Origin: Bacteroidota bacterium
GTDB taxonomy: Bacteria; Bacteroidota; Bacteroidia; Bacteroidales; GCA-2748055
NCBI GenBank assembly: GCA_039714655.1
Contig: JBDLIX010000005.1
Coordinates: 16,509-80,508, forward strand
DNA length: 64,000 nucleotides
Direction of reading: 5' to 3'
Part shown: positions 1-64,000 of the stretch, piece after piece
Position numbering within the stretch: position 1 is the stretch's first letter
How the letters are laid out: every line of letters begins with the position of its first letter
Program-made: the position numbers and the translations under genes
The notes under the pieces: model-generated
Seen by the model: the letters and a program-made list of their open reading frames with translations, nothing else
The model's database searches: none
Told to the model about the DNA's origin: nothing

Positions 1-1073
1 GATCCATAGACGATTTTGTAATCGCTGAACCTTATGTAAGCGAAAAATACCCTGAAGGAGTTCACAACCAGGAAGGGGATTCGAAGAAGTTGATCGAAGG
101 ATTAAATGAGACCCTTAAGGCAGAGTTCAGGCACAATCCCGACACCTTTATCTGGGGACAGGATGTGGCCAGCAAGGAGAAGGGTGGGATCTTCAATGTG
201 ACCAAAGGAATGCAGCAGGAATTTGGAAAGGAGAGGGTTTTCAATGCACCGATCGCTGAAGACTTTATCATGGGCACAGCAAACGGTATGAGTCGTTTTA
301 ATGACAAATTGCGCATCGTGGTCGAAGGAGCTGAATTTGCAGATTACTTCTGGCCTGCCATGGAGCAGTTTGTGGAAACATCGCATGAATACTGGCGTAC
401 CAAGGGACAGTTTTCACCCAATATTACCGTCCGTCTGGCATCGGGAGGATACATCGGGGGAGGACTCTACCACTCGCAAACCATCGAAGGATCATTAACA
501 GCACTGCCTGGCATCAGGGTGGTCTACCCCAGTTATGCCGATGATGCTGCCGGCCTGCTCAGGACCAGTATAAGGTCAAGGGGTGTGACCCTGTTCCTTG
601 AGCCCAAAGCACTCTATAATGCCACTAAGACAGCCACCCCCATCCCCGACGATTTTGAAGTGCCCTTCGGTAAAGCAAGACTCAGAAGAGCAGGAGTTGA
701 TTTAAGCATCATCACTTATGGAAATACCACTCCCATGTGTGTGGAATTGGCTGATCAACTGAGCAAGGAAGGAAAAGCCAGCATTGAGGTACTTGATCTA
801 AGGTCCCTTAGTCCGCTGGACACCCAAGCCATTGTTACCACCGTAAAGAAAACAGGTAAAGTCCTTATGGTTCATGAGGATAAGGCATTTGGAGGTTTTG
901 GTGGAGAGGTGGCAGCCCAGATCAATGAGCTGGCATTTGAACATCTCGACGGACCGGTAAAACGCGTAGGTTCTACGTTCACACCGGTAGGATTCAACAG
1001 GATCCTGGAAGCAGCCATCCTGCCAGATATTAAACGGATCGAGAAGGCAGCCATTGAGCTGTTGAATTATTAA
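1..1073 (+). CDS. 2-oxoacid (pyruvate/branched-chain type) dehydrogenase E1 component, beta/transketolase-like part; 5' end lies outside the window
   Basis: Frame 3 is open from nt 3 into the listed ORF 90..1073, so the gene is cut by the window edge. The translation shows E1-beta style segments (FNAPIAEDFIMGTANGMS, LEPKALY, VLDLRSLSPLD, HEDKAFGGFG). Confidence 0.8.
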   Translation, partial: SIDDFVIAEPYVSEKYPEGVHNQEGDSKKLIEGLNETLKAEFRHNPDTFIWGQDVASKEKGGIFNVTKGMQQEFGKERVFNAPIAEDFIMGTANGMSRFNDKLRIVVEGAEFADYFWPAMEQFVETSHEYWRTKGQFSPNITVRLASGGYIGGGLYHSQTIEGSLTALPGIRVVYPSYADDAAGLLRTSIRSRGVTLFLEPKALYNATKTATPIPDDFEVPFGKARLRRAGVDLSIITYGNTTPMCVELADQLSKEGKASIEVLDLRSLSPLDTQAIVTTVKKTGKVLMVHEDKAFGGFGGEVAAQINELAFEHLDGPVKRVGSTFTPVGFNRILEAAILPDIKRIEKAAIELLNY

Positions 1074-1090
1074 GACCTAACTGGAAGAGA

Positions 1091-1597
1091 ATGAATAAAA
1101 CCGCAATCATCTATAGTTTTAATGCAAAGAAAACCGGGAAAATAGCTGAAATGCTCAAAGAGGCATTCAAGGATGATCAGGTCAGGCTCGTCAATGCTGA
1201 AGAGCTCACCGGGAAGCTGTTCACCTCCTATAGCCAGATAATCATGGGTGTACCCACCTGGTTTGACGGTGAGCTTCCCAATTACTGGGATGAATTTATT
1301 CCTGATCTGGAAGATATTGATCTACAGGGAAAGAAGATAGCTTTGTATGGTTTGGGCGATCAGAAAGGATATCCTGAAAACTTCCTGGATGGCATGGGAA
1401 TCATGGCCGGAATCCTGGAAGAGCAAGGTGCCACACTTGTGGGATTCACCAGCACTGAAGGGTATCAATTCGAAAGCTCGAGGGCATTGCGGGGTGAGCA
1501 GTTTTCCGGATTGGCGATTGACTTTGAAAACCAGGCATCAATGAACAAAAAGAGGGTGGCAAACTGGGTGGAACAGCTTAAGAGGGAATTCGCCTGA
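1091..1597 (+). CDS. fldA: long-chain flavodoxin
   Basis: 168 aa with a flavodoxin-like layout: an N-terminal beta-strand plus loop (AIIYSFNAKKTGKIAE), GVPTWFDGELP, and LYGLGDQKGYPENF typical of FMN-binding loops. Confidence 0.8.
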   Translation: MNKTAIIYSFNAKKTGKIAEMLKEAFKDDQVRLVNAEELTGKLFTSYSQIIMGVPTWFDGELPNYWDEFIPDLEDIDLQGKKIALYGLGDQKGYPENFLDGMGIMAGILEEQGATLVGFTSTEGYQFESSRALRGEQFSGLAIDFENQASMNKKRVANWVEQLKREFA

Positions 1598-1760
1598 TCC
1601 TTCCTTATAGTTCATGAGACACTGCCTTATTGGAGATAATTTCTTCCAATTCTTCGATTTGATCTCTTTTATGAGAATTTATTATATGTTGAATAGCACA
1701 ATCTTCATATAATATTACTTCTTTTGTTATTGAAATTCTTCTTATTGAAAAACCTCAGAC

Positions 1761-3260
1761 ATGGCCAAAGATAGAGTATACATATTTGACACTACCCTCA
1801 GGGATGGGGAGCAGGTCCCCGGCTGCCAACTGAATACCATTGAAAAGATTGAAGTTGCACGCGCACTGGAGGAGCTGGGAGTGGACGTGATTGAAGCCGG
1901 ATTCCCCATTTCCAGTCCGGGTGATTTTAATTCAGTGGTAGAGATCAGTAAAGCTGTCACCGAACCAGTAATATGCGGTCTTACCCGGGCAGTCAGGAAA
2001 GACATTGAGGTGGCTGCCGAATCACTTAAGTTTGCCAAACGTTCTCGTATTCATACAGGTATAGGTACATCTTATTACCACATCCACCACAAGCTTAATA
2101 GCAATCCGGATGAAATTGTCGAGCGGGCAGTGGAAGCGGTAAAATATGCCAAGTCGTTTGTTGAAGATGTGGAGTTTTATGCTGAAGATGCAGGTCGTTC
2201 GGATAATAAATACCTTGCCAGGGTGGTAGAAGCTGTAATCAAAGCGGGTGCGACTGTGATCAATATTCCTGACACCACTGGTTATAACCTGCCCGATGAG
2301 TATGGCAAGAAGATCAAATACCTTGTGGATCATGTGCCTAATATGGATAAAGCCATCCTCTCGACCCATTGTCACAATGACCTGGGTATGGCCACAGCCA
2401 ATACCATGAGTGGGGTGATCAACGGGGCCCGACAGGTGGAGGTGACCGTGAATGGTATTGGTGAGCGAGCAGGCAACACTTCATTGGAAGAGATTGCCAT
2501 GATCCTGAAAAGCAGGAAACACCTAAACCTTATATCCAATATTAATCCGAAGAAAATCTACCGCACCAGTCGACTCGTTTCCACACTGATGCGCATGCCC
2601 GTTCAAGCCAATAAAGCGATCGTTGGAAGGAATGCCTTTGCCCATTCATCCGGCATTCACCAGGATGGAGTACTGAAACGGCGGGAGAACTATGAGATTA
2701 TCAATCCCAAGACAGTGGGGATCAATGAGTCTTCCATACTCCTCACAGCCAGAAGTGGGAGGGCAGCGTTGAAACACAGGCTTGAGAAACTGGGATATTC
2801 TTTCAGCAAATCTGCGCTGGATTCCATCTATGAAGAGTTTGTTAAACTGGCCGACTCTAAGAAGGAAATCGTTGATGAAGACCTGAAGGTTCTGGCTGGT
2901 GCAAGTGCCCGGGACATAAAAAGAAATCTTCACCTCAATAAATTGCAGGTAGTGTGTGGAAAGGGTACTACTCCGGTGGCCACGGTAAAATTGGAATGGA
3001 ATGGAGAATGCCATATTGTTACTGCTGAAGGGAACGGTCCGGTCGATGCAGCCATCAATGCAGTAAAAGAGATCCTGAAGAAAAAAGTGAGGATACAAGA
3101 ATTTCTTATTCAGGCCATCACACGAGGAAGTGACGATATGGGTAAGGTGCATATGCAGGTAGAACATAAAAATGTGGTCTACTATGGTTTCTCTGCATCC
3201 ACTGATATCATAACAGCCTCAGTGGAAGCCTTTATAGATGCCATGAGCCAAATTGTTTAG
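1761..3260 (+). CDS. leuA: 2-isopropylmalate synthase
   Basis: N-terminal [24 protein letters not shown] and [10 protein letters not shown] motifs of the HMGL-like/LeuA family, plus a C-terminal LeuA-dimer-like region. 499 aa. Confidence 0.9.
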
Positions 3261-3298
3261 CAGTGTAATTGCACGTTAAGTTATTATTCATTTTGTTT

Positions 3299-3337
3299 CA
3301 AATATCAGATCAATGCAACTTATTGGTCTGATATTTG
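3299..3337 (+). terminator. possible leuA terminator hairpin (no strong U-tract)
   Basis: Perfect 11-bp inverted repeat, CAAATATCAGA (3299..3309) and TCTGATATTTG (3327..3337), 39 nt after the leuA stop. The downstream T-run is weak. Confidence 0.3.
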
Positions 3338-3370
3338 TCATTTATAGCGACTTCAATTGATACATTCTGA

Positions 3371-5707
3371 ATGTTGAAATCGCGATATATTGTTCTGCTT
3401 ATCGGTATTTGTATTTCCTGCACTGCAATGGAAAGTCATGGCAAGGTCACTGTCAGTGGTTATGTACGTGATGCTGCAACCGGAGAGGAGATGATCGGTG
3501 CCAATGTGACCATCCTGGAAATCGGAGCAGGAACCATCACCAACCCATATGGGTATTATTCTCTCTCCCTGGAACCGGGTTTTTACACCCTGAAATATTC
3601 ATTCATTGGTTATCTGCCCGAGACCAGATCTATAAGGCTGGATTCGGATCTGGTGTTAAATATCGAGCTTGACGAATCCAGGCAGGAGCTAGAAGAGGTA
3701 ACCATCATTGCTGAAGCCGGAAATGCCAACATCACCCGTCTGGAAACGGGTTCCACCCGGTTGCCCATTCAATCCATTCGGAAAATCCCCGCTTTGCTGG
3801 GTGAAGTGGACATCATCAAGGCCATACAATTGCTTCCCGGTGTTCAGGTAACCAGTGAGGGTTCTTCGGGATTCAGCGTCAGGGGTGGGAGTCCTGACCA
3901 GAATCTGATCCTGCTGGACGAGGCTACAGTATATAATGCATCTCATTTAATGGGATTCTTTTCTGTATTCAATAACGATGCCATCAAGGATGTAAAACTC
4001 TACAAAGGAGATATTCCGGCCAGTTCTGGTGGTCGACTGGCCTCACTGCTTGATATTCGCATGAAGGATGGAAACAACAAACAACTGAGTGCCACAGGTG
4101 GGATCGGAACCATATCCAGCCGACTTACGTTGGAAGGTCCCGTCTTTACAGAAAAAGTCTCCTTCCTCCTGTCGGCAAGACGAACCTATGCTGATATATT
4201 TCTGCTTCTGGCCAAGGACACGGCTTTGCGGGACAATTCTCTTTTCTTTTATGACCTGAATGGAAAGTTGAATTATACCATCAATGATAATAACAAGATT
4301 TTTCTCTCAGGATATTTTGGCAAGGATATTTTCGCCAATGACTTTGCCGGAATGTATTTCGGTAACCGCACCTTTACGTTGAGGTGGAACCATCTGTTCA
4401 GCAAGAAGCTTTTCAGTAATTTCACATTGATCAACTCTCATTATTTCTATGACCTGGGAACGCCTGATGGTGAAATTCCATTTTTTAACTGGCTCTCTTT
4501 TCTTGATGATTACGGGATCAAAGGTGACTTCATCTGGTATCTCACTCCTGAACATACCTTCCGGTATGGGCTGTCCGGTTATTATCACGTGATAAACCCT
4601 GGTTCAATCAAAGTCCAGGACACAGAAGGGAACGATATTGAATCGGAGCTTTCAAGCAATTTCGCCCTTGAGAATGGACTCTATTTTTCAGGTGAATCAA
4701 AATTTGGAGAGAGGTTCTCCATGAGATATGGGCTAAGGTACTCCACATTTCATAACATTGGAGAAGCCACACTCTTCACCTACAATGACCAATACGAAGT
4801 CATTGACTCAACCCTCTATGAAAAGGGAGAAATCTATAACTTGTATCATGGCCTGGAACCACGGTTTGCGGCCAATTACCTGTTGAATGAAAGAAATTCC
4901 CTCAAGGCCAGTTATTCACGCACCCGCCAATATCTACAAATGGCCAGCAATTCAACTGCCGGAACCCCTCTGGATATCTGGTTTCCAGCTTCTCCAAACA
5001 TTAAACCCCAGATTTCGGACCAGTTGGCTTTTGGTTATTTTCGCAATTTCCTGGACAATAAGATCGAATCCTCTCTGGAGTTCTATTACAAGAAAATGAC
5101 CAATTCAATTGATTTCAGGGACCATGCCCAGTTATTGCTCAATCCAAGGCTGGAGGGAGAACTCAGAATAGGAGAGGCGACCTCGTATGGGGCTGAGCTC
5201 TATGTGAAATACGAAACATCTAAATTTTCCGGATGGTTAAGTTATACCTATTCAAGAACCATGCGGGATATTCCAGAGATTAATGATGGGAAACCCTATC
5301 CTGCGCCCTATGAAAAACCCCATGACCTTGCATTGGTATTTAGCTATAACCTCACCAAAAGGATTATTATAGGCGCCAACTGGATTTACAGTACGGGAAT
5401 TCCTTTTACACTGCCATCAGGCAGATACGAGGTGCTTGGAAACATATTGCCACTCTACACCGGAAGGAACGAATTCAGGCTCCCTGACTATCACAGGTTG
5501 GATCTCTCCATTACCATCGAGGGGAAAAAGAAACCAGGAAGAAGATGGCAGGGAGAATGGAATTTTTCGGTGTATAACGCCTATGCCCGCAAGAATGCAT
5601 GGACCCTCAATTTTATACAGGACAGCGAAAATCCTGACCTGACCTATGCCGAAATGACCTATCTTTTCTCAATCGTACCAGCCATCACCTATAATTTTAA
5701 ATTTTGA
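3371..5707 (+). CDS. TonB-dependent receptor with N-terminal carboxypeptidase-regulatory-like domain
   Basis: Signal peptide. VSGYVRDAATGEEMIGANV..GYYSL (CarboxypepD_reg-like), a plug region (DIIKAIQLLPGV, GGSPDQNLILLDEATVYN), a long beta-barrel part and an aromatic C-terminal residue (..ITYNFKF). Confidence 0.85.
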   Translation: MLKSRYIVLLIGICISCTAMESHGKVTVSGYVRDAATGEEMIGANVTILEIGAGTITNPYGYYSLSLEPGFYTLKYSFIGYLPETRSIRLDSDLVLNIELDESRQELEEVTIIAEAGNANITRLETGSTRLPIQSIRKIPALLGEVDIIKAIQLLPGVQVTSEGSSGFSVRGGSPDQNLILLDEATVYNASHLMGFFSVFNNDAIKDVKLYKGDIPASSGGRLASLLDIRMKDGNNKQLSATGGIGTISSRLTLEGPVFTEKVSFLLSARRTYADIFLLLAKDTALRDNSLFFYDLNGKLNYTINDNNKIFLSGYFGKDIFANDFAGMYFGNRTFTLRWNHLFSKKLFSNFTLINSHYFYDLGTPDGEIPFFNWLSFLDDYGIKGDFIWYLTPEHTFRYGLSGYYHVINPGSIKVQDTEGNDIESELSSNFALENGLYFSGESKFGERFSMRYGLRYSTFHNIGEATLFTYNDQYEVIDSTLYEKGEIYNLYHGLEPRFAANYLLNERNSLKASYSRTRQYLQMASNSTAGTPLDIWFPASPNIKPQISDQLAFGYFRNFLDNKIESSLEFYYKKMTNSIDFRDHAQLLLNPRLEGELRIGEATSYGAELYVKYETSKFSGWLSYTYSRTMRDIPEINDGKPYPAPYEKPHDLALVFSYNLTKRIIIGANWIYSTGIPFTLPSGRYEVLGNILPLYTGRNEFRLPDYHRLDLSITIEGKKKPGRRWQGEWNFSVYNAYARKNAWTLNFIQDSENPDLTYAEMTYLFSIVPAITYNFKF

Positions 5708-6570
5708 TGAAGCGAATGATCAAACATAGTTGGAGTTGGCTCATGCTGGTGGCAGGAGTGGGGCTGGGAGCCTGTACGGAGGTGATAGAGATAGAACTCG
5801 ATTCTACTTATCATCGCCTGATTGTGTATGGTGCCATTACAACGGACTCGGTCCATCACCAGGTCCAGCTCTCCACATCCAGTGATTATTTTTCAAACGT
5901 GCCCTCAACCGGGGTATCTGATGCCCGGGTTGAACTTGAATTCAATGAAAATTTGATCACGCTTGAAGAGCATGATACCATTCCTGGTTTATACCTTACT
6001 CCACAGGCTTTTCGAGGGATCCCACATACCAAATACCAGCTTCACATCAACCAGGTGGATGTTGATGGGGACGGAACCGATGAAACATACCATGCAGAGA
6101 GCACCATGCCTTCCTTACCCCAACTCGACTCCATACGTCTGTTCTATTTTCATTCACCCTTTGTATCTGGATATCAGGTATTAATGTATGCCTATGATCC
6201 TCCTTCCAGAGATTGGTATAACTTTAAATTCTGGAGAAATCAAGATCTTCTTACCAAAAGATTATCTGACTATTTGATACAGTCGGATGATTTCTTCAAT
6301 GGAACTTATATCTATGGTTTGCCTGTTGGATTACTTGCTGATGACGATCCTGAAGAGGCTGTACTGCCTGGTGATACAATCACCTTTGAATTGAACAGTA
6401 TTGAGCAAATGTATTACAATTTTATTATCGATGCTCAACTTGAAATTGAAGGCAACAACCCACTCTTCTCAGGCCCCGCAGCCAATGTCAGATCCAATAT
6501 AGATCATGATGCAAGAGGGGTCTTTACGGCCTACTCGGTTGACCGGGTATCATTGATCGTAACAGAATAA
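5707..6570 (+). CDS. DUF4249-like lipoprotein, partner of the preceding TonB-dependent receptor
   Basis: The ATG overlaps the receptor stop (TGATG). Lipobox-like VGLGAC. The size and position immediately downstream of a CarboxypepD_reg-type receptor fit the DUF4249 family as I recall it. Confidence 0.6.
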   Translation: MKRMIKHSWSWLMLVAGVGLGACTEVIEIELDSTYHRLIVYGAITTDSVHHQVQLSTSSDYFSNVPSTGVSDARVELEFNENLITLEEHDTIPGLYLTPQAFRGIPHTKYQLHINQVDVDGDGTDETYHAESTMPSLPQLDSIRLFYFHSPFVSGYQVLMYAYDPPSRDWYNFKFWRNQDLLTKRLSDYLIQSDDFFNGTYIYGLPVGLLADDDPEEAVLPGDTITFELNSIEQMYYNFIIDAQLEIEGNNPLFSGPAANVRSNIDHDARGVFTAYSVDRVSLIVTE

Positions 6571-6602
6571 AAACTACAGAGGCTGTCTTGGCGGTAAATC
6601 AG

Positions 6603-6638
6603 GAAAGAAAAAGAGACTGTCCCTTTTGAGACAGTCTC
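6603..6638 (-). terminator. rho-independent terminator of the repeat-protein gene
   Basis: 9-bp perfect stem, GAGACTGTC (6613..6621) and GACAGTCTC (6630..6638). On the minus strand it is followed by CTTTTTCTTTCC, 27 nt after the stop at 6665. Confidence 0.65.
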
Positions 6639-6664
6639 CTTGACTTCTGTGGAATATCTGCTGG

Positions 6665-7669
6665 TTAGTAAATTCCAACCTGACGTTTGTTCTTCACAAT
6701 TATTTCCGGGCTACCATCAAAGGTGGTAATCAATCCTGTTACGGTAAGGTGCTCTCCCAGGAAGTAACGTTCCGGCCTCCAACTGAATCTGCGGGCAACA
6801 TTTCCAGGCAGAACAACTGTAAATTGCTGGTATGGGTAATCTCCGCCGAAGAAGAGCAGAAAATCATCCGTTTCCCTGTTGTGCCAGGTTGCATAAACCC
6901 TTCCGTATACCATGGCTACTTCTCCCAGGTTGTATTTGGCATCGAATACAGAGATGGATTGAATCCGGTACCCGTAATTGTATCTCCAATGGTATTCGGG
7001 ATACCACCTGCGATAATCTCTGTACATGCTCCTGGACCAATAGATATTGCCATAAGTGGGATAGTAGAGTACATGATAATTGTGTACGTAAGTATCATGG
7101 TGATAATGAATTTTCACTTTCCTTGTGGGGTATGCATTATGGTAATGGCGCCCCCCGTAATAACGCTCTCTGGAATATTTGTTAACCCGGCTATGACCAG
7201 TCCGGTTATGGCTTACATGCACCTTAGAATTGGCCTTTCGGTATGAGTTGCGTGGATTATTAGGAGTACTAATACTAACAGGTTTCCGACTCTGATGTGT
7301 GGTTCTCTGACGTTGTACCTTCTGCTTTTGAACCTGACGAGCGGGCTGCGTAGTTCTCTGACGCTGTACCTGCTGCTTTTGAACCTGACGAGCGGGCTGT
7401 GTGGTTCTCTGACGTTGTACCTGCTGCTTTTGAGCCTGACGTGCGGGCTGTGTGGTTCTCTGACGCTGTACCTGCTGCTTTTGAGCCTGACGTGCGGGCT
7501 GTGTGGTACGGGCTTTCTGAGGTGTGGATTTTTTTGTATAACTCCTTGTCGCGGGTGTCTTCTCTTTTTTATCCTGAGGAGTACTGCGACGATTCGATTG
7601 TGCCTGAATGGTAAAAGTACCGAAAATCAGAGCAATCAGAATTGCGATGGTATATTGTCTAGTTTTCAT
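6665..7669 (-). CDS. secreted basic repeat protein: Q/R/K-rich 17-aa tandem repeats, Tyr/His/Arg-rich middle, globular C-terminal domain (possibly OB-fold-like)
   Basis: Signal peptide MKTRQYTIAILIALIFGTFTIQAQ (start moved to the ATG at 7669). Four and a bit copies of RTTQPARQ(A/V)QKQ(Q/K)VQRQ. A HYHNAY..HYHHDTYVHNYHVLYY segment. The C-terminal about 95 aa alternate hydrophobic strands. No family recognised. Confidence 0.7.
   Translation of the reverse strand: MKTRQYTIAILIALIFGTFTIQAQSNRRSTPQDKKEKTPATRSYTKKSTPQKARTTQPARQAQKQQVQRQRTTQPARQAQKQQVQRQRTTQPARQVQKQQVQRQRTTQPARQVQKQKVQRQRTTHQSRKPVSISTPNNPRNSYRKANSKVHVSHNRTGHSRVNKYSRERYYGGRHYHNAYPTRKVKIHYHHDTYVHNYHVLYYPTYGNIYWSRSMYRDYRRWYPEYHWRYNYGYRIQSISVFDAKYNLGEVAMVYGRVYATWHNRETDDFLLFFGGDYPYQQFTVVLPGNVARRFSWRPERYFLGEHLTVTGLITTFDGSPEIIVKNKRQVGIY
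7299..7515. repeat. 51-bp tandem repeat, 4 full units plus a partial, in frame inside the CDS 6665..7669
   Basis: Units at 7299..7349, 7350..7400, 7401..7451 and 7452..7502 differ by only a few substitutions. The unit is GTGGTTCTCTGACG(T/C)TGTACCTGCTGCTTTTGA(A/G)CCTGACG(A/T)GCGGGCTGT. Confidence 0.95.
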
Positions 7670-7800
7670 GACTTCTCGGTTTTTATTGTTTAACATCTTT
7701 GGTTATTGAAATTCAAATTCAATGCCAAAAACCGGAAGTGTATGATTTACGTCAAGCAATTTATCGAGTCAATAATCAGTATACCAGCGCGTTAAATATA

Positions 7801-7833
7801 AAAAGAAAATCCCGGCTCCACAAAGAGCCGGGA
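7801..7833 (-). terminator. rho-independent terminator of the blaI-blaR1-like operon
   Basis: Stem TCCCGGCTC (7810..7818) and GAGCCGGGA (7825..7833). On the minus strand it is followed by TTTTCTTTTT. Lies downstream of the BlaR1-like stop at 7965. Confidence 0.65.
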
Positions 7834-7964
7834 TCATCAGATACAGATTCAGTTTTAGGGTTAGTGACTATCTGGTTGTAGTCTGTACCAATACTAACAA
7901 GAGCAAATATAGAGGTTATATTCTAAATGCCAAATTTTCCCACATATTCTCGATTTCTTAGCAC

Positions 7965-9494
7965 TCACCTCTGCTCTAAAGGTTGTATATCATTACTTAC
8001 ATCCTCAATCTCCTGCTTGAGCTGCTCCCAATCAATCTCCTCCAACTCTTTCAAGGCTTGTTCCATCTCCTTTTTAATCTCCTCCCAGTCAATCTCTTCC
8101 AATACCTCCAGTTTGGCATCCTCCATCTCCTTTTTAATCTCCTCCCAGTCAATCTCTTCCAATACCTCCAGTTTGGCATCCTCCATCTCCTTTTTAATCT
8201 CCTCCCAATCAATCTCTTCCAATACCTCCAGTTTGGCATTCTCCATCTCCTTTTTAATCTCCTCCCAATCAATCTCTTCCAACTCCTTCAAGGCTTGTTC
8301 CATCTCACTTAACACTTCAGGATCATCAATCTTTTCTGGTTGGTTTGACTCCGGACCTGGAATGGTATCAGGAACCACCGGTTGAATCCCGCGAGGAGAG
8401 TCAATAGGATGTGGCTCCGGTAAGGGTGTTACAAAGGAGGCAGCCGGCACCTCTCTGGAATCATGATTCTTTACAATGGAAAATCCCGAACTGAATCCGG
8501 ATACGGTGAGCAGAATGATCATTCCTCCTGCCATAATCAGAAGGGATACAAACTTCTCGCGAATATTTGTTTTCATGTTTGATTGATTTAAGATTCTTTT
8601 TATTCTATTGAGCAATTGATATTGCTCTGTTCCCAGTGCACCTGGTACCAGTGTATTAAACAATGGATGATGCTCAGCTAGTTTTAATAGCGCCCGGGCG
8701 TATGCAAGTGGATCTCCACATGACAGAACAACGCGATCATCGCAGCAATTTTCTCTCTCTGTGCGGATCATTTGAGAAATGATTCGCACAGCAGGATTAT
8801 AAAAGAAAAGAGCTTCCACAACCAGCTGTATCAGATTCACCAGGAAATCAAGCCGCCTCAGATGGTACAGTTCATGCATGAGTATGGTTTCTACCTGGTC
8901 TGGCGAAAGATGGGTAAACATTCCTGCAGGTACCAGGATTGCAGGCTTAAGCAATCCAATCACTGAAGGCACTTCTATCCTGTCAGATTCCAAAAGGGAT
9001 ACTTTTCTATGAGGCAATATGCTGAACTTAATCTGAATGAAGCGATCATACCATTCACCACGAATTGGGAGCCCGCTTCTTTTCAATCCACGGATCTGCC
9101 TGAGGGAGATGATTGAACGGATCAGCATGATAAGGACCCCGGCAGAATAGATATAGCTGCAAAGGGTAGATATTATTTCTACAGGAGATCTGCCAATGTT
9201 ATTGCTTAAATCTTGAATGACAGGGATCAGGTGAGTTAGTTTCTGTGTAACATGAATTGCATTTGTTTGAGACTTCAAGGGATCAAACAAATGCAGGAAA
9301 AGAGTGACCACAGCGCCTAGGAATATAAGAAGAGAAACCGTGGCAATGCGGTATCTTATATTCGAATATTTACCTGGTATGAGCTGAAGGATTATTTTCA
9401 GGATTGAAAGGAGCAAAAGGCCAATCCATAAACTATGTACCAGGGTTTTACCCAGTGTTACGACCCAGTTACCCGATGCTTCAAAGAATTCCAT
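7965..9494 (-). CDS. BlaR1/M56-family membrane metalloprotease signal transducer with atypical acidic repeat C-terminal tail
   Basis: Multiple N-terminal TM helices. Zinc motif HELYH in ILMHELYHLRRLDF. A late TM (LLIMAGGMIILLTVSGF), then a Pro-rich linker and repeated EEIDWEEIKKEME(D/N)AKLEVL units. The start overlaps the blaI-like stop by 14 nt. Confidence 0.8.
   Translation of the reverse strand: MEFFEASGNWVVTLGKTLVHSLWIGLLLLSILKIILQLIPGKYSNIRYRIATVSLLIFLGAVVTLFLHLFDPLKSQTNAIHVTQKLTHLIPVIQDLSNNIGRSPVEIISTLCSYIYSAGVLIMLIRSIISLRQIRGLKRSGLPIRGEWYDRFIQIKFSILPHRKVSLLESDRIEVPSVIGLLKPAILVPAGMFTHLSPDQVETILMHELYHLRRLDFLVNLIQLVVEALFFYNPAVRIISQMIRTERENCCDDRVVLSCGDPLAYARALLKLAEHHPLFNTLVPGALGTEQYQLLNRIKRILNQSNMKTNIREKFVSLLIMAGGMIILLTVSGFSSGFSIVKNHDSREVPAASFVTPLPEPHPIDSPRGIQPVVPDTIPGPESNQPEKIDDPEVLSEMEQALKELEEIDWEEIKKEMENAKLEVLEEIDWEEIKKEMEDAKLEVLEEIDWEEIKKEMEDAKLEVLEEIDWEEIKKEMEQALKELEEIDWEQLKQEIEDVSNDIQPLEQR
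8020..8310. repeat. 60-bp tandem repeat (about 4-5 units, three nearly identical), in frame in the BlaR1-like C-terminal tail
   Basis: Period of exactly 60 nt. Blocks 8061..8120, 8121..8180, 8181..8240 and 8241..8300 differ at only a few positions, and diverged flanking copies sit on both sides. Confidence 0.95.
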
Positions 9495-9867
9495 CTTCTT
9501 TCTCTTTCATTTTTTCAATAAGTTCCCGGATCTCTTCCATCTCCTCATTTGTGGCAGAATGGTTTCCAAGTGCCTGCATCACCAGACTTGAGCGGCTTCC
9601 CTTAAAAACAGTTTTCAGTACATGATCCAGAATGGTCGATTGCACCTCTTCAGATTTCAGGGTAGGAGTGTATACATGCGAGCGATGATCAGTGTCTCTT
9701 GTGAGCAGTCCCTTATCTGTCATAATCTGCATCATCTTGAGTGTTGTGGTATAGCCAACCCTGCGCTGTTGATTAAGCAGATCATTTACCTGACGGACAG
9801 TTAATGGTCCGCATTCCCAAAGAGTTTGCATGATTTCAAGTTCCGATTCGGTGGGTTTCAACATCAT
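9481..9867 (-). CDS. BlaI/MecI/CopY-family winged-helix transcriptional repressor
   Basis: MLKPTESELEIMQTLWECGPLTVRQVND..GYTTTLKMMQIMTDKGLL is the typical Penicillinase_R layout. The start was moved from 9900 to the ATGATG at 9867/9864, because the 5' extension would run through the operator palindrome. Confidence 0.85.
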   Translation of the reverse strand: MMLKPTESELEIMQTLWECGPLTVRQVNDLLNQQRRVGYTTTLKMMQIMTDKGLLTRDTDHRSHVYTPTLKSEEVQSTILDHVLKTVFKGSRSSLVMQALGNHSATNEEMEEIRELIEKMKEKEDGIL

Positions 9868-9869
9868 TA

Positions 9870-9885
9870 TACGAATTGTTTCGTA
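9870..9885. promoter_or_regulatory. candidate BlaI operator 1 (TACGAA-N4-TTCGTA)
   Basis: Perfect 6+6 inverted repeat TACGAATTGTTTCGTA, ending 3 nt upstream of the blaI-like ATG. Confidence 0.5.
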
Positions 9886-9923
9886 GTAAATATATACCAA
9901 CGAAATGGTATTGTCAAATTACA

Positions 9924-9939
9924 TACGAATGATTTCGTA
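9924..9939. promoter_or_regulatory. candidate BlaI operator 2 (TACGAA-N4-TTCGTA)
   Basis: Second perfect copy with identical arms (TACGAATGATTTCGTA), 54 bp centre-to-centre from operator 1 in the same intergenic region. Confidence 0.5.
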
Positions 9940-9971
9940 TTATTTAAGATTATTTAACAATCGGAATGGAT

Positions 9972-10520
9972 CTACGCAGAGTTAAATACAAAAGCTTCGT
10001 ATATGTAGAGATCAGCAGTATGCCACCCGTCACATCCAATGCCAGCTTTATATTTTGCACAGTTTTCCAGGAATTCATCCACCGACCAATTCTGACTAAT
10101 GGCTACCTGTGGCAGCAGAGTTCCCCGATTCGATCCCTTCTCCATATATATGCCATGCTTTCCCAGGATAATTTCTTCTTTATCATAAATTCTCTCCCTG
10201 GGTGATAGAACGCTAATCTCGATCTTCATCTTATCCAGTTCATAAAATTCAACAGGAGTGAACCGGGAATCTGAAGTAGCCGCAGACTCAGCCATTTTTT
10301 TCACATTCTTATAAAGTGTATCCTCTTCAGAAAAAGTTCCGATACAACCTCTGAGATCTCCTTCTATATAGAGCGAAACGAAGGCTCCACAATTCAATTG
10401 AACTGAATCAGTAGGCTCGGGAAGAATGCTCAACTGGCTGTTTCCGGGAGCAATTCGATTCATGATGGCAATCCGGGCCAGTGAAAGCATTAATCTCTTA
10501 TCAGCTATTGTAAGGATCAT
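9972..10520 (-). CDS. amrA: AmmeMemoRadiSam system protein A (AMMECR1 domain)
   Basis: CGAFVSLYIEGDLRGCIGTF is the AMMECR1 core motif. 182 aa. The start overlaps the upstream Memo-like gene by 4 nt. Confidence 0.85.
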   Translation of the reverse strand: MILTIADKRLMLSLARIAIMNRIAPGNSQLSILPEPTDSVQLNCGAFVSLYIEGDLRGCIGTFSEEDTLYKNVKKMAESAATSDSRFTPVEFYELDKMKIEISVLSPRERIYDKEEIILGKHGIYMEKGSNRGTLLPQVAISQNWSVDEFLENCAKYKAGIGCDGWHTADLYIYEAFVFNSA

Positions 10521-11347
10521 TGGTACATGATCATTGAAATATAATCAACCACTTCGCGGGATGGAACTGCTTCTCCAGAATGTCCCCTTGCCAGAATCTG
10601 CACTCTGTAATCTGAGGATAGTGTATTGGCGTATTCCATCAGTGTCATGATGGGGCCATAACCACACACAGACACATGGTGCTTTGTCACTGCTAGTTCA
10701 ACTCCTTTTGTGTCCCTGAGTAGTATGTTGTCAATTACCTGCTGGTCCTTTTGCTGACCCTCCTGCGGAGATAAAAAATGTGAAAAATCACAGGATGCGA
10801 TGACCATGATTTTACGGCCAGTTACTTCAATTGCCTGCCTGATCCGTTGAGCCACAAGTGATGCATTTGGAAAACTCTGGTCCTTCATGCTGATAGGTAA
10901 TATGGAAAAATGGTGCTCTGAAAGATAGTACTGTAAAAAAGGAATGATCACCTCTGCCGAATGTTCTTTGGCATGGGCCATGCGATCGAAAGGGAGATCC
11001 ATTGCCACTGCAAATTCCCGGTCCAGAGGAACCTCTCCAATGGAGTTACGCCATACCTCAGCATCATCAATGGCCAGGGAAAGACCAGCTCCCGAATGAT
11101 TTGGATGAACAATAATAAAAGTCTCTGGTGCTATCTCAAGTCTATTGATCAAATTAAAAAACGGAATGGTTTGATAACCTGAATAGATATGTCCGGCATG
11201 TGGCAGTACCGCTCCAAAAACCTTCACAGGGAACAACTCTTTCAGCGGATATCGGTTTGATGCTTCAATTTTCCGGATCTGTTCAAATATCCTGTTTTTT
11301 GTCGATGGATAGAATCGGCCCTCCACTACTGCATTTCGAATTTTCAT
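10517..11347 (-). CDS. amrB: AmmeMemoRadiSam system protein B (Memo-like)
   Basis: 276 aa Memo/dioxygenase-B-like sequence (GAVLPHAGHIYSG, IIVHPNH, CDFSHF), located between the radical SAM and AMMECR1 genes. Confidence 0.8.
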   Translation of the reverse strand: MKIRNAVVEGRFYPSTKNRIFEQIRKIEASNRYPLKELFPVKVFGAVLPHAGHIYSGYQTIPFFNLINRLEIAPETFIIVHPNHSGAGLSLAIDDAEVWRNSIGEVPLDREFAVAMDLPFDRMAHAKEHSAEVIIPFLQYYLSEHHFSILPISMKDQSFPNASLVAQRIRQAIEVTGRKIMVIASCDFSHFLSPQEGQQKDQQVIDNILLRDTKGVELAVTKHHVSVCGYGPIMTLMEYANTLSSDYRVQILARGHSGEAVPSREVVDYISMIMYQ

Positions 11348-11358
11348 GATTCTGCTTT

Positions 11359-12363
11359 TTAAAAGATTCCATTGATCTGCAATTTACACTGATGGCATTT
11401 CCCTTCATCTCCGATACCTGTGACAGTAGCATGATAAAGGTCACGTTTAATAAGTGTAGTCCCGCAACCAGGACAGAGCGTATGACTTTCCAGTTGGGGC
11501 GTGTTTCCTGGATATATATACCTGATCCGCCCATTGGCCAAATTCATGAATCGCTGGATGGTTGAAAGTGGGGTAGGTGGTTGATTGAGTTTAAACCGGG
11601 GGAAATAGCGACTCACATGCAGGATGGTATCTTCCCCACAATTCTCTGTAATCCAGTTGATCATATCGTTCCATTCATTTTCCGAATCGTTAAAACCCGG
11701 AATGATCAGAAAAGTAAGTTCAAGGTGACTCTTAGATTTTGCGATCCTGCTTATGGTCTCCAGTACAGGTTGGAGTGTTGCACCTGACCGTTTCTGGTAA
11801 AAATCGTTGCGAAATGATTTTAGGTCTACATTGAATGCATCCATGTAGGGAAGGATCGCCTCCAGCGGTGCTCCATTCATATACCCGTTGGTCACCATTA
11901 CATTGTTCTGCTGCTGCTCTTTGATCAGAACAGCACATTTGAACATGTATTCATAATAGATGGTAGGCTCATTATAGGTATAGGCCAGCCCGATGTTATC
12001 CTGATGCAGGAGCGCTTTATTTACAATCTCTTCCGGTTCCCTTGAAGGATAATGAGATAAGATGTGCGGGTCAATTTGGGAAATTTCACAGTTCTGACAA
12101 AAATCACAAGAAAGGTTGCAGCCAAAACTGCCAATTGAGAGGATGGATCTTCCCGGGTAAAAGTGATACAATGGTTTTTTCTCCACCGGATCTGTAGAGA
12201 TCGCCGAAAGGATCCCATAGTTCTCGGTGATCAATTCTCCATTTCTGTTCACACGTGTATTGCACTTTCCATACCGATCAGTGTCCAGTATGCACTGGTG
12301 AGGACAAAGCAGGCACTGAACCGACATATTCTCTCTGATTTTAAAATGGGAAGCCAGCTGCAT
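11359..12363 (-). CDS. amrS: AmmeMemoRadiSam system radical SAM enzyme
   Basis: CNLSCDFCQN (CxxxCxxC radical SAM cluster), N-terminal Cys pairs (CLLCPHQC..CN), and position at the head of the three-gene set. Confidence 0.85.
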   Translation of the reverse strand: MQLASHFKIRENMSVQCLLCPHQCILDTDRYGKCNTRVNRNGELITENYGILSAISTDPVEKKPLYHFYPGRSILSIGSFGCNLSCDFCQNCEISQIDPHILSHYPSREPEEIVNKALLHQDNIGLAYTYNEPTIYYEYMFKCAVLIKEQQQNNVMVTNGYMNGAPLEAILPYMDAFNVDLKSFRNDFYQKRSGATLQPVLETISRIAKSKSHLELTFLIIPGFNDSENEWNDMINWITENCGEDTILHVSRYFPRFKLNQPPTPLSTIQRFMNLANGRIRYIYPGNTPQLESHTLCPGCGTTLIKRDLYHATVTGIGDEGKCHQCKLQINGIF

Positions 12364-12528
12364 GACCTAAAGTTACAACGAAAAACCGATGAAACCCACC
12401 CTCAAACAATAGTGACTGCTTCCGGTTATAATAAGAGATACTTTATAACGGAACAGGCGATGAGAAGATACACATTCACTATATTTGTGATTTTGAAATT
12501 CACCCTTACATCTATTGGTAATACGGAT

Positions 12529-13068
12529 ATGAAAGAGAAAACAGAACTGGCAACTTTTGGTGGCGGTTGTTTCTGGTGTGTTGAAGCAATATTTGAGCGT
12601 GTAACCGGTGTTCATTCAGTTATTTCGGGCTATTCTGGTGGTCATGTAGACCATCCTTCCTATAAACAGGTCACCAGCGGAACTACGGGTCATGCCGAGG
12701 TAACCCAGATCAGCTTTGATCCAGAACAGGTAAGCTACACCGAATTGCTCGAAATATTTTTCAAAACACACGATCCAACAACCCTCAACAGACAGGGAGC
12801 CGATATGGGTACCCAGTATCGCTCCATTGTGTTGTATCATAATGACCATCAGCAGGAAGAGGCTGAGAAGGCAATTACAGAACTGAACAGTGCCGGGATA
12901 TGGAAAGATCCCATCGTAACCCGGGTAGAGCCTTTTAAAATCTTCTTTCAAGCAGAAGGTTATCACCAGGAGTATTTTGAAAATAACCCGAACCAGGGTT
13001 ACTGCCGTGTGGTGATCCAGCCTAAAGTGGAAAAATTCGAAAAAGTTTTCAGGGAGAGGTTGAAGTAA
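12529..13068 (+). CDS. msrA: peptide-methionine (S)-S-oxide reductase
   Basis: ATFGGGCFWCVEAIF..GYSGG..PSYKQV..GHAEV is the MsrA signature. The start is set at ATG 12529, because the 5' part of the listed ORF (12163..) overlaps amrS on the other strand. Confidence 0.9.
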   Translation: MKEKTELATFGGGCFWCVEAIFERVTGVHSVISGYSGGHVDHPSYKQVTSGTTGHAEVTQISFDPEQVSYTELLEIFFKTHDPTTLNRQGADMGTQYRSIVLYHNDHQQEEAEKAITELNSAGIWKDPIVTRVEPFKIFFQAEGYHQEYFENNPNQGYCRVVIQPKVEKFEKVFRERLK

Positions 13069-13070
13069 TA

Positions 13071-15119
13071 CTATTCTACACCATTAATTGGTAAACGAAC
13101 CACAAAGGAAGAGCCATTGCCAGGTTCGCTTTCAACCCCTATGGTTCCTTTATTCCTCTCCAGGAACTCTTTGCAGATAACAAGGCCAAGTCCGGATCCC
13201 GATTCACCAGTGGTGCCTGGAGTGGATACCACCTCATTGGAATCAAAGAGCTTCTCCTGGATCTCTGGCTGAATTCCAATCCCATCGTCAGAAACACTCA
13301 CACTGCACATCTCTGCACCATTTTCAGATGTAATCCTCACCTTTCCCCCCGGAAAGCTGAACTTTATTGCATTCATAATCAAGTTCCTAAAGACGGTGTG
13401 AATCATGGCTTTATCAGCAAACACAATATATTTATGGTCAATTTGAACCTGACACTCAATCTTTTTATGATCAAGATTGGCTTTTAATTCTCTCGCACAC
13501 TCATCAACCACACTTCTAATCTTCAGGACTCCAGGTTCATATTTTACGGCTTTCATCTGGGAGCGTGCCCAAATAAGTAGGTTCTCAAGTAGATTTTGAA
13601 TGCGCTGTGTACCCTGTAAGATCTGCAACAGATACTCTTTCTGAGTCTCCTCCGGAAACTGTTCAAAATTATCATAAAGAAGTTCAGAAAAACCTGTGAC
13701 AGCCGCAACAGGATTTCGAAGGTCATGGGCCACCACAGAAAATATCCTGTCTTTTGATTTATTCAATTTCTGAAGTTCCAGTTCCGATTCACTCAGCTTT
13801 TGCAGGGTGTTTGAGATCTGAAGATTTCGTTCTGCCAACATTTGATTGGTCCTCTTCTTCGAACGGAGATTAACGGCAATGACAATAACCAGGGAGACAA
13901 TGACCACGATAAAGATGATGAAAACCTTGTTAAGCATTTTCTGCACCTGTGATTCAGATTGTAGTTGCTCGATCTCCTGATCCTGTATCTCCTGTTCATA
14001 ACGGGCACGTAACTGCGCAATCTGTTGTGATTGTTTCTCGTTAAAAAGGGCCTTGTATACTGTATCGTACCTAAGCAACCAGTTATATGCTGAAGCATAA
14101 CTTCCAATTCCGGCATGTAAACGGGCCAGCTCATCAAAAGTCTCCAATTCAAGGTGTTTGAATCCCCTCGATTGGGCGATCTTGAGTGCTCGATGTAGGT
14201 AATAGAGCGCTGACTCTTGCTGGTTCATTTTTCCGTAAAGAGAACCAAGATTGTTGTAAACAGAACCAATAACATATTGATCCTCTATTTCTTGCGCCAG
14301 TGCCAGGCCCTTTTGTAAATACTCAAGAGCCATCTGGTATTCGTACAGATCAATATATGCAAGGGCGATATTGTTATAGACGCTGGACAATATATATCGA
14401 TAGGTGTTGGAAGCCAGAGAATCAGGAGGTAACTGATCCAGGACCTCATTGAAATAGACAAGGGCTGAATCATACTTTTGCCGGTCATAAAGGATTAAAC
14501 CGATGTTGTTAAGCGCCGCGCAAACATCAGTATCCAGATTTAGCTCACTATAAATCTCGAAAGCATTTACATAATGCATTTCTGCTTCTGAGAGTTTGCC
14601 CATATCATGGGCCACAGCTCCCAGATTATTCTGCATCATAGCAATTCCTAATCGGTTGCCCACCCGTTCATATGCATTCAGGCTATGCATAAAATAGTAA
14701 TACGCTTCTCCATAATCAGCCATTACGTAATAGATATTTCCCATATTCAGAGCACACTCACCAATCTCTTCATGGTTCTCCAATTTGATAAATTCATCAT
14801 ACGCTTTGGTGTAGTAAAACAGGCTACGGTCAGTAACCAGCTTGTTTTCATAGATATCTCCCTTATTTTTATACAGTCGGGGAAGCAGGTTTTCCGTATC
14901 ACCTTTCTGGAGTAGCAGTTCAGCCTGGTTTGCAAAATGAAGTGCACTGTCGGTCTCGGTATCCTTTAGTTCTACAGATAAATCGTAATAGGTCCGGGCC
15001 AGTTTATCTCCAGAAAGTAATTTGGTTTGGGCAATTAAACTATCCTTCTTTGAACCCTGTGCGTATGAAGTACAAAGGGTAATGAAAAAAAGGAGTATAT
15101 AGAGGAGAATTCTCTTCAT
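13071..15119 (-). CDS. sensor histidine kinase with periplasmic/extracytoplasmic TPR repeats (no adjacent response regulator)
   Basis: Signal peptide MKRILLYILLFF. Many TPR-like repeats (..ALNNIGLILYDRQKYDSALVYF..). One TM (VFIIFIVVIVSLVIVIAVNL). H-box FSVVAHDLRNP and an HATPase_c region (DDGIGI, GSGLGL). Confidence 0.85.
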   Translation of the reverse strand: MKRILLYILLFFITLCTSYAQGSKKDSLIAQTKLLSGDKLARTYYDLSVELKDTETDSALHFANQAELLLQKGDTENLLPRLYKNKGDIYENKLVTDRSLFYYTKAYDEFIKLENHEEIGECALNMGNIYYVMADYGEAYYYFMHSLNAYERVGNRLGIAMMQNNLGAVAHDMGKLSEAEMHYVNAFEIYSELNLDTDVCAALNNIGLILYDRQKYDSALVYFNEVLDQLPPDSLASNTYRYILSSVYNNIALAYIDLYEYQMALEYLQKGLALAQEIEDQYVIGSVYNNLGSLYGKMNQQESALYYLHRALKIAQSRGFKHLELETFDELARLHAGIGSYASAYNWLLRYDTVYKALFNEKQSQQIAQLRARYEQEIQDQEIEQLQSESQVQKMLNKVFIIFIVVIVSLVIVIAVNLRSKKRTNQMLAERNLQISNTLQKLSESELELQKLNKSKDRIFSVVAHDLRNPVAAVTGFSELLYDNFEQFPEETQKEYLLQILQGTQRIQNLLENLLIWARSQMKAVKYEPGVLKIRSVVDECARELKANLDHKKIECQVQIDHKYIVFADKAMIHTVFRNLIMNAIKFSFPGGKVRITSENGAEMCSVSVSDDGIGIQPEIQEKLFDSNEVVSTPGTTGESGSGLGLVICKEFLERNKGTIGVESEPGNGSSFVVRLPINGVE

Positions 15120-15250
15120 GGAGCAGAAATGGACTTCTTCCGATAATAACTGAGACAAATATACTTATTTTGGGGTGAAATTGTCCATTTGGGGATGGTC
15201 AAATAGACACCATTAGGATCACCTGACTAATTTTGGAGAAAAGAATTTTA

Positions 15251-15907
15251 ATGGAAATAAATAAGAAATTTTCAAGGAACGAGGAGCTGGCCAATGCCAT
15301 TTCACATCTGGCAGGGGCAATGTTGGCTATTGCAGGATTAGTATTGATGGTATACCAGTCTGCAGCTCATGGAAATGGATGGCACATTGTAAGTACAACC
15401 GTATTCGGCACCTCAATGATTATACTATACTTCTCATCCACATTAACACACATCTTGCCCATGGGGAAGTCAAAGGACTTCTTCTTTAATTTTGACAGGA
15501 TCGCCATATACATTCTGATCGCCGGTACCTATACGCCCATTGCGCTGATTACTTTAAACGGAGCTTTTGGATGGGTGATATTCGGAATCGAATGGGGTTT
15601 TGCCATTATTGGGACCACCCTGATTCTGACCCGTCCGGGAAATTTTAATTCAGGGGTAAATATATTTTATGTGATTTCTTATGCAATTATGGGCTGGATC
15701 ATCCTGATTGCCATTGTTCCGGTCATGAATTCTCTGCCTCCAATGGGCAGCCTTTGGATTCTGATCGGAGGACTCTGCTACACCTTTGGTATTGTTTTCT
15801 TCAAGATGGTCAAGTTCCCATATCACCATCTGGTGTGGCATTTACTGGTGATTGCCGGTACTGTTTCTCATTTTTTTGCTGTCTTTTTTTTCATCATTCC
15901 ACGGTAA
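15251..15907 (+). CDS. hemolysin III / PAQR-family membrane protein
   Basis: EELANAISHLAGA start, seven hydrophobic helices, and a HHLVWH..HFF C-terminal motif typical of the Hly-III family. ATG at 15251 is preferred over TTG at 15233. Confidence 0.8.
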   Translation: MEINKKFSRNEELANAISHLAGAMLAIAGLVLMVYQSAAHGNGWHIVSTTVFGTSMIILYFSSTLTHILPMGKSKDFFFNFDRIAIYILIAGTYTPIALITLNGAFGWVIFGIEWGFAIIGTTLILTRPGNFNSGVNIFYVISYAIMGWIILIAIVPVMNSLPPMGSLWILIGGLCYTFGIVFFKMVKFPYHHLVWHLLVIAGTVSHFFAVFFFIIPR

Positions 15908-15929
15908 AAAATGAAATGTTCTTGAACTA

Positions 15930-15963
15930 TTTGTGCATTTGGTGTTAAAAAGTATTACTTTTG
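15930..15963 (+). promoter_or_regulatory. candidate Bacteroidota-type promoter of the cold-shock gene (-33 TTTG / -7 TAnnTTTG)
   Basis: TACTTTTG at 15956..15963 matches TAnnTTTG, 28 nt before the ATG. TTTG occurs at 15930..15933 and 15938..15941. Confidence 0.35.
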
Positions 15964-15990
15964 CACTGTTATTAATTTTCAATCTAAACA

Positions 15991-16182
15991 ATGAAAGAAG
16001 GTAAAGTAAAATTCTTTAATGAGTCCAAAGGATACGGATTTATCAAAGACGTCGAATCTGACGAAGAGTATTTTGTCCACGTATCAGGCCTGATCGATAA
16101 GATCAAGGAAGATGATGATGTAACTTTCGAGCTTACAGAAGGACGAAAAGGATTAAATGCAGTGAATGTCAAACTTATATAG
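15991..16182 (+). CDS. cold-shock domain protein (CspA family)
   Basis: 63 aa. GKVKFFNESKGYGFI and YFVHVSGL are RNP1/RNP2-like motifs. Confidence 0.95.
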   Translation: MKEGKVKFFNESKGYGFIKDVESDEEYFVHVSGLIDKIKEDDDVTFELTEGRKGLNAVNVKLI

Positions 16183-16211
16183 TTGACCAGGGCATTTTGT
16201 ATTAATCTTAA

Positions 16212-16238
16212 CCCTTCGCCCTGGCGAGGGGTTTTTTT
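16212..16238 (+). terminator. rho-independent terminator after the csp gene
   Basis: Stem CCCTTCGC (16212..16219) and GCGAGGGG (16224..16231) with one G-U pair, a 4-nt loop, then TTTTTTT (16232..16238). Confidence 0.75.
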
Positions 16239-16278
16239 GTGATTTATATTAAATTGCTTCACAATAAATAATCATCCA

Positions 16279-17106
16279 ATGAAAACAATGAAGCTCAACC
16301 GTCGCAGGTTCCTGGCCAGTTCAGCAGTTGCTGCCATGGGAACCTCTCTGGGATTGCAAGCCAGGGATCATCAAAAAAACACTCCTTTGGATGTGAACTC
16401 ACTGTTGCCTTCTCTAAAAGGAAGAAAGATACTTTACACCTATGGTGGATGGAAGGGTCATGAACCTGAACAATCTGTGGCGCTGTTCAAACCCTGGCTG
16501 GAGAGTGAGGGAGCATTGGTAGATCTCTTTACTTCTCTGGATCCATACGCTGATGAGGAGTATATGAAAGGAGTGGACCTGGTCATTCAGGTATTTACCA
16601 TGGCTGAGATTACCAGGGAACAGGAAAAAGGGTTGCTGAATGCAGTGAGCAGAGGTGTAGGACTTGCTGGATGGCATGGAGGCCTCTGTGATTCTTTCAG
16701 GCAAAATGTGGGTTATCAGTTTATGACAGGTGGACAATGGGTGGCCCATCCCGGTGGGGTAATCGATTACAGCGTTCAGGTGATTGACCAGGAGGACCCG
16801 GTAACCAGCGGATTGGGTGAATTTAATATGCATAGTGAGCAGTATTATTTGCATGTGGATCCAAATATGAAAGTGTTGGCTACTACTACCTTTAATGCTG
16901 ATCATGCCAATTGGATAGATGGTTGCACCATGCCGGTGGTCTGGAAAAAGATGCATGGAAGGGGAAGGGTTTTCTACTCTTCACTGGGACATGTGATGAA
17001 AGATTTTGAGGTTCCGGAAGCTTTTGAGATCATGAAGCGTGGGATCAAGTGGGCTTCGGCCAGTAAATTTGAACCTGCCGAACCCTGGAGAACTCCGGTT
17101 TACTAA
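16279..17106 (+). CDS. ThuA-domain (trehalose-utilisation-like) protein with Tat signal
   Basis: Twin-arginine signal NRRRFLASSAVAAMG. The size and the GWHGG..HPGG..LGH pattern resemble the ThuA family. Assigned by recall only. Confidence 0.55.
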   Translation: MKTMKLNRRRFLASSAVAAMGTSLGLQARDHQKNTPLDVNSLLPSLKGRKILYTYGGWKGHEPEQSVALFKPWLESEGALVDLFTSLDPYADEEYMKGVDLVIQVFTMAEITREQEKGLLNAVSRGVGLAGWHGGLCDSFRQNVGYQFMTGGQWVAHPGGVIDYSVQVIDQEDPVTSGLGEFNMHSEQYYLHVDPNMKVLATTTFNADHANWIDGCTMPVVWKKMHGRGRVFYSSLGHVMKDFEVPEAFEIMKRGIKWASASKFEPAEPWRTPVY

Positions 17107-17123
17107 ATAAGAGACCCTAATTA

Positions 17124-18359
17124 ATGAAACTTTTCATTCCAATTGTAACCATTGTCCTGATGAGTATGCTGACAGCCTGTGAGATCGATGATCCCGGGAA
17201 AGAGACAGAAAATGAGGAGGAAGAAGAAGCTGTTCCAACATTTACCTATCGCATTGTTGAGACAGGAGTTACCGCGTGCTACAATAATTTCCAGAAGATT
17301 GATAAACCTTCTTTGGGAGATCCCTTTTACGGACAGGATGGAAATTACAGAGGATTTAATGCGGCTTATGAAGATAACGGGGATGGAACAGTCACCGATA
17401 AGATAACGGGTTTGATGTGGCAGCAGGAGATGGGGGTGAAGGCCTCATTTAAGATAGCCAAATCTTCTGTGCCAAAAATGAACCTGGGAGGTTATACAGA
17501 CTGGAGGCTTCCAACCGCAAAGGAGCTTTACTCACTGATCCGGTTTACCGGGAAGAATGGTGGCACTCCAGCCTCTTCCATTCTTTTCATTAATAGTGAT
17601 TACTTTATCCAGCCCTGGGGCGATACAACATCGGGTGAACGCTATATCGATGCCCAAACCTGGTCTGCCACTGAATATGTGGGAACAACGATGAACAATG
17701 ATGAAACTGTATTTGGTGTCAATTTCGTTGACGGAAGGATCAAAGGCTACCCAAAATTCATTCCCGGTACATCCCAGCCCAACGAAATGTATTTCCGAAT
17801 GGTAAGGGGTAATCCATCCTATGGGTTCAACGATTTCATTGATCATAGCGATGGCACCATCTCAGACCTGGCAACCGGACTCATGTGGCAGCAAGCCGAT
17901 GATGGTACTCCCAGGGATTGGGAAGAGGCTCTGGCTTATGCGGAAACACTTGAACATGCCGGGCATTCGGATTGGAGACTTCCCAATGCAAAGGAGATGC
18001 AGAGCATTGTTGATTATTCCAGAGCACCGGATATCACAGGATCTCCAGCCATTGACCCCATGTTCTACTGCACCGAGATTGATGATCCTGAGGGCAATGG
18101 TGGGCAATATCCTTACTACTGGACAGGAACCACGCATCTGGATGGACCGGACCCTGAAAGCGCAGCGGTATATATTGCATTTGGCGAAGCTCAGGGATGG
18201 ATGCAGGATCAGTTAATGGATCTCCACGGTGCAGGAGCTCAAAGAAGTGATCCCAAGTCTGGTGATCCAGGCGATTACCCATCTTATTGGGGTCCGCAGG
18301 GCGATGTACGATATGTCTACAATTATGTGCGTTGTGTCAGGGATATCCCCCTGAAATAG
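17124..18359 (+). CDS. DUF1566 (Lcl C-terminal-like) domain lipoprotein
   Basis: Lipobox LTAC. Two copies of the DUF1566 signature (GLMWQQ...DWRLPTAKEL and GLMWQQ...DWRLPNAKEM). Confidence 0.7.
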   Translation: MKLFIPIVTIVLMSMLTACEIDDPGKETENEEEEEAVPTFTYRIVETGVTACYNNFQKIDKPSLGDPFYGQDGNYRGFNAAYEDNGDGTVTDKITGLMWQQEMGVKASFKIAKSSVPKMNLGGYTDWRLPTAKELYSLIRFTGKNGGTPASSILFINSDYFIQPWGDTTSGERYIDAQTWSATEYVGTTMNNDETVFGVNFVDGRIKGYPKFIPGTSQPNEMYFRMVRGNPSYGFNDFIDHSDGTISDLATGLMWQQADDGTPRDWEEALAYAETLEHAGHSDWRLPNAKEMQSIVDYSRAPDITGSPAIDPMFYCTEIDDPEGNGGQYPYYWTGTTHLDGPDPESAAVYIAFGEAQGWMQDQLMDLHGAGAQRSDPKSGDPGDYPSYWGPQGDVRYVYNYVRCVRDIPLK

Positions 18360-18442
18360 AGGAGTGCCAACTAAGAAAAAACAGTGATGAGGATTGGACA
18401 TTGAAAAATAATGTCTATTTTCGGAAATAATATAGATAAATA

Positions 18443-18529
18443 ATGACTCATTACACTGATACAAATAGCTGGCGATGGCATTGGTGGCACTCCCTCCAAC
18501 ATGCTTCGTGGGCAATGATTGACTTGTAA
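18443..18529 (+). CDS. Trp-rich leader peptide (28 codons, 5 Trp) of a trpB2 attenuator
   Basis: ATG 18443 to TAA 18527..18529 translates to MTHYTDTNSWRWHWWHSLQHASWAMIDL. TGG codons lie at 18470, 18476, 18482, 18485 and 18509. It sits directly upstream of a terminator and the trpB2 start. Confidence 0.65.
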   Translation: MTHYTDTNSWRWHWWHSLQHASWAMIDL

Positions 18530-18552
18530 TGATCAACTATATTTAAACCAAC

Positions 18553-18587
18553 ACGGGGCATGTTAAATAACTGCCCCGTTTTTTTTT
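18553..18587 (+). terminator. attenuator terminator between the Trp leader ORF and trpB2
   Basis: Stem ACGGGGCA (18553..18560) and TGCCCCGT (18572..18579), followed by 8 T (18580..18587). It ends 30 nt before the trpB2 ATG. Confidence 0.75.
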
Positions 18588-18616
18588 GCATTACTACACC
18601 CATAAAACTGAAAAGC

Positions 18617-19993
18617 ATGAGCAAAGTGAAAAAAGTATTCCTCGATGAGCATGAGATGCCAAAACAGTGGTATAACATTGCTGCAGATCTTCCTGGTACG
18701 CTGAATCCACCCCTGGGGCCCGATGGGAATCCCATTGGTCCGGAGATGCTGGCACCCGTATTTCCAATGAATCTTATCGAACAGGAGGTGAGTTCCGAGC
18801 GCTGGATCGATATTCCTGAGAAAGTTCAGGAGATGCTTAATATGTGGCGCCCGGCTCCCCTGGTAAGGGCATACGCACTTGAGGAGGCGCTGGGGACACC
18901 TGCCAGGATCTATTATAAAAATGAAAGTGTATCGCCTGCAGGCAGCCATAAACCCAACACAGCCGTTGCACAGGCATACTATAACAAGGAATTTGGCATC
19001 AAGAAACTAACCACAGAGACAGGAGCCGGGCAGTGGGGGAGTGCCCTCTCTTTTGCATGTTCGCTGGTAGGTCTTGAATGCAAAGTATTCATGGTACGGG
19101 TGAGCTTTGACCAGAAGCCATTCAGAAAATCTATGATGGAAGCCTGGGGTGGTAAATGTATTGCAAGCCCCAGTGAAGAGACCCAGGCAGGGCGAAACGT
19201 ATTGGCTGAACATCCCGACACTCCGGGTAGCCTAGGGATTGCCATCAGTGAAGCTGTGGAAGCGGCCGTTACCGATCCAACCGGAGAGACACGATATTCA
19301 CTGGGCAGTGTTCTGAACCATGTGATGCTGCATCAAACCATTATCGGTCTTGAAGCTAAGAAACAGCTTGAGAAAATCAATGAGAAGCTACCCGATGTGG
19401 TGATTGGTTGTGCAGGTGGCGGAAGTAATTTTGCAGGGATCAGTTTTCCCTTTATGTTGGATAAGATCAATGGTGCTGATATAGATATTATTCCTGTTGA
19501 ACCAGCCAGTTGTCCAACACTAACAAAAGCTCCTTTTGCCTACGATCATGGCGACCTTGCAAAAATGACCCCCTTGCTGGCCATGAACTCACTGGGTCAC
19601 GGATTTATTCCACCACCCATTCATGCCGGAGGATTACGCTACCATGGAATGTCACCTCTTGTGAGTCATGCAGTAAACCAGGGCCTTGCCACCCCCCAGG
19701 CGCTGCACCAGCTGGAGTGTTATGAAGCCGGCGTGCTGTTTGCACGTACCGAAGGGATCATTCCTGCACCTGAAACCACCCATGCCGTAGCATCGGCTAT
19801 CAGAGAGGCAAAGAAAGCCAAAGAGGAAGCCAAAGAGAAGGTGATTCTCTTCAACTTCAGTGGACATGGCTTGATGGACCTGGTTGGATACGAGAAATAT
19901 TTCAAAGGTGAGCTGAAAAACTATGAACTATCCTCTGATGAATATGAGGAGTTCACAGCTGTTTTGAAAAATCATCCTTCACCCATCGTATAG
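18617..19993 (+). CDS. trpB: TrpB-like PLP-dependent enzyme (tryptophan synthase beta chain, type 2)
   Basis: MPKQWYNI..., [13 protein letters not shown] (PLP lysine), [13 protein letters not shown], and GGGSNFAG. The length and N-terminal extension are typical of the TrpB2 group. Start set at ATG 18617. Confidence 0.9.
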
Positions 19994-20016
19994 TTTTGGT
20001 TTAATATTAGCGAGGA

Positions 20017-20058
20017 TAGCTGTTCCGGATCAAAGTGTCCGGGACAGCTATTTTTTTT
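20017..20058 (+). terminator. rho-independent terminator after trpB2
   Basis: 13-bp stem TAGCTGTTCCGGA (20017..20029) and TCCGGGACAGCTA (20038..20050) with one G-U pair, followed by TTTTTTTT (20051..20058). Confidence 0.8.
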
Positions 20059-20096
20059 AGTTTTTGCAATAGGCGATTAATCCCTATCTTAATCGG

Positions 20097-20663
20097 ATGA
20101 AGTCTATTGCAGTGTTTTGTGGTTCCAGTTCAGGGAACAATGGAATTTACAGAGAGATGGCAGGAGTACTTGGAAGAACATTGGCCAAACAGAAGATACA
20201 GCTCATATATGGTGGGGGAAAAGTGGGGCTTATGGGAGTCATCGCCGATGCAGCCCTCGAAGCTGGAGGTCACGTTACCGGGGTGATCCCGGGTTTCCTT
20301 CAAACCAGGGAGGTGGCACATGACAATCTTACCGAAATATTCCGTGTTGAGTCGATGCACGAACGAAAAGCCCTGATTGATAAAATGAGTGATGGCGTTA
20401 TTGCAATGCCAGGAGGATTCGGAACACTGGATGAAATGTTTGAGATGCTCACCTGGGGTCAGCTTGGGCTTCACCAGAAACCTGTGGGGTTACTGAATGT
20501 CAATGGGTTTTTCTCCAATATTATGAGTGCCATTGAAACCATGGTCGACGAAGGATTCCTCAACCAGATCAACAAGGAAATGGTACTTATCAGTGAAGAT
20601 GTCGGCGAACTGCTTTCTAAAATGAACAGTTATAGTGCTCCCGATGTGCCAAAATGGATATAA
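20097..20663 (+). CDS. LOG-family protein (TIGR00730 type; cytokinin riboside 5'-monophosphate phosphoribohydrolase-like)
   Basis: VFCGSS, YGGGKVGLMG and the PGGFGTLDE motif. 188 aa. Confidence 0.85.
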   Translation: MKSIAVFCGSSSGNNGIYREMAGVLGRTLAKQKIQLIYGGGKVGLMGVIADAALEAGGHVTGVIPGFLQTREVAHDNLTEIFRVESMHERKALIDKMSDGVIAMPGGFGTLDEMFEMLTWGQLGLHQKPVGLLNVNGFFSNIMSAIETMVDEGFLNQINKEMVLISEDVGELLSKMNSYSAPDVPKWI

Positions 20664-20768
20664 TTCGTATAGCTTATAATGATATATATAATCTAATTTA
20701 GGTAATAATATATTATATGATTTATATTACTTAATATATATAGTAATAACCAAAATATCATCTCAGTA

Positions 20769-22268
20769 ATGCGAAATTATAATATAAATAACTTATTATT
20801 TAGGCTGCTGATCTATGGGTTCTTCTCTCTCTGCCTGGTTGGATCATGCACTCACGGGAAAAACAGTGATGGTCCTTACTTTGGAAATGGGTTTCATAAT
20901 GGGTGGGCTGACCAGCATTCCATTGTAATCTGGACAAGACTGACTCAGAATCCGGAAATGAATCTTGCCGGGCAACCGTTTATTCCTCTTACCCGAGAAC
21001 AGCATGATACCCTGGATAAACTGGGGAACCGGGATTCAATCCACCAGGCCCAGATACCAGACAGTCTTACACTGGCTGATATGGAAGGAGCTTGTCCCGG
21101 TGCAAACGGGGAGGTAAAACTCATATATTATCCCCTGGTTGATCCTGGTCAGATGAAAGAGACTGCGTGGGAAAAGGTTGATCAGGAGAAAAATTACACC
21201 AAACAATGGAGAGTGGAGGAACTTACTGCCAATACAAGGTATCATGTGGAGATCTTCGCCCGTAAAAGTGAAGAGGCAGGTATCTCTGATACCATAACCG
21301 GAACATTCATTACTCCTCCGAACAAAGAGATGATTGATGAGATCAGGTTCTGCATCGTCACCGGTCACGATTACAACCGCAGGGATGATCCCGCTCATGG
21401 ACACAAAATCTACCCATCCATGCTTGCTACCGTACCCGATTTCTATGTCCACACCGGGGATACTGAGTACTACGATAAGTTTAATCCCTGGGCCATGACC
21501 GAAGAATTGATGCGTTTTAAATGGGACCGCCTGTTCGCGCTTCCTTTTCAACGACAGTTCTTTACCGAGGTCACCACCTATTTTTTAAAAGATGACCACG
21601 ATCTGCTTCGAGATGATGTTTACAGGGGTATGCGATATGGAGCTGTCTCATTTGAAAGAGGAGTGGCAATCTTCGATCAGGAACAATTCCCCTCCAACCC
21701 CGTACCCTATAAAACAATCAGGTGGGGTAAAGACCTGCAGATCTGGCTCATGGAGGGGAGGAATTTTCGCACTCCCAATCCTGATCCGGACGGACCGGAG
21801 AAAACCATATGGGGCCAGGAGCAGAAGGAGTGGCTGTTCCGTACCATAGAATCTTCCGATGCTACATTCAAACTCATTATTTCACCTACCCCAATTCTGG
21901 GACCGGATCGTGAAAGTAAGCGTGACAATCACGCCAACCTGAATTTCACCCATGAAGGGAATGAGATCAGGGACTTTGTCAATGGTCAGGAAAATGTTTA
22001 CCTGTGTGTGGGAGACCGGCACTGGCAATATGTGTCCCACTGGGAGGGAAGCAACCTCTGGGAATTCAGCTGTGGTCCGGGATCCGATATGCATGCAGGA
22101 GGTTGGAATCAGTCGGATCAAAAACCTGAGCACCGTTTCCTCCGGGTAAAGGGTGGATTCCTGACTGGAAAAGTCACACGGGTCGAAGAGCGTGCATTGC
22201 TGATATTCCAGCACTGTGATGTGGAAGGAAAAGTCGTTCATGAAGAACAATTTGAAGCACCATTATAA
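20769..22268 (+). CDS. PhoD-like alkaline phosphatase/metallophosphatase lipoprotein
   Basis: Lipobox LVGSC. PhoD-like N-terminal segment (WADQHSIVIWTRL), then the metallophosphatase pattern GDTEYYD, KDDHD, GDRHWQY. Confidence 0.6.
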   Translation: MRNYNINNLLFRLLIYGFFSLCLVGSCTHGKNSDGPYFGNGFHNGWADQHSIVIWTRLTQNPEMNLAGQPFIPLTREQHDTLDKLGNRDSIHQAQIPDSLTLADMEGACPGANGEVKLIYYPLVDPGQMKETAWEKVDQEKNYTKQWRVEELTANTRYHVEIFARKSEEAGISDTITGTFITPPNKEMIDEIRFCIVTGHDYNRRDDPAHGHKIYPSMLATVPDFYVHTGDTEYYDKFNPWAMTEELMRFKWDRLFALPFQRQFFTEVTTYFLKDDHDLLRDDVYRGMRYGAVSFERGVAIFDQEQFPSNPVPYKTIRWGKDLQIWLMEGRNFRTPNPDPDGPEKTIWGQEQKEWLFRTIESSDATFKLIISPTPILGPDRESKRDNHANLNFTHEGNEIRDFVNGQENVYLCVGDRHWQYVSHWEGSNLWEFSCGPGSDMHAGGWNQSDQKPEHRFLRVKGGFLTGKVTRVEERALLIFQHCDVEGKVVHEEQFEAPL

Positions 22269-22275
22269 CTTGTAA

Positions 22276-24123
22276 ATGATGAAATCTCAACTAATTACAG
22301 CAATCCTTTTAATAGTAATAACCTTGGTCAGCGCCCAGGAGTGGCAACCCGTTGGTGAAAGGATTATGACAGAGTGGGGAGAAAAACTGGATCCCGATGC
22401 AGTTTGGCAAGAGTATCCAAGACCTCAGTTTCAACGAGACGACTGGCTCAATCTGAATGGGTTATGGGATTATGTGATCTTGCCAAAAAAGGACCCAAAA
22501 CCGGAAAAATTCGGGGGACAGATCCTGGTTCCATTCTGTGTTGAATCGGCCTTATCCGGCGTGGGAAAGGAATTATTACCAGCTGACAGGTTATGGTACA
22601 GAAGAGAATTCACCCTGCCTGATTCATGGCAACAGAAACGCATTGTTATAAATTTTGAGGCTGTTGACTGGTCTGCTGCTCTCTGGATCAATGATGCTCT
22701 TGTGGGATCACACCAGGGGGGATATGATCGTTTTTCATTCGATATTACTCCTTACCTGAAGAAGGAGGGAGCACAGAAGATTGTTGTTGCAGTGGATGAT
22801 CCTTCCAGCCTGGGTGAACAGCCCCGCGGGAAACAACAGTTGAATCAGCATGGCATCTGGTACACACCGGTAAGTGGCATCTGGCAAACAGTTTGGCTGG
22901 AGGCAGTGTCACCTGCAGCCTATATTAAAGAGGTGAAAATTACTCCCGATGTGGACCAGGGGACGGTGCATATTGCTGCCATGCTCAATCAGGCAAATCC
23001 ATCTGATTTCAGCATCAGGGTATCCATTGTCGGTGAGGGGATTGAATTGTCTAACCACACAATGTCTGCAGAAAGTGAAAAGGAGTTTCAGGTAAAAGAT
23101 CCACGACTATGGTCTCCCACAGACCCATTCCTGTATCATCTAATTCTGGTTCTTCTAAATCCGGATGGGAAAGAGATCGACAGGGTGAACAGCTATTTCG
23201 GGATGCGTAAAATAAGCCTCGGTGATGTGAAAGGTGCCAAGGTGTTGTTTCTGAACAACAAACCATTGTTCCATTACGGGACCCTTGACCAGGGATGGTG
23301 GCCCGACGGTTTGCATACACCTCCTTCCGATGATGCCATGAAATATGACCTTGAAGTCACCAAAAAGATGGGATTCAACATGATCCGTAAGCACATCAAG
23401 GTAGAACCTGACAGGTGGTATTACCATTGTGACCGGTTGGGCATTTTGGTGTGGCAGGATATGCCGTCTGTGATGGTTGTATTCCCTGGCGAAAATGAAA
23501 CACCTGGATCCACCAGATTGTTTGTGGGAAGGGATCAACCAGATCCTCCACGGAGATCTGAAGAGACAGCCAGGTTCGAATGGGAATTAAGGCGCATGAT
23601 GGATCTCCATTACAACGCTCCCAGTATTGTGATCTGGGTACCTTTCAACGAGGGCTGGGGACAGTATGAGACATGCAGAATTAACGATATGATCAAAGCT
23701 TATGATCCCACCAGACTGGTAAATCCTGTCAGTGGATGGTCCCTGCGTTCGTGTGGTGACATATATGATATTCACAGCTACCATACTGAAGTTTCTATTC
23801 CTCCGGTATGTACGGACAGAGCCTCGGTAGTGGGAGAGTATGGAGGCATAGGACTTCCTGTGGAAGGACATTTGTGGAACCCGGAAATGCGTAATTGGGG
23901 GTACCAGACATATGAGACATCCGAGGAACTCCTGGAGCACTACAAATATAAATTTGACCAGATTGTTGAAATGTGGAAAAGCATTGGAGTATCAGCAGCC
24001 GTCTATACACAAACCACAGATGTGGAAGGTGAAGTAAACGGATTAATGACATATGACCGCAAGGTCATCAAGATGCCCGTTGATACGCTCAATAAGATGC
24101 ATTCAGTCCTGTACAATGAGTAA
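22276..24123 (+). CDS. glycoside hydrolase family 2-like enzyme
   Basis: Signal peptide. GH2 sugar-binding start (WLNLNGLWDY, WYRREFTLP, FEAVDWSAALWINDALVGSHQGGYDRFSFDIT) and TIM-barrel part (NMIRKHIK, WQDMP, WVPFNEGWG). Confidence 0.75.
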   Translation: MMKSQLITAILLIVITLVSAQEWQPVGERIMTEWGEKLDPDAVWQEYPRPQFQRDDWLNLNGLWDYVILPKKDPKPEKFGGQILVPFCVESALSGVGKELLPADRLWYRREFTLPDSWQQKRIVINFEAVDWSAALWINDALVGSHQGGYDRFSFDITPYLKKEGAQKIVVAVDDPSSLGEQPRGKQQLNQHGIWYTPVSGIWQTVWLEAVSPAAYIKEVKITPDVDQGTVHIAAMLNQANPSDFSIRVSIVGEGIELSNHTMSAESEKEFQVKDPRLWSPTDPFLYHLILVLLNPDGKEIDRVNSYFGMRKISLGDVKGAKVLFLNNKPLFHYGTLDQGWWPDGLHTPPSDDAMKYDLEVTKKMGFNMIRKHIKVEPDRWYYHCDRLGILVWQDMPSVMVVFPGENETPGSTRLFVGRDQPDPPRRSEETARFEWELRRMMDLHYNAPSIVIWVPFNEGWGQYETCRINDMIKAYDPTRLVNPVSGWSLRSCGDIYDIHSYHTEVSIPPVCTDRASVVGEYGGIGLPVEGHLWNPEMRNWGYQTYETSEELLEHYKYKFDQIVEMWKSIGVSAAVYTQTTDVEGEVNGLMTYDRKVIKMPVDTLNKMHSVLYNE

Positions 24124-24149
24124 GCAGGACAACCTCTGGAAATGTATAA

Positions 24150-24569
24150 TTAAAGAAGTGTGGCTGAAAGCTTTACATCAGCTGCTGCTACCAGCCTGGA
24201 GATAGGACATTTCTCTTTGGCTGCAGCTGCCAGTTCGTTGAATTTCTCCTGTGACAAGCCCTCACACTTGACCTGGGTTGTCAATTCAATGGTGGTAACC
24301 AGTGGTCCGGTTTCATCCCGGCCCAGGTGCACACTGGCTTTGGTCTCGACACTTTCGGGAACCAGATTCTCCCCACTTATAAGTGCAGAGAGAAACATGG
24401 AATAGCAACCCGCATGAGCAGCTCCCACAAGCTCTTCAGGATTGGTTCCTTTTCCTTCCTCAAAACGCGAAGCAAAGGTGTAAGCTCCACTATAGTTACT
24501 GAAGTTCATGGTACCGTTACCATCTTTAAGGGTACCATTCCATTTTGCATTTGCTGATCTGACTGACAT
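24150..24569 (-). CDS. osmC: OsmC-family peroxiredoxin
   Basis: 139 aa. AKWNGTLKDGNG.., NPEELVGAAHAGCYSM and KEKCPIS contain the two conserved OsmC cysteines. Confidence 0.9.
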   Translation of the reverse strand: MSVRSANAKWNGTLKDGNGTMNFSNYSGAYTFASRFEEGKGTNPEELVGAAHAGCYSMFLSALISGENLVPESVETKASVHLGRDETGPLVTTIELTTQVKCEGLSQEKFNELAAAAKEKCPISRLVAAADVKLSATLL

Positions 24570-24707
24570 TTAGTTTGGTTTTAGAGATGAAGCTAAATAT
24601 GTTCTATTTCTACAATAACCCGATTGGTGCTGTTTTGTTCGTTTCACCATACCTCAAATAGAGTTTAAAGATATGTAACATATGAGTTTGCTTGACTTTT
24701 GGGTGAT

Positions 24708-25514
24708 ATGGACGTAAATTTAGTGAAATCCTTAAATCCAACCCTCATGAAACAGTTCATTTACCTTTCAGTAGCGCCAGAGTCGCTGATAGCATCACAA
24801 CTTCCACCCTCTGAATTCGGCACCTATCTTGCGGTAGGCACCAAGAAAAGGTTGCGTGGACAGGCCATTTTTATGGAGTTAGACCCCGGAAAGATGAAAA
24901 ACCTACCATTGGAGTATATGAATGAACGACTTGTTCCTTACGAGGATGGGGAACCAAAGCGTTCTCTCTTTTTATCCATATACAGGGTGCTGGAAAACAC
25001 ACCGCTTGAAGCGATGAAGAATCTGTACCTTGTCACTGATGATGGGAAAGTGTTGGAACTGATGCCAAAATCCTTTAAACCCGACGACCGGGATATGATC
25101 CATCTGTACCAGCAATTCAACCCTATCAGAACCAGGGTGGCCAGTAAACTTTCTCCACCTGAGTTCATCAATTTCCTGACGGAACCTGGAAAACCGGTCT
25201 CGGTACCAAGGATCTTCCTGGTTGAATTAAAACTGAACAGGCTGGCAAGGCAACCGGATGCACCCATTCATGACCTTCCCTATCCAAATCCGGATCATCT
25301 GAGGGATTGTCTTTCCAGGTTAATATCCTCCGGGGAGCGTCTTACCAAAACAGTGATCCGTCAGTTCAAAGGCGAACTCTCATACAGGACCATCAAGAAC
25401 GGTTTTTTCGTGGGTGATCAGGATAATTTTCTCTATTATCCTTTTCCTTCAACTGATGAGCTCGAGGGCAAACATTACTCATGGTGGCGATCCGCTCTGA
25501 CCCAATGTTTTTAA
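24708..25514 (+). CDS. conserved-looking hypothetical protein, no family recognised
   Basis: Long ORF with coding-like composition and no signal peptide or TM. The start is uncertain (24699 TTG, 24708 ATG, or MKQF at 24747). Confidence 0.5.
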   Translation: MDVNLVKSLNPTLMKQFIYLSVAPESLIASQLPPSEFGTYLAVGTKKRLRGQAIFMELDPGKMKNLPLEYMNERLVPYEDGEPKRSLFLSIYRVLENTPLEAMKNLYLVTDDGKVLELMPKSFKPDDRDMIHLYQQFNPIRTRVASKLSPPEFINFLTEPGKPVSVPRIFLVELKLNRLARQPDAPIHDLPYPNPDHLRDCLSRLISSGERLTKTVIRQFKGELSYRTIKNGFFVGDQDNFLYYPFPSTDELEGKHYSWWRSALTQCF

Positions 25515-25518
25515 GCCA

Positions 25519-25983
25519 TTAATTGCGCCCTCTTCCTCTGGCTGGCCGGTCGGCATCACCTTCAGGATTTTTCTCCTGGTACTGACGGCGCATATCACTC
25601 CGGCGTTGCTCCTGGATCTCTTTGAACTTTGCCATCTGCTCTTTGGTAAGCACCTCTTCATATTTTTTATCGCGCTCTTCCCTGGCTTTCATCATGGTGG
25701 CCCTCATGGCCTCCCTGTCACCTGTATATTTTTGGCGTTCTACCTGCATCTTGTTATAGAACTCCATCTCATATTCAAGGATCTTCTTATGCTGTTCTTT
25801 CGAAAACTTCAGGGTCTCACCCAGGTTATCCACACGTTCCTTAATATCTTCCTCAGACACCTGAAAACCTCGTCCTGCCCCGGGACCTCCACCTTGTCCG
25901 CCACCCTGTCCAGATACCGTTAATGTCAACATGGAGATTAAAAATGCCACTCCAAATACGTGTAATTTCGAAAACTTTTTCAT
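25519..25983 (-). CDS. periplasmic Spy/CpxP-like helical protein (LTxxQ motif)
   Basis: Signal peptide, a Gly-rich linker (GQGGGQGGGPGAG), and a charged helical body containing LTKEQ (LTxxQ) and FSKEQ. Confidence 0.5.
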   Translation of the reverse strand: MKKFSKLHVFGVAFLISMLTLTVSGQGGGQGGGPGAGRGFQVSEEDIKERVDNLGETLKFSKEQHKKILEYEMEFYNKMQVERQKYTGDREAMRATMMKAREERDKKYEEVLTKEQMAKFKEIQEQRRSDMRRQYQEKNPEGDADRPARGRGRN

Positions 25984-26132
25984 TTCTTAAATGGTTTTAC
26001 TGTTCTTATTACTGATATGACTAAAACCGGAGGAAAAGGTTTAAATTTAGTTGTTATTTCTGAAGCGTATTAAACCAATGTGTTTTCTTTCTGTCAAAGT
26101 TCAACAAAAGACACTGATGATAATCTCTGCCA

Positions 26133-27023
26133 TTGGAAATTAGAATTAAAAATTTAGGCAAGACATATCCGGGAGGATTTCAAGCCCTGGATAACATCGA
26201 TCTGAACATATCCGAGGGTATGTTTGGCCTCCTGGGACCCAACGGAGCTGGGAAATCAACGCTCATGCGAATTCTGGTTACACTGATGAAACCTACTTCA
26301 GGAGAGGTGCTGATCGACGGAAAGAATATCAATAGCTACAGAAAGGAGATCAGAAAGATGGTGGGTTATCTTCCCCAGGATTTCCGCTTTTTCACAAAAC
26401 TTCGTTCCTGGGAATTTCTCGATTATGCAGCAAGGCTGGCTGGAATGAATCTCAGAAAGGAGCGCAGGGAGAGGGTGGACGAAATGCTGGAGAGTGTCGG
26501 GTTGTACGAATTCAGGAACCGAATGGCCAACAAGTTGTCGGGAGGAATGAAGCGAAGATTGGGTATCGCACAGGCATTGATTGCCCGCCCATCCATCATT
26601 ATTGTGGACGAACCTACAACAGGACTGGATCCTGAAGAGCGCATCAGGTTCAGGAATCTCCTCTCTGACCTGGGTCGGAGCGATACGATTATTATCCTAT
26701 CCACCCACATTGTTGGGGATATCTCCAGCACCTGTAACCAGATGGCATTGCTGAATGAAGGTGCATTAATCTATGAAGGAACCCCCGATCAACTGGTTGA
26801 CCAGGCGAAAGGATATGTATGGAGAACTGAGGTTAGTCAGGAGGAATATGAACAAATGAAGGATGAGTTCCCCATCATATCAACCATTCCATCGGGAACC
26901 GGATGGGAGGTGCAGTTTGTGGGAGAAAAGCCTTCAGGTATTAGTGCTCAAAGGGTCGAACCCAACCTGGAGCACGCTTATGTTCATTACATGGATAATA
27001 AATTAAGTCACTGGAATATATAA
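26133..27023 (+). CDS. ABC transporter ATP-binding protein (ABC-2/DrrA-like subfamily with C-terminal extension)
   Basis: TTG start. Walker A [9 protein letters not shown], signature LSGGMKRR, Walker B [12 protein letters not shown], H-loop LSTHIV. First gene of the 26133..41649 operon. Confidence 0.9.
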   Translation: [296 protein letters not shown]

Positions 27024-30000
27024 TGAACCTGCATAACATATGGAACATAGCCACTTATGAAAGCAAGACACTTTTCAGAAGCTGGTTTTTCAGAATCTTT
27101 TCCATGCTGGCACTGTTCTTTCTGTTTGGGATCAATACCGGTTTTTTTGGAGACCACGGTGGTGCAAGGTGGACCACACGGGCCATAGCAGCAAATCTGC
27201 CTTATATTAATGTGCTGTTTATAAACGTAGCACAGGCTGTGATCGCTGTTTTTCTGGCTTCCGATTTTTTGAAAAGGGATAAAAAACTGGACACTACTGA
27301 AGTGATCTACGCACGACCCATCACAAATGGAGAATATGTGGTGGGGAAAACCCTTGGGATCCTGGTTCTGTTTATTGGATTGGTAGTGCTGGCACTCGCC
27401 ATGTCGCTGATCTTTAACCTGATCAGACAGGATGTCCCCGTTGTTTGGGAAGCATATCTCTACTACCCCTTACTGATCACTGTCCCCACATTGGTATTTA
27501 TCCTTGGACTCTCTTTTTTCATGATGATCCTGTTCCGTAGTCAGGCCGTCACCTTCCTGGTTTTGCTGGGCTATATCGGACTTACACTTGCCTATTTCCA
27601 GGACAAAGCGTACGGAATGCTCGACTACATGGCATTTAACCTGCCCATGGTTTATTCCGATTTTATCCAGTTTGCTGAAATTGACCGGATCATTCTGCAC
27701 CGGCTGGCTTACCTGGCTCTTGGAATAGGTTTTATATTCGCCACCATACGATTCCTGAACAGATTGCCCCAGACAGGAAGGTGGAATATTATTAACCTGA
27801 TCGCATTTCTCCTGTTTCTGTTTGGAGGAGCCGCATTGGGAACCCGGTATTTTTCCATTTTCAAAGAGCAGGCCATGCAACGAGCCGAATTTCTTGAGCT
27901 GAATAACCGGTATGCCAGTAAGGATGTGGTGGATATCGTTGCCAATGATCTGCATGTAATACAACAGGGCAGCAAGCTGGAGGTGATTTCAGAGCTCCGG
28001 GTAAGGAATCCGCACACCCAGCCACTGGACACGCTTATTTTCTCATTAAACCCGGGATTTGTCATTGACAGCATTACCGGCAGGGAGGGTCAGGTTGATT
28101 ATCTCAGGATAAAACAAATTATCCGGATCGTACCGGAGAAGAGTCTGGCCCCGGGTAGAGGGAGCCGGTTTACTTTCTTCTATCATGGAAAACCTATTGA
28201 GTCGGTTGCCTATCTTGATATTCCCAGGGAGCAGGTGGAAGCACTTAAACGAATCCAGGTAGCACCATTAAATAAAGAGCCGGGGATTGTCCACGAGAAC
28301 TACATACTTTTAACACCAGAACTGCTCTGGTATCCTCTGGCTGGTGTAGGCTTCAACATGAAAACATTTCAGCCGCAAGAGATGGATTTTGTTCGGTTTA
28401 GCCTGACCGTTAATCCGGGTGAAGGTTTAACGGCCATTGCCCCGGGGAAAATGACTCAAACGGAGGAGGAGGTCAAATTCGTTCCTGAAAATGATCTGAA
28501 TTCCCTTCCATTGGTGATTGGACCACTGGAGATGAAAAGCATGGAAATTGATGGAGTACAATACAACCTGTACTCAAAACCCGGTCACGATTTCTTCTCA
28601 GAATATTTCACAAATATTACTGATACACTGGGCGTATTGATCAAGGAGGCCAAGGACAATTATGAGTTGGATGAGCTGGATCTTTATTATCCCTTTGAAC
28701 GGATCAACCTGGTAGAGGTTCCCATCCAGTATCATGCTTATGAGCGCCCGTACATTCAAACCGTAGATAATATACTTCCTGAATTAATCCTGTTACCGGA
28801 AAAAGGGGCAGGGATCAATACACTGGATTTTGAACGTTACAAAAAGGCTGCAGAACGTCGTGACAGAGACCGGGAAAATCAGCGAAGTCCCCGGGAGAGA
28901 GAGACGGAACAATTCAAACGTCTGCTACAAAATACCTTCTTCCGGTCGGGTACAACAACCAGATCCAGGGGATTTCGCGGCGGCGGAGAGGGTGGAGAGG
29001 AACTGATTACTTTTCAGGGTGGTTCCAACTATACAAAGAATCCCTATTGTGTCTTTCCACTCTACTACAGCTATGTGACAGGAATTAGTTCGAAGCAGTA
29101 CCCGGTCTTTAACTCCATGATGGAACTCTACCTGAAAGATGGGTTTGAAGTCTCGCCCAGACAGGGCTTTACAGGAGGGATCACCGACCATGAAAGGGCC
29201 AACCTGGCACTACAGGAACGAAACATGATCGATATATTTGCACAGTGGAATACAGAACTTAGCTCCTCACTGATCAACCAGACCGGCAGTTTTATCATTT
29301 CGGCATTGAAAAACCGGGTGGGAATGGGAGACTTTGACTACTTCTTATACTATTACCTGGAGGACCATGCCTTCAAGGAGATATCATTCGAACAGTTTAC
29401 CTCTGATTTTAAAGATGAGTTCGATGTGGATATTGAACCTTACCTGGAGATCATTAATTCGGGAGGAGCGATGGCCACTTTCCTTATCTCCGTACCTGAA
29501 TACATCCAGACCAGGGATGAGATTGGGGATGTATACATAATTCGCTTCAGAATCACCAACGCTGGTAAAGCAAAGGGCATGGTAGACGCCACTTTCCGAA
29601 TCATGGGACAGGGTGGATTTGGGAGTGGTAGTGGCATGAGTACTGAGCAGCGGTTATTTGAAATAGATGCGGGAACCACCAAAGAGGTTCAGGTAGTACT
29701 GTATGACCGGCCCATGATGATGACGGTAAATACGCTCATATCCGGAAATATCCCTTCCAGTTATAATAATTTCTTAAGATCCGCAACCACCGTGGAGAAG
29801 AGTAACCTGGAGGAATATGAACGGCTCAGTGATGATCCTGTAAGTTTTACCTTTAAGGATGAATATGTGGTAGACAATGAAGATGACGGGTTTTCATCTG
29901 TTTCGGTCTCCAGGGAGAGTAAGTTAAAGCAGTATATCGATGCCCGAAAAAAACAGGACGAGACCATCTCTTATGGAAGCCTCAATGAGTGGTGGACGCC

Positions 30001-30466
30001 TTCTAAATGGACCCCGGTGGCACACTCTGCCTACTATGGTGAATCAGTGCGATCGGCGCTTGTAACACGCAGCGGAGATGGAGCAAACCTTGCCAGTTGG
30101 ACCACACTGTTGCCCGAGGCAGGTTTTTATGATGTGTATGTATATATCCCAGTATCAGCTATGTACCGCCGGCCATCGGGAAGGGACCGAAACCAGGGGG
30201 GAGAAAGTGGAAGCCCGGGACAACAGCAGGGAAACAGACGGATGGGTCCGGAGTTTGCTGACAAGGGGACAGATTACCACTATACCATCACATCCAATGA
30301 GGGTACAGAAGAGGTGGTGTACATGCTGGACAATCCGGAAGATGGATGGAACCGGTTGGGATCGTTCCATTTCCCGGCAGATACGGCTGTCATCGAACTC
30401 TCCAATCTTACAGGAGGCAGGCGGGTGATCGCCGATGCTGTGAAATGGGTACGCAGGCCTGGATAG
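27023..30466 (+). CDS. giant membrane protein: N-terminal ABC-2-type permease-like 6-TM domain fused to a roughly 860-aa non-membrane region ending in a golvesin-C-terminal-like module
   Basis: The ATG overlaps the ATPase stop (TAATG). About 280 aa form six hydrophobic helices. A long soluble part has no HExxH that I can see. There are low-complexity RDRDRENQRSPRERE and GGGEGGEE stretches. The C-terminal GFYDVYVYIP...YTITSNEGTEEV...GWNRLGSFHF...VIADAVKWV resembles the golvesin/CBM-like fold as I recall it. Confidence 0.7.
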   Translation: MNLHNIWNIATYESKTLFRSWFFRIFSMLALFFLFGINTGFFGDHGGARWTTRAIAANLPYINVLFINVAQAVIAVFLASDFLKRDKKLDTTEVIYARPITNGEYVVGKTLGILVLFIGLVVLALAMSLIFNLIRQDVPVVWEAYLYYPLLITVPTLVFILGLSFFMMILFRSQAVTFLVLLGYIGLTLAYFQDKAYGMLDYMAFNLPMVYSDFIQFAEIDRIILHRLAYLALGIGFIFATIRFLNRLPQTGRWNIINLIAFLLFLFGGAALGTRYFSIFKEQAMQRAEFLELNNRYASKDVVDIVANDLHVIQQGSKLEVISELRVRNPHTQPLDTLIFSLNPGFVIDSITGREGQVDYLRIKQIIRIVPEKSLAPGRGSRFTFFYHGKPIESVAYLDIPREQVEALKRIQVAPLNKEPGIVHENYILLTPELLWYPLAGVGFNMKTFQPQEMDFVRFSLTVNPGEGLTAIAPGKMTQTEEEVKFVPENDLNSLPLVIGPLEMKSMEIDGVQYNLYSKPGHDFFSEYFTNITDTLGVLIKEAKDNYELDELDLYYPFERINLVEVPIQYHAYERPYIQTVDNILPELILLPEKGAGINTLDFERYKKAAERRDRDRENQRSPRERETEQFKRLLQNTFFRSGTTTRSRGFRGGGEGGEELITFQGGSNYTKNPYCVFPLYYSYVTGISSKQYPVFNSMMELYLKDGFEVSPRQGFTGGITDHERANLALQERNMIDIFAQWNTELSSSLINQTGSFIISALKNRVGMGDFDYFLYYYLEDHAFKEISFEQFTSDFKDEFDVDIEPYLEIINSGGAMATFLISVPEYIQTRDEIGDVYIIRFRITNAGKAKGMVDATFRIMGQGGFGSGSGMSTEQRLFEIDAGTTKEVQVVLYDRPMMMTVNTLISGNIPSSYNNFLRSATTVEKSNLEEYERLSDDPVSFTFKDEYVVDNEDDGFSSVSVSRESKLKQYIDARKKQDETISYGSLNEWWTPSKWTPVAHSAYYGESVRSALVTRSGDGANLASWTTLLPEAGFYDVYVYIPVSAMYRRPSGRDRNQGGESGSPGQQQGNRRMGPEFADKGTDYHYTITSNEGTEEVVYMLDNPEDGWNRLGSFHFPADTAVIELSNLTGGRRVIADAVKWVRRPG

Positions 30467-30506
30467 AGACTGGATAGATAGTTTAAGCAATGAAAATTTG
30501 GATATC

Positions 30507-32012
30507 ATGAACAGATATTGGACAAAGAAGAGAGTTATAATTGGTGCACTTGCCCTGCTCCCGGCAGTCTCCTCCCCGGAGCTGTTTTCACAGGAGTTGC
30601 TCACCATGGGTCGCTCCATGGAGATTGCAGTGGAGAACAGTCCTGATATGCAGCAGACCGAACTGGCACTGGTGCAGAGTCAGGAGAGGCTAAATGCCCA
30701 GAGGGCCAGGCTGAAATCTCAGTTTTCCGTCACCCTGAATCCATTTGAATATGAAAAAACCAATCGTTTTGACCAGCAGACCAGTGAATGGTACCTGAAT
30801 GAATCGACCTCTTCCGGGGGGACTTTTGCCATCAACCAGCGGATCCTGCCCACCGATGGTGAACTAACCCTGGTAAACCGGTTCTCTTATGACTATAGCC
30901 TTACTGAATCGGCTTATGCCATCGATCCGGTCTCCAAGACCTTTAACAACCGTCTTTACCTTCAATTTACCCAACCCATCTTTACCTATAACCGTACCAG
31001 GATGGAGTTGGAGCGGGTGCAACTGGATTACGAGTCCTCCCTTCTCAGGTACCTTTTAATGAAACTTTCACTGGAGCGGGAAGTGGCACGGGAGTTTTAC
31101 GCAGTCTACTCCAACCAGATGCGGCTGGTCATTGCCGAAGAGAGTCTTAAGAACAACCAGGAGAGTCATGAAATTATCAGTAACAAGGTAGAGGGGGGAT
31201 TGCTGGCACTGGAAGAGCTCTACCAGGCCGAAGTCAATCTGGCCACCAGCCATTCAGATGTCTTCAATTCAGAACTTACCCTTGAGAACAGCATGGACCA
31301 GTTCAAGGTGCTTATCGGTCTGCCACTGGAGACTACCCTTATGATCGCAGCTGAGATCAAGGCCGATACAGTAGCTGTGAATCAGGAGATGGCCATCACC
31401 CATGCACTCGATAACCGCATGGAGCTCAGAGAGCGTGAGATTGACATTGAAAATGCAGATTTCAACCTGGTACAGGCAAAGGCGACCAATGAATTTGAAG
31501 GATCCATCACAGCCTCCTTTGGTGTACAGAGCAATGATGAACTATTCTCCGAGCTGTTTGAGACCCCCACCAATACTCCAAGCATTGGACTGACCCTGAA
31601 CATTCCCATATTTGACTGGGGAGAACGCAAATCGGAAATCAAAGCCGCTGAAGCCAGTTTAAAGAGTTCACAGTTGGATTATAAAATTGAAAAGACCGAT
31701 ATAGAAGTGAACATTCGTTCAGTAGTGCGAAGCTTGAAAAATTTAGAAAACCAGATCGAGATACAACGAAAAACCGTTGAGAACGCCCAGCTGACATATG
31801 ATATAAACCTCGAACGGTACAGGAATGGAGATCTGACCAGCATGGACCTGGGACTGTACCAGAGTCAGCTTTCAGATACCAAAATGGCACTGACCAATGC
31901 CATCATCGATTATAAAATTGAGCTTCTCAATCTGAAAATACAGACCCTGTATGATTTTGAGACTCACATACCCATTATCCCCGAAGAGTTAACCACTGAA
32001 GCATCAGAATAA
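30507..32012 (+). CDS. TolC-family outer membrane efflux protein
   Basis: Signal peptide and a two-fold repeated OEP pattern (..LELALVQSQERLNAQRARL.., ..AEASLKSSQLDYKIEK.., YRNGDLTSMDL). About 500 aa. Confidence 0.85.
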   Translation: MNRYWTKKRVIIGALALLPAVSSPELFSQELLTMGRSMEIAVENSPDMQQTELALVQSQERLNAQRARLKSQFSVTLNPFEYEKTNRFDQQTSEWYLNESTSSGGTFAINQRILPTDGELTLVNRFSYDYSLTESAYAIDPVSKTFNNRLYLQFTQPIFTYNRTRMELERVQLDYESSLLRYLLMKLSLEREVAREFYAVYSNQMRLVIAEESLKNNQESHEIISNKVEGGLLALEELYQAEVNLATSHSDVFNSELTLENSMDQFKVLIGLPLETTLMIAAEIKADTVAVNQEMAITHALDNRMELREREIDIENADFNLVQAKATNEFEGSITASFGVQSNDELFSELFETPTNTPSIGLTLNIPIFDWGERKSEIKAAEASLKSSQLDYKIEKTDIEVNIRSVVRSLKNLENQIEIQRKTVENAQLTYDINLERYRNGDLTSMDLGLYQSQLSDTKMALTNAIIDYKIELLNLKIQTLYDFETHIPIIPEELTTEASE

Positions 32013-32031
32013 AACAGATAACCCATATACC

Positions 32032-33093
32032 ATGAAAAGCATTCATACCCTATTAATCAGCGGAGTGGCACTTTCCATTCTGCTTGTCTCCTGCAAACAG
32101 CCCGATATGGAGGTAGATACCACCATTGAAGTTCCGGTAGGAGTGATCGAGGTCAACGCTTCCAGCATTGAAGAATTTGTAAGTACCACCGGATCGGTCT
32201 ACCCCCGCAAAGAGGTGAGCCTTCATTCAGAAATAACCGGTATGTATAAGCTGCAGATCAATCCTGCCACCGGTAAACCCTATGCCCTTGGGGACCGGGT
32301 GAGAGCCGGAGCATCGATTATAAAACTTGAGGATGAGGAGTATTACAATGATTTGCGCATCAAGTCAAAGGAGGTTGACCTTGAGATCTCAAAACTGGAG
32401 TACGAGAAACAACAGTCACTCTATGAGAAAGGTGGAGCCACTTTAAGAGAGCTGAAAAATGCGGAGATCACCCTTATGAATACCCAGTATGATATAGAAA
32501 GCAGTCAGATCAACCTGGCAAAGATGTCATTGAATGCACCCTTTTCGGGGATCGTTGCTGACCTTCCGTATTTTACCAACGGTACCAGGGTGGCAAGCAA
32601 TACTTTGATGGTTCAGGTGATTGATTACGGTAAGCTTTACATGGAAGCCAATCTTCCGGAAAAATATTTCAAAAGCATTGAGCGCGGATACAAGGTTTAT
32701 GTGACCAGTTATACCAGTACGGCCGATACCCTGACAGGTCTCATTACTCAGATCTCCCCATCCATAGACCCGGAAGCACGAACCTTCAAATGTTTCGTGG
32801 AAGTGGACAACCATGATGGCATTCTGCTTCCAGGCATGTTTGTGAAAGCCGACCTGGTGGTGAATAGTGCAGAAAATGCGCTGATTATTCCAAGGGAGAT
32901 CATCGTAAGCCGTAACCGGAACCAGATCGTTTATGTAGTGGACAAAGGTGTTGCCAGTGAGCGGGTCATCACCACCGGACTTCAGAACGAAACCACTGTT
33001 GAGGTAAAGATGGGACTTCTGAAAGGAGAAAGTGTCGTAAGTTCCGGATTTGAGACACTGCGCGATCAATCCAGGGTAAGGATCCTCAGGTAG
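32032..33093 (+). CDS. efflux RND periplasmic adaptor (membrane fusion protein), lipoprotein
   Basis: Lipobox LLVSC. A coiled-coil hairpin segment. Lipoyl/beta-barrel motifs (LNAPFSGIVADL, PGMFVKADLV). Confidence 0.85.
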   Translation: MKSIHTLLISGVALSILLVSCKQPDMEVDTTIEVPVGVIEVNASSIEEFVSTTGSVYPRKEVSLHSEITGMYKLQINPATGKPYALGDRVRAGASIIKLEDEEYYNDLRIKSKEVDLEISKLEYEKQQSLYEKGGATLRELKNAEITLMNTQYDIESSQINLAKMSLNAPFSGIVADLPYFTNGTRVASNTLMVQVIDYGKLYMEANLPEKYFKSIERGYKVYVTSYTSTADTLTGLITQISPSIDPEARTFKCFVEVDNHDGILLPGMFVKADLVVNSAENALIIPREIIVSRNRNQIVYVVDKGVASERVITTGLQNETTVEVKMGLLKGESVVSSGFETLRDQSRVRILR

Positions 33094-33112
33094 TTTACTA
33101 AGTATAATCAGC

Positions 33113-36100
33113 ATGTTAAAAGCAATAACCAGATTTTCAGTCAATTATCCTGTATCGGTGAGCATGATTATCATTGCCACCCTGCTGCTGGGATATATAT
33201 CATTCGATAAACTGGGTATCGATCTTTTTCCCAACCTGCACAGCCCCCGGTTATATATCGAACTTGCTGCGGGCGAACGGCCTCCGGAAGAGATGGAGGA
33301 GAAATTCGTGGATCCGGTAGAAGCATTGGCCATCAGGCAGAGTGGGGTAGTGAATGTCTCTTCCACATCCCGTGTGGGTGTGGCACTGGTTGAAGTGGAG
33401 TATACCTGGGAAAAGGATATGAATGAGGCCTTCCTGGACCTTTCCAAAGCACTATCTTCCTTTAATCAGGATGATGAATTGGAGGAGATCAATATTACGC
33501 AATACGATCCCAATTCAACCCCGGTTATGCTGGTGGCCTTTCAGCATACCGAAACCGATGACCTGAACGAACTTCGGAAGACAGCTGAGAACTATGTGAA
33601 GAATGAATTGATCAGGCTTGAAGGGATCGCCGACGTGGAGGTGGATGGCGCAGAAGAGATTGAGGTACTGGTAGAAACCAATGATTACTTACTCAACTCC
33701 TTTAATCTGGACATCTCCACCATTACCAACAGGATTACCAGTTACAATCAGAATGTATCGGGAGGTTCCATCGTTGAGATGGGGAAACGTTACATTGTGC
33801 GGGGTCTCAGTGAACTGGAACAGATCCGGGACCTGGAGCAGATCATTGTGAAGATGGGTCACTCCACAGAAGAGGCAACCGGTGAAAGGGTGCCGGTCCT
33901 GTTGCGGGATGTGGCAACCATCACCATGACACCTAAGGAGCAACAGAACTCCGTCTTGCTTAACGGAGAGCCATGTGTGGGCCTGAGCATCTATAAAGAG
34001 ATGCGCTACAATACCGTAAAAGCTGTTGAAGAGCTGCGCGAGGCCCTGGAAGAGATGCACAGGTCGCTCCCCGGTTTTACATTTACCATTGTTGAAGACC
34101 AGGGGGATTACATCTCTTCTGCCATTGGTGAAGTGAGTGATAGCCTGATTGGCGGGATTGTCCTGGCCGTGTTTGTACTCTTCCTGTTCCTCAGACGAAT
34201 TGGACCCACTGCCATTGTCAGCGTGGCCATCCCAGTCTCAATCATTGCCACCTTTGTGCTCATGTATTTTACCGGCCTTACTCTGAACATTATGACACTG
34301 GGGGGTCTTGCGCTGGGAGCAGGGATGCTGGTGGACAATGCTATCGTAGTACTGGAGAATATTTTCCGCAATCACGAACAGGGTTTATCTGTAAGGGAAG
34401 CTGCCATTACAGGTACCTCCCAGGTGGGAGGGGCCATTGTGGCTTCTACCATGACTACCATTGTGGTTTTTATTCCCATCGTATACCTGCGTGGAGCATC
34501 GGGTGAATTATTTAAGGAACAAGCCTTTACGGTGGCATTTTCACTCCTCTGCTCACTGGTAGTGGCCATCCTGATCATTCCCATGCTCTATTCCCGAATA
34601 TACAGGAAGAGGTCTCCTTTCTCCGGCAAGGTTAAACAATCTATACAATTGACAGGATACGGCCGTTTTCTTGAAAAATTACTGAGTTTTAAAACCTGGG
34701 TGCTGCTGGGTACCGCGTCATTGATGGTTGCCGGATGGTTTATGCTCAAACAGACCGGAAGTGAGTTTATGCCAAAGGCAGATGTGAATGAATTCTATGT
34801 GGACCTTAAGATGCCTGAAGGAACAGAGCTCCAAAGGACATCCGGGGCAGTTGTCAGCGTAGAAACGATACTTCGCGAAATCTCAGGTGATGGCGTGGAG
34901 CTTATCTACAGCGAAATTGGTCCTACTTCGGGATTGTCCACAGGAGGTGAGAACCTGTTTGATGATCAGAATATGGCTACCATCAAGGTGAAGCTCAATC
35001 CCGGGAGTCAGATTCCGGCAAATTCCATCATTGTTGCTCTGACCGGTCATTTTAAAGATAATCCCAATTTCACCGCCCTGTTCCGCCAGGAAGAGAGTGC
35101 GCTTCAAACGATTCTGGGAACCAACGAATCGCCCCTGGTTGTGGAGTTAATTGGTGATGAGATGGATGAACTGGAAACAATGAGTGTTCAAATAATGGAA
35201 AAACTTGAACAGATTGAGGGAATCAGGAATATAAGCTCTTCGGTGGAGGGTGGAGCACCTGAAGTGGAGATAGCCATTGACAGGTACCGGGCCGGACTGA
35301 TGAATGTGGATGTCAACACATTGATCAACCGGGTGAGTGAAAAACTGCAAGGGGCAGAGGCCGGACAGATGAGTGTCAGGGGTGACCTGACCGACATCAC
35401 TGTAAAGCTGGAGGATATCACATTGAAGGAACTGGAGATGCTTACTGTGGAAGTGGATAATACGGAGATTCTACTCAGGGAAGTAGCTGATATCTCCATG
35501 GGCAGTTCACCCAGGGAGATTCTGCATAACAACCAAAACCGCATTATTGAAATCAGTGCAGATCTTGACCAGGGATTGCCACTGGATCGAATTGCTGTTG
35601 AAATTGAGGAACGGTTGAAGGATGTGGAATTTCCACCAGAGTACAGTTATAAAATCACCGGTGAGGAGGCCATGCGAAAGGAGTCCATGGGTAATTTGGG
35701 ATTTGCATTGTTGCTATCACTTATCCTGGTTTATATGGTGATGGCTTCCCAATTTGAAAGCCTTGTACATCCCTTCACCATTCTATTGCCTGTCCCTCTG
35801 GCAGTGGTGGGTGCCGTTGCGGTCTTTTACTTCCAGGGTAAATCATTAAATATAATGGCCATCATTGGAATTATAATGCTGGTGGGCATTGCGGTTAACG
35901 ATTCCATAATACTGGTGGATGCCATCAACCAGTTCAGAAAAGAAGGTATGAAATTGAAAGAGGCCATTGTGGCTGCTGGTCAGCGTAGGATCAGGCCCAT
36001 TATTATGACTACCCTGACCACCATTCTGGCGCTCTTTCCACTGACACTCGGATTTGGCGAAAGTGCTTCACTTCGTTCACCCATGGCGTGGGCGGTCATC

Positions 36101-36214
36101 GGGGGGCTTATTACTTCAACAATGCTTACCCTCATCGTAATACCTTGTATCTATATGTTCTTTGGACAATTAGGGAGGAAAGGTGAAAGAATAAATAGTT
36201 TACAGGGTGAATAA
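33113..36214 (+). CDS. RND efflux permease (AcrB/MdtB-like), paralogue 1
   Basis: 1033 aa with a 12-TM AcrB layout. N-terminal ITRFSVNYPVSVSMIII. TM4 motif GMLVDNAIVVLENIF. TM10 GIAVNDSIILVD. C-terminal LIVIPCIYMFF. Confidence 0.9.
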   Translation: MLKAITRFSVNYPVSVSMIIIATLLLGYISFDKLGIDLFPNLHSPRLYIELAAGERPPEEMEEKFVDPVEALAIRQSGVVNVSSTSRVGVALVEVEYTWEKDMNEAFLDLSKALSSFNQDDELEEINITQYDPNSTPVMLVAFQHTETDDLNELRKTAENYVKNELIRLEGIADVEVDGAEEIEVLVETNDYLLNSFNLDISTITNRITSYNQNVSGGSIVEMGKRYIVRGLSELEQIRDLEQIIVKMGHSTEEATGERVPVLLRDVATITMTPKEQQNSVLLNGEPCVGLSIYKEMRYNTVKAVEELREALEEMHRSLPGFTFTIVEDQGDYISSAIGEVSDSLIGGIVLAVFVLFLFLRRIGPTAIVSVAIPVSIIATFVLMYFTGLTLNIMTLGGLALGAGMLVDNAIVVLENIFRNHEQGLSVREAAITGTSQVGGAIVASTMTTIVVFIPIVYLRGASGELFKEQAFTVAFSLLCSLVVAILIIPMLYSRIYRKRSPFSGKVKQSIQLTGYGRFLEKLLSFKTWVLLGTASLMVAGWFMLKQTGSEFMPKADVNEFYVDLKMPEGTELQRTSGAVVSVETILREISGDGVELIYSEIGPTSGLSTGGENLFDDQNMATIKVKLNPGSQIPANSIIVALTGHFKDNPNFTALFRQEESALQTILGTNESPLVVELIGDEMDELETMSVQIMEKLEQIEGIRNISSSVEGGAPEVEIAIDRYRAGLMNVDVNTLINRVSEKLQGAEAGQMSVRGDLTDITVKLEDITLKELEMLTVEVDNTEILLREVADISMGSSPREILHNNQNRIIEISADLDQGLPLDRIAVEIEERLKDVEFPPEYSYKITGEEAMRKESMGNLGFALLLSLILVYMVMASQFESLVHPFTILLPVPLAVVGAVAVFYFQGKSLNIMAIIGIIMLVGIAVNDSIILVDAINQFRKEGMKLKEAIVAAGQRRIRPIIMTTLTTILALFPLTLGFGESASLRSPMAWAVIGGLITSTMLTLIVIPCIYMFFGQLGRKGERINSLQGE

Positions 36215-39200
36215 ACATTTCCTCATACAACGGAAGGTCCTCATCTCTATGCTGTTTATTGCAGCAACCATGTTGGGGTATATCTCCTGGAAGCAGTTGA
36301 AAATGGAGATATTTCCCAATGCTGAGCTACCCATGCTCTATATACAGGTCAGCTCCCGGATCGATGTCACCCCTGAATATATGGAACAGGAGGCGATTAT
36401 ACCTGTGGAGAGCATGGTGGCTGGTCTTGAGAACATAGAGAAAATTGAATCCACGGCTGGCAGACGGCAGGGGTCGGTCCTGATCTCCTACGAGGAGCGG
36501 ACCGATCTGAAATATGCCTATTTGAAACTGGATGAACAGATTTCGGCTCTCAGAGGGTCTCTGACCGATGATTTTACCCTTCAGGTGGTTAAGATTGACC
36601 TGGAGTCCATAGACAACACCCTGATGAGTCTTCAGGCCCGGGGATCCGGAGGTATCGACCGGGTGCGGAACTATGTGGATCAGCACATTGTTCCAGAATT
36701 GGAAAATATCGAGGGGGTGGCAACTGTGAATGTATTCGGTGGCCGTCAAAAATCTGTGGATATTATCCTTGACAGGGCAGCTTGCGACGCTTACAATATT
36801 GCACCCACCAGGGTAAGATCGATCCTCTCATCCAACATGAACCTTCGTCAGTACGGAGGAGTGGTCAGGGAGGAGGGCAGAAGGTACTTTATTTACCTCA
36901 ATGCGGAATATGAGGAGATCTCCCAGATCGAGGAGCTGGTGGTGGGTAGAGGAAGAGATCCGGTGAAGCTCAAGGATATTGCTGAAATCTTCTACGGTGA
37001 AAAGGAGGAAGAGACCATTAGCCGGGTCAATGGAAAGGATGCGGTTTCCCTGCAACTGGTCAATGATGCCCAGGCCAATATCATTGAGCTTTCACATAGT
37101 GTTCAGGAGCGGTTGAAGCAGTTGAACAGGGAGGGAAGAGCCTTTGATATTGAGGTGATGATCCAGGAGAACTCGGCGGAACTCATGGAAGATAACATCA
37201 ACCAGATCATTCGCCTGGCCCTGACCGGTGCACTGCTGGCCATTTTCGTGCTCTGGGTGTTCCTGCGCAACGTGAAACTGGTCATCATTGTGGCCATGGC
37301 CATGCCCATATCCATTTTTACTGCATTCAATTTCTTCTTCGCTTTTGATATCTCCATCAATAGCTTAACACTCATTGGAATTGCGCTTGCAGTGGGTATG
37401 TTATTGGATACATCGGTGGTGGTCCTTGAAAACATTTACCGCCTCCGTACCCTTGGGTACAAACCTGCTGAAGCTGTCATTCAGGGCACCGGCGAGGTAT
37501 GGCGTTCCATAGTAGCGGCAACAGGTACCACCATTGCGGTATTTATTCCATTTATATTCTCGTCCGATTTCTTAATACAACTCCTGGGAAGACATATAGG
37601 AGTTTCCATCATCTCAACCCTGGTTGTCTCTCTTTTTATTTCGCTGCTTCTGATACCAATGGCAGTGCATCTTATTCTCTCCCGGAGTGACAGGAGCAAA
37701 AGAGAAGTATACCAGAAAGTATCGCTCAACAATCGGCTTGTCAGGATCTACCTGTCACTGCTGAAAACAGCTTTAAGGAATCCTGCACCCACAATCATCG
37801 GGGTACTTGCCCTCTTTTTTGTCACCATCATTACGACCTTATCAGTTTCGGTAAATCAGCTTTCGGAATTGGAAACCGATCAGGTGGTCCTCTATGTGAC
37901 CATGCCCACCGGGACTACCCTGGAAACAACAGACCAGCTGGTTGCAGGAATGGAAGAAACACTTTTAAGCATCGGGGAGAAGAAGGAGGTAATCTCAAGG
38001 ATCGAAGAGGAGGAGGCGACAGTCACCATATTATTACAGGATGATTACCGGAAGATCAACAACCGCTCTTTTGGTGAGATCCAGTCGGAAGCATATGAAT
38101 TGGTAAAAGAGATGCCTGCCTCAGATATCACTCTCACTGCTCCCACAACAGGGATGAGCGGCAATCGTGGAAATGGAGGAGGAGGAGGAGGAGGCAACAA
38201 CCAGGCGGGTGCTGCAGGTTTTCAGCAATTATTGGGAATCGGGGAGGATGAGGAGTATATCGTGATGAAGGGACAGGATTTCAGGTTGTTGGTGGAGGTG
38301 GCTGAAAATGTTCAATCTTACCTGGAGGAGCTTGATAATATCAGTTCGGTAAGGCTCTCTGTCAGGGAGAACCAACCGGAGGTGCATATTGATTTCAATA
38401 CATTGTTAATGAGTCAGTACGGAGTCACCCAGAACCAGGTAATGGGAGAATTGAACAGCTTTCAGAATGAGATTAGCTCAGGGGTCAACTTCAGTCAGAA
38501 AAATGAGGAGTATGAGATTCTGATCAAATATAATGATGCAGTGGAAGGAGAAGATGCTGAGGAAAAATCAATGAAGGATCTGGAATCGCTTCATATCCCT
38601 GATAGTGATGATGAGAATCTTTTCGAACTTCAAACGATTGCAGAGCTGTTTTACGCCAGTGGATTACGTGATATTTCCAGGGTTAATCAGGAGAAGCAGG
38701 TTGAGTTACGCTACCAGTACAATGAAGATGTGTACGACTCCAATGATCTCCTGGAATTTGCACGGAGTGAGATCGAAGATGTGATTGCAAATGCGAATAT
38801 TCCCTCTGGTGTAGCTGTGGAGCTGGTCCAGGAAGATTCTGGTTTGGATGAGTTCAAATATATGTTTCTTATAGCATTTATCCTTGTATATATGATTCTT
38901 GCTGCCATATTTGAATCCTTTGTTACACCTTTTGTACTGCTCTTTTCCATCCCCCTTGCAGCCATCGGATCTTTCTTCCTGCTCTCCATCACCGGTGAGT
39001 CCCTGTTTAATGCCAATACCATTATGGGATTTCTCATTCTGCTGGGCGTGGTGGTGAACAATGGGATCATACTCCTGGACTTTATCAATGTGTTGCGCCA
39101 GAAGGGGTACCGAAAAACAAGGGCCATATTACTGGGTGGTTTATCTAGGGTTCGTCCCATTTTAATTACAGCAGTTACCACCTGCGCCGCCATGCTTCCT

Positions 39201-40931
39201 CTGGCCATGGGAAATGCCGAATATGTCAAAGCGATCGGTCCACCCTTTGCCATCACAGTTATTGGTGGATTGAGCCTGAGCACCCTGCTTACACTTGTTT
39301 ATATCCCCATGCTCTATAGCGGGATTGAACAAGCCCTCTCCTGGATCAGGAGTCTGAACCTGTTTGTGAAGCTAGTGTTGCTTTTGTTGGAACTGACAGG
39401 AATGATTATGGTCATCCTGTACATCCAATCGTTTATCTGGCAGATGGCTGGCGGATTGGTGGTGCTGGTTGGAATTCCTGTCACATACTGGTTTGTTTCA
39501 AGTAGTCTGCGAAAGGCCAAAACAAGCATTATTTCTGCAGATGATTCCATTCATATTGAAGTATCGAACCTGGTTAAGATCTATGGAAGAGAGCCTAAAG
39601 CCATAAGAGATTTCAAGGCTGGAAATCGCATGGCGAGAAGTGTTCAAGTCCTCGAAAAAGCGTTAAAACCCAGGTTGGATGCACTGGTCTGGCAACTGCC
39701 GCTGATGGGTTTTCTGGCCTATTTTACATGGTTCTACCTGGTAAGCGGATTCTGGCAACTGGTATCATCGGTAATATTATATTACTATGTGATCCATATC
39801 ATCAACGATTTTGTCACCCTGCGAAATAGCAGGGGATTAAGGCTCCTGGTTGAGATCTTCCGGTATGCAGCTCCACTGCTGGTATTATTCTTCTATCAGA
39901 CGAGGTGGACAAACCTGGCAATAACATTGCTTGCCGGCGGATTATGGCTCCTGATTATTGCCATAGGACGTGTAGCCATTTTGATAAAAAGGGAACAGTT
40001 TGAGATCAAGGAAATTCGCCCTCTCTACCGCTGGTTTGTCTGGTTTGTAAGAATAGTGCCCGGAATTGGTCAACGGGTAGAACAGTTCAAAGCCCTAAAG
40101 GGCGTTTCCCTTCAAATTGGAACAGGGATGTTTGGTTTACTGGGGCCCAATGGGGCCGGTAAGTCCACAATGATCCGTATTATCTGCGGTATTCTGGAAC
40201 AGAGTTATGGCAAGATATGGATCAACGGGATTGATACCCAGGAGAAGAGGGAAGAGTTACAGGGGCTCATCGGATACCTTCCCCAGGAATTTGGCATGTA
40301 TGAAAACATGTCATCTTACGCTTACCTGGACTATCAGGCCATGTTAAAAGGAATCACCGATCCAGTGAAGCGTAGAAAGAGGATCAGGGAGGTACTGGAT
40401 TCGGTCCACATGTGGGAACATCGCAACAAGAAGATTGGTTCCTATTCCGGCGGAATGAAACAACGAATCGGGATTGCGCAGGTATTGTTGCATCTACCGC
40501 GCATCCTGGTGGTGGATGAGCCTACAGCCGGACTTGATCCCCGGGAACGGATACGTTTCAGGAACCTTCTGGTTGAGCTTAGCCGCAGCCGGGTGGTGAT
40601 CTTCTCCACACATATTATCGAGGACATTTCCAGCTCATGCAATACCATGGCGGTAATCAACAGGGGAGAGGTTCTCTTTAACGGCACACCCAGAGAGATG
40701 ACAGAAATAGCCCGGGGCAGGGTTTGGAAATCCACCCTTCCGGCAGCAGATTTTGAGGAGGCGACAAAAGAGTTGCTTGTGGTCCATCACATGCGTGACG
40801 GAAACAACATCAGGGTACGTTGTATCTCTGCTGATAAGCCATTCGCCGATTCAGTGGAGGAGCATCCATTGCTTGAGGATGCTTACCTCTGGTTACTACG
40901 CTCAGATAAAGAGAAGATTGCCAATCACTAA
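36207..40931 (+). CDS. fusion protein: complete RND efflux permease (paralogue 2) + 2-TM linker + ABC ATP-binding domain interrupted by a roughly 4-TM insertion
   Basis: The GTG start overlaps paralogue 1 by 8 nt. One uninterrupted 1574-codon frame. RND part to about aa 1040 ([38 protein letters not shown]). NBD beta1 [13 protein letters not shown] at 39549. Hydrophobic insertion about 39693..39990. [28 protein letters not shown] from 40086. Also [20 protein letters not shown] and FSTHII. Confidence 0.85.
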   Translation: [1574 protein letters not shown]

Positions 40932-40935
40932 AACT

Positions 40936-41649
40936 ATGTCAGGCTTTAACTCCATATTGCGAAATTTTTACGACCTCTCAAGGTACAACATGAAGATTAT
41001 CTTCGGGGGCAAGTTTATCTATTTTATCCTGGCAGCATTCTTATTCTTCCTTGTATTCGGAACTATTATTGCCCTGGACAGCAATGTAATTTGGACCGCT
41101 GAGATTTACGGACTAGTTGCATTCCCCGCCATTCTTTTGGCCTTTTATCCCTCTGTATTCGGGATTCAGAGTGATGCCGATCAGCGCACCCTGGAGATTA
41201 TTTTTGGCATACCTGATTACCGTTACAAAGTATGGCTTGTCCGGTACTTAATGATTCTATTGATTGTTTTTCTACTGTTATTCCCATTTGCAGCCATTGC
41301 ATATTATTCCCTGATCAGTTTCCCGTTTATGAAGATGGTTCTTCACCTGATGGTTCTGGTACTATTCACCTCTTCCTTGGGATTCTGCCTGTCAACTCTG
41401 TTGAAAAACGGTAATGCCACAGCAGTGATAATGGTCATATTTGGTCTGGTGTTTCTGATCTTAGCTGATGAGCTGTACACATCCAAGTGGAATGTTTTTT
41501 TAAATCCGTTTCCAAACTTAGAAAATATCAATGCCATTGTGTGGCAGGAGACCCTCCGGCAGAACCGCATCATTATGGGCATCGTCAGCGTGCTCCTTCT
41601 CCTGCTGGGGCTGCTGAACCTGCAGCAGAGAGAGAAGTTCCTGAGGTAG
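40936..41649 (+). CDS. ABC-2-type transporter permease-like membrane protein
   Basis: 237 aa with about six hydrophobic helices. The ATG lies 4 nt after the stop of the fusion gene. The 5' part of the listed ORF (40753..) overlaps the preceding CDS and was rejected. Confidence 0.7.
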   Translation: MSGFNSILRNFYDLSRYNMKIIFGGKFIYFILAAFLFFLVFGTIIALDSNVIWTAEIYGLVAFPAILLAFYPSVFGIQSDADQRTLEIIFGIPDYRYKVWLVRYLMILLIVFLLLFPFAAIAYYSLISFPFMKMVLHLMVLVLFTSSLGFCLSTLLKNGNATAVIMVIFGLVFLILADELYTSKWNVFLNPFPNLENINAIVWQETLRQNRIIMGIVSVLLLLLGLLNLQQREKFLR

Positions 41650-41710
41650 CTCAGGGTACAAATATTTGTCTTACTTTTATTATATTCATAAACGATCTAA
41701 AACTGCCGCT

Positions 41711-42802
41711 ATGAACCGAAAGAAAGCAAATTTAATCCTTATGCTCCTGTTGCTTTTTTCAATAGCAAGGGGAGGAGATCATGATCCACCTGAGGTCATT
41801 GGTCTCTGTATTGCAGCACCCGGACCTGACCGTCTGGAACAATTCCTCTCATTTATGGAAAATGACCTTGCTCCCGGAGGCGTCAATACCCTGGTATTAA
41901 GGATTGATTTTAACTATGAATTTAAATCCTATCCCAACCTGCGGAGTGAAGGTGCACTCACAAAAAAACAGGTGAAACAGCTGGTAAACAAAGCCCGGAA
42001 ACATGGTATTCAGCTCATTCCGCAGATCAATCTCCTTGGGCATCAATCCTGGCATACAGAACTTTCCAACCTGCTGAAAGAGTATCCCGAATTTGACGAG
42101 AATCCATCGGTAAAGTTGCCTGAAAAATATGAATGGCCCAATGAAGATGGTTTGTACTGCAAAAGCTACTGTCCTTTACATCCGGAGGTACATAAAGTGG
42201 TATTTGCACTGGTGGATGAGATCATGGAGGTGTTTGAAGCCAATGCCTTCCATGCCGGTATGGATGAGGTATTTTACATAGGAGAGGATGAATGTCCCCG
42301 TTGCAGTGGAGTAGATAAAGCTGAACTATTTGCAGGAGAAGTAAACCTGGTACGTGATCACCTGGCCGCAAATGGTCAGGAGCTTTGGATCTGGGGAGAC
42401 AGGCTTCTTGATGGGAAAACCTCCGGGCTGGGCATGTGGGAAGCCAGTGAAAATAACACCCACCCGGCCATAGATATGATTTCCAAAGAGGTAGTCATCT
42501 GCGATTGGCATTATGAAAGGGCCGATCCAACAGCAGCAGTTTTTGCCCTGAAAGGATTTCGCGTAATCACATGCCCCTGGCGCAATCCGGAGGTTACCAG
42601 GGAGCAGCTGGTGATGATGGAGTCCTTTCGATCCAACAGTGTCGACATTGTAAAGGAGCGCTATGCCGGGTTTATGCAGACCGTGTGGAGTCCGGCAGGC
42701 ACTTTCATGGACCAGTTCTATGCGGAGGACCCCGATGAGGTCACCAAAGGTCAGGTGGGAAGTCTTCACCAGATCATTCAATTCTACAACCCTTCTGAAT
42801 GA
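41711..42802 (+). CDS. GH20-like (beta-N-acetylhexosaminidase catalytic-domain-like) secreted protein
   Basis: Signal peptide. GIQLIPQINLLGHQSW and FHAGMDEVF resemble the GH20 (I/V)PE(I)D.PGH and H.GGDE segments. Confidence 0.5.
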   Translation: MNRKKANLILMLLLLFSIARGGDHDPPEVIGLCIAAPGPDRLEQFLSFMENDLAPGGVNTLVLRIDFNYEFKSYPNLRSEGALTKKQVKQLVNKARKHGIQLIPQINLLGHQSWHTELSNLLKEYPEFDENPSVKLPEKYEWPNEDGLYCKSYCPLHPEVHKVVFALVDEIMEVFEANAFHAGMDEVFYIGEDECPRCSGVDKAELFAGEVNLVRDHLAANGQELWIWGDRLLDGKTSGLGMWEASENNTHPAIDMISKEVVICDWHYERADPTAAVFALKGFRVITCPWRNPEVTREQLVMMESFRSNSVDIVKERYAGFMQTVWSPAGTFMDQFYAEDPDEVTKGQVGSLHQIIQFYNPSE

Positions 42803-43968
42803 GTTCAATCCGCCTGAAGTCCATTGACATATTAAGGGCACTCACCATGCTCCTGATGATTTTTGTAAACGATCTCTGGACACTCTCTAATATACCTGAA
42901 TGGCTGGGGCATAAAGCAGCACATGAGGATGGGATGGGACTGGCAGATGTGGTATTCCCTGCTTTCCTGTTTATTGTGGGGCTCTCCATTCCCCACGCCA
43001 TCCGCTCCAGGTTCAACAAAGGGGAGAGAAAAGTCCAGGTTCTGAGACACATTATTGAACGCTCTCTGGCACTTCTGATCATGGGGGTATTTATGGTGAA
43101 TCTGGAAAATATTGATGCCGGAAAACTCCTGTTCAGTAAATATATCTGGCAGATCCTGATGACCCTCGCCTTTTTTCTGATCTGGAATGTATACCGGGAT
43201 AAGGTATTTGGAAAAATTCCACCCCAGGTAATGAAAATAACCGGATGGATGATCTTGATTTTCCTGGCGGCTGTTTATGTTGGACCAGGTGAAGGAAGCT
43301 ACCACTGGATGCAGCTTCACTGGTGGGGCATATTGGGACTTATCGGATGGGGATACTTGTTGAGTGCATTGGTCTACCTGGGACTGGGCAACCGACCGGG
43401 ATGGATTGCACTTATATGTGCAATGCTCTTCCTGATGAATGTCAATGAGTTTACTACACCATTTAATTTCAGTTTCAAACTGGTGGTGAGCGCTTCCAAC
43501 TATGCCAGTGTCATGTGTGGCGTTCTGGCCACCTCGATCATGATCAGGCTTAGGGAAAAGGAGGGGATACAATACCTGGTGCCGGCATTGCTTGGTTTGG
43601 CAACAATCCTCATGCTGTTCGGGTACATGACCAGGCCCGCCTGGGGAATCTCCAAAATAATGGCCACTCCTTCCTGGACCGCCATCTGTGCCGGAATCAC
43701 CTCACTCTCCTTTGCTGTGCTATACCTGCTTTCCGATAAACTTGGAATAACCCGCTGGGCTGATCTGATCGCACCTGCCGGCTACAGCACCCTCACCTGC
43801 TACCTGGTCCCGTATTATGTCTATGCACTTGTTGCAATGACGGGCCTCGCCCTGCCGGAGATACTCACCACAGGAGGGGTTGGGATTGTGAAATCAATCC
43901 TGTTTTCCATCCTGATTGTCCAATTGACAGGAGTGCTTGGTAAGATCAACATCCGGCTGAAGATCTGA
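42799..43968 (+). CDS. DUF5009 / heparan-alpha-glucosaminide N-acetyltransferase-like membrane protein
   Basis: RLKSIDILRALTMLLMIFVNDLW start typical of this family. About 10-11 TM helices. 4-nt ATGA overlap with the preceding gene. Confidence 0.7.
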   Translation: MSSIRLKSIDILRALTMLLMIFVNDLWTLSNIPEWLGHKAAHEDGMGLADVVFPAFLFIVGLSIPHAIRSRFNKGERKVQVLRHIIERSLALLIMGVFMVNLENIDAGKLLFSKYIWQILMTLAFFLIWNVYRDKVFGKIPPQVMKITGWMILIFLAAVYVGPGEGSYHWMQLHWWGILGLIGWGYLLSALVYLGLGNRPGWIALICAMLFLMNVNEFTTPFNFSFKLVVSASNYASVMCGVLATSIMIRLREKEGIQYLVPALLGLATILMLFGYMTRPAWGISKIMATPSWTAICAGITSLSFAVLYLLSDKLGITRWADLIAPAGYSTLTCYLVPYYVYALVAMTGLALPEILTTGGVGIVKSILFSILIVQLTGVLGKINIRLKI

Positions 43969-44040
43969 CTGGATTTTCTTTCGGAATAGCTGTAACTTTA
44001 TTTGATTATTTTTATAAAACCTTAAACCGGAAATCCATTC

Positions 44041-44709
44041 ATGCGTTTTTCTCTCCAGCCAGAGCAGCGTCCCGAACAGAAGATGCGAACGATAAGTATC
44101 GATGAGGTACTTTCGCTTGGTGAAAAACTGCCGGGGGAGCGGCCACAGCTGGAACACTACTTTTCACCCACAAAGAGAGAGGCATTCATCAAGGATTACC
44201 TCCACTACCTGAACAGTGGCCTGCTTGATGCAAAACATGGGAATCTGGATATGGACCTCTACCTTGTTTTTGTGCTTTCGTTTCAATTTACTGCACCGCT
44301 GCTTGAGATTCCGGCAGAAAAGGAATTGGGATTGTTTTACAGGTTGCTTCAAAAAACTTATCAGGTTGAAGAGATCGACATGAACCTCAATTTCAGCATT
44401 GAGGCCCATAAAAATGGAATGGTAAGTGAACAGGAAGCCATCAATACATACCGGGACGAACTGGAAGATACGTATAACGGAATCAGGGAAGTGACAGAGA
44501 GTGTACAGAAACGTTTGAAAAAGGATGCCATCGAAGCCATTATGAAATGGCAGAGAGAGAAGAACATTCCTGCGTTGGCTGAAGCATTCGGACGATCCAT
44601 TGTAATTCCTTCGTTCTTCTCCTTTATGGATAAGAGAATGCTCAGTTTTTACAGGGGTACCACCCGTGGGATTTCCTACCGTGTGGCAGTTCCTGAAGTA
44701 CTTGAATAA
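44041..44709 (+). CDS. hypothetical protein (cytoplasmic, helical), no family recognised
   Basis: ORF with coding-like composition. The true start may be ATG 44083 (MRTISIDEV). Confidence 0.45.
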   Translation: MRFSLQPEQRPEQKMRTISIDEVLSLGEKLPGERPQLEHYFSPTKREAFIKDYLHYLNSGLLDAKHGNLDMDLYLVFVLSFQFTAPLLEIPAEKELGLFYRLLQKTYQVEEIDMNLNFSIEAHKNGMVSEQEAINTYRDELEDTYNGIREVTESVQKRLKKDAIEAIMKWQREKNIPALAEAFGRSIVIPSFFSFMDKRMLSFYRGTTRGISYRVAVPEVLE

Positions 44710-44721
44710 AAGTCTGTTTCT

Positions 44722-45378
44722 ATGAAAATATTAAGGTTTTATCTATGGATCCTTCTGGCAGTAATGATTTCATCTTCTATGGATATGATTGCACAGGAGT
44801 CCGATTACCGACCCGGTCTTCTTTTCAGGGAGGAGTGGAAAGAGATCCCTGCCGAGACTCCTGTAACCCAAAATCATATAAGCAATCCTGATCTCATCCT
44901 GAGACTTTATGGTCCGGGGAAAGACAGCATTAAAAAGAGTCACCATGATAATCCGGCGGATGATCCCTATTATATCTGGTCGGGTCTCTGTCCCGGTAAC
45001 TGGGCGCTTACCCTGAAACACAGGAAATACCATATGGACCTGTCGGGTTTCGCAAAGATCAAATGGCGAACCAAGCAGTTTGGATTCAGGGAATTGCATA
45101 TTTTACTGAAGCTTGCCGACGGATCGTGGCTGGTAAGCAGACAGGGTGATCCCGCTTCTGCTGACTGGCGTGAGCGGGAATTCAACCTGCAGGATCTGGA
45201 GTGGTACACCATCCATATGGAATCCATCACCGAACAAGCTCCTGTAACCGATCCCGATCTCACAGAAGTGTTGGAGATAGGATTCACCGATCTCATGCCC
45301 GGTGGTAAAAGTGCAGCCTGTTCACGACTTGACTGGATCGAGGTATATGGTTATCCTGTTGCAGGAAATCCAAATTAA
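44722..45378 (+). CDS. hypothetical secreted protein, no family recognised
   Basis: Signal peptide MKILRFYLWILLAVMISSSMDMIAQ. 218 aa, beta-rich looking. Confidence 0.5.
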   Translation: MKILRFYLWILLAVMISSSMDMIAQESDYRPGLLFREEWKEIPAETPVTQNHISNPDLILRLYGPGKDSIKKSHHDNPADDPYYIWSGLCPGNWALTLKHRKYHMDLSGFAKIKWRTKQFGFRELHILLKLADGSWLVSRQGDPASADWREREFNLQDLEWYTIHMESITEQAPVTDPDLTEVLEIGFTDLMPGGKSAACSRLDWIEVYGYPVAGNPN

Positions 45379-45401
45379 CAACATCTTAATTGCACATTAC
45401 C

Positions 45402-46403
45402 ATGAAGAAGAAAATTTCACGCAGAGCGTTTGTTCAAACCACTGTGGCTGCCACAGCAACGATGGCATTTACACCTTCAGTGGGATGTTCATCCATTTCA
45501 TCGCCCTATGATTCAAAAGGATTGCCCACGGTTAAATTGGGAAATACAGGAGTTCAGGTGCCCCTGATGGGATTTGGTTGTGGCAGTCGCTGGATGTCTG
45601 TTGAGAGTGATGATGATGCACTTCAAATACTTGAATATGCCTTAGAGCAGGGGCTCTACTATTGGGATACAGCTTCATCCTATGGAAACGAAAAGATATC
45701 CAGTGAAGAGAGAATAGGTAAGGTCTTGACAGCACATAGGGATAAAGTCTTTCTGGTTTCTAAAACCGGAGACCGTGATGCCGAAAAAGCCAAAGAGAGT
45801 ATTGAACGGAGTCTGAAAAGGCTGGGTACCGATCACATCGACCTTCTACATGTGCATTCCATAAAGTCTGTGGAAGATGCTGAAGAACTGGGAGAGAAAG
45901 GAAAAGTGCTGGAGGTGCTTTACCGCTATAGAAGTGAAGGTGTGATTAAGCACATCGGATTTACTGGTCATACCACAGCAGAGGGTATGAAAAGAGCAGC
46001 AGAACTATACGATTTTGAGGTCATGATGATGGCTTTGAATCACCAATCGTCCGATGGAGCTGAGAAATTTGAAGAACTTCCGGCCCCGTTTGCCAAAAAG
46101 AAAGGGATGGGGGTCGTGGCCATGAAAGTGATAAGGCCCAGGGAGACCGTGGAAGGTTTGGCTGCTGCAGACCTTGTTCAATATGCCCTGACACTCAAAG
46201 ATTTCCATATGATCAATGTTGGGATCGACAGCATGGATGTACTTAAACACAACCTGGAGATCATAAAGGAATTCAAACCCATGGATGAGCAGAAGATGAA
46301 AGAGATACGTCTGGCCCTTCACCCTTTTTACCAGGGGGAAAAGCTTGCCTGGATGCAACCTTCCTACGTGGATGGCTGGAATAAAAATCTGTTCCTGGCC
46401 TGA
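45402..46403 (+). CDS. aldo/keto reductase with twin-arginine signal
   Basis: SRRAFVQTTVAATATMAF Tat-like signal. AKR motifs (LEYALEQGLYYWDTASSYG, DLLHVHS, IGFTGH). Confidence 0.8.
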   Translation: MKKKISRRAFVQTTVAATATMAFTPSVGCSSISSPYDSKGLPTVKLGNTGVQVPLMGFGCGSRWMSVESDDDALQILEYALEQGLYYWDTASSYGNEKISSEERIGKVLTAHRDKVFLVSKTGDRDAEKAKESIERSLKRLGTDHIDLLHVHSIKSVEDAEELGEKGKVLEVLYRYRSEGVIKHIGFTGHTTAEGMKRAAELYDFEVMMMALNHQSSDGAEKFEELPAPFAKKKGMGVVAMKVIRPRETVEGLAAADLVQYALTLKDFHMINVGIDSMDVLKHNLEIIKEFKPMDEQKMKEIRLALHPFYQGEKLAWMQPSYVDGWNKNLFLA

Positions 46404-46437
46404 TGTAATCCGAATCCAGTAATTGTTTGAGATACTT

Positions 46438-47808
46438 CTATTCCCTGTAAAACCTGCTCTTATGCTCCTCTGCTATTTCTATCAGACCGGTAGCAATATG
46501 GGGATATTGCTGTAACACATTGGTGGTTTCATAGGGATCGGTTTCCATATCAAACAGGGCAGTGTCGATCTTCGCCTGAACATACTTTCCGGCCAAACCA
46601 TCCATTCCTGCTTCTTCCAGCGTCCGATAGGCATGAGGAAGATGAAGTTTCCAGCGTCCGTCACCACTCATGACTCCTTCAAAATTCCGCCCATTTGAGA
46701 ATGCATAATAGGTGTGGGGATTTTCAGCACCTTCCACACCTCGTACCAGGTCCCACACATTTTTCCCATCGATCTCATTTTCAGGTAACGGTATCTCTGC
46801 CAGATAACAAAGGGTAGGGAGGAGGTCCACCGTACCAAATGTTTCTGATGAAATGCTGCCCTCTGCTATATGTCCGGGGTATTTGATAAGACAGGCAGAT
46901 CGCACACCGCCATCAAATGAGGTGCCTTTTGCCTCCCTGAATGGAGTGATTCCCGCATGGTTTCCATAGGCTATCCAGGGGCCATTGTCGGAAGTAAGGA
47001 TCACAATGGTATTCTGATCCACTCCACTCTCTTTCAAAGCTTTGTTGATCTGCCCAACACTCCAGTCGATTTCCAACATCACATCCCAGTACAATCCTTT
47101 GCCTGACTTGCCTTCAAATTCATCACTACAAAATAGGGGTACATGGGGCATGCTGTGGGGCACATAGAGAAGGAATGAACTATCCTGGTGCCGGTGAATA
47201 AAATCAACCGCCTGTTCGGTATACCAACGTGTCAGGTTCTTCTGATCAGATTTTTCTACTGTGTCAATGGTCACCTCACCATTTTCCCAGTACCGCAATG
47301 GCCATTGCCCCCAGTACTCCGGACTCTCCGGGTGGTGTTTCCACATATCATTGGAGTACATCAATCCGCAGGTCTCATCAAAACCTCTGGAATATGACCT
47401 GGTTTCGGGCTGGTCACCACAATGCCATTTCCCAAATGCAGCGGTGGCATAGCCTGCCTCGCTAAAAACCTCGCCCATGGTGGCAAAAGTGGTATCCAAA
47501 CCCCATGCATTGGGTCCATGTGCACCGAACACTTTGGTGTGGCCGGGATAACAGCCACTCATCAAAGCCGACCTGGAGGCCGAACATACGGCTTGTGGCA
47601 CATAAAAATTGTGATAGGCACCTCCTTCAGCTGCCAACTGTGTAACATGTGGTGTTTCTATGGCAACTTCTCCAAATGGTTCAAAATCGGCCCAACCCGA
47701 ATCATCCAGAAATATGATCACTATATTGGGCTTTTTTGTTTCATTCTCCTGATTGCAAGCCACCAGGCCGATAGCAAGGCAAAACGAAATAAAGATTAGA
47801 GTTCTCAT
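46438..47808 (-). CDS. sulfatase (arylsulfatase A family), lipoprotein
   Basis: Lipobox LVAC. IIFLDDSGW. Formylglycine motif CSASRSALMSG (codons 47572..47586). GKWHCG. SDNGP. Confidence 0.85.
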   Translation of the reverse strand: MRTLIFISFCLAIGLVACNQENETKKPNIVIIFLDDSGWADFEPFGEVAIETPHVTQLAAEGGAYHNFYVPQAVCSASRSALMSGCYPGHTKVFGAHGPNAWGLDTTFATMGEVFSEAGYATAAFGKWHCGDQPETRSYSRGFDETCGLMYSNDMWKHHPESPEYWGQWPLRYWENGEVTIDTVEKSDQKNLTRWYTEQAVDFIHRHQDSSFLLYVPHSMPHVPLFCSDEFEGKSGKGLYWDVMLEIDWSVGQINKALKESGVDQNTIVILTSDNGPWIAYGNHAGITPFREAKGTSFDGGVRSACLIKYPGHIAEGSISSETFGTVDLLPTLCYLAEIPLPENEIDGKNVWDLVRGVEGAENPHTYYAFSNGRNFEGVMSGDGRWKLHLPHAYRTLEEAGMDGLAGKYVQAKIDTALFDMETDPYETTNVLQQYPHIATGLIEIAEEHKSRFYRE

Positions 47809-47861
47809 GGTATTGTTTCATGCGGTTTTGGTAGAATATATCAAAACTAACTATTTCTTGC

Positions 47862-48482
47862 TCAGATTAGCCAGGAATCCATATTTAACAGATCAAAAAA
47901 GATAATTCCCTGGAGCACAAACCTCACAAGACGAGCAAGGGCAAAAAGAAGAAATAACCTGAAAGGGAATTTCAGCATGCTTACAGCAATGACCACCAGT
48001 GAGAAAGGAGTAAATGGGAACAATGCCGCAATGATAATAAAGGCACCTCCCCATTTACGAACAAAATCGATATAATTCTTCAATCGCTTTTCAGTGAATG
48101 CCTTTACATTAGGCCTTCTGGAGATCCATAAGCCAATGCCGTAAGATATGACTCCTCCCGCATAGGATAGAGTGCCCAAAAGGGCAAGGTAGGGGATTGG
48201 AACTTCGAATTTCTGGGTCCATATCACAAACAGGTCCACCGGGATCATTCCGGCAAAGGATTCTGAAACGAAGAAAAGCAGGATCACGAACCTGTCAGAC
48301 AGCCGGCTTATAAAAGTGTGAAAAAAACTGTTGAAATCCACCAGGTATTTTCCCACCAGGAATACCAGGAAGACAATAAACAGATAGCTAAGAATGATCA
48401 GGAGGAGATTTCTGCCCACATACCTGAAGAATCCTTTTGCTTTTAATTGCTTATACAATAAGCCAGGCGTAAAAAGAAGCAT
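47862..48482 (-). CDS. DedA/YqaA-like (VTT domain) membrane protein
   Basis: 206 aa with 5-6 hydrophobic helices. SESFAGMIPVD resembles the VTT-domain motif. Weak assignment. Confidence 0.45.
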   Translation of the reverse strand: MLLFTPGLLYKQLKAKGFFRYVGRNLLLIILSYLFIVFLVFLVGKYLVDFNSFFHTFISRLSDRFVILLFFVSESFAGMIPVDLFVIWTQKFEVPIPYLALLGTLSYAGGVISYGIGLWISRRPNVKAFTEKRLKNYIDFVRKWGGAFIIIAALFPFTPFSLVVIAVSMLKFPFRLFLLFALARLVRFVLQGIIFFDLLNMDSWLI

Positions 48483-48541
48483 CGGGGTGAATAATCAAAT
48501 TCACCATAAATTACGAAAAAGAATGAAGATACCGAAACGTA

Positions 48542-49762
48542 TCAAGCTACGAAAGTAAACGCTTTGCCAACTTTTCCGGCCCTGCCTGTTCGCCCGATGC
48601 GATGTATATAACTGTCATGTGTCTGTGGCACCTGATAGTTTATGACATGGGAGACATCAGAAATGTCAAGTCCGCGGGATGCCACGTCTGTAGCTACCAA
48701 AACACGAACACGTCCCTGTTTAAAGGCTTTAAGTGCAGACTGCCTGGCATTCTGACTTTTATTACCATGGATTTGATCGGCAGGAATTCCAGCTCTGTTT
48801 AATTTGACACACAACTTGGTTACCCTGTGTTTGGTCTCCTCGAACAACAGAACTTTATTGAAATCCTCCCGGGATAACATCTCCTGAAGTACTTTGAATT
48901 TGTCGTCACCTGGTTTGAGTCTGACAATGTCCTGATCTATGTTATCGCCGGTTTGGTCACCACTGGTAACTTTTACGGTAATGTGATTCTTAAGTATGTG
49001 GTCGATCAGTGATTGTTGTTTTTTATCGAGTGTAGCCGAGAATAGCATGGTTTGATTGCGTTGATGCATACTCTCAATGATTCGATTCACATCTCGCACG
49101 AAACCCATATCGAGCATGCGGTCAAACTCATCCAGAACCAGTGTTTTGAACTTGCCAAGATCAAGCACCCTGCGATTGGTCAGGTCAAGCAACCTTCCAG
49201 GTGTTGCAATGACAACATGACTTGGCCTTCTAAGAGTCTGCATGTCCCGGTTGATGTTGGTACCCCCAATGAAACATGCACTATACAATCCCAGTCCCCT
49301 GGTCATGCTTTTGAATTCCTCCTCTACTTGCAGTGCCAATTCCCGGGTAGGGACCACTACCAGTGCATAAGGATTCACTCTTTTGTGAAGCAGCTGTTCG
49401 ATGATCGGCATCAGGTAAGCCCCGGTTTTCCCGGTTCCCGTTTGTGCAATGCCTAGAAGGTCCTTGCCTTGCATCAGTGCTTCCAGTGTCCTCTCCTGAA
49501 TTTCAGTAGGCCTTTCATATCCCTTTTTCTCAAGAGATTGTTTAAGTTTCGCACTAATGGGCATTTCCTTAATAAGGCGATCTGAACGAAACTCTTTTAC
49601 TTCTGTCTGGCTTGCCTCTTTCACCAAACGTGAAGGGTCAAGTGTTGACGGTTTTAAACCCGGTTTGGAAGAACGTCGATGGTTGTTCTGTGAACCGGAG
49701 TGCCTGTATTTAACTGGTGTTGAATTAGTTCTTTGTCTTTTCTTAAATGTTGTATTACTCAT
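48542..49762 (-). CDS. DEAD-box ATP-dependent RNA helicase with basic N-terminal extension
   Basis: Q-motif region, AQTGTGKT, PTRELA, DEFD (variant of DEAD), SAT, and HRIGRTGRAG. Start set at ATG 49762 (MSNTTFKKRQR). Confidence 0.85.
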   Translation of the reverse strand: MSNTTFKKRQRTNSTPVKYRHSGSQNNHRRSSKPGLKPSTLDPSRLVKEASQTEVKEFRSDRLIKEMPISAKLKQSLEKKGYERPTEIQERTLEALMQGKDLLGIAQTGTGKTGAYLMPIIEQLLHKRVNPYALVVVPTRELALQVEEEFKSMTRGLGLYSACFIGGTNINRDMQTLRRPSHVVIATPGRLLDLTNRRVLDLGKFKTLVLDEFDRMLDMGFVRDVNRIIESMHQRNQTMLFSATLDKKQQSLIDHILKNHITVKVTSGDQTGDNIDQDIVRLKPGDDKFKVLQEMLSREDFNKVLLFEETKHRVTKLCVKLNRAGIPADQIHGNKSQNARQSALKAFKQGRVRVLVATDVASRGLDISDVSHVINYQVPQTHDSYIHRIGRTGRAGKVGKAFTFVA

Positions 49763-49991
49763 ATAATAGATGTTTACACAGCCATTGATGGCTGAAATAT
49801 TAGTTATCAGCGAACTTTTAAGGATCGCTGGCCTTAGCTGAATCAGAAAAAAAAGAGAGGGGTCCCGATGGTGTTGGGAAATCTGCCTTGTTAGAAAGTC
49901 GGCTAAGAAATTTTGGCAAAGATAATCAAATTCCTTAGAACGTATGGTTTCGACTAATGTTTGGTTATTTTTGTGCATCTAAACATCATAA

Positions 49992-51236
49992 ATGAAGTTT
50001 GAAGAATACCGCATTGCCGAGGGAATTAAAAGAAGTATATCCAAGCTGGGATATAAAAAACCCACTGATATCCAGTTTAAATCGATTCCTCCCATCCTGA
50101 AAGGGGAGGATGTACTGGCCATTGCACAAACGGGTACAGGTAAAACTGCTGCGTATGCCATCCCTCTCCTCCACCTGTTGCAGGAACGAAAAATCAAAGG
50201 CCGGCCCGATGGAGTGAAGTGCCTGGTGATGGTGCCCACCCACGAGCTGGCACTGCAAACAGAAGCTGTTTTTAAAACGCTGGGCAAGCATACCCGAATC
50301 ACCTCTTTTTCGATTCATGGCGGGGTGGATCAGGATCCACAGATTGAACAGCTCAACAAGGGAGTGGATGTGTTGATAGCCACACCCGGAAGAATGTTCG
50401 ACCTGGTAAGTCAGGGTGTACTTCTGTTAAAGCGGGTGGAGATCCTGGTATTGGATGAGGCCGATCACATGCTTGACCTGGGGTTCATTAAAGATATTCG
50501 GGATCTGATGTATCACCTTCCAAGAAAGCGACAGACCCTTTTTTTCTCAGCCACCATCAATGAGAAGATTAAGAAGATTGCCTACTCCCTGGTTACAGAT
50601 GCCATTCGCATCCAGATATCACCCAAAGACCCTGTGGCCAGGAACATTGAACACGCTGTTGCTTTTATTGAGATGGATGACAAGCGCTTCTTCTTGGAAG
50701 ATGTGATAAAAAATGATGATGATAAGAAAATATTGGTTTTTGTAAGAACCAAAGTGAGGGCTGAACGGGTGAAAAAAGCGTTGGAAAGAGTCAATATCAT
50801 AGCCGGTAGCATACACAGTGACAAATTGCAGGAAGAGCGCGAACGAACCATGCAAAGTTTCAGAAATGGGGAGTTGAAAGTTTTGATTACCACCGATGTA
50901 AGTGCCAGGGGAATTGATATACCTGATGTGGAATACGTGGTAAATTATGATCTGCCCGAAACATCAGAACATTATGTTCACAGGGTGGGGAGGACAGGCC
51001 GCGGCAACCAGAAAGGGCAAGCAATCTCATTCTGCAGTTCAGAAGAGATGGAGTTGTTAGCCACCATTGAGAAGAACCTGGGAAAACCGGTTCACAGGGT
51101 AGAAATATCGAAAGGTGATTACCAGAACACCCTGGATATTTCTGAAGAATATAGCTCCGGCGACTGGCAATCGTTACTGAAAGAAGAAGAGGAGTATCAA
51201 AAAAGTCGCAAAAGGAAAAAACGGAAGTCTAAATGA
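49992..51236 (+). CDS. DEAD-box ATP-dependent RNA helicase (RhlE-like) with basic C-terminal tail
   Basis: AQTGTGKT, PTHELA, DEAD, SAT and HRVGRTGRG. C-terminal tail KSRKRKKRKSK. Confidence 0.9.
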   Translation: MKFEEYRIAEGIKRSISKLGYKKPTDIQFKSIPPILKGEDVLAIAQTGTGKTAAYAIPLLHLLQERKIKGRPDGVKCLVMVPTHELALQTEAVFKTLGKHTRITSFSIHGGVDQDPQIEQLNKGVDVLIATPGRMFDLVSQGVLLLKRVEILVLDEADHMLDLGFIKDIRDLMYHLPRKRQTLFFSATINEKIKKIAYSLVTDAIRIQISPKDPVARNIEHAVAFIEMDDKRFFLEDVIKNDDDKKILVFVRTKVRAERVKKALERVNIIAGSIHSDKLQEERERTMQSFRNGELKVLITTDVSARGIDIPDVEYVVNYDLPETSEHYVHRVGRTGRGNQKGQAISFCSSEEMELLATIEKNLGKPVHRVEISKGDYQNTLDISEEYSSGDWQSLLKEEEEYQKSRKRKKRKSK

Positions 51237-51357
51237 TCCTTTGACAAGTCTCAGGAGTTGATTCTTTCTTTTTACAATTCATCGTACTAATTCAACAGTT
51301 CAGTCATCCTTTCTTTTTAAAACGAGTCTTTACCAACAAATTTGTGGTGTTGTTTTA

Positions 51358-53553
51358 ATGCAATACACCATGAATCTGTTGAACATGAGAATAACAATAC
51401 TTTGCTCACTGCTTTTTATCCTGGGATTTAATCTCGCTGCACAAACTACCATTTCCGGAGTAATCACAGACACCGAAAGTCAGAGTCTTGTGGGAGCAAA
51501 TATCTATATTCAAGGCACATACGACGGGGCCTCCAGTAATCATGAAGGGGCATTCAAACTGACAACAGATGAAGTAGGCCGACATATTCTATGTATCGAT
51601 TTTATTGGTTTTGAGACCTTCAGAAGAGAAATCAGCCTGGAAGGTACAGCTGTGAATATTCCTGATATTAAATTGAAAGAGGTATTTAATGAATTATCTG
51701 CGGTAACCATCTCAGCGGGGACCTTTGAGGCAGGAGATAAGAAGAAATCGATCTCCTTCAGTACTATGGATATGGTTACTACTGCCGGTGCTTCCGGCGA
51801 TCTCTATGGAGCATTGCAGGCCCTCCCGGGCACCACTACGGTTGGGGAATCCGGAAAACTATTTGTAAAAGGGGGCGATAGCCGCGAATCAAAGACATTT
51901 ATCGACGGAACCCTGGTATATGTTCCATACAGCTCTTCATCACCAAACACCTCGGTAAGGGGGAGATTTAGTCCGTTTATGTTTAGCGGTACCATGTTCA
52001 GCACAGGAGGTTATTCGGCTGAATACGGACAGGCTTTATCATCGGTCCTGGCGTTGCAGACCAATGCCATGCCTGTTCAGGACCAATTGAACATATCACT
52101 GTTATCAGTAGGTGCTGAACTGGGGGGTACCAAAACATGGGAGAAAGCGTCGGTGACTTCGTCCATCAACTACAATAATCTGGCACCCTATATGAGACTG
52201 GTACCTCAATACAGAACCTGGGAAAAGGAACCACAATTCCTTTCCGGGGATCTCAGTCTCAGGCTGAAAACCGGTAAATCAGGAATGCTGAAAATCTATG
52301 CCACTTCCAATCAATCCCAACTTACCACCATTGAGGAGAATCTGAATAGGCCTGGCTCCACAAACAGTTACAACCTGATCAATGATAACTATTTCATCAA
52401 TGGTTCGTGGATTGGAGAAGTAGCAAAAGATTGGATCCTGAGCACGGGGTTTTCATACACCAACAACAGAGATAAGGTGGCACTGGATAGCATGCGCTAC
52501 CAGGAGTACCTGAGAGGAACCCATGCCAAGGTAACCATCAGGCACAGGCTTAATGAGCATGCAAAGATCATAGCAGGAGCAGAGTTATTTTCAAAGAATT
52601 ACACTATTTCATTTCCATCAATGGAGAGTCTTGAATCCAATGAATTCTTGAACAATACAGCGGCTGGATTTCTTGAGGCTGAGGTATATGCATCTTCCAA
52701 TTTTATTACCCGGATCGGGACCAGGGTGGAATATTCTGACTATTTGAAAAAGGCAAGCATTGCTCCCAGGATCTCTACAGCATATAAATTAAACGAAAAG
52801 GGACAGGTATCACTTTCCTATGGTTGGTTTTTTCAGGATCCCGAAGATGAGTTCTTGCTTTATACCAATGATTTCAAATATGAAAGGGCCGATCATTACA
52901 CCCTCAATTATATCATGAAAGGTGACAAAAGGGTATTCAGGACAGAACTCTATTATAAGGATTACAAAAACCTGGTTAAATACGCAATTAGTGAGAACAG
53001 TGAATATGATTTCATAAACAATAGTGGGTACGGATCCGCATACGGTCTGGATCTATTCTGGAGAGATCGAAAAAGTCTTAAATCAGCGGAATACTGGATA
53101 TCATATTCATTTATAGATGCCCTGAGAAACTATCACAACTACCCTCATGAAACAGTTCCCGGATTCTCCAGCAAACACAATTTGACAATCGTCTACAAAC
53201 AGTGGTTGGGAAGGCTACGGTCCCAAATTGGAGGAACATACCGGTTCTCTTCCCCCAGGTATTATAACAATCCCAATTCCAATGACTTCAATGGTGAGAA
53301 AACAATTCCGTATCAATCAATGGATGTTAACTGGAGTTATTTACACAAGCAAAATATCATCTTTTACTTTTCGGTTTCAAATCTTCTGGGATTTAAACAG
53401 GAGTTTGGCCGTGAATATGCATCAATCCCCGACAGTGAAGGAGTATATCAAAGTGCTCCAAAACTACCGGGTGCCAAGAGATTCTTTATACTGGGATGCT
53501 TTATTACTTTATCGAAAACCGGAGATATTAATCAATTAAATAAAATCAATTAG
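51358..53553 (+). CDS. TonB-dependent receptor with carboxypeptidase-regulatory-like domain
   Basis: Signal peptide. ISGVITDTESQSLVGANIYIQGT (CarboxypepD_reg-like). Plug-like DLYGALQALPGT. A long beta-rich remainder. Confidence 0.75.
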   Translation: MQYTMNLLNMRITILCSLLFILGFNLAAQTTISGVITDTESQSLVGANIYIQGTYDGASSNHEGAFKLTTDEVGRHILCIDFIGFETFRREISLEGTAVNIPDIKLKEVFNELSAVTISAGTFEAGDKKKSISFSTMDMVTTAGASGDLYGALQALPGTTTVGESGKLFVKGGDSRESKTFIDGTLVYVPYSSSSPNTSVRGRFSPFMFSGTMFSTGGYSAEYGQALSSVLALQTNAMPVQDQLNISLLSVGAELGGTKTWEKASVTSSINYNNLAPYMRLVPQYRTWEKEPQFLSGDLSLRLKTGKSGMLKIYATSNQSQLTTIEENLNRPGSTNSYNLINDNYFINGSWIGEVAKDWILSTGFSYTNNRDKVALDSMRYQEYLRGTHAKVTIRHRLNEHAKIIAGAELFSKNYTISFPSMESLESNEFLNNTAAGFLEAEVYASSNFITRIGTRVEYSDYLKKASIAPRISTAYKLNEKGQVSLSYGWFFQDPEDEFLLYTNDFKYERADHYTLNYIMKGDKRVFRTELYYKDYKNLVKYAISENSEYDFINNSGYGSAYGLDLFWRDRKSLKSAEYWISYSFIDALRNYHNYPHETVPGFSSKHNLTIVYKQWLGRLRSQIGGTYRFSSPRYYNNPNSNDFNGEKTIPYQSMDVNWSYLHKQNIIFYFSVSNLLGFKQEFGREYASIPDSEGVYQSAPKLPGAKRFFILGCFITLSKTGDINQLNKIN

Positions 53554-53555
53554 AA

Positions 53556-54200
53556 ATGAAAAGAGCAATTTTAATCATCAGCGCGGCAATCATTGCCAGT
53601 ACCTTAATGGGTGCAAATGAGAAGTATACTCAAAAGATGGGTGAAACGATCACTCAGTTCAGTACGTGCAGATCCATTGAAGATTTCCAGAACCTGGCTA
53701 ATAAATTCAGGATTATCGCCAATGTTGAGACCGAAGAGTGGTTGCCCCTCTATTACGAGGCGCAATGCTACATTACAATGAGTTTCATGGATAGATCAGG
53801 AGCAGAAGGCAAAGATGCGTATCTGGACCAGGCCAATACCTCCATTGAAAAGATGCTGGAGCTGGCGCCCGATGAATCAGAGGTATATGCCCTGCAGGCC
53901 TTCTACTACACAGGCAGATTAGTAGTGAATCCCCCTGAACGTGCCCAAACCACAGCTCCTATGGTAAGTGTAGCCATCGGCAAATCTTTGGGCTTGAATC
54001 CCAACAATCCAAGGGCAAAGTATATCAGGCTGTCAAATGAAATCGGAACAGCAAGGTTTTTTGGTTCCGACACCACTCCCTATTGTAAAAGCGCCCGGGA
54101 ACTGCTGGATCAATGGGACTCCTATCAAGTGAAATCAGCCATTCATCCCGCATGGGGAAAAGACCAGGTGGAGGAAATAGTCAATGATTGCGGAGCGTAA
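53556..54200 (+). CDS. hypothetical secreted helical protein
   Basis: Signal peptide MKRAILIISAAIIASTLMGA. Starts 3 nt after the receptor stop. No family recognised. Confidence 0.5.
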   Translation: MKRAILIISAAIIASTLMGANEKYTQKMGETITQFSTCRSIEDFQNLANKFRIIANVETEEWLPLYYEAQCYITMSFMDRSGAEGKDAYLDQANTSIEKMLELAPDESEVYALQAFYYTGRLVVNPPERAQTTAPMVSVAIGKSLGLNPNNPRAKYIRLSNEIGTARFFGSDTTPYCKSARELLDQWDSYQVKSAIHPAWGKDQVEEIVNDCGA

Positions 54201-54229
54201 TCAGGGTAAAAGGTTCTATATTGTACCTC

Positions 54230-55279
54230 ATGATAAGAATTTCATTTTTCAACACCAATCGATACGGAAGGATCTTAAAATTACTTGCGGCCAATATCCT
54301 ATTGGCCCTGGTTGTAACAGTGGTGTTTTTTAAAGGTTATTCGCAAGGCCCGACTGTTTTTTTCACATCGCTAACCTGGGCATTTGCGATCTGTATTACG
54401 CAATGGTTGGGTCATGGTTATATTTACGACTGGCTTGATAAAAAGTACAGCTGGCATGAACATCTGATAAAACGGGCAATTTATAACAGCCTGGCAATCA
54501 TTCTATACGCCGTATTGGCCTATTTAGTCGTCTCGTTAATTGCGGTTCGCGTGGTGTATGGCGGTTTTCCCGAAAACCCCATATCCTGGTCCATAAAATC
54601 AAGTTATTATGCAGTTCTGGTTTCTTTTGCAATTTCCATCATACTGGTGGCCATAGGATTTTTCAGGAAGTGGAAAAACTCATTGCTTGAAGCTGAGAGG
54701 TTAAAAGGTGAAATGCTGAGGTACAAATATGAATCACTTCAAAACCAGATAAATCCGCACTTTCTGTTCAATAGTTTTAATGTATTGAGCGATCTGGTTT
54801 TCGAAGACCAAAATAAAGCTGTAAATTTTATAAAGCAATTGAGTCAACTCTTCAGGTACGTTCTGGACAGCAGGGACAGGGAGTTAGTTACAATTGCGGA
54901 AGAGCTTGAGTTTATAACCTCGTTTGCATTTCTGTTGCAAACAAGGTTTGAAGATAAGCTCTCAATCACAATTGCCCTGAAAACAGGAAAGGATGAAATG
55001 ATTGTTCCTATGACTCTGCAACTATTGATTGAGAATTGTGTAAAGCACAATGAGATTTCAGCATTAAAACCTTTGAATATCAATGTTTCACGAGATGATC
55101 ATTCCATCAAGGTGGTGAACAATCTTCAGCCTAAAAATGTGGGGATTGAGTCAAAGGAAACAGGACTCTCAAATATCATTCAGCAGTATAGCTATTTCAC
55201 GGACCGGCCAATAGTAATTGATAAGTCAGAAGAATTCTTTTCGGTGAAGGTGCCAGTTTTAAAAGCCAACAACCAATGA
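54230..55279 (+). CDS. LytS/YehU-type sensor histidine kinase (PF06580 His_kinase)
   Basis: Four N-terminal TM helices, then LQNQINPHFLFNSFNVLSDLV (PF06580 signature) and an HATPase-like end (LLIENCVKHN). Confidence 0.85.
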   Translation: MIRISFFNTNRYGRILKLLAANILLALVVTVVFFKGYSQGPTVFFTSLTWAFAICITQWLGHGYIYDWLDKKYSWHEHLIKRAIYNSLAIILYAVLAYLVVSLIAVRVVYGGFPENPISWSIKSSYYAVLVSFAISIILVAIGFFRKWKNSLLEAERLKGEMLRYKYESLQNQINPHFLFNSFNVLSDLVFEDQNKAVNFIKQLSQLFRYVLDSRDRELVTIAEELEFITSFAFLLQTRFEDKLSITIALKTGKDEMIVPMTLQLLIENCVKHNEISALKPLNINVSRDDHSIKVVNNLQPKNVGIESKETGLSNIIQQYSYFTDRPIVIDKSEEFFSVKVPVLKANNQ

Positions 55280-56025
55280 ATGTCCTGATACTTGAAGATG
55301 AAAACAGGGCGGCCAATCATCTGGAGCGTTTGATACATGCTGTTGCACCAGATATGACTGTTGTAGGTAAACTAGAAACCGTACGGGAATCCATTGAATA
55401 TTTGAATACAAATCCCCCGGTTTCTCTTATTTTCTCGGATGTGCAACTGGCAGATGGTTTGAGCTTCGAGGTTTTCGAACAGGTGGAGGTTCAATATCCC
55501 ATTATCTTCACCACAGCGTATGACACTTATGCCATTGATGCATTTAATACCAATGGAATTGATTATTTGTTGAAGCCCATTGAAGAGGAGCGTTTGAAAC
55601 AGGCCATACAAAAATCAAGACAGTTCACAACACAGATTGATCTGGATGGTTTGTTTAAATTGACAAATCTGGCTCCCCAAAAGAAAACCAAATCCAGGTT
55701 TATGGTAAAAGTAGGGGAGAAGATCAAAAGTATTGTCATTGATGATATTAAGGCGTTTTACAGCTATGAGAAAGCCACTTACCTGCAAACCAAGTCCGGT
55801 AGAAACTATATCATCGATTATTCACTGGATGAGCTTCAGTTACTGCTGGATGGAGACCGGTTTTTTAAAATCAACAGAAAGTACATTGTATCGCTGGAGG
55901 CTTGTACCCATATATTCGCCTGGTCCAACAGCCGTTTAAAGCTTGATATTGAAGGCATTGATGACGATCATATCGTTGTTGCACGAGAGAAAGTCCAGGA
56001 GTTTAAGCAGTGGTTGGACAGGTAA
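55276..56025 (+). CDS. LytTR-family DNA-binding response regulator
   Basis: Receiver domain (MNVLILEDE.., FSDVQLADG, LLKP) and a C-terminal LytTR domain (FFKINRKYIVSL). 4-nt overlap with the kinase. Confidence 0.9.
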   Translation: MNVLILEDENRAANHLERLIHAVAPDMTVVGKLETVRESIEYLNTNPPVSLIFSDVQLADGLSFEVFEQVEVQYPIIFTTAYDTYAIDAFNTNGIDYLLKPIEEERLKQAIQKSRQFTTQIDLDGLFKLTNLAPQKKTKSRFMVKVGEKIKSIVIDDIKAFYSYEKATYLQTKSGRNYIIDYSLDELQLLLDGDRFFKINRKYIVSLEACTHIFAWSNSRLKLDIEGIDDDHIVVAREKVQEFKQWLDR

Positions 56026-56100
56026 GTAAAGTTCGGCAACAAACTTAAAGTGCGAAATATTCTCATTCACTACATTAATGAGTGATAAATTACTAGTCCG

Positions 56101-56117
56101 GTTACCATATTGGTAAC
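56101..56117. promoter_or_regulatory. candidate HigA operator palindrome
   Basis: GTTACCA-TAT-TGGTAAC, with perfect 7-bp arms, 27 nt upstream of the higB ATG. Confidence 0.4.
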
Positions 56118-56143
56118 TATTTTGTATATTTACACAAATTTTA

Positions 56144-56437
56144 ATGAGGATTATTTCGAAAAAAATCATACGCGAATTCTGGGAGAAGTATCCTGATTCT
56201 GAACAGCCACTAAAAACTTGGCATAGAGAAGTATCAAGAGTAATATGGCACAATCCGAATCAGGTTAAAATGGATTTCGCAAAGGCCAGTATTATAGGAA
56301 ATAGCAGGGTAGTATTCAATATATGCGGTAATAAGTACAGGCTGATCGTTGAAATCGAATATAAAAAGAGTTGGATATTCATTCGTTTTATAGGTACCCA
56401 TTCCAATTATGACAAAATTGATGCAACAAAAATCTAA
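56144..56437 (+). CDS. higB: type II toxin-antitoxin system HigB-family toxin
   Basis: 97 aa. MRIISKKIIREFWEKYPDSEQPLKTW...NKYRLIVEIEYKKSWIFIRFIGTHSNYDKI matches the HigB (PF09907-like) pattern I recall. The toxin gene precedes the antitoxin, as in higBA. Confidence 0.8.
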   Translation: MRIISKKIIREFWEKYPDSEQPLKTWHREVSRVIWHNPNQVKMDFAKASIIGNSRVVFNICGNKYRLIVEIEYKKSWIFIRFIGTHSNYDKIDATKI

Positions 56438-56446
56438 CACCTAATT

Positions 56447-56803
56447 ATGACCATCAAACCAATAAAGTCTGAAGAGGATTACCAGTCTGCATTATTGCGG
56501 ATGGAAGAGATATTTCATGCAGAGGAGGGCTCTCCGGAAGGCGATGAAGCGGAGATCCTTGTACTGTTGATTGAGAAATTCGAAAATGAACATTATCCCA
56601 TAGAAGATCCAGATCCCATAGAAGCCATTAAATTTATGATGGAACAAAACGGACTAAAGAAGAAAGACCTGGCAGAGATCATTGGGTATAAGAGCAGGGT
56701 TTCTGAAATTCTTTCTCGAAAACGCAAGCTCTCATTGGAAATGATGCGCAACCTCCATGATAAACTCAACATTTCTTATGAATCTTTGATGGGAAGGTAT
56801 TAG
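56447..56803 (+). CDS. higA: HigA-type antitoxin (HTH, XRE-like)
   Basis: 118 aa. N-terminal acidic region and a C-terminal HTH (LKKKDLAEIIGYKSRVSEILSRKRKLSLEMMRNL). Lies 9 nt after higB. Confidence 0.75.
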   Translation: MTIKPIKSEEDYQSALLRMEEIFHAEEGSPEGDEAEILVLLIEKFENEHYPIEDPDPIEAIKFMMEQNGLKKKDLAEIIGYKSRVSEILSRKRKLSLEMMRNLHDKLNISYESLMGRY

Positions 56804-56805
56804 GA

Positions 56806-57468
56806 ATGAAAATTCAATTTTGCTCTGATCTGCACCTTGAATTTCCTGACAATAGAGAATTTTTGAATACTCATCCTATTCAGGTCAGGGGTGATATATT
56901 ATTATTGGCTGGTGATATAGTGCCTTTGGGAGAAATTGAGAGGCATGCTGATTTCTTCAACTATCTATCTGATAGTTTTCAGGCAATTTACTGGGTCCCC
57001 GGAAACCATGAGTATTATCACTATGATATAGCCGAGCTTTGGTCTAAGATAAGCGCTTTGAATCAAAGTGCTATACAAAATGGTCTGTCAGATTTTCGAG
57101 CGATAAAGCTAAACCATAAAGCTTTTTTGCCTTCACATTACAACAGATTGTATGAGGAGAGCGTCATTTTCCTGAAAGAGGAACTATCAGGTGATGAGTA
57201 TGCAAAACGGATTGTTGTCACCCATCATGTACCTACTTTTCTGAATTACCCCGAGAAATACAGAGGAGATGTTTTAAACGAAGCTTTTGCTACTGAATTG
57301 TATGATCTAATCGAAGAAACAGGCATTGATTACTGGATTTTCGGACATCACCATCAAAACATACCTGATTTTAAAATCGGAAAATCAACGTTGGTTACAA
57401 ATCAATTGGGATATGTGCTTTATAATGAGCATCAGCGATTTGATCTCAGTAGAACTATAGAATTGTGA
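56806..57468 (+). CDS. calcineurin-like metallophosphoesterase
   Basis: Motifs SDLHLE, AGDIV, GNHEYY, VTHHVP and GHHH. The start is 2 nt after the higA stop. Confidence 0.8.
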   Translation: MKIQFCSDLHLEFPDNREFLNTHPIQVRGDILLLAGDIVPLGEIERHADFFNYLSDSFQAIYWVPGNHEYYHYDIAELWSKISALNQSAIQNGLSDFRAIKLNHKAFLPSHYNRLYEESVIFLKEELSGDEYAKRIVVTHHVPTFLNYPEKYRGDVLNEAFATELYDLIEETGIDYWIFGHHHQNIPDFKIGKSTLVTNQLGYVLYNEHQRFDLSRTIEL

Positions 57469-57474
57469 TTTATG

Positions 57475-58224
57475 CTACGCTAAAATCAAATCAACTCCCG
57501 CTTTCTTCAACTCAATTTGAAACTTTGTACTTAAATCGCCGTCGGTGGCAATATGCTGAATATCTGCCGGATAACAAATATTAGTTAGCTCAGTTCTTCC
57601 GAATTTACTTGAATCGGACAGAACAAACAGATCCTTTGCTTTTTGAATGATGTAACTTGAAATTTCGGCCCTGAAAAGATCACGCAATGTAAATCCGGCA
57701 TCGGTCGAGTATCCGTCAATTCCAATGAAAGCTTTGTCAATGTTTATCTGATCGATACAGGTTTTGGTCATTTTCCCCACCAGAGTCTCACTATCGTGCT
57801 GGTAAATACCCCCGAGAATTATAATATTGGCTTGTTCATTTTTTCTGAATTGCCTGGCGATGTAGACGTTGGTGGTGATAATTGTCACTCTCTTAATCTT
57901 AAGAAGTTCACGTGCCAAAAGTGCATTTACGGAACCTGATTCAATCAGGATGGTTTCTCCTTCATTCACATAAGTAGAAACTTTCCTGGCAATCCTGAGT
58001 TTTCTTTCATAATTCATTCCCAAACGATTGGCCAGATCATCGGCATCTTTTAAAACCGCGCCTCCATGTACACGCTTTAAAAGACCTTCGGCTTCCAGAT
58101 CATTTAAATCCTGCCGAATGGTAACCGATGAAACATTCAATTTTTCAGAAAGCATTTTCACCGATGTCTGGTTGTCTTTACCCAGAATCTTCAGGATCGT
58201 ATTTTGTCTTTCATTGAGCATCAT
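57475..58224 (-). CDS. DeoR/GlpR-family transcriptional regulator
   Basis: N-terminal HTH (RQNTILKILGKDNQTSVKMLSEKLNVSSVTIRQDLNDLE) and a C-terminal DeoR sugar-binding domain. The start codon abuts the ROK stop codon. Confidence 0.9.
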   Translation of the reverse strand: MMLNERQNTILKILGKDNQTSVKMLSEKLNVSSVTIRQDLNDLEAEGLLKRVHGGAVLKDADDLANRLGMNYERKLRIARKVSTYVNEGETILIESGSVNALLARELLKIKRVTIITTNVYIARQFRKNEQANIIILGGIYQHDSETLVGKMTKTCIDQINIDKAFIGIDGYSTDAGFTLRDLFRAEISSYIIQKAKDLFVLSDSSKFGRTELTNICYPADIQHIATDGDLSTKFQIELKKAGVDLILA

Positions 58225-59184
58225 TTACTCCAGGGTTAAAGCAGCTGCGCCAATCACACCGGCATCACCAACGATTTTCGAAACAATTATTTCAATGGGA
58301 TCATAAATCATATCACGGGCCAAATCGTAAAAGGTGGATTTGATTTTGTCCAGATAGAAATCACCCCAATTGGTCAAACCTCCACCCAAAACTATGATGG
58401 GTGGATTTAAAGCCTGAAAGATATTGTATAATCCAATGCCCACATAATAGCCACTGTCCGATATAACTTCTTTGGAGACCGGATCATCCATATCAAGACC
58501 CTGTTTTAAAACCTCTCCACTCATTCTTGACATGATAAAATTAGAGGGTAGATTTAGTTTACTCTTTTTCCCTTCCTTCAATTTCTGTTCAAAAAGATAG
58601 GGGAGGGCCATTCCACAGGCGCACGCCATCAAACATCCCTTGTTTCCACAGGTACAGGTGAGCTCACTGCCAGGTTCTACAATGGTGTGACCAAACTCAC
58701 CGGCAGTACCGGTAGTCCCGCGATAAAGCTTTTTATTAATAATAATACCAGCTCCAATACCTGTGCTTACGGTCACAAATACCATGTCATCAAATCCTTG
58801 TCCTGCACCAAACTTATATTCCCCAAGTGCTTGAGCATTGGTGTCATTGTCCAGAATAACGGGGATGTTGAAATGGGACTGAATAGCTTCACGAAGCGGA
58901 AAGTTTTTAAATCCTTTCAGGTTGGAGGTGGTTAGAATGACTCCATCGCGAAAACGGATGTGCCCGGCACAACCCACTCCGATACCCGGAAGATCAGATT
59001 CACTCAGATCATTTCTTTGAAGCAACTCTTTGATATATTCAACGACCATATGAACCCGGCCTTCATCGCCTTTCTCCACATGGGCACAGGTATATATTTT
59101 GTCGAGAATCTCTCCTTTTTCGTCAACCAGGGCTATGGAACACTTGGTGCCTCCTATATCCACACCGCAAAGTATTTTACTCAT
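58225..59184 (-). CDS. ROK-family sugar kinase
   Basis: ATP motif GVDIGGTK. ROK zinc motif CTCGNKGC. No N-terminal wHTH, so a kinase rather than a repressor. 319 aa. Confidence 0.85.
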   Translation of the reverse strand: MSKILCGVDIGGTKCSIALVDEKGEILDKIYTCAHVEKGDEGRVHMVVEYIKELLQRNDLSESDLPGIGVGCAGHIRFRDGVILTTSNLKGFKNFPLREAIQSHFNIPVILDNDTNAQALGEYKFGAGQGFDDMVFVTVSTGIGAGIIINKKLYRGTTGTAGEFGHTIVEPGSELTCTCGNKGCLMACACGMALPYLFEQKLKEGKKSKLNLPSNFIMSRMSGEVLKQGLDMDDPVSKEVISDSGYYVGIGLYNIFQALNPPIIVLGGGLTNWGDFYLDKIKSTFYDLARDMIYDPIEIIVSKIVGDAGVIGAAALTLE

Positions 59185-59192
59185 GGGGCTAA

Positions 59193-61610
59193 CTAGCTTA
59201 ATGAATGCTCGGTTCTTGCTATAATATCATCCTGGGTATCGGGTGCCAAGGTTGTGAAAAATGCTGAATACCCAGCAATCCTGACCACCAGATCCCTGTA
59301 TTTCTCCGGATTCTTTTTCGCCTCAAGCAGTGTTTCCCTTGATACGATATTGTATTGGACATGCCAGCCTTTTAAATCTTCGAAAAAGGTGCGTATGATC
59401 GAAACCAGTTTTTGTTTGTCAGCATCTTTTTGAATGGTAGCCGGGGACAATTTCTGATTCAGAAGTACCCCACCCATGATTTTTCCGGTAGGCAACTTTG
59501 ACACCGATTTAAATACTGCTGTGGGGCCCAACAGGTCTGTTCCTGAAGAGGGTGAACTTCCCTCGGCAACCGGCGTAAACGCTTTTCTGCCGTCGGGTGT
59601 TGCCGGAACGACGGCTCCGCTGGGTACGTTTGCCGAAATACTTGAAGTCCCTGCATAATATTTGCATCCGATGGGACCCCGATTGTGTCGGGTGGTATGG
59701 TAATGATCAAGTTCTTCGATAAATTCCATGTAGGCATCCTTCAAAAGAAGATCCACATAATCATCATCATTCCCATATTTGGGTGCAAAATTCAACAGGA
59801 GCTGCCTTATTTTCTCACCTTCATCTCCTTGGAAATTATCTTCAATGGCCTCCAGAAGCTGCTCTTTTTTAATTTTTTCCTCTTCGAAAACAAGTTTTTT
59901 TATGGCTGCCAGTGAATTTCCCAGGTTTGCAATTCCAACCTGAAGGCCAGAGATAAAATCATATTTGGAACCACCCTCCTTGATGGTTTTACCCCGGGAA
60001 ATGCAGCTATCTACAAATGCTGAACACAAAATATCCGGAACATTTTCCTCAAGGGCTGTATCAACCGCCGTATCAATTTCAACTGTTTTCCGGGTATAGT
60101 ACTTAATTTGGTGTTGCCAGGCTGCAAACAGCTCCTCATATGTATTGAGTTCAGAAAAGTGACCAATACCTTTATGAAAGCGCTTACCCGTCTGCTTGTC
60201 AAGTCCATCATACAATGTGGCTAGAAACACCCGCATCAGGTTTAAAAAACTCATCCCGGTACAACGGTAACCCCATTTTCCAGGAACGGCTATCTCAATG
60301 CATCCTATGGCGGAATAATTAAATGCATCTTCCGTTTCAACGCCCAGTTCAATGAGACCCGGTATCACGATCTCATCGTTGTTAAAAGAGGGCATGCCAA
60401 ATCCTTTCTCAATGACCCGCATGCATTCCATCATGAAATCAGGATTGATGTTCTTATGGAATCTTACAGAGAGATTGGGTTGGGTGAGTCTCATTTTTCC
60501 TACCGAATCTAGAATGAGAAAACTCAGGTCATTGACTGCATCCACTCCCTCAGCTGTTTGTCCTCCTATGGTAACATTCTGATATAGAGGTCCGCCAGCA
60601 GAAAAACGGGTATGTGACCAGGGTCGGATTTTGTTAATGGAAAGCAATTTGACCCAAACATTCTCCAACAATTCAGAAGCAAACTCTTCCGAAATATCTC
60701 CAATAATTTTGTCATTCTGATAAAAAGGGAAGAGGTACTGATCCATTCTTCCCAGGGAGACCGAATGGCCATTGCTTTCGATTTGAAGAATAAGCTGTAC
60801 AAAATAGGTGAGTTGCAAAGCCTGATAGAAGTTTTGAGGAGGGCCTTCTGCAATGACTTCACAATTATTGGCAATCAACCGCAATTCCTCAGCTCTCTCC
60901 TTCTCCTGTTCTTTATTAATGAGCGAAAAAGCCAGATCTCTGTACCTGTGGATAAATGTCTGGAATGCCTCAATGGAAATGGTCAGCGCCCTGTAGAAGT
61001 GGTCTTTTTTCACCCCTTCCTGTTCGAACCTGCGAACCTGTTGATGAACCTCCCTGATCTCCTCAAGATATCCACCTAAACCAACCGACAATATTTTGTA
61101 AAAATCAACCGCAATATGAGCATCTCCGGAGGTGAGATTGCCTGTAGCTTTTATAATGGCTGAATCCTGCAGGTCACGTAATTCCTGCGACATAATTGCC
61201 CTGCCACGATCCCAAAGCACTTTTCCTTTCCACCATTTTGCAATTTCAATCAATTCCTTTTTATGGTCTTCTGTAATAAAAAAAGCATCTCCCGGACGCT
61301 TATCCAGCTCATCCATCTCCTCTGGCAGCCAATCCACGGCATATTCCGGAAAGATTGGGGCTGCCCTGTGTTGCGACGATTGGTTTCCCACAATGAGTTC
61401 GCCCTTATCAATATAAATGGTCATCTCATTGAGGGTCTTTTCAAGCGCCAGAGCCCGTTTTATGATGACCGGCTGCTCTTCATTATCCCGATAAACCTGG
61501 GTATAAAACCTGGCCCTTTCAGTGCAAACCGAAGGTCTTGAGGATAAAACCTTTTCACGTAAAACCGATATTCGTTCTGTTACCTCTCTCTTTTCCTTTT
61601 CAATGATCAT
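59193..61610 (-). CDS. glycyl radical enzyme, PFL2/dehydratase (eliminase) type, substrate unknown
   Basis: Glycyl radical motif VVRIAGYSAFF (Gly codon 59271..59273). Active-site GCIE (Cys 60300..60302, Glu 60294..60296). About 800 aa. The start is ATG 61610 or 61622. Confidence 0.9.
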   Translation of the reverse strand: MIIEKEKREVTERISVLREKVLSSRPSVCTERARFYTQVYRDNEEQPVIIKRALALEKTLNEMTIYIDKGELIVGNQSSQHRAAPIFPEYAVDWLPEEMDELDKRPGDAFFITEDHKKELIEIAKWWKGKVLWDRGRAIMSQELRDLQDSAIIKATGNLTSGDAHIAVDFYKILSVGLGGYLEEIREVHQQVRRFEQEGVKKDHFYRALTISIEAFQTFIHRYRDLAFSLINKEQEKERAEELRLIANNCEVIAEGPPQNFYQALQLTYFVQLILQIESNGHSVSLGRMDQYLFPFYQNDKIIGDISEEFASELLENVWVKLLSINKIRPWSHTRFSAGGPLYQNVTIGGQTAEGVDAVNDLSFLILDSVGKMRLTQPNLSVRFHKNINPDFMMECMRVIEKGFGMPSFNNDEIVIPGLIELGVETEDAFNYSAIGCIEIAVPGKWGYRCTGMSFLNLMRVFLATLYDGLDKQTGKRFHKGIGHFSELNTYEELFAAWQHQIKYYTRKTVEIDTAVDTALEENVPDILCSAFVDSCISRGKTIKEGGSKYDFISGLQVGIANLGNSLAAIKKLVFEEEKIKKEQLLEAIEDNFQGDEGEKIRQLLLNFAPKYGNDDDYVDLLLKDAYMEFIEELDHYHTTRHNRGPIGCKYYAGTSSISANVPSGAVVPATPDGRKAFTPVAEGSSPSSGTDLLGPTAVFKSVSKLPTGKIMGGVLLNQKLSPATIQKDADKQKLVSIIRTFFEDLKGWHVQYNIVSRETLLEAKKNPEKYRDLVVRIAGYSAFFTTLAPDTQDDIIARTEHSLS

Positions 61611-61611
61611 C

Positions 61612-62514
61612 TCATCCCCCAATTTTGGTTTGTAACTCTTTTAATTGTGCATATTGTACATAGGGTGCTAATTCAGTATCCCGAACTTGGCGGGTATCAC
61701 CAAAACTGTACTCCATACCCAACATGTTGTATTTTTCTATTCCCATTGTATGGTAAGGCAGAAAATGAACCTCATGGATATTTTCCAGGGAAGAGACAAA
61801 GTCAATCATCTGATTCATTTCATCTTCCGAATGATTAAAACCAGGAATCACCGGAATGCGTACGATCACACGGGCATTAGTATCTGCGAGTCTGGTTAAA
61901 TTATCCATCACCAGGGAGGCATCACCCTCCGTAAATATGGAGAATTTGCTCCTGTCGGTATGCTTTAGATCGGCCAGAAAAGTATCCACCAGACCAATGC
62001 ATCTGGCCACCTTATCCCAATTCACATGAAGTGATGTCTCCATATTTACATTGATGTTTCTGCTTTTAAGCTTCTTAAGCAAAGTGATTAGATCATCCCC
62101 TTGAGAAAGAGGTTCTCCACCTGAAAGAGTTACTCCACCATCTTCCCGGTAAAAAGGAACATCCTTTTCCACTTCAGATAAAATTTCATCAACGCTTGTG
62201 ATATCTCCGGATATGGTTAACGCTTTTGAGGCGCATAGATCCTTTAAGGTCTCTGGCTCAGTCAGAAGCTTGCGATTAATTTGAATTCCATTGTTCTCCA
62301 TTGGGGTAATGGCTTTCCCATCTGCTAAAAGACAATCTCCAAAGTTCCTGCAAATCTTTTGGTCATACATGACGCTGTAGCCGAAAGATTGACTTTCAGG
62401 ATTACTGCACCATTGGCAACGAAGGGGACACCCCTTGTAGAAGATAATGGTTCGGATGCCATCTCCGTCGTGGGTAGAGAATCGCTGAATATTGAATATC
62501 ATTTCGATTTGCAA
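61612..62514 (-). CDS. glycyl-radical enzyme activating protein (radical SAM)
   Basis: FSTHDGDGIRTIIFYKGCPLRCQWCSNPE (CxxxCxxC) and the GGEP motif. Lies immediately upstream of the GRE. The region where ferredoxin-like Cys clusters normally sit contains only 3 Cys. Confidence 0.9.
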   Translation of the reverse strand: MQIEMIFNIQRFSTHDGDGIRTIIFYKGCPLRCQWCSNPESQSFGYSVMYDQKICRNFGDCLLADGKAITPMENNGIQINRKLLTEPETLKDLCASKALTISGDITSVDEILSEVEKDVPFYREDGGVTLSGGEPLSQGDDLITLLKKLKSRNINVNMETSLHVNWDKVARCIGLVDTFLADLKHTDRSKFSIFTEGDASLVMDNLTRLADTNARVIVRIPVIPGFNHSEDEMNQMIDFVSSLENIHEVHFLPYHTMGIEKYNMLGMEYSFGDTRQVRDTELAPYVQYAQLKELQTKIGG

Positions 62515-62549
62515 CTGAGTTCGCAGTAGACAAATATAATCTATTTTCG

Positions 62550-62573
62550 AATGAAAGCAATATAACTTTCATT
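62550..62573. promoter_or_regulatory. inverted repeat upstream of the GRE operon, candidate DeoR-type operator
   Basis: AATGAAAG (62550..62557) and CTTTCATT (62566..62573), 8-bp perfect arms with an 8-nt spacer, 36-59 nt upstream of the activase start. Confidence 0.25.
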
Positions 62574-62667
62574 TAAAATCATAAAGAGGGTGCAAATCTC
62601 ACACGATTATTCGGAATTATTGGTAATTTCGCAGGCAGAAGGGGAATCTGAAATATCTGTTTATTAG

Positions 62668-62973
62668 ATGACAAAGCTTATTATCATTACCATTCTTGTT
62701 CTTGTTTTGAATATCCCATTCGGGTATTGGAGAGCCAATGTTAAGCAGTTTTCCACACAATGGTTCCTGGCCATTCACATACCAGTACCCTTTATCATCG
62801 CTTTAAGGTTTCTTACCGGGATCGGATTCAGCTGGTATACCTACCTTTTCCTCGTGGGCGGATTTTTCCTGGGACAAAAATGTGGATCCTGGCTTAAAAA
62901 CCGGGTTCACATGCGCTGCCACCAGGAGACTTCATGCCTGGTGATGGATATAATACGTTGTGCGCGCGCTTAA
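62668..62973 (+). CDS. small hypothetical membrane protein (about 3 TM)
   Basis: 101-aa ORF with three hydrophobic segments. No family recognised, and it could be spurious. Confidence 0.35.
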   Translation: MTKLIIITILVLVLNIPFGYWRANVKQFSTQWFLAIHIPVPFIIALRFLTGIGFSWYTYLFLVGGFFLGQKCGSWLKNRVHMRCHQETSCLVMDIIRCARA

Positions 62974-63052
62974 CCTCCTGTTTTCTTCTTGTGAATCTAC
63001 CCCATTAATTAGGACGCTCAGTTAAGCTAGGCTGCAATAAACTACCATCCAG

Positions 63053-64000
63053 TTAACTGTGTAATTGATACAAATCCGAGGCTAATTTTTTACTGACATT
63101 CTTCCAATCATATTTTTCAATTGCAACATCACGCAATTCTTCCTTGCAATTTCCATCAACATAAAGGGCCTTTTTCACGTTGGTGATGATATCCAATACT
63201 GTTTGATCAGCCCGCGGACTGAGTTTCATTAGGTCAACTACATCCGGAGGAACGGCTTGTGATACGGAATCTATGCTTGCCGCCATGCCTGCAAAATAGG
63301 TTCCAATAGGAAAACAACCCGACGCCATTGCTTCTAAAAATACAAGGGGACCGGCTTCTGCAACAACAGATGGAAAAATCGCAACATCACTTGCTGGAAA
63401 CAGGCAACATAGTTCTCTATGGGTAAGATATCCGGTAAAGATTACCTTCTCTTTATCTATATATTTTTGTGCCTTCTTAAAATAACTATCGAGTTCGTTA
63501 GATTTTCTCAGATGATCAAAATAGAGCTGTGTCTCCTCCAGAGACTTTTCTCCGTTACTCTCCAACGCTCTTCCCCACTTTACAATATTTAAGACCAAAT
63601 CTGTATGTCCATTTTGTAGTGCCCAAATCAGAGCCTCAAGCGGCTCACGTTGTGGTCCGTGCCCAACGACAATCAAACGTGTATTTGGTTCAGAGGCAAG
63701 TATTTCAGGCAAGGCTGTTACAATTGAGTGCAATCCCTTACTAGCTATCATCCGTCCTACAAACAGAATAATTTTTTCATGATCCCAGTTAATCATCCTC
63801 AATTTTTCTTCAACATTATCATCTGTTAACTTTGCATTGTAGGAGGCCGAAATATTTATAATTTCCAACAATTTCTTCTTGGAAATGTCGGCTTTCAACT
63901 CATCCTGAAACCTTTGTAACTGGAGATTTGTTTTACCACGTTTTACATCTTTTAATAACTCATATAATTCGTCTATTTTGTCTTTCCTGTTGTTCACTTT
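63053..64000 (-). CDS. GT-B fold glycosyltransferase (GT4-like), C-terminal part; 5' end beyond the window
   Basis: ILFVGRMIASKGLHS.., RLIVVGHGP, and PSVVAEAGPLVFLEAMASGCFPIG (EX7E-like motif). The frame remains open to the window edge. Confidence 0.7.
   Translation of the reverse strand, partial: KVNNRKDKIDELYELLKDVKRGKTNLQLQRFQDELKADISKKKLLEIINISASYNAKLTDDNVEEKLRMINWDHEKIILFVGRMIASKGLHSIVTALPEILASEPNTRLIVVGHGPQREPLEALIWALQNGHTDLVLNIVKWGRALESNGEKSLEETQLYFDHLRKSNELDSYFKKAQKYIDKEKVIFTGYLTHRELCCLFPASDVAIFPSVVAEAGPLVFLEAMASGCFPIGTYFAGMAASIDSVSQAVPPDVVDLMKLSPRADQTVLDIITNVKKALYVDGNCKEELRDVAIEKYDWKNVSKKLASDLYQLHS

Follow-up and report, generated by a model that had tools for sequence, protein, structure and literature searches.

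The stand-alone trpB2 gene in the 64-kb stretch of DNA analyzed here (the window) is preceded by what is, judging by its sequence, very probably a ribosome-mediated Trp attenuator acting on a monocistronic gene. The element consists of a short open reading frame (ORF) with clustered Trp codons, an intrinsic terminator, and RNA segments whose pairings exclude one another; it is conserved in relatives, where it remains linked to trpB2. The initial annotation of this DNA had recognized the logic of ribosome-mediated trp attenuation here, a reading that gains support from the ORF, the Trp codon run, the three alternative pairings (1:2, 2:3, and 3:4, numbered by segment), and the solitary trpB2. 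The features, all on the forward (+) strand, are as follows.

18394 to 18423, +: promoter-like region (TTG at 18394-18396, 19-nt spacer, TATTTTCG at 18416-18423), read from the sequence; putative promoter
18443 to 18529, +: leader peptide ORF, 28 codons, peptide MTHYTDTNSWRWHWWHSLQHASWAMIDL, read from the sequence
18465 to 18487, +: segment 1, the 5' strand of the 1:2 anti-antiterminator, overlapping the Trp codons (minimum-energy fold)
18470 to 18487, +: regulatory Trp codon run W-R-W-H-W-W (TGG CGA TGG CAT TGG TGG), from pattern search and alignment
18498 to 18512, +: segment 2, AACAUGCUUCGUGGG, alternative partner of segment 1 or segment 3 (folds, repeats, and alignment)
18548 to 18564, +: segment 3, the terminator 5' arm (18553-18560, extending to 18564) and the 3' strand of 2:3 (constrained fold)
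18569 to 18587, +: segment 4, the terminator 3' arm (to 18579) and T8 (18580-18587), from fold and alignment
18617 to 19993, +: trpB2, the regulated gene, monocistronic, encoding a TrpB-like PLP enzyme of 458 aa (profile matches)
20012 to 20055, +: strong terminator, a 19-pair stem followed by a T-run, ending the trpB2 transcription unit (terminator scan)

Architecture of the element in the window

Profile scores place the downstream gene in the TrpB2 family and not in TrpB1. Its product matched NCBIfam NF009057 with 715 bits (cut-off, 366), TIGR01415 with 637.5 bits (cut-off, 518.85), and Pfam PALP, and its score against the TrpB1 model TIGR00263 (161.6 bits) fell below the cut-off of 392.45. 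Translation begins at 18617 rather than at 18618, the start given at first, since a reading from 18618 is out of frame. Upstream lie a ThuA-domain gene and an Lcl_C-domain gene (17124-18359); downstream, a LOG-family/TIGR00730 gene (20097-20663) follows the terminator at 20012-20055, with PhoD-like and GH2 genes beyond it. No TrpB paralogue was found within the 64-kb window. The earlier description of an isolated TrpB2-type gene, separated by a further terminator from a LOG-family gene, is thus borne out by both the NF009057/TIGR01415 scores and the gene context.

The leader ORF extends from an ATG at 18443 to a TAA at 18527-18529 and, as originally described, carries five TGG codons (18470, 18476, 18482, 18485, and 18509), four of them within 18470 to 18487. 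TGG accounts for 12.3 per 1,000 codons in the long ORFs of the window, compared with 5 of 28 in the leader. The Trp run is not attributable to chance: the pattern TGGNNNTGGNNNTGGTGG occurred once in the 64-kb window and not at all in 100 dinucleotide-preserving shuffles, so that 0 such runs are expected. The leader ORF has no Shine-Dalgarno sequence.

Bacteroidetes promoters follow the consensus -33 TTTG/-7 TAnnTTTG. The region from 18394 to 18423 resembles this consensus, and the implied transcript start would be near 18428. A sigma-70 promoter scan is not applicable to Bacteroidetes and was uninformative here.

An inverted-repeat search located the intrinsic terminator between the leader and trpB2, with ACGGGGCA (18553-18560) complementary to TGCCCCGT (18572-18579) across an 11-nt loop, followed by T8 at 18580-18587; the hairpin folds with a predicted energy of -16.2 kcal/mol. 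The general terminator scan skipped this hairpin, as its loop is above the limit of that scan. The strong terminator with T8 reported in the initial annotation is therefore present in the sequence; the spacings around it, given there as 24 and 30 nt, come on recounting to 23 nt from the leader stop codon to the terminator stem and 29 nt from the T-tract to the trpB2 ATG.

In the ribosome-free fold of 18430-18620 (-46.4 kcal/mol; z = -2.6 relative to shuffles), the 1:2 helix and the terminator form together, with 18465-18487 pairing with 18493-18516 in the minimum-energy structure. The competing partner of the terminator arm was found by repeat search, in which AACATGCTTCGTG (18498-18510) is complementary to CACGGGGCATGTT (18552-18564). 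The 11-bp pairing between segment 2 and the terminator arm noted earlier is accordingly present and longer than stated, with 15 pairs between 18498-18512 and 18548-18564 in a constrained fold. A stalled ribosome was modeled by masking the region to 13 nt past a Trp codon and folding RNA only up to 18571. Under these constraints 2:3 was the minimum-energy structure (-18.1 to -19.1 kcal/mol) and consumed the 5' arm of the terminator; the 2:3 duplex by itself was predicted at -20.4 kcal/mol. The examination of alternative folds proposed at the outset thus yields mutually exclusive 1:2, 2:3, and 3:4 structures, which in these models constitute the classical alternatives of attenuation, with termination as the default state. 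Two outer stems of the window fold (18433-38/18540-45 and 18444-55/18525-35) were dropped, since across relatives their pairing came to only 33% and 55%, respectively.

These predicted structures suggest the following cycle. Transcription would start about 15 nt ahead of the leader ATG, from the putative Bacteroidetes-type promoter, and a ribosome would translate the 28-codon leader while RNA polymerase advances, the outcome presumably being set by the supply of charged tRNA-Trp. When Trp is plentiful, the ribosome would clear the W-R-W-H-W-W run and move over and beyond segment 2, which would be covered or re-paired with segment 1; segment 3 would stay free, and the 3:4 hairpin with U8 would terminate transcription 29 nt ahead of trpB2. 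Were no ribosome loaded, 1:2 and 3:4 would form, and the default would also be OFF. When Trp-tRNA is scarce, the ribosome would stall at 18470-18487, covering segment 1 and freeing segment 2 (18498-18512) to pair with newly transcribed segment 3 (18548-18564); the terminator would then be blocked and trpB2 transcribed.

Conservation and linkage to trpB2

The initial annotation had staked its reading on conservation of the leader and hairpins in related genomes. We chose relatives solely by TrpB2 protein homology, obtaining 80 loci from species-representative genomes, and leader, terminator, and antiterminator were retained in loci chosen in this way. The 37 closest loci (79 to 93% TrpB2 identity) come from Bacteroidales/Bacteroidia metagenome-assembled genomes (MAGs). 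At least 35 of these 37 have a W-rich short ORF approximately 165 to 205 nt upstream of trpB2, the exceptions being L036 and L005, the latter on a contig that ends 38 nt upstream. All 34 Bacteroidales/Bacteroidia leader loci analyzed have a terminator with a T-run ahead of trpB2, and in most relatives the T-run begins about 35 to 50 nt ahead of the start codon. A TAnnTT[TC][GCA] box lies 14 to 28 nt ahead of the leader start in 29 of the 34 loci (16 to 19 nt in 23 of them), and this conserved promoter-like box implies that the leader and trpB2 form a self-contained transcription unit.

Several properties of the leader are those of a coding sequence. All 28 relatives tabulated retain a start codon, 9 to 10 codons ahead of the W-run, with GTG or TTG used by several relatives, and codons 2 to 9 are free to vary. 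The leader frame is open in all 28, compared with 4 and 7 relatives for the alternative frames. The stop codon of nearly all main-family loci falls 39 to 45 nt past the final Trp codon of the W-run. None of the four clustered TGG codons varies among the 27 aligned sequences (alignment A1), and mean column entropy is 0.30 bits within the Trp run, compared with 1.3 to 1.6 bits in its flanks and 1.0 to 1.6 bits in the spacers and the leader N-terminal codons. For the intervening Arg residue, nearly all leaders use CGA, which also pairs in 1:2; CGA makes up 9.9% of the Arg codons in the window, less than any other.

Evenly spaced, invariant UGG triplets with an intervening CGA nearly fixed at the nucleotide level would also be expected if the triplets bound an RNA-binding protein or other trans factor, with TRAP-like logic, and the ORF were incidental and untranslated; alternative hairpins would suit such a mechanism equally. 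We nevertheless regard this explanation as very unlikely. An in-frame start kept 9 to 10 codons upstream, a frame open in 28 of 28 relatives, N-terminal codons that vary, and a consistently placed stop codon all speak for translation instead, and no candidate binding-protein gene linked to the locus was found.

Beyond the Trp run, the near-invariant parts of A1 are most of ATGCTTCGTGG (segment 2) and CACGGGGCATGTT...CTGCCCCGTTTTTTT (segments 3 and 4). Neither the spacers nor the terminator loop is constrained in this way: columns outside the conserved segments have mean entropies of 1.0 to 1.6 bits, compared with 0.30 to 0.47 bits within them. Segment 2, at 0.47 bits, lies within the leader ORF. 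Its GCT and TCG codons do not vary even at synonymous positions, a sign that the C-terminal codons of the leader are constrained as RNA. This RNA sequence probably also accounts for the fifth TGG (18509), which lies inside segment 2 and reads as Trp in just 18 of the 28 tabulated relatives.

The same segment encodes a fairly well conserved C-terminal motif, ASWAM(I/V)GL, which could instead be taken to mean that the attenuator is real and its main product acts in trans, as a W-rich peptide or as the terminated leader RNA of about 160 nt, control of trpB2 being secondary. The peTrpL and rnTrpL products of Sinorhizobium offer a precedent, trans-regulation being reported for them (PMC7298713, PMC6614838), and a terminated leader RNA would build up under Trp-replete conditions. 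We give this possibility little credence: the conserved C-terminal codons coincide with segment 2, whose synonymous positions are fixed, the N-terminal half of the leader is not conserved, and all true copies of the element found sit directly ahead of trpB2. A cis-acting attenuator of trpB2 remains our preferred reading.

Pairing potential was conserved in all three helices. In A1, 93.9% of the terminator cells are paired, with a few compensatory changes; for 1:2 the value is 77% (93 to 100% for the core pairs), and for 2:3 it is 82.8%, compared with 37 to 59% when the 3' partner is slid by 1 to 3 columns. RNAalifold independently recovered the 1:2 core and the terminator, with a covariation term of -0.12. 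The paired segments hardly vary within this close family and so leave almost no covariation to detect; the few compensatory changes in them could reflect shared ancestry. The structural support offered by these alignments is therefore one of conserved pairing potential and not of covariation.

Folding locus by locus gave a consistent picture. With the stalled-ribosome model applied to the window and 37 leader/terminator loci (34 from Bacteroidales/Bacteroidia plus L049, L068, and L078, described below), most of the terminator 5' arm was paired with upstream sequence in every locus folded. Relative to dinucleotide shuffles of the upstream part, the antiterminator z score was negative in all loci (-0.4 to -6.3), with P > 0.05 for the antiterminator energy in about half of the individual loci.

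Linkage to trpB2 was also assessed in the opposite direction, starting from the RNA. We scanned metagenomes with a pattern built from segments 2 and 3 only (ATGCTTCGT N35-65 CGGGGCATGTT), in which no Trp codon was included. Of 37 matches, 24 were true elements; every one of these (24/24) was preceded by a run of three or four W codons, and trpB2 lay 53 to 66 nt downstream in all those with enough sequence on that side (22/22). The other 13 matches were discarded, lying within coding sequences and having no T-run, W-run, or trpB2. Flanking genes differ between loci and the leader stays with trpB2: a ThuA gene is usually upstream, the window, L001, and L016 have an inserted Lcl_C gene, and in other loci the neighbors are unrelated.

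This arrangement bears on a simpler account, in which the hairpin merely ends transcription of the upstream Lcl_C-domain gene (17124-18359), the W-rich ORF being there by coincidence. The position of the terminator behind a gene of the same orientation is in keeping with such an account, which we nonetheless find barely credible. The hairpin stands 194 nt beyond the stop codon of that gene, the W-run pattern has an expectation of 0 in the window, and the unit, including its promoter-like box, is conserved where the upstream gene is ThuA or unrelated. By the comparative sequence data, then, a chance origin or terminator by-product is contradicted, and attenuation of trpB2 is the reading retained below.

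Independent leaders and known systems

Leaders of other sequence were found ahead of trpB2 in several of the 80 loci. A group of five (group B: L028, L030, L032, L033, and L037), whose TrpB2 proteins are about 80% identical, encodes leaders of the form M.RNTNRVIWRWRWRWHC... (the WRWRWRW group). Here, GGCAC overlapping the last Trp codon pairs with GUGCC, and GUGCCCGAUGAUC, which contains the stop codon UGA, pairs with GAUYGUCGGGGC of the terminator 5' arm (-18 to -25 kcal/mol). The leader stop codon of this group thus lies inside segment 2. Different again are the KSB1-like loci L049 and L068, with leader ...WGWWW..., and L078, with leader ...WYWQNWW.... Their terminators (AAGCCCGC.../...GCGGGCUU) are unrelated to that of the window, and they have a segment (AGUGGGU, GUAGUGGG) for which the Trp-codon region and the terminator 5' arm are alternative partners. 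That the logic of attenuation appears to have been kept, or re-invented, with unrelated sequences is our strongest structural argument. The same loci add to the case against a UGG-binding factor, as the unrelated leaders (WGWWW and WYWQNWW) retain Trp codons and not the nucleotide repeat, and the stop codon of group B keeps a consistent position of its own within segment 2.

Trp leader peptides are textbook regulators in Proteobacteria, and that of Escherichia coli, trpL, has 14 codons with 2 adjacent Trp codons. The element of the window shares with trpL (RF00513) the four-segment logic, the Trp codons in segment 1, termination by default, and a position between a promoter (putative in the window) and a Trp biosynthetic gene. 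It differs in having a longer leader, 28 codons with 4 to 5 Trp codons compared with 14 with 2, in lacking a Shine-Dalgarno sequence, and in preceding a single gene outside a trp operon. A further difference concerns the stop codon, which in trpL is located just before segment 2; the E. coli ribosome parks on segment 2, and group B is E. coli-like in this respect. In the family of the window (group A), the stop codon is downstream, 14 nt past segment 2, and blocking of 2:3 under Trp-replete conditions would therefore rest on ribosome transit and steric hindrance: a transiting or terminating ribosome between segments 2 and 3, together with a re-formed 1:2 helix, would keep the two segments apart.

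The closest counterpart by phylum and predicted mechanism is the Bacteroid-trp leader (Rfam RF01692), described in Bacteroidetes by Weinberg et al. in 2010 (PMC2864571). Both consist of a short ORF with clustered UGG codons and an intrinsic terminator ahead of a tryptophan-synthesis gene, and both are known from comparative genomics alone. RF01692, however, precedes whole trp operons whose first gene is trpE or a TrpB1-type trpB (in Parabacteroides, the downstream protein starts MKTYQVDKNGYYGEFGGAYVPE... and is TrpB1-type), whereas the element of the window precedes a lone TrpB2. The leaders of RF01692 have contiguous WW or WWW in place of W-R-W-x-W-W, and the hairpins of the two have no detectable sequence similarity. 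RF01692 gave no match to 17500-20800 or to 18380-18625 (246 nt) at E <= 10, nor to the whole window at gathering thresholds, and neither RF00513 (Trp_leader) nor the T-box models matched the region or the 246-nt query at E <= 10. Sub-threshold Rfam matches (snoRNAs, DapZ/sraA terminator look-alikes, and CsrB) were dismissed as chance; none was a Trp leader, T-box, or riboswitch. From these comparisons, the element has the same predicted mechanism and phylum as RF01692 but belongs to a different sequence family with a different target gene.

Leader-peptide Trp attenuation outside Proteobacteria, acting on genes other than trpE, has been described in Actinobacteria by Seliverstov et al. in 2005, who place attenuators also ahead of trpS2 and of a second trpB-trpA unit (PMC1262725). 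What that paper calls "trpB2" is a second copy of trpB, part of the trpB2-trpA operon of Corynebacterium diphtheriae; it is not called a stand-alone TrpB2-family (TIGR01415) gene there, and its phylum and sequences differ from those of the window. In the literature searched, whose coverage was incomplete so that an earlier description is possible, we found no leader or attenuator ahead of a TrpB2-family gene.

Bearing on TrpB2 function

The element is an amino acid sensor of an ordinary type, placed on a gene whose natural role is debated. According to Merkl (2007), a selective function for trpB2_o "has not been identified yet" (PMC1854888). TrpB2 proteins encoded outside the operon are described as having high affinity for indole and as using O-phospho-L-serine (Hettwer and Sterner 2002 and Busch et al. 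2014, as relayed in PMC11917138). The predicted switch is OFF by default and ON under Trp starvation, and its conservation is regulatory evidence for a Trp-supply role of TrpB2; induction only when charged tRNA-Trp is scarce, as predicted, argues that the cell uses the enzyme in making tryptophan. We infer that TrpB2 would be made under Trp shortage, to synthesize the amino acid from indole. The initial annotation took the leader to support a genuine Trp-supply or indole-salvage role; this stands as a reasonable inference from the predicted regulation.

A broader proposal, which we consider slightly more likely than not, is that stand-alone trpB2 genes carry their own, previously undescribed class of Trp-sensing attenuator. 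On this proposal, the class would have evolved or been re-invented repeatedly (WRWxWW, WRWRWRW, and the KSB1-like WGWWW), with a TrpR-family gene substituting for it in other phyla. If true, regulation would for the first time indicate that TrpB2 encoded outside the operon is a tryptophan synthase induced by Trp starvation (indole or O-phosphoserine salvage) rather than an enzyme with an unrelated role. The analysis also adds a leader family absent from Rfam, the ORF of which is of a size usually missed by gene callers, and it predicts leader-peptide attenuation in lineages without Shine-Dalgarno-led initiation.

Six of the 80 loci are leaderless and have a Trp_repressor-family gene (PF01371; about 93 aa; E of about 1e-16 to 1e-18) 21 to 55 nt upstream of trpB2. 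Their hosts are Calditrichaceae, Leptospirales, Spirochaetaceae, and deltaproteobacterial MAGs. These loci resemble the window in that the same orthologous gene comes with a Trp-related regulator; the regulator would be a DNA-acting protein repressor there and a cis-acting RNA here. The Trp_repressor neighbor hints, independently of the leader, at a tie between trpB2 and Trp control.

Conserved features around the leader and trpB2

The leader is preceded by a conserved, promoter-like element, and a hairpin terminator follows trpB2:

Window 18394-18423, promoter-like element (TTG, 19 nt, TATTTTCG)
Window 20012-20055, 19-pair stem of the long hairpin terminator 3' of trpB2, followed by a T-run (within 19958-20056)

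Judged by sequence, the upstream element resembles the Bacteroidetes -33/-7 consensus, and a box like its downstream part was found before the leader in 29/34 of the Bacteroidales/Bacteroidia leader loci analyzed. The segment containing the downstream terminator matched the Bacteroides small RNA BTnc049 weakly, at 18.4 bits (E = 8.6), far below the gathering score of 81.9; terminator resemblance alone most likely accounts for the match.

Within the leader, the first two Trp codons flank an Arg codon (window 18473-18475; columns 44-46 of A1, the 27-sequence alignment of close-relative leaders) that is CGA in almost all relatives. CGA is also the rarest Arg codon in the long ORFs of the window (9.9%). 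Because this codon is predicted to pair within helix 1:2, the anti-antiterminator (GCGA:UCGU), RNA constraint and slow decoding are indistinguishable as sources of its conservation.

Most close relatives keep the order ThuA, leader-trpB2, LOG (window 16279-20663; loci L001-L035). Only the window (17124-18359), L001, and L016 have an inserted Lcl_C-domain gene that separates ThuA from the leader. A LOG-family gene is often found 3' of trpB2.

Other leaders upstream of trpB2

Leaders of a second family, M.RNTNRVIWRWRWRWHC.., differ in architecture from the leader of the window:

Approximately -185 to -35 relative to trpB2, second-family leader (L028, L030, L032, L033, and L037)

Its antiterminator strand, GUGCCCGAUGAUC, contains the stop codon UGA and is predicted to pair with GAUYGUCGGGGC, the terminator 5' arm. 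Trp-rich leaders unrelated to that of the window (...WGWWW..., ...WYWQNWW...), each with its own terminator and antiterminator, occur upstream of trpB2 in three further loci (L049, L068, and L078) from KSB1-like and unclassified MAGs. A possible FWWW leader was noted far 5' of trpB2 in Desulfatibacillum alkenivorans (L080; -306 to -246), and the Tangfeifania-like loci L064 and L069 carry an ORF with two Trp codons, MITLTNYRGSNWLWHDFIQDA.

Trp_repressor-family genes and TrpB2 conservation

A Trp_repressor-family gene (PF01371; E values of 1e-16 to 1e-18) lies 5' of trpB2 in 6/80 loci retrieved by TrpB2 homology, all lacking a Trp-rich leader:

L036:2692-2973, trpB2 strand, Trp_repressor-family gene
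L039:2692-2976, trpB2 strand, Trp_repressor-family gene
L040:2693-2983, trpB2 strand, Trp_repressor-family gene
L060:2695-2976, trpB2 strand, Trp_repressor-family gene
L042 and L059, trpB2 strand, Trp_repressor-family gene

These genes encode proteins of ∼93 amino acids, lie 21 to 55 nt before trpB2, and come from MAGs labeled Calditrichaceae, Leptospirales, Spirochaetaceae, and Deltaproteobacteria. They may provide an alternative Trp-linked control of trpB2 in leaderless loci.

TrpB2 identity is 72 to 80% across MAGs labeled Bacteroidota, Calditrichota, Spirochaetota, Planctomycetota, and Desulfobacterota (L036-L080). Such cross-phylum conservation is unusually high and could stem from strong constraint or horizontal transfer.

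Follow-up and report, generated by a model that had tools for sequence, protein, structure and literature searches.

In a 64,000-nucleotide stretch of a Bacteroidota contig (hereafter the window), a single uninterrupted ORF of 1,574 aa at 36207..40931 (+) encodes an RND-ABC fusion with a split nucleotide-binding domain (NBD). An RND permease (aa 1–1038) is followed by two extra predicted transmembrane (TM) helices, the NBD strand beta1, a 166-residue insert with four predicted TM helices, and then the rest of the NBD. The split is not a chance feature, because beta1 residues are invariant in 72 homologues and the spacing between beta1 and Walker A is kept, and the layout is conserved and apparently undescribed. 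ABC NBDs are among the best-studied folds, and are seen as compact soluble cassettes that touch the membrane only via coupling helices; in the fusion family the NBD chain is predicted to cross the bilayer right after the A-loop, and the beta1-beta2 hairpin can apparently host a whole membrane domain.

ABC and RND efflux engines are normally viewed as separate machines. The fusion is a natural covalent link between the ATP-driven ABC and the proton-driven RND, two major classes of Gram-negative efflux engine, and it bears on the coupling of inner-membrane and trans-envelope transport steps. Pipelines label the fusion proteins “efflux RND transporter permease subunit” or “ATP-binding cassette domain-containing protein,” and the architecture is therefore invisible in annotation. 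With the family present in at least three phyla and in a cultured isolate, Labilibacter sediminis CG51, the system is open to testing. Our analysis covered sequence anatomy, conservation, predicted topology, predicted fold and gene neighborhood.

The fusion gene and its cassette

The ORF begins with a GTG codon, and the translation of 39549..40170 is identical to the sequence quoted in the initial annotation, a reading of the letters of this DNA that our analysis followed up. Because the ORF is uninterrupted and full-length homologues (1,550–1,590 aa) were found in many independent assemblies, one of them the L. sediminis isolate, the fusion is real and not an assembly artefact. The cassette and the parts of the fusion protein are as follows:

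26133..30466 (+): cassette head, a free NBD (26133..27023) and, at 27023..30466, an ABC-2 permease of 1147 aa that has a large extra domain
30498..32012 (+): outer-membrane factor (OMF; Pfam OEP family)
32032..33093 (+): membrane-fusion protein (MFP; Pfam HlyD family)
33113..36214 (+): RND1, an unfused RND paralogue of 1033 aa directly upstream of the fusion (Pfam PF00873, E=1e-213)
36207..39320 (+): RND (AcrB/MdtB-like) permease domain of the fusion, aa 1–1038, 12 TM helices (Pfam PF00873, E=7e-161, aa 4–1038; best PDB relative MdtB)
39360..39503 (+): predicted hairpin of TM-A (aa 1052–1072) and TM-B (aa 1076–1099) between RND TM12 and beta1 (hydropathy; AF2 helices)
39549..39587 (+): displaced NBD beta1 with the A-loop aromatic, aa 1115–1127, Y1126 being nt 39582..39584 (AF2 DSSP strand; invariant residues; alignment with the free paralogue)
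39588..40085 (+): insert, aa 1128–1293 (AF2 helices; positive-inside pattern; profile restricted to RND-ABC fusions)
40086..40709 (+): NBD from beta2 onward (Pfam PF00005, E=2e-27; motif positions; GldA/DrrA models; PDB relatives)
40710..40931 (+): NBD C-terminal accessory domain (aa 1502–1574) and stop codon (BLASTP against the free paralogue; AF2 strands)
40936..41649 (+): six-TM protein of 237 aa, probably a divergent permease of the ABC-2 type (weak Pfam matches; conserved neighbor)

The genes are tightly packed around the fusion: the RND1 stop overlaps its GTG start by 8 nt, and the gene for the small membrane protein begins 4 nt past its stop codon. The RND1 gene is conserved in loci L003, L004, L018, and L083, and the small protein follows the fusion in these four and in L001 and L002, which together span Bacteroidota and Acidobacteriota. 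The cassette (ABC, giant ABC-2 permease, MFP, RND, RND::NBD, small permease) recurs across phyla, headed in Acidobacteriota by the same pair of free NBD and giant permease. A contig scan with generic NBD patterns returned mostly ordinary ABC ATPases, the only true family members being L003, L004, and L018. A similar pair, a 289-aa ATPase and a 1190-aa ORF, occurs in Aquimarina without long RND-sized ORFs nearby. Scanning the cassette for promoters and terminators gave counts no higher than the shuffle level.

The RND domain of the fusion is a full-length match with 12 TM helices, covering model positions 3–1018 of 1021 of PF00873 (ACR_tran), and scored 443 bits against NF033617 (cut-off 1250). 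Its proton relay departs from the AcrB type, which has Asp-Asp in TM4, Lys in TM10 and Arg in TM11: TM4 reads LLDTS, and TM10 reads VVNNG where MdtB has VKKN; the RVRP of TM11 is kept. Both RND paralogues are without the AcrB-type D408 and K940 (TM4 DT or DN; TM10 VNN or VND). We rejected an ATP-powered RND with a lost proton relay as a fusion-specific trait, because at TM4 and TM10 the unfused RND1 matches the fusion; the altered residues are a trait of the subfamily.

On sequence, the small downstream protein is a probable ABC-2 permease and a candidate transmembrane domain (TMD) partner of the fused NBD. Pfam ABC2_membrane_3/ABC2_membrane matches were weak (PF12698, best E=1.2e-4, three of 12 members; PF01061, best E=0.012, three of 12), the window copy reached only E=0.54, and all ABC-2 Pfam scores were under the gathering cut-offs; precomputed PF12698 matches were present on nine of 120 close homologues. 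The window copy and the Acidobacteriota copy were related by hhalign with a probability of 98.9%. The loop between TM2 and TM3 is nearly invariant (FGIQxDxDxRxLEIxFGxPxYRYKxWLxR), and its motif D/E-x-x-T-[LI]-E...P resembles the DKKLDTTEVIYARP of the giant permease. Comparison with the N-terminus of the giant permease by hhalign found no similarity (probability <1%), and the profile of the small protein gave one chance match among PDB sequences (E=1). Its AF2 model, based on close homologues with 73–79% identity, was poor (pLDDT 51.7, pTM 0.29).

The displaced beta1 strand and the predicted membrane insert

Judged by its motifs, the fused NBD appears complete and catalytically competent. Walker A (GPNGAGKST, aa 1313–1321; 40143..40169), the Q-loop (YLPQ; 40275..40295), the signature (YSGGM; 40443..40466), Walker B with the catalytic glutamate E1438 (ILVVDE; 40503..40526), the D-loop (GLD) and the H-loop (STH, H1469; 40602..40619) are canonical and nearly invariant in the 72 homologues. 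PF00005 scored 96.8 bits against a cut-off of 25, and the motifs are those of the ABC superfamily. Scores of 176.7 bits for GldA (TIGR03522; cut-off 402.6) and 176.1 bits for DrrA (TIGR01188; cut-off 312.45, match from model position 4) indicate a domain that is akin to the ABC-2/DrrA/GldA class and a member of neither the GldA nor the DrrA equivalog. The closest PDB relatives are ABCA4/7/1/3, TM_1403, and NosF, with Foldseek local alignments covering the contiguous NBD only. The free paralogue at 26133..27023 (+), which has a TTG start, shares 44% identity with the fused NBD over the part that starts at beta2; the BLASTP alignment extends through aa 1561, and the C-terminal accessory domain (AF2 strands E476–510, pLDDT about 90) is common to both.

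The initial annotation had placed an insertion of about 165 residues between beta1 and the Walker A loop, by comparison with the contiguous N-terminus of the free paralogue. That N-terminus is indeed contiguous, its A-loop aromatic (A-loop as defined in PMC3971661) lying 20 residues before Walker A. In the fusion, the beta1-like segment (aa 1115–1127) and the post-insert segment (aa 1294–1321; 40086..40169) are 166 residues apart (aa 1128–1293), close to the estimate; the insertion does follow beta1, but it ends at beta2 and does not abut the Walker A loop. Y1126 lies 187 residues before G1313, so that the A-loop aromatic is kept but is not contiguous with beta2 as in the ABC superfamily, where it precedes Walker A by about 20–25 residues. 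Across 22 family representatives matched by regular expression, the aromatic precedes Walker A by 184–222 residues (median 198); P0211 was left out of this count, its match at 100 residues having fallen within the insert and not on its true beta1.

Conservation and structure prediction both point to the displaced segment as a genuine strand of the NBD. The initial annotation had allowed that homologues might lack it; they keep the motif, with I1117, L1122, K1124, and Y1126 invariant among the 72 aligned. The beta1 motif and insert are kept in about 80 homologues (49–80% identity) and also in distant members, among them proteins of 1,550–1,590 aa from Acidobacteriota and KSB1. MAFFT divided the N-terminus of the free paralogue exactly across the insert, aligning its beta1 with the displaced beta1, and the match to the NCBIfam GldA model begins at position 1 in the free paralogue vs. 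position 14 in the fusion. In the AF2 model (mean pLDDT 81.4), which was built on a shallow alignment of 72 sequences with 49–80% identity, aa 1117–1126 form a 10-residue DSSP strand (E87–96, pLDDT about 77–86), all other strands of the modeled chain fall in the NBD, and the segment just before beta2 is helix and coil with no strand. From the DSSP assignment and pLDDT we infer that the displaced beta1 pairs with beta2.

The four strongly hydrophobic segments that had been noted in the insert were recovered (19-residue Kyte-Doolittle window up to 2.3; family means 0.95–1.57 per segment) and are predicted to be transmembrane. The insert comprises a basic amphipathic helix (aa 1131–1149; H101–119 in AF2 numbering), TM helices at aa 1154–1177, 1181–1206, 1209–1234, and 1237–1260 (H124–147, H151–176, H179–204, and H207–230), and a second amphipathic helix (aa 1272–1283; H242–253). 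In the AF2 model the four TM segments are helices of 24–26 residues (pLDDT 82–91) joined by turns of 2–3 residues. The original count of about four helices thus holds inside the insert, but two more, TM-A and TM-B (aa 1052–1099; H22–42 and H46–75, pLDDT 88–95), precede beta1, making six extra helices in all. Loop charges obey the positive-inside rule, with mean K+R of 3.3, 9.7, 3.9, and 9.6 in the predicted cytoplasmic loops and 0.4, 0.0, and 1.1 in the predicted periplasmic loops; the TM-A/TM-B loop accounts for the 0.4, vs. 3.3 in the linker after TM-B. These charges and the AF2 helices agree with the proposal that an even number of helices brings the chain back to the cytoplasm. Predicted periplasmic loops in the insert region have 3–5 residues, and the D-E loop, the sole cytoplasmic loop inside the bundle, has 9 aa in this protein, varies in length, and shows poor conservation; Pro and Trp residues are conserved on TM-C, TM-E, and TM-F. 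The checks that the initial annotation had suggested, topology and structure prediction together with homologue alignment, therefore returned predicted TM helices and an insert whose position and length class are conserved, including in other phyla.

The insert had no Pfam match (no FtsX or MacB_PCD even at E≤10), a search of its profile against PDB sequences gave no match, and among 1.84 billion proteins the profile matched the RND-ABC fusion family only. Comparisons of the insert with the small permease and with RND1 by hhalign found no similarity (probability <1%), and the insert is therefore no recognizable duplicate of the neighboring membrane segments. Two candidates for an unfused insert-bearing NBD, P0231 (501 aa) and P0151 (526 aa), were rejected, because they begin inside TM-B or TM-A and are apparently gene calls cut short; there was no convincing RND-free version among the profile matches. 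The literature searched yielded no relevant work on RND-ABC fusions, on NBDs with TM insertions, or on Golvesin/ABC-2/RND systems. The initial annotation knew of no NBD with a membrane domain at this position, and Pfam, NCBIfam, PDB sequences, and the literature searched likewise gave us no example.

Possible roles of the NBD and its predicted membrane helices

We favor, with moderate confidence, a reading in which the last ~540 residues of the fusion make up one complete NBD threaded through the inner membrane, the extra helices serve as anchor and scaffold, the small permease is the coupling partner, and the whole forms a composite export machine. After RND TM12 and the two-helix hairpin (aa 1052–1099), the chain would present beta1 and the A-loop tyrosine (aa 1115–1127) in the cytoplasm, run along the membrane as the basic amphipathic helix, pass through two TM hairpins (aa 1154–1260), and continue through the second amphipathic helix into beta2, Walker A, and the remaining NBD. 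With an even helix count in each excursion, both beta1 and beta2 would end up on the cytoplasmic side, where they would come together to complete the antiparallel sheet that positions the adenine-stacking tyrosine. The NBD would be held at the membrane by three tethers, beside the RND transmembrane domain, and the six extra helices would act as membrane anchor and scaffold, not as the translocation pathway. The fused NBD would couple to the small, probable ABC-2 permease, and the free NBD and giant permease may join. The cassette would then be a composite envelope-spanning exporter, in which an ATP-driven ABC-2 module is physically linked to an RND pump of two paralogues, accompanied by an MFP and, usually, an OMF. 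It is for docking partners, stoichiometry, ATP use, and substrate that we infer rather than observe.

A bolder and rather doubtful possibility is an unrecognized class of envelope machine, in which the membrane-stapled NBD on one RND protomer couples the ATP-driven ABC-2 module mechanically or spatially to the proton-driven RND trimer, so that a single complex would form a dual-energized relay leading from the cytoplasm to the exterior. If this were so, the NBD might close together with the free paralogue, the two forming a heterodimer on both ABC-2 permeases, and the four-helix bundle anchored by beta1 and beta2 would be a force- or signal-transmitting element.

The initial annotation had considered two roles for the insert, a private TMD or a docking site. 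By sequence, the former appears the less likely, because the cytoplasmic loop of the bundle is short and poorly conserved and a conserved probable ABC-2 permease is encoded immediately downstream. Stated in full, it would make the six extra helices (2 + 4) the TMD of a self-contained ABC half-transporter fused to the RND and driven by the NBD, with the small protein an accessory. Six helices is the usual TMD count of ABC exporters, beta1 and the amphipathic helix occupy the loop between TM2 and TM3, the place of the coupling element in type V exporters, and the conserved Pro and Trp residues of the bundle would suit such a role. Foldseek alignments to full ABCA4/ABCA7 also span 430–520 columns, past the NBD, but these alignments weigh little because the rmsd is 16–21 Å and the query TM-score about 0.36. 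The extra helices, moreover, showed no sequence similarity to ABC permeases, RND helices, or the small permease. Their periplasmic loops are minimal and the single cytoplasmic loop within the bundle varies, whereas the probable ABC-2 permease gene that always adjoins the fusion encodes a strongly conserved cytoplasmic loop. We consider a private TMD quite unlikely.

We judge it comparably improbable that the NBD is a regulatory or energizing ATPase that moves no substrate of its own, its ATP-driven motions passing via the three tethers to the RND transmembrane domain so as to gate, power, or assemble the pump. MacB is a precedent for tripartite efflux driven by an ABC ATPase through mechanotransmission; the NBD is joined covalently to RND TM12 via two helices only, the insert is restricted to RND fusions, and the absence of AcrB-type D408 and K940 from both RND paralogues would fit an RND powered in this way. 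The altered relay residues are, however, common to the unfused RND1 and so not specific to the fusion, and the class of the NBD is ABC-2, whose partners are ABC-2 permeases; the cassette has conserved genes for two of these. RND pumps are trimers and ABC NBDs act as dimers; a trimer with a single NBD on each RND protomer cannot form canonical NBD dimers in a symmetric way. It is very improbable that there is no real split, with the beta1-like motif a chance match or relic and the NBD folding without it or using the stretch immediately ahead of beta2 instead, or with the hydrophobic stretch a soluble or peripheral helical domain. PF00005 leaves beta1 uncovered, so that domain tables alone do not demand it, but the motif is invariant at four positions and occurs in a fixed place in different phyla, AF2 puts a strand at aa 1117–1126 and helix and coil before beta2, and TM helices are what the hydropathy, the lengths of the helices, and the positive-inside charges fit.

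Comparison with known systems

A precedent for the site of insertion is CFTR NBD1's regulatory insertion (the RI, at residues ~403–438), which sits between beta1 and beta2 (PMC5873040). It occupies the same NBD site and shows that the beta1-beta2 hairpin tolerates insertions without loss of the fold. The RI is, however, a soluble, phosphoregulated, loop-like eukaryotic element of ~35 residues, whereas the insert of the fusion has ~166 residues with four predicted TM and two amphipathic helices; a sequence relationship between the two is neither implied nor detected. Like the fused NBD, NBDs of the ABC-2/DrrA/GldA/ABCA group have the full set of catalytic motifs and the C-terminal accessory domain. 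They differ from it in that beta1 runs directly on to beta2 and the A-loop lies about 20 residues ahead of Walker A, vs. 184–222 in the fusion family, and in the RND that the fusion carries.

In SMC/Rad50 proteins the ABC fold is broken by a very large insertion and reassembles as one domain. What separates their Walker A half from the signature/Walker B half is a soluble coiled coil; it is no membrane bundle and does not follow beta1. MacAB-TolC (type VII) resembles the fusion in having an ABC ATPase on a four-TM module that works with an MFP and OMF. The MacB NBD, however, is N-terminal and uninterrupted, with TM1 and TM2 flanking a large periplasmic domain, whereas the fusion has its helices within the NBD sequence, periplasmic loops of 3–5 residues, and an RND as its periplasmic machinery, and falls outside the MacB/FtsX type VII class, with no FtsX or MacB_PCD Pfam match. 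E. coli YbhGFSR combines two NBDs, two different ABC-2 permeases, and an MFP, and MdtBC places two RND paralogues within one trimer. The cassette resembles both in its paired NBDs, ABC-2-type membrane proteins, and RNDs; in those systems ABC and RND are separate complexes, whereas here RND and NBD form one polypeptide joined via six extra predicted TM helices.

A nucleotide-binding domain split within an RND-ABC fusion

The RND2::NBD fusion is encoded by a single 1574-aa ORF with a GTG start (36207..40931, +), which encloses 39549..40170; translation reproduced exactly the sequence quoted there by the initial annotation, which had proposed an ABC ATPase fold interrupted by a membrane insertion. 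Pfam assigned a full-length RND permease domain to aa 4-1038 (PF00873, E=7e-161) and an ABC_tran domain to aa 1297-1441 (PF00005, E=2e-27), and the ~260 residues separating them matched no Pfam family at E<=10. We show that this one polypeptide holds a complete nucleotide-binding domain (NBD) whose beta1 strand and A-loop are parted from beta2 by a conserved, predicted transmembrane bundle, and that two further TM helices precede beta1.

Segments at the split and catalytic motifs of the fused NBD
aa 1115-1127: beta1-like segment, 13 residues
aa 1128-1293: insert, 166 residues
aa 1294-1321: beta2 to Walker A, 28 residues
G1313-T1321: Walker A
YLPQ: Q-loop
YSGGM: signature
ILVVDE: Walker B, catalytic E1438
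GLD: D-loop
H1469: H-loop

In pairwise comparison, fusion aa 1294-1561 and residues 16-284 of the free paralogue, a separate ABC ATPase of the same cassette, were 44% identical. A MAFFT alignment of the latter with 82 homologues placed a 12-residue segment of its N-terminus on the upstream beta1 segment and the remainder past the insert. I1117, L1122, K1124, and Y1126 were invariant in a 72-sequence alignment; I-x-I-x4-L-x-K-x-Y is the canonical NBD first strand, whose terminal A-loop aromatic stacks on adenine (PMC3971661). Matches to the NCBIfam GldA model began at model position 1 for the free paralogue but only at position 14 for the fusion, the pattern that a displaced beta1 would give.

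With fusion aa 1032-1574 as query, a search found more than 120 proteins at 49-80% identity, mostly RND-ABC fusion fragments from Bacteroidales, Prolixibacteraceae, and other MAGs, every one with the fusion layout. Among 50%-identity representatives, a beta1 regular expression matched 23 of the 41 that contain Walker A, and in 22 of these the A-loop aromatic lay 184-222 residues (median 198) upstream of Walker A, vs. 20 in the free paralogue. A match in the distant homologue P0211, 100 residues from Walker A, was rejected as beta1, being a hydrophobic stretch within the insert; the true beta1 of this protein, LTISIRNLTKIY, is farther upstream. The motif was retained in all six full-length distant members inspected by eye, including an Acidobacteriota (UBA4820) and a KSB1 protein; in P0237 and P0211 the regular expression missed it because their beta1 is one residue shorter. 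The proposed split with beta1 upstream is supported by the alignment, the invariant I/L/K/Y, the GldA offset, and the AlphaFold2 strand described below, and the insertion is conserved in position and length class among homologues.

The catalytic motifs of the fused NBD were all canonical and nearly invariant across the family. Nothing in the domain points to degeneration, and ATP binding and hydrolysis are therefore expected of it. Judged by sequence, it belongs to the ABC-2/DrrA/GldA/ABCA class, and it has a C-terminal accessory domain in common with the free paralogue.

Predicted membrane topology and structure

Hydropathy analysis located four hydrophobic segments inside aa 1161-1260 and two more at aa 1052-1099, between RND TM12 and beta1, that were absent from the initial annotation. 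For these six extra helices (TM-A to TM-F), mean K+R per loop across 72 homologues agreed with the positive-inside rule.

Predicted side and mean K+R of each loop
Loop A-B: periplasm, 0.4
Loop TM-B to beta1: cytoplasm, 3.3
Loop beta1 to TM-C: cytoplasm, 9.7
Loop C-D: periplasm, 0.0
Loop D-E: cytoplasm, 3.9
Loop E-F: periplasm, 1.1
Loop TM-F to beta2: cytoplasm, 9.6

An AlphaFold2 model of aa 1031-1574, built with the 72-sequence alignment, had a mean pLDDT of 81.4 and a pTM of 0.65.

Elements of the AlphaFold2 model (model residue n = aa n+1030; H, helix; E, strand)
H22-42, H46-75 (aa 1052-1105): two pre-beta1 TM helices
E87-96 (aa 1117-1126): beta1 strand (DSSP)
H101-119 (aa 1131-1149): basic amphipathic helix
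H124-147, H151-176, H179-204, H207-230 (aa 1154-1260): four TM helices
H242-253 (aa 1272-1283): second amphipathic helix
E264-274, E277-282 (aa 1294-1312): beta2, then strand into Walker A

The four insert helices are 24-26 residues each, joined by 2-3-residue turns, with pLDDT of 82-91. Helix length, hydropathy, and K+R counts all predict that the hydrophobic stretch spans the membrane, and the counts put both flanks of the insert in the cytoplasm, as anticipated for an even number of helices. The original count of four holds for the insert, with six extra helices in total; its position, first described as between beta1 and Walker A, is refined to between beta1 and beta2. A DSSP strand call requires backbone hydrogen-bond partners. 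Because of this, and because all other strands in the modelled chain are in the NBD, beta1 is assigned to the sheet of the NBD in the model, its pairing partner being deduced from DSSP; together with retention of the motif in homologues, this argues that the N-terminal segment is part of the NBD fold. Foldseek matches to known structures were confined to the contiguous NBD, the best being TM_1403 (4yer), NosF, LptB, and ABCA-family NBDs.

A conserved cassette of paired paralogues

The fusion lies in a tightly packed cassette (26133..41649), which is conserved and holds paired paralogues: RND, NBD, and ABC-2-type membrane proteins.

Genes of the cassette
26133..27023 (+): free ABC ATPase, TTG start
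27023..30466 (+): giant permease, 1147 aa, an ABC-2 permease plus a large additional domain
30498..32012 (+): OMF
32032..33093 (+): MFP
33113..36214 (+): RND1, unfused
36207..40931 (+): RND2::NBD fusion
40936..41649 (+): small protein, 237 aa, beginning 4 nt past the fusion stop

The five genes from OMF to small protein keep their order in two Bacteroidales MAGs and in the isolate Labilibacter sediminis CG51, and an Acidobacteriota contig (L083) carries ABC, giant protein, MFP, RND1, fusion, and small protein. The fusion GTG start overlaps the RND1 stop by 8 nt (36207..36214), and the free ATPase and giant permease overlap start to stop at 27023; these overlaps and the GTG/TTG starts suggest translational coupling along the cassette.

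The small protein was conserved downstream of every fusion gene examined, Acidobacteriota included, where its homology to that of the window was detected by hhalign (probability 98.9%, E=2.6e-17). It comprises six hydrophobic helices, and the loop joining TM2 to TM3 is almost invariant (FGIQxDxDxRxLEIxFGxPxYRYKxWLxR). No Pfam family is assigned, and ABC-2 permease matches were weak but repeated (ABC2_membrane_3, best E=1.2e-4), with precomputed PF12698 matches in 9 of 120 close homologues; it is probably a divergent ABC-2 permease. In a mechanical list of ORFs it appears as a TTG-initiated ORF of 298 aa (40753..41649) overlapping the fusion.

The N-terminal domain of the giant permease is an ABC-2 permease with ~7 TM helices, and its C-terminal part, ~870 aa long, ends in Golvesin_C; the Acidobacteriota orthologue (L083 2399..5809) has a weak Peptidase_M1 match (E=0.0016). 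In Aquimarina, a 289-aa ATPase of the same class precedes a 1190-aa ORF (L006 10843..14415), and no ORF of RND size was seen in the 16 kb inspected. This pair, likened to free ATPase plus giant permease by gene sizes and order, suggests that a duplication in the free-ATPase family gave rise to the fused NBD.

After the cassette, GH20 (beta-hexosaminidase-like) and HGSNAT/DUF5009 acetyltransferase-like genes (41666..43968, +) follow, one junction being 17 nt and the other an overlap. Synteny extends to these genes in a close relative (L002), but the cassettes of L003, L004, L018, and L083 are not followed by them, and they are probably outside the core system.

Proposed arrangement and comparison with known systems

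Three tethers would hold the NBD at the cytoplasmic face beside the RND transmembrane domain, with both basic amphipathic helices probably on the membrane surface. For the six extra helices we favour an anchor or scaffold role over translocation, because their sole internal cytoplasmic loop is variable as well as short, and because a strongly conserved cytoplasmic loop, such as would be expected in a coupling element, occurs in the probable downstream permease. A trimer of two fused protomers and one RND1 could form an NBD homodimer; alternatively, one fused protomer and the free NBD could form a heterodimer on the small and giant permeases. Both would fit the paired genes.

The AcrB-type proton-relay residues D408 and K940 are missing from both RND paralogues (fusion TM4, 37395..37430, and TM10, 39045..39080; RND1, 33113..36214), which have D-T or D-N in TM4, not D-D, and V-N-N or V-N-D in TM10 vs. 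K-K-N in MdtB, and retain the TM11 RxRP motif. That ATP replaces protons as the RND energy source gains no fusion-specific evidence from this altered relay, because unfused RND1 shares it; it is a subfamily trait. On its periplasmic side the fused RND contains a Gly/Asn-rich low-complexity loop (aa 652-671; 38160..38219, +), with comparable Gly-rich stretches at the equivalent position in the distant homologues P0237, P0238, and P0211; the giant permease of L018 also has one, GGGRGGRSGERRGGGGPGGQGGGNRGRGN.

A linker-plus-insert profile (aa 1040-1296, 13 diverse sequences) searched against 1.84 billion representative proteins gave 136 matches at E<=0.001. Every full-length match was 1550-1590 aa long and carried the module right behind the RND domain, near residues 1025-1300; the others were fragments. 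Two candidates for an unfused module were rejected as apparently truncated gene calls, since they start within TM-A or TM-B. The two RND genes of L001 (494..7132), a 613-kb contig from a long-read MAG, are together split into four calls (463, 176, 652, and 931 aa), presumably by frameshift errors, and many ~900-aa database "homologues" resemble a half-RND plus ABC because their RND genes are broken in this way. Source names include "efflux RND transporter permease subunit," "ATP-binding cassette domain-containing protein," and "AcrB/ABC-type multidrug transport system ATPase subunit."

No sequence relative of the module was found in the PDB, and no similarity to the neighboring RND or the small protein was detectable. 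Overall, the structural interpretation of the initial annotation is supported, with three refinements: the insertion point between beta1 and beta2, the six extra helices, and the adjacent gene for a dedicated, probable permease. The initial annotation knew of no NBD with a membrane domain at this position, and the literature searched likewise yielded neither an RND-ABC fusion nor a TM insertion within an NBD; the architecture appears undescribed. The sole precedent found for the insertion site is the regulatory insertion of CFTR NBD1, which is soluble, ~35 residues long, and also lies between beta1 and beta2 (PMC5873040). The components of this architecture are themselves of known kinds: an ABC NBD, an RND pump, and an ABC-2 permease.

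Follow-up and report, generated by a model that had tools for sequence, protein, structure and literature searches.

A conserved Bacteroidota cassette joining a YbiW-type glycyl radical enzyme to a ROK kinase and a DeoR regulator, with a probable role in 1,5-anhydroglucitol use

We describe a four-gene cassette from a Bacteroidota bacterium of the Prolixibacteraceae type, lying within a window of 64,000 nucleotides (the whole stretch of DNA analyzed), which on sequence grounds we read, with a probability of roughly 0.7, as a self-contained, autoregulated module through which 1,5-anhydro-D-glucitol (AG), or a 1,5-anhydrohexitol very similar to it, would be used anaerobically. The reading is anchored on the glycyl radical enzyme (GRE) of the cassette, a clear counterpart of Escherichia coli YbiW, for which we infer 1,5-anhydroglucitol-6-phosphate (AG6P) C–O lyase/isomerase activity. 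Since the GRE is a YbiW counterpart, the cassette would feed a sugar pathway that is already known by means of a kinase, rather than embody a new enzyme chemistry. The function and mechanism of YbiW are described in section 5.7 of PMC13450708 and in PMC12441222; the passages concerned identify it, after Ma et al. 2024 (J Am Chem Soc, doi 10.1021/jacs.4c07718), as an AG6P C–O lyase that yields 1-deoxyfructose-6-phosphate (DF6P), and present YbiW–YbiY together with FsaA as the 'anhydroglycolysis' pathway of the same study.

Gene organization of the cassette

The ORF list and translations show four open reading frames, all on the minus strand and arranged head to tail, encoding an activase, the GRE, a ROK kinase and a DeoR regulator (Table 1). 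Re-reading of these frames confirmed the original prediction of four co-directional genes packed end to end: 1 nt lies between the activase stop codon (61612–61614) and the GRE ATG at 61610, 8 nt lie between the GRE stop at 59193 and the ROK ATG at 59184, and the ROK stop at 58225 abuts the DeoR ATG at 58224 with 0 nt between them. Both the activase and the GRE are listed with TTG starts (61612–62514 and 59193–61622, respectively); the conserved N-terminus of the activase, MIFNIQRF, begins at the ATG at 62502. All the motifs that the prediction had named (RIAGYS, GCIE, DIGGTK and CTCGNKGC) are present in the translations, and its account of what the surroundings lack also stands, with no BMC shell genes in the genome and no dehydrogenase, sulfite, TMA or proline pathway genes within ~13 kb of the cassette.

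Table 1. Genes and putative regulatory elements of the cassette, in window coordinates
Feature	Position	Strand	Remarks
GRE activating enzyme (radical SAM, YbiY-like)	61612..62502	-	296 aa from conserved ATG; TIGR02494; CPLRCQWC
YbiW-type GRE, putative AG6P C–O lyase/isomerase	59193..61610	-	805 aa from ATG; Cys441 and Glu443 in GCIE, Gly in RIAGYS
ROK-family sugar kinase without HTH, putative 1,5-anhydroglucitol 6-kinase	58225..59184	-	319 aa; PF00480; zinc motif CTCGNKGCLM
DeoR-family regulator, putative cassette repressor	57475..58224	-	249 aa; HTH_DeoR and DeoRC sugar-phosphate sensor domain
Operator-like palindrome 1, TTTTAAATGAAA	62567..62578	-	distal half of bipartite site
Operator-like palindrome 2, TTTCATTCGAAA	62545..62556	-	putative site for DeoR, at a distance of 22 bp from palindrome 1
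TATATTTG, matching the Bacteroidota -7 element TAnnTTTG	62531..62538	-	6 nt downstream of palindrome 2, 28 nt upstream of ATG

The GRE is a counterpart of YbiW

Domain searches place the GRE in the PFL-like division, with 667 bits for the PFL-like domain (PF02901) and 112 bits for Gly_radical (PF01228), the latter accompanied by the glycyl motif RIAGYS; it also scores 1005 bits with TIGR01774 (cut-off 678). Alignment with E. coli YbiW spans the full length at 57.6% identity across 786 aa. When compared with solved structures, the GRE scored 1003 bits with YbiW (8id7, 8yjn) and 1012 with an enterobacterial homologue (6xs4), as against 636 with glycerol dehydratase and 524 with PflD, and among the three GREs encoded in its own genome it is the best YbiW match. 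Across 13 Bacteroidota orthologues, 456 alignment columns are invariant, 358 of them carrying the YbiW residue and 228 the PflD residue.

This correspondence extends to the catalytic residues: Cys441 and Glu443 of GCIE align with residues 441 and 443 of YbiW under the same numbering, and all barrel-finger motifs are identical to those of YbiW. As a stand-in for the AG6P contacts of 8id7 (AG6P-bound YbiW), we further compared the counterparts of eight pocket residues of glycerol dehydratase, two of which (His164 and Glu435) are documented in a published paper, the others being what we take to be pocket residues: the GRE has the YbiW residue at all eight (H169, H286, S287, Y347, C441, E443, G456 and S660), including the four at which PflD departs (S, G, D, Y). 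Over the sequence as a whole, the GRE departs from YbiW at 42% of its residues, among them Thr444 to Ile and Gly447 to Pro next to the Cys loop, and the NKIR(SG)SH loop differs as well (to PW).

With the GRE only 58% identical to YbiW and carrying such substitutions near the Cys loop, the same ring-opening could act on another 1,5-anhydro- or deoxy-hexitol phosphate (1,5-anhydromannitol-6-phosphate, or a galacto or other epimer), with the ROK kinase specific for that sugar. YbiW and PflD themselves represent a C2 epimer switch within the family at 39% identity, and the missing aldolase partner (see below) could mean a different product. We nevertheless consider this unlikely, as, at each of the four pocket-homologous positions where YbiW and PflD are unlike, the GRE retains the YbiW residue and, at 39% identity to PflD, scores 618 bits with the PflD equivalog NF007437, below its cut-off of 1109. 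Moreover, a separate PflD-like GRE, 44% identical to PflD, is encoded on contig C46 of the same genome and would cover the manno branch.

A second alternative, that the GRE is a 1,2-eliminase/dehydratase of never-characterised specificity catalyzing a net elimination of water, or of a different leaving group, from a sugar or polyol, appears very improbable. The Cys-x-Glu loop is common to eliminases, and the GRE has equivalents of His164 and His281/Ser282 of glycerol dehydratase; yet among characterised enzymes the isomerase YbiW is by far the closest to it, and its scores fall far below every cut-off of the NCBIfam eliminase equivalogs HypD, CutC, HpsG and HpfG. GD and PD, for which no NCBIfam equivalog was returned, were compared as solved structures instead. 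Asp447 and Tyr640 of glycerol dehydratase correspond to Gly and Ser in the GRE, and the Asp447 loop is replaced by the YbiW-specific WGYRCTGMSF. Two further candidates were rejected: pyruvate formate-lyase, on the single Cys and a TIGR01255 score of 152 bits (cut-off 994), and a microcompartment-associated diol or choline enzyme, on the lack of BMC genes in the genome.

These comparisons uphold the original prediction in calling the protein a Cys-x-Glu GRE rather than a pyruvate formate-lyase (GCIE, with its single Cys), and the phosphorylated sugar, deoxy-sugar or polyol it had guessed as substrate matches what the closest characterised enzyme uses. Its description of the GRE as uncharacterised, with a new GRE specificity, is not supported, in view of the 57.6% identity to YbiW, the 1003 versus 636 bits and the identical pocket-homologous residues; placed against characterised GREs, the protein groups tightly with YbiW, an outcome that the prediction had itself named as speaking against it. 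The label 'eliminase/dehydratase' likewise lacks support: because the ring-opening product of YbiW is an isomer of its substrate, with no net elimination, current classification puts YbiW among the GRE isomerases.

The activase is consistent with a cognate radical-SAM partner, scoring 308 bits with TIGR02494 (cut-off 174) and carrying the CX3CX2C motif. It is 41.9% identical to E. coli YbiY, with which it also shares a conserved N-terminus, and its insert contains 3 Cys, versus 6 in YbiY.

Conservation and spread of the cassette

Identical gene order was found in all 12 related loci fetched and also in Maribellus comscasis, a cultured organism that carries the cassette at about 166.7–171.8 kb of CP046401.1; because the same genes recur in the same order throughout, the four-gene arrangement is not due to chance. 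The flanks are unrelated among the 13 other loci read, in all of which the cassette itself is invariant, and its distribution across the order is patchy. DeoR is the last gene in 13/13 cassettes, likewise in M. comscasis, and the ROK gene lies directly downstream of the GRE gene in all 19 genomes (out of 20) with derivable GRE coordinates, at ROK identities of 65–86%. The proposed tie of the GRE to the ROK and DeoR genes is thus supported, both being co-conserved in every relative read. A search for an empty site in a genome of the same genus (G543) gave no match to the 2.2 kb of flank DNA. In public records, the orthologous genes are still labelled 'formate C-acetyltransferase' and 'glucokinase/ROK family protein'.

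The ROK kinase lacks the signature acidic residue

The ROK protein (PF00480, 229 bits) contains only ROK and ASKHA domains; as it has no HTH, a role as repressor was ruled out. Its kinase motifs are intact, namely DIGGTK (DxGxT), LDNDTN with the catalytic Asp, GEFGH (ExGH) and the zinc cysteines of CTCGNKGC. In ROK kinases, the Glu/Asp of the signature CxCGxxGCx(E/D) is a sugar-coordinating residue (PMC5458393). Our alignment shows Met at this position in 13/13 orthologues, the present protein included, and Glu in four solved homologues and in a ROK paralogue on contig C7 of the same genome. A paper on NagK (PMC10031466) says nothing at residue level about this Glu.

The best structural matches of the ROK protein, which was also aligned to N-acetylmannosamine kinase, are glucokinases, and its orthologues go by 'glucokinase' or 'ROK family protein' in public records; that it is no more than a common glucokinase, or a sensor, co-located by chance, with the GRE substrate phosphorylated elsewhere, is nonetheless hard to credit, given its adjacency to the GRE in all 19 genomes with derivable GRE coordinates amid changing flanks, a score of 224.7 bits with the glucokinase subfamily model TIGR00744 (cut-off 260.35), the absence of the signature Glu/Asp in every orthologue and its retention in the same-genome paralogue, and the lack of a DNA-binding domain. 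We regard the ROK protein instead as a putative 1,5-anhydroglucitol 6-kinase that would take the place of the phosphotransferase system (PTS).

The DeoR regulator and its putative operator

The regulator combines an HTH_DeoR domain (PF08220, 59.5 bits) with a DeoRC domain (PF00455, 147.5 bits), which assigns it to the DeoR/GlpR group at a level where no equivalog model was reached. Upstream regions of the 13 cassettes, when aligned, have a single element in common, a bipartite palindrome with the consensus TTTyAwwyGAAA-N10-TTTCATnnGAAA in the 13 loci. In a whole-genome weight-matrix scan, this operator scored 48 bits at the cassette and 21 bits at the next best site; further sites, such as might mark a transporter or aldolase of the regulon, were represented genome-wide only by chance-level matches (<=21 bits). 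TAnnTTTG is the Bacteroidota -7 promoter consensus, and most of the aligned loci carry a box resembling it at the corresponding position. A sigma-70 promoter and terminator scan stayed at shuffle level, the sigma-70 model not being applicable to Bacteroidota promoters. The DeoR protein probably acts as a repressor that binds the paired palindromes at the promoter of its own cassette, which would amount to autoregulation, and the operator and repressor might together serve as an AG-responsive switch.

Pathway partners in the genome

A profile search for FSA/transaldolase (PF00923) found no member in this genome, with control genomes positive and the assembly 97.7% complete. Searches of the same assembly by tblastn with FsaA, FsaB and GldA recovered no homologue, no YbiV homologue was found in it, and neither an aldolase nor a transporter is linked to the cassette. 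For a Frw-type PTS, tblastn retrieved no FrwC, FrwB or FrwD homologue (other EIIC families fell outside this search), and the PtsA query gave only a weak match to a PEP-utilising domain. As homologues of FsaA/FsaB and GldA are absent from so complete an assembly, the pathway is left incomplete in this genome. Two DeoC-family proteins (C11:34768–35361 and C82:12879–13505) and a class II FBP aldolase are candidates for the cleavage of DF6P. Among 20 related genomes, 9 have a TAL_FSA gene that is not linked to the cassette, as does M. comscasis.

Proposed pathway and implications

In the pathway that we propose for AG, the sugar would enter through an unlinked transporter and be phosphorylated at O6 by the ROK kinase, standing in for the E. 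coli PTS, to give AG6P. The radical-SAM activase, judging from its family, would place the glycyl radical in RIAGYS. By homology to the mechanism published for YbiW, the thiyl radical of Cys441 would then abstract a hydrogen from C2 of AG6P, Glu443 would deprotonate the C2-OH with breakage of the ring C1–O5 bond, and the alpha-keto radical would take the hydrogen back to form DF6P. Cleavage of DF6P to glyceraldehyde-3-phosphate and hydroxyacetone would fall to an enzyme other than those of the cassette. The DeoR protein would bind the promoter palindromes and be released by a sugar phosphate, either AG6P or DF6P.

A broader proposal, which we put forward only tentatively and at less than even odds, is that the cassette is horizontally mobile and opens a way into anhydroglycolysis that needs no PTS. 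The ROK protein could then found a dedicated class of 1,5-anhydrohexitol 6-kinases, in which Met in place of Glu/Asp might suit a sugar without an anomeric OH, and FSA-less genomes may handle DF6P by an undescribed aldolase or route. As to the source of the substrate, we speculate that glucan lyases acting on alpha-glucans of algae or bacteria could supply 1,5-anhydro-sugars to marine and sediment Bacteroidota.

Should the reading for AG hold, a supposedly orphan GRE would leave the list of unknown chemistries, and the anhydroglycolysis pathway reported in 2024 would no longer be confined to gut Enterobacteria, which have a PTS, but would include marine and sediment Bacteroidota, which are PTS-poor, raising the question of what cleaves DF6P without an FSA-type aldolase. 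The ROK protein, which a simple marker in its sequence (GCxM) makes easy to recognize, would likewise be a candidate for a kinase dedicated to 1,5-anhydroglucitol.

Comparison with known systems

The closest known system is E. coli YbiW–YbiY, in which the activase gene also lies directly upstream of the GRE gene (ybiY–ybiW), the GRE and activase being 57.6% and 41.9% identical to those of the cassette, with the same pocket-homologous residues. The two differ in that the E. coli substrate is phosphorylated by the PTS, whereas the operon of the cassette includes its own ROK kinase and DeoR genes, and in that the E. coli locus includes fsaA and the phosphatase gene ybiV, while the present locus has no aldolase. 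With E. coli PflD–PflC, a 1,5-anhydromannitol-6-phosphate C–O lyase system (frwCBD, fsaB, gldA), the cassette GRE would share its enzyme class, the product DF6P, the CxE loop and a sugar 6-phosphate substrate; unlike PflD, to which it is 39% identical, it keeps the YbiW residues, differing from PflD at 4 of the 8 pocket-homologous positions.

The B12-independent glycerol dehydratase of Clostridium butyricum (1r8w/1r9d) and the other GRE 1,2-eliminases (CutC, HypD, PD, IslA and HpsG) have the same fold as the GRE and share with it the glycyl motif and a CxE loop, together with the equivalents of His164 and His281/Ser282. They score at most 636 bits, versus 1003 for YbiW; the Asp447 loop and Tyr640 are replaced in the cassette GRE, whose genome lacks microcompartment genes. 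Finally, ROK glucokinases (Streptomyces griseus GlkA, 3vgk) and N-acetylmannosamine kinases have in common with the cassette ROK protein the ASKHA/ROK fold, DxGxT, the catalytic Asp, ExGH and the Cys3-His zinc site. In contrast to these kinases, the cassette protein has Met instead of the sugar-coordinating Glu/Asp after the third zinc Cys, scores below the TIGR00744 cut-off and always adjoins a YbiW-type GRE.

Identity of the glycyl radical enzyme

Compared with all solved structures, the window glycyl radical enzyme (GRE) scored highest against 6xs4 (1012 bits), with YbiW of E. coli next (8id7, 8yjn; 1003 bits, E 9e-301). Far behind came glycerol dehydratase (636 bits), then a 'glycyl radical protein' of 2025-26 (560), propanediol dehydratase (541), PflD (524), CutC (about 420-440), HypD (410) and PFL (139). 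In BLASTP comparisons the GRE is 57.6% identical to YbiW across 786 residues, and the window activase is 41.9% identical to YbiY. As the review PMC13450708 (section 5.7) and PMC12441222 describe it, YbiW is a 1,5-anhydroglucitol-6-phosphate (AG6P) C-O lyase, characterised in 2024. The Cys441 thiyl radical takes the C2 hydrogen, Glu443 deprotonates the C2-OH, and the pyranose-type ring opens to an alpha-keto radical and finally 1-deoxyfructose-6-phosphate (DF6P), which E. coli FsaA or FsaB converts to glyceraldehyde-3-phosphate and hydroxyacetone (PMC13450708, PMC12441222). The GRE chemistry is already known, and the window GRE is a further member of the YbiW family. The original prediction of a new GRE specificity, which it had itself staked on the enzyme not clustering with a characterised one, does not hold, as the GRE groups with YbiW.

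Gluco-type versus manno-type specificity

We aligned the window GRE, 12 orthologues, YbiW (gluco), PflD (manno) and a PflD-like GRE from the same genome. Identities in this alignment are 57% for window-YbiW, 39% for window-PflD and 39% for YbiW-PflD, and the 456 columns invariant in the 13 Bacteroidota GREs match the YbiW residue in 358 cases and the PflD residue in 228. Pocket positions were carried over by HMMER alignment from glycerol dehydratase (1r8w), not from the AG6P contacts of 8id7. The residues used for this pocket were His164, His281, Ser282, Tyr339, Cys433, Glu435, Asp447 and Tyr640, of which His164 and Glu435 are confirmed in a published paper. At the eight glycerol-dehydratase-homologous positions the window GRE carries H169, H286, S287, Y347, C441, E443, G456 and S660; YbiW is identical at all eight, and PflD departs at four (Ser, Gly, Asp, Tyr). 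All barrel-finger motifs in the alignment are YbiW-like (TSGDAH, ESNGHSVS, PLYQNVTIGGQ, TQPNLSVR, GFGMPxFNNDE, GCIExAVxGKWGYRCTGMSF, SGLQVGIANLGNS, YYAGTSSISANVP and GGVLLNQKL), and the window GRE falls short of the PflD NCBIfam equivalog (618 bits vs 1109). Because alignment identities, invariant columns, pocket positions, motifs and equivalog score point the same way, gluco-type (YbiW) specificity is the best reading of these comparisons. A few substitutions specific to the clade make this reading less than certain: T444I and G447P near the Cys loop, and SG to PW in the NKIRxxSH loop.

The genome encodes two further GREs outside the window. One (contig C46:8436-10781, +; GCVE, RVAGYT) is 44% identical to E. 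coli PflD, has no adjoining activase, and is flanked by amidohydrolase_2, two Gfo/Idh/MocA oxidoreductases, a xylose-isomerase-like TIM barrel, an SDR and an Fe-ADH; this region may be a 1,5-anhydrofructose/anhydromannitol branch, which would rely on an activase encoded elsewhere. The other (contig C54:19801-23007, -; 792 aa; GCVESG, RVAGYS) is partnered by a short 266-aa activase without the insert and neighbours an enolase-superfamily dipeptide-epimerase-like gene, an NlpC/P60 peptidase and a SusC/SusD pair.

Cassette layout and conservation

When the activase is aligned with its 12 orthologues and YbiY of E. coli, its true start falls at ATG 62502 (N-terminus MIFNIQRF), and the GRE probably starts at ATG 61610, yielding 805 aa. 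With these starts, the described run of four co-directional genes with junctions of 1, 8 and 0 nt is borne out, as is a GRE of about 805 aa. The motifs read earlier (RIAGYS, GCIE, DIGGTK, CTCGNKGC) all occur in the translations, and family scans uphold the four gene names, with 308 bits for the activase (TIGR02494, cut-off 174) and 1005 bits for the GRE (TIGR01774, 'PFL2/glycerol dehydratase family', cut-off 678). The junctions, together with a single conserved promoter region, suggest that the four genes would be co-transcribed.

Features of the cassette and its surroundings (window coordinates)
Feature	Position	Strand	Basis
Activase ORF	61612-62514	-	TTG start in ORF listing; TIGR02494
GRE ORF	59193-61622	-	TTG start in ORF listing; TIGR01774
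ROK gene	58225-59184	-	ORF listing; PF00480
DeoR gene	57475-58224	-	ORF listing; HTH_DeoR + DeoRC
Palindrome 1	62578-62567	-	upstream alignment of 13 cassettes
Palindrome 2	62556-62545	-	upstream alignment of 13 cassettes
TAnnTTTG box TATATTTG	62538-62531	-	after palindromes; fits Bacteroidota -7 promoter element
Metallophosphoesterase gene	56806-57468	+	
101-aa small ORF	62668-62973	+	
DEAD-box RNA helicase gene	48542-49978	-	
DEAD-box RNA helicase gene	49992-51236	+	

Neighbours within about 13 kb comprise RNA helicases (two DEAD-box genes, back to back with 13 nt between), a TonB-type receptor, a LytTR response regulator, a metallophosphoesterase and a glycosyltransferase. The absence of microcompartment shell genes noted at first extends to the whole genome, where a BMC shell gene search found none. 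The metallophosphoesterase and DeoR genes are convergent, and the 6 nt between their stop codons are too few for a terminator hairpin; a homologue of the metallophosphoesterase lies near the cassette at a single other locus, L022. Divergent from the cassette promoter is a hydrophobic small ORF without a match in the family search, whose DNA is kept upstream of the cassette in L022, the closest relative.

A scan of species-representative genomes recovered 20 loci with GREs 78-87% identical to the window GRE, all in Bacteroidales in the GTDB sense (Prolixibacteraceae, Mariniphaga, Draconibacterium and Tangfeifania MAGs). Each of the 20 genomes has one ROK orthologue (65-86% identity), directly downstream of the GRE by coordinates in 19; in the 20th (G016) the GRE is truncated at a contig end and the ROK gene lies on a separate contig, making adjacency unreadable. 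After ORF clustering across 12 loci of 15-20 kb each, the activase-GRE-ROK-DeoR order was kept in 12/12, and the flanks differed from locus to locus, including GH2, GH20, alpha-glucan phosphorylase, gyrase and transporters. Co-conservation of the GRE-ROK-DeoR context, originally proposed as a check, is thus confirmed in these loci and in the cultured species Maribellus comscasis. Its closed genome (CP046401.1; locus at record positions 161068-180027) holds the identical four-gene cassette, opening the predictions to laboratory test. The cassette is rare and patchy: even sampling turned it up in 1/401 genomes from the phylum and 3/201 from the order, and one same-genus genome lacks it. With its invariant gene order, unrelated flanks and patchy occurrence, it behaves like a compact accessory module. 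The gene adjoining the activase at two loci (L031:2934-5480 and L032; cluster c20) encodes an alpha-glucan phosphorylase-like protein of 848 aa, which hints at a tie to alpha-glucan breakdown.

Regulation

The 13 cassette upstream regions align over only ~60 nt, a stretch containing a pair of 12-bp palindromes, both imperfect (TTTyAwwyGAAA) and spaced 22 bp apart. In the window they are followed by a match to TAnnTTTG, the Bacteroidota -7 promoter element consensus. The weight matrix derived from these 13 sites scored 48 bits at the cassette, and its scan of the 5.75-Mb genome gave no other site above 21 bits, the chance level. Sensor domains of the DeoR family typically bind phosphorylated sugars. 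The simplest reading is that the cassette is autoregulated: its DeoR protein would bind the palindrome pair at the promoter, and repression would be lifted by a sugar phosphate.

Proposed entry kinase and search for a downstream aldolase

The ROK protein (319 aa) has no DNA-binding domain and retains the DxGxT motif (DIGGTK), the Asn-Asp catalytic pair (LDNDTN), ExGH (GEFGH) and three zinc cysteines; it scores below the ROK-glucokinase subfamily cut-off (224.7 bits vs 260.35). PMC5458393 gives the ROK signature as CxCGxxGCx(E/D) and lists its Glu (hMNK Glu588, EcNanK Glu175) among sugar-coordinating residues. In the window motif, CTCGNKGCLM, Met stands in for the acid, which is so throughout the set of 13 orthologues; four solved homologues and a ROK paralogue on contig C7 of the same genome have Glu. 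The acid probably faces C1/C2 of the bound sugar, and loss of a hydrogen-bond acceptor there would fit a substrate lacking the anomeric hydroxyl. The kinase of this cassette is thus a candidate for a new specificity. Searched by tblastn, the genome gave no match to E. coli FrwC, FrwB or FrwD, consistent with the ROK kinase standing in for a PTS. No transporter is linked to the cassette.

For the DF6P step, no TAL/FSA-family gene was found in the 97.7% complete assembly by a search positive in control genomes, and FsaA, FsaB, GldA and YbiV had no tblastn match there; the TAL/FSA absence may be real or an assembly gap. Nine of the 20 related genomes carry a TAL_FSA homologue, and Maribellus comscasis also has one, at 4.61 Mb. 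It is unlinked wherever present, so the aldolase never belongs to the module. Two DeoC-family class I aldolases in the window's own genome are no more than candidates for this step.

Comparison with E. coli anhydroglycolysis loci

The outcome is a useful re-annotation, with the operon placed as a variant of the anhydroglycolysis loci known from E. coli. Whereas the YbiW locus includes fsaA, and the PflD locus fsaB, gldA and PTS genes, the window cassette has no linked aldolase. The entry step is by PTS in E. coli and would be by kinase here. After CX3CX2C, the insert of the window activase (61612-62502, -) has three Cys (51, 57 and 90, counted from MIFN; kept in 13/13 orthologues), compared with six in YbiY. 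Unlike the E. coli loci, the cassette carries its own DeoR regulator and a defined putative operator.
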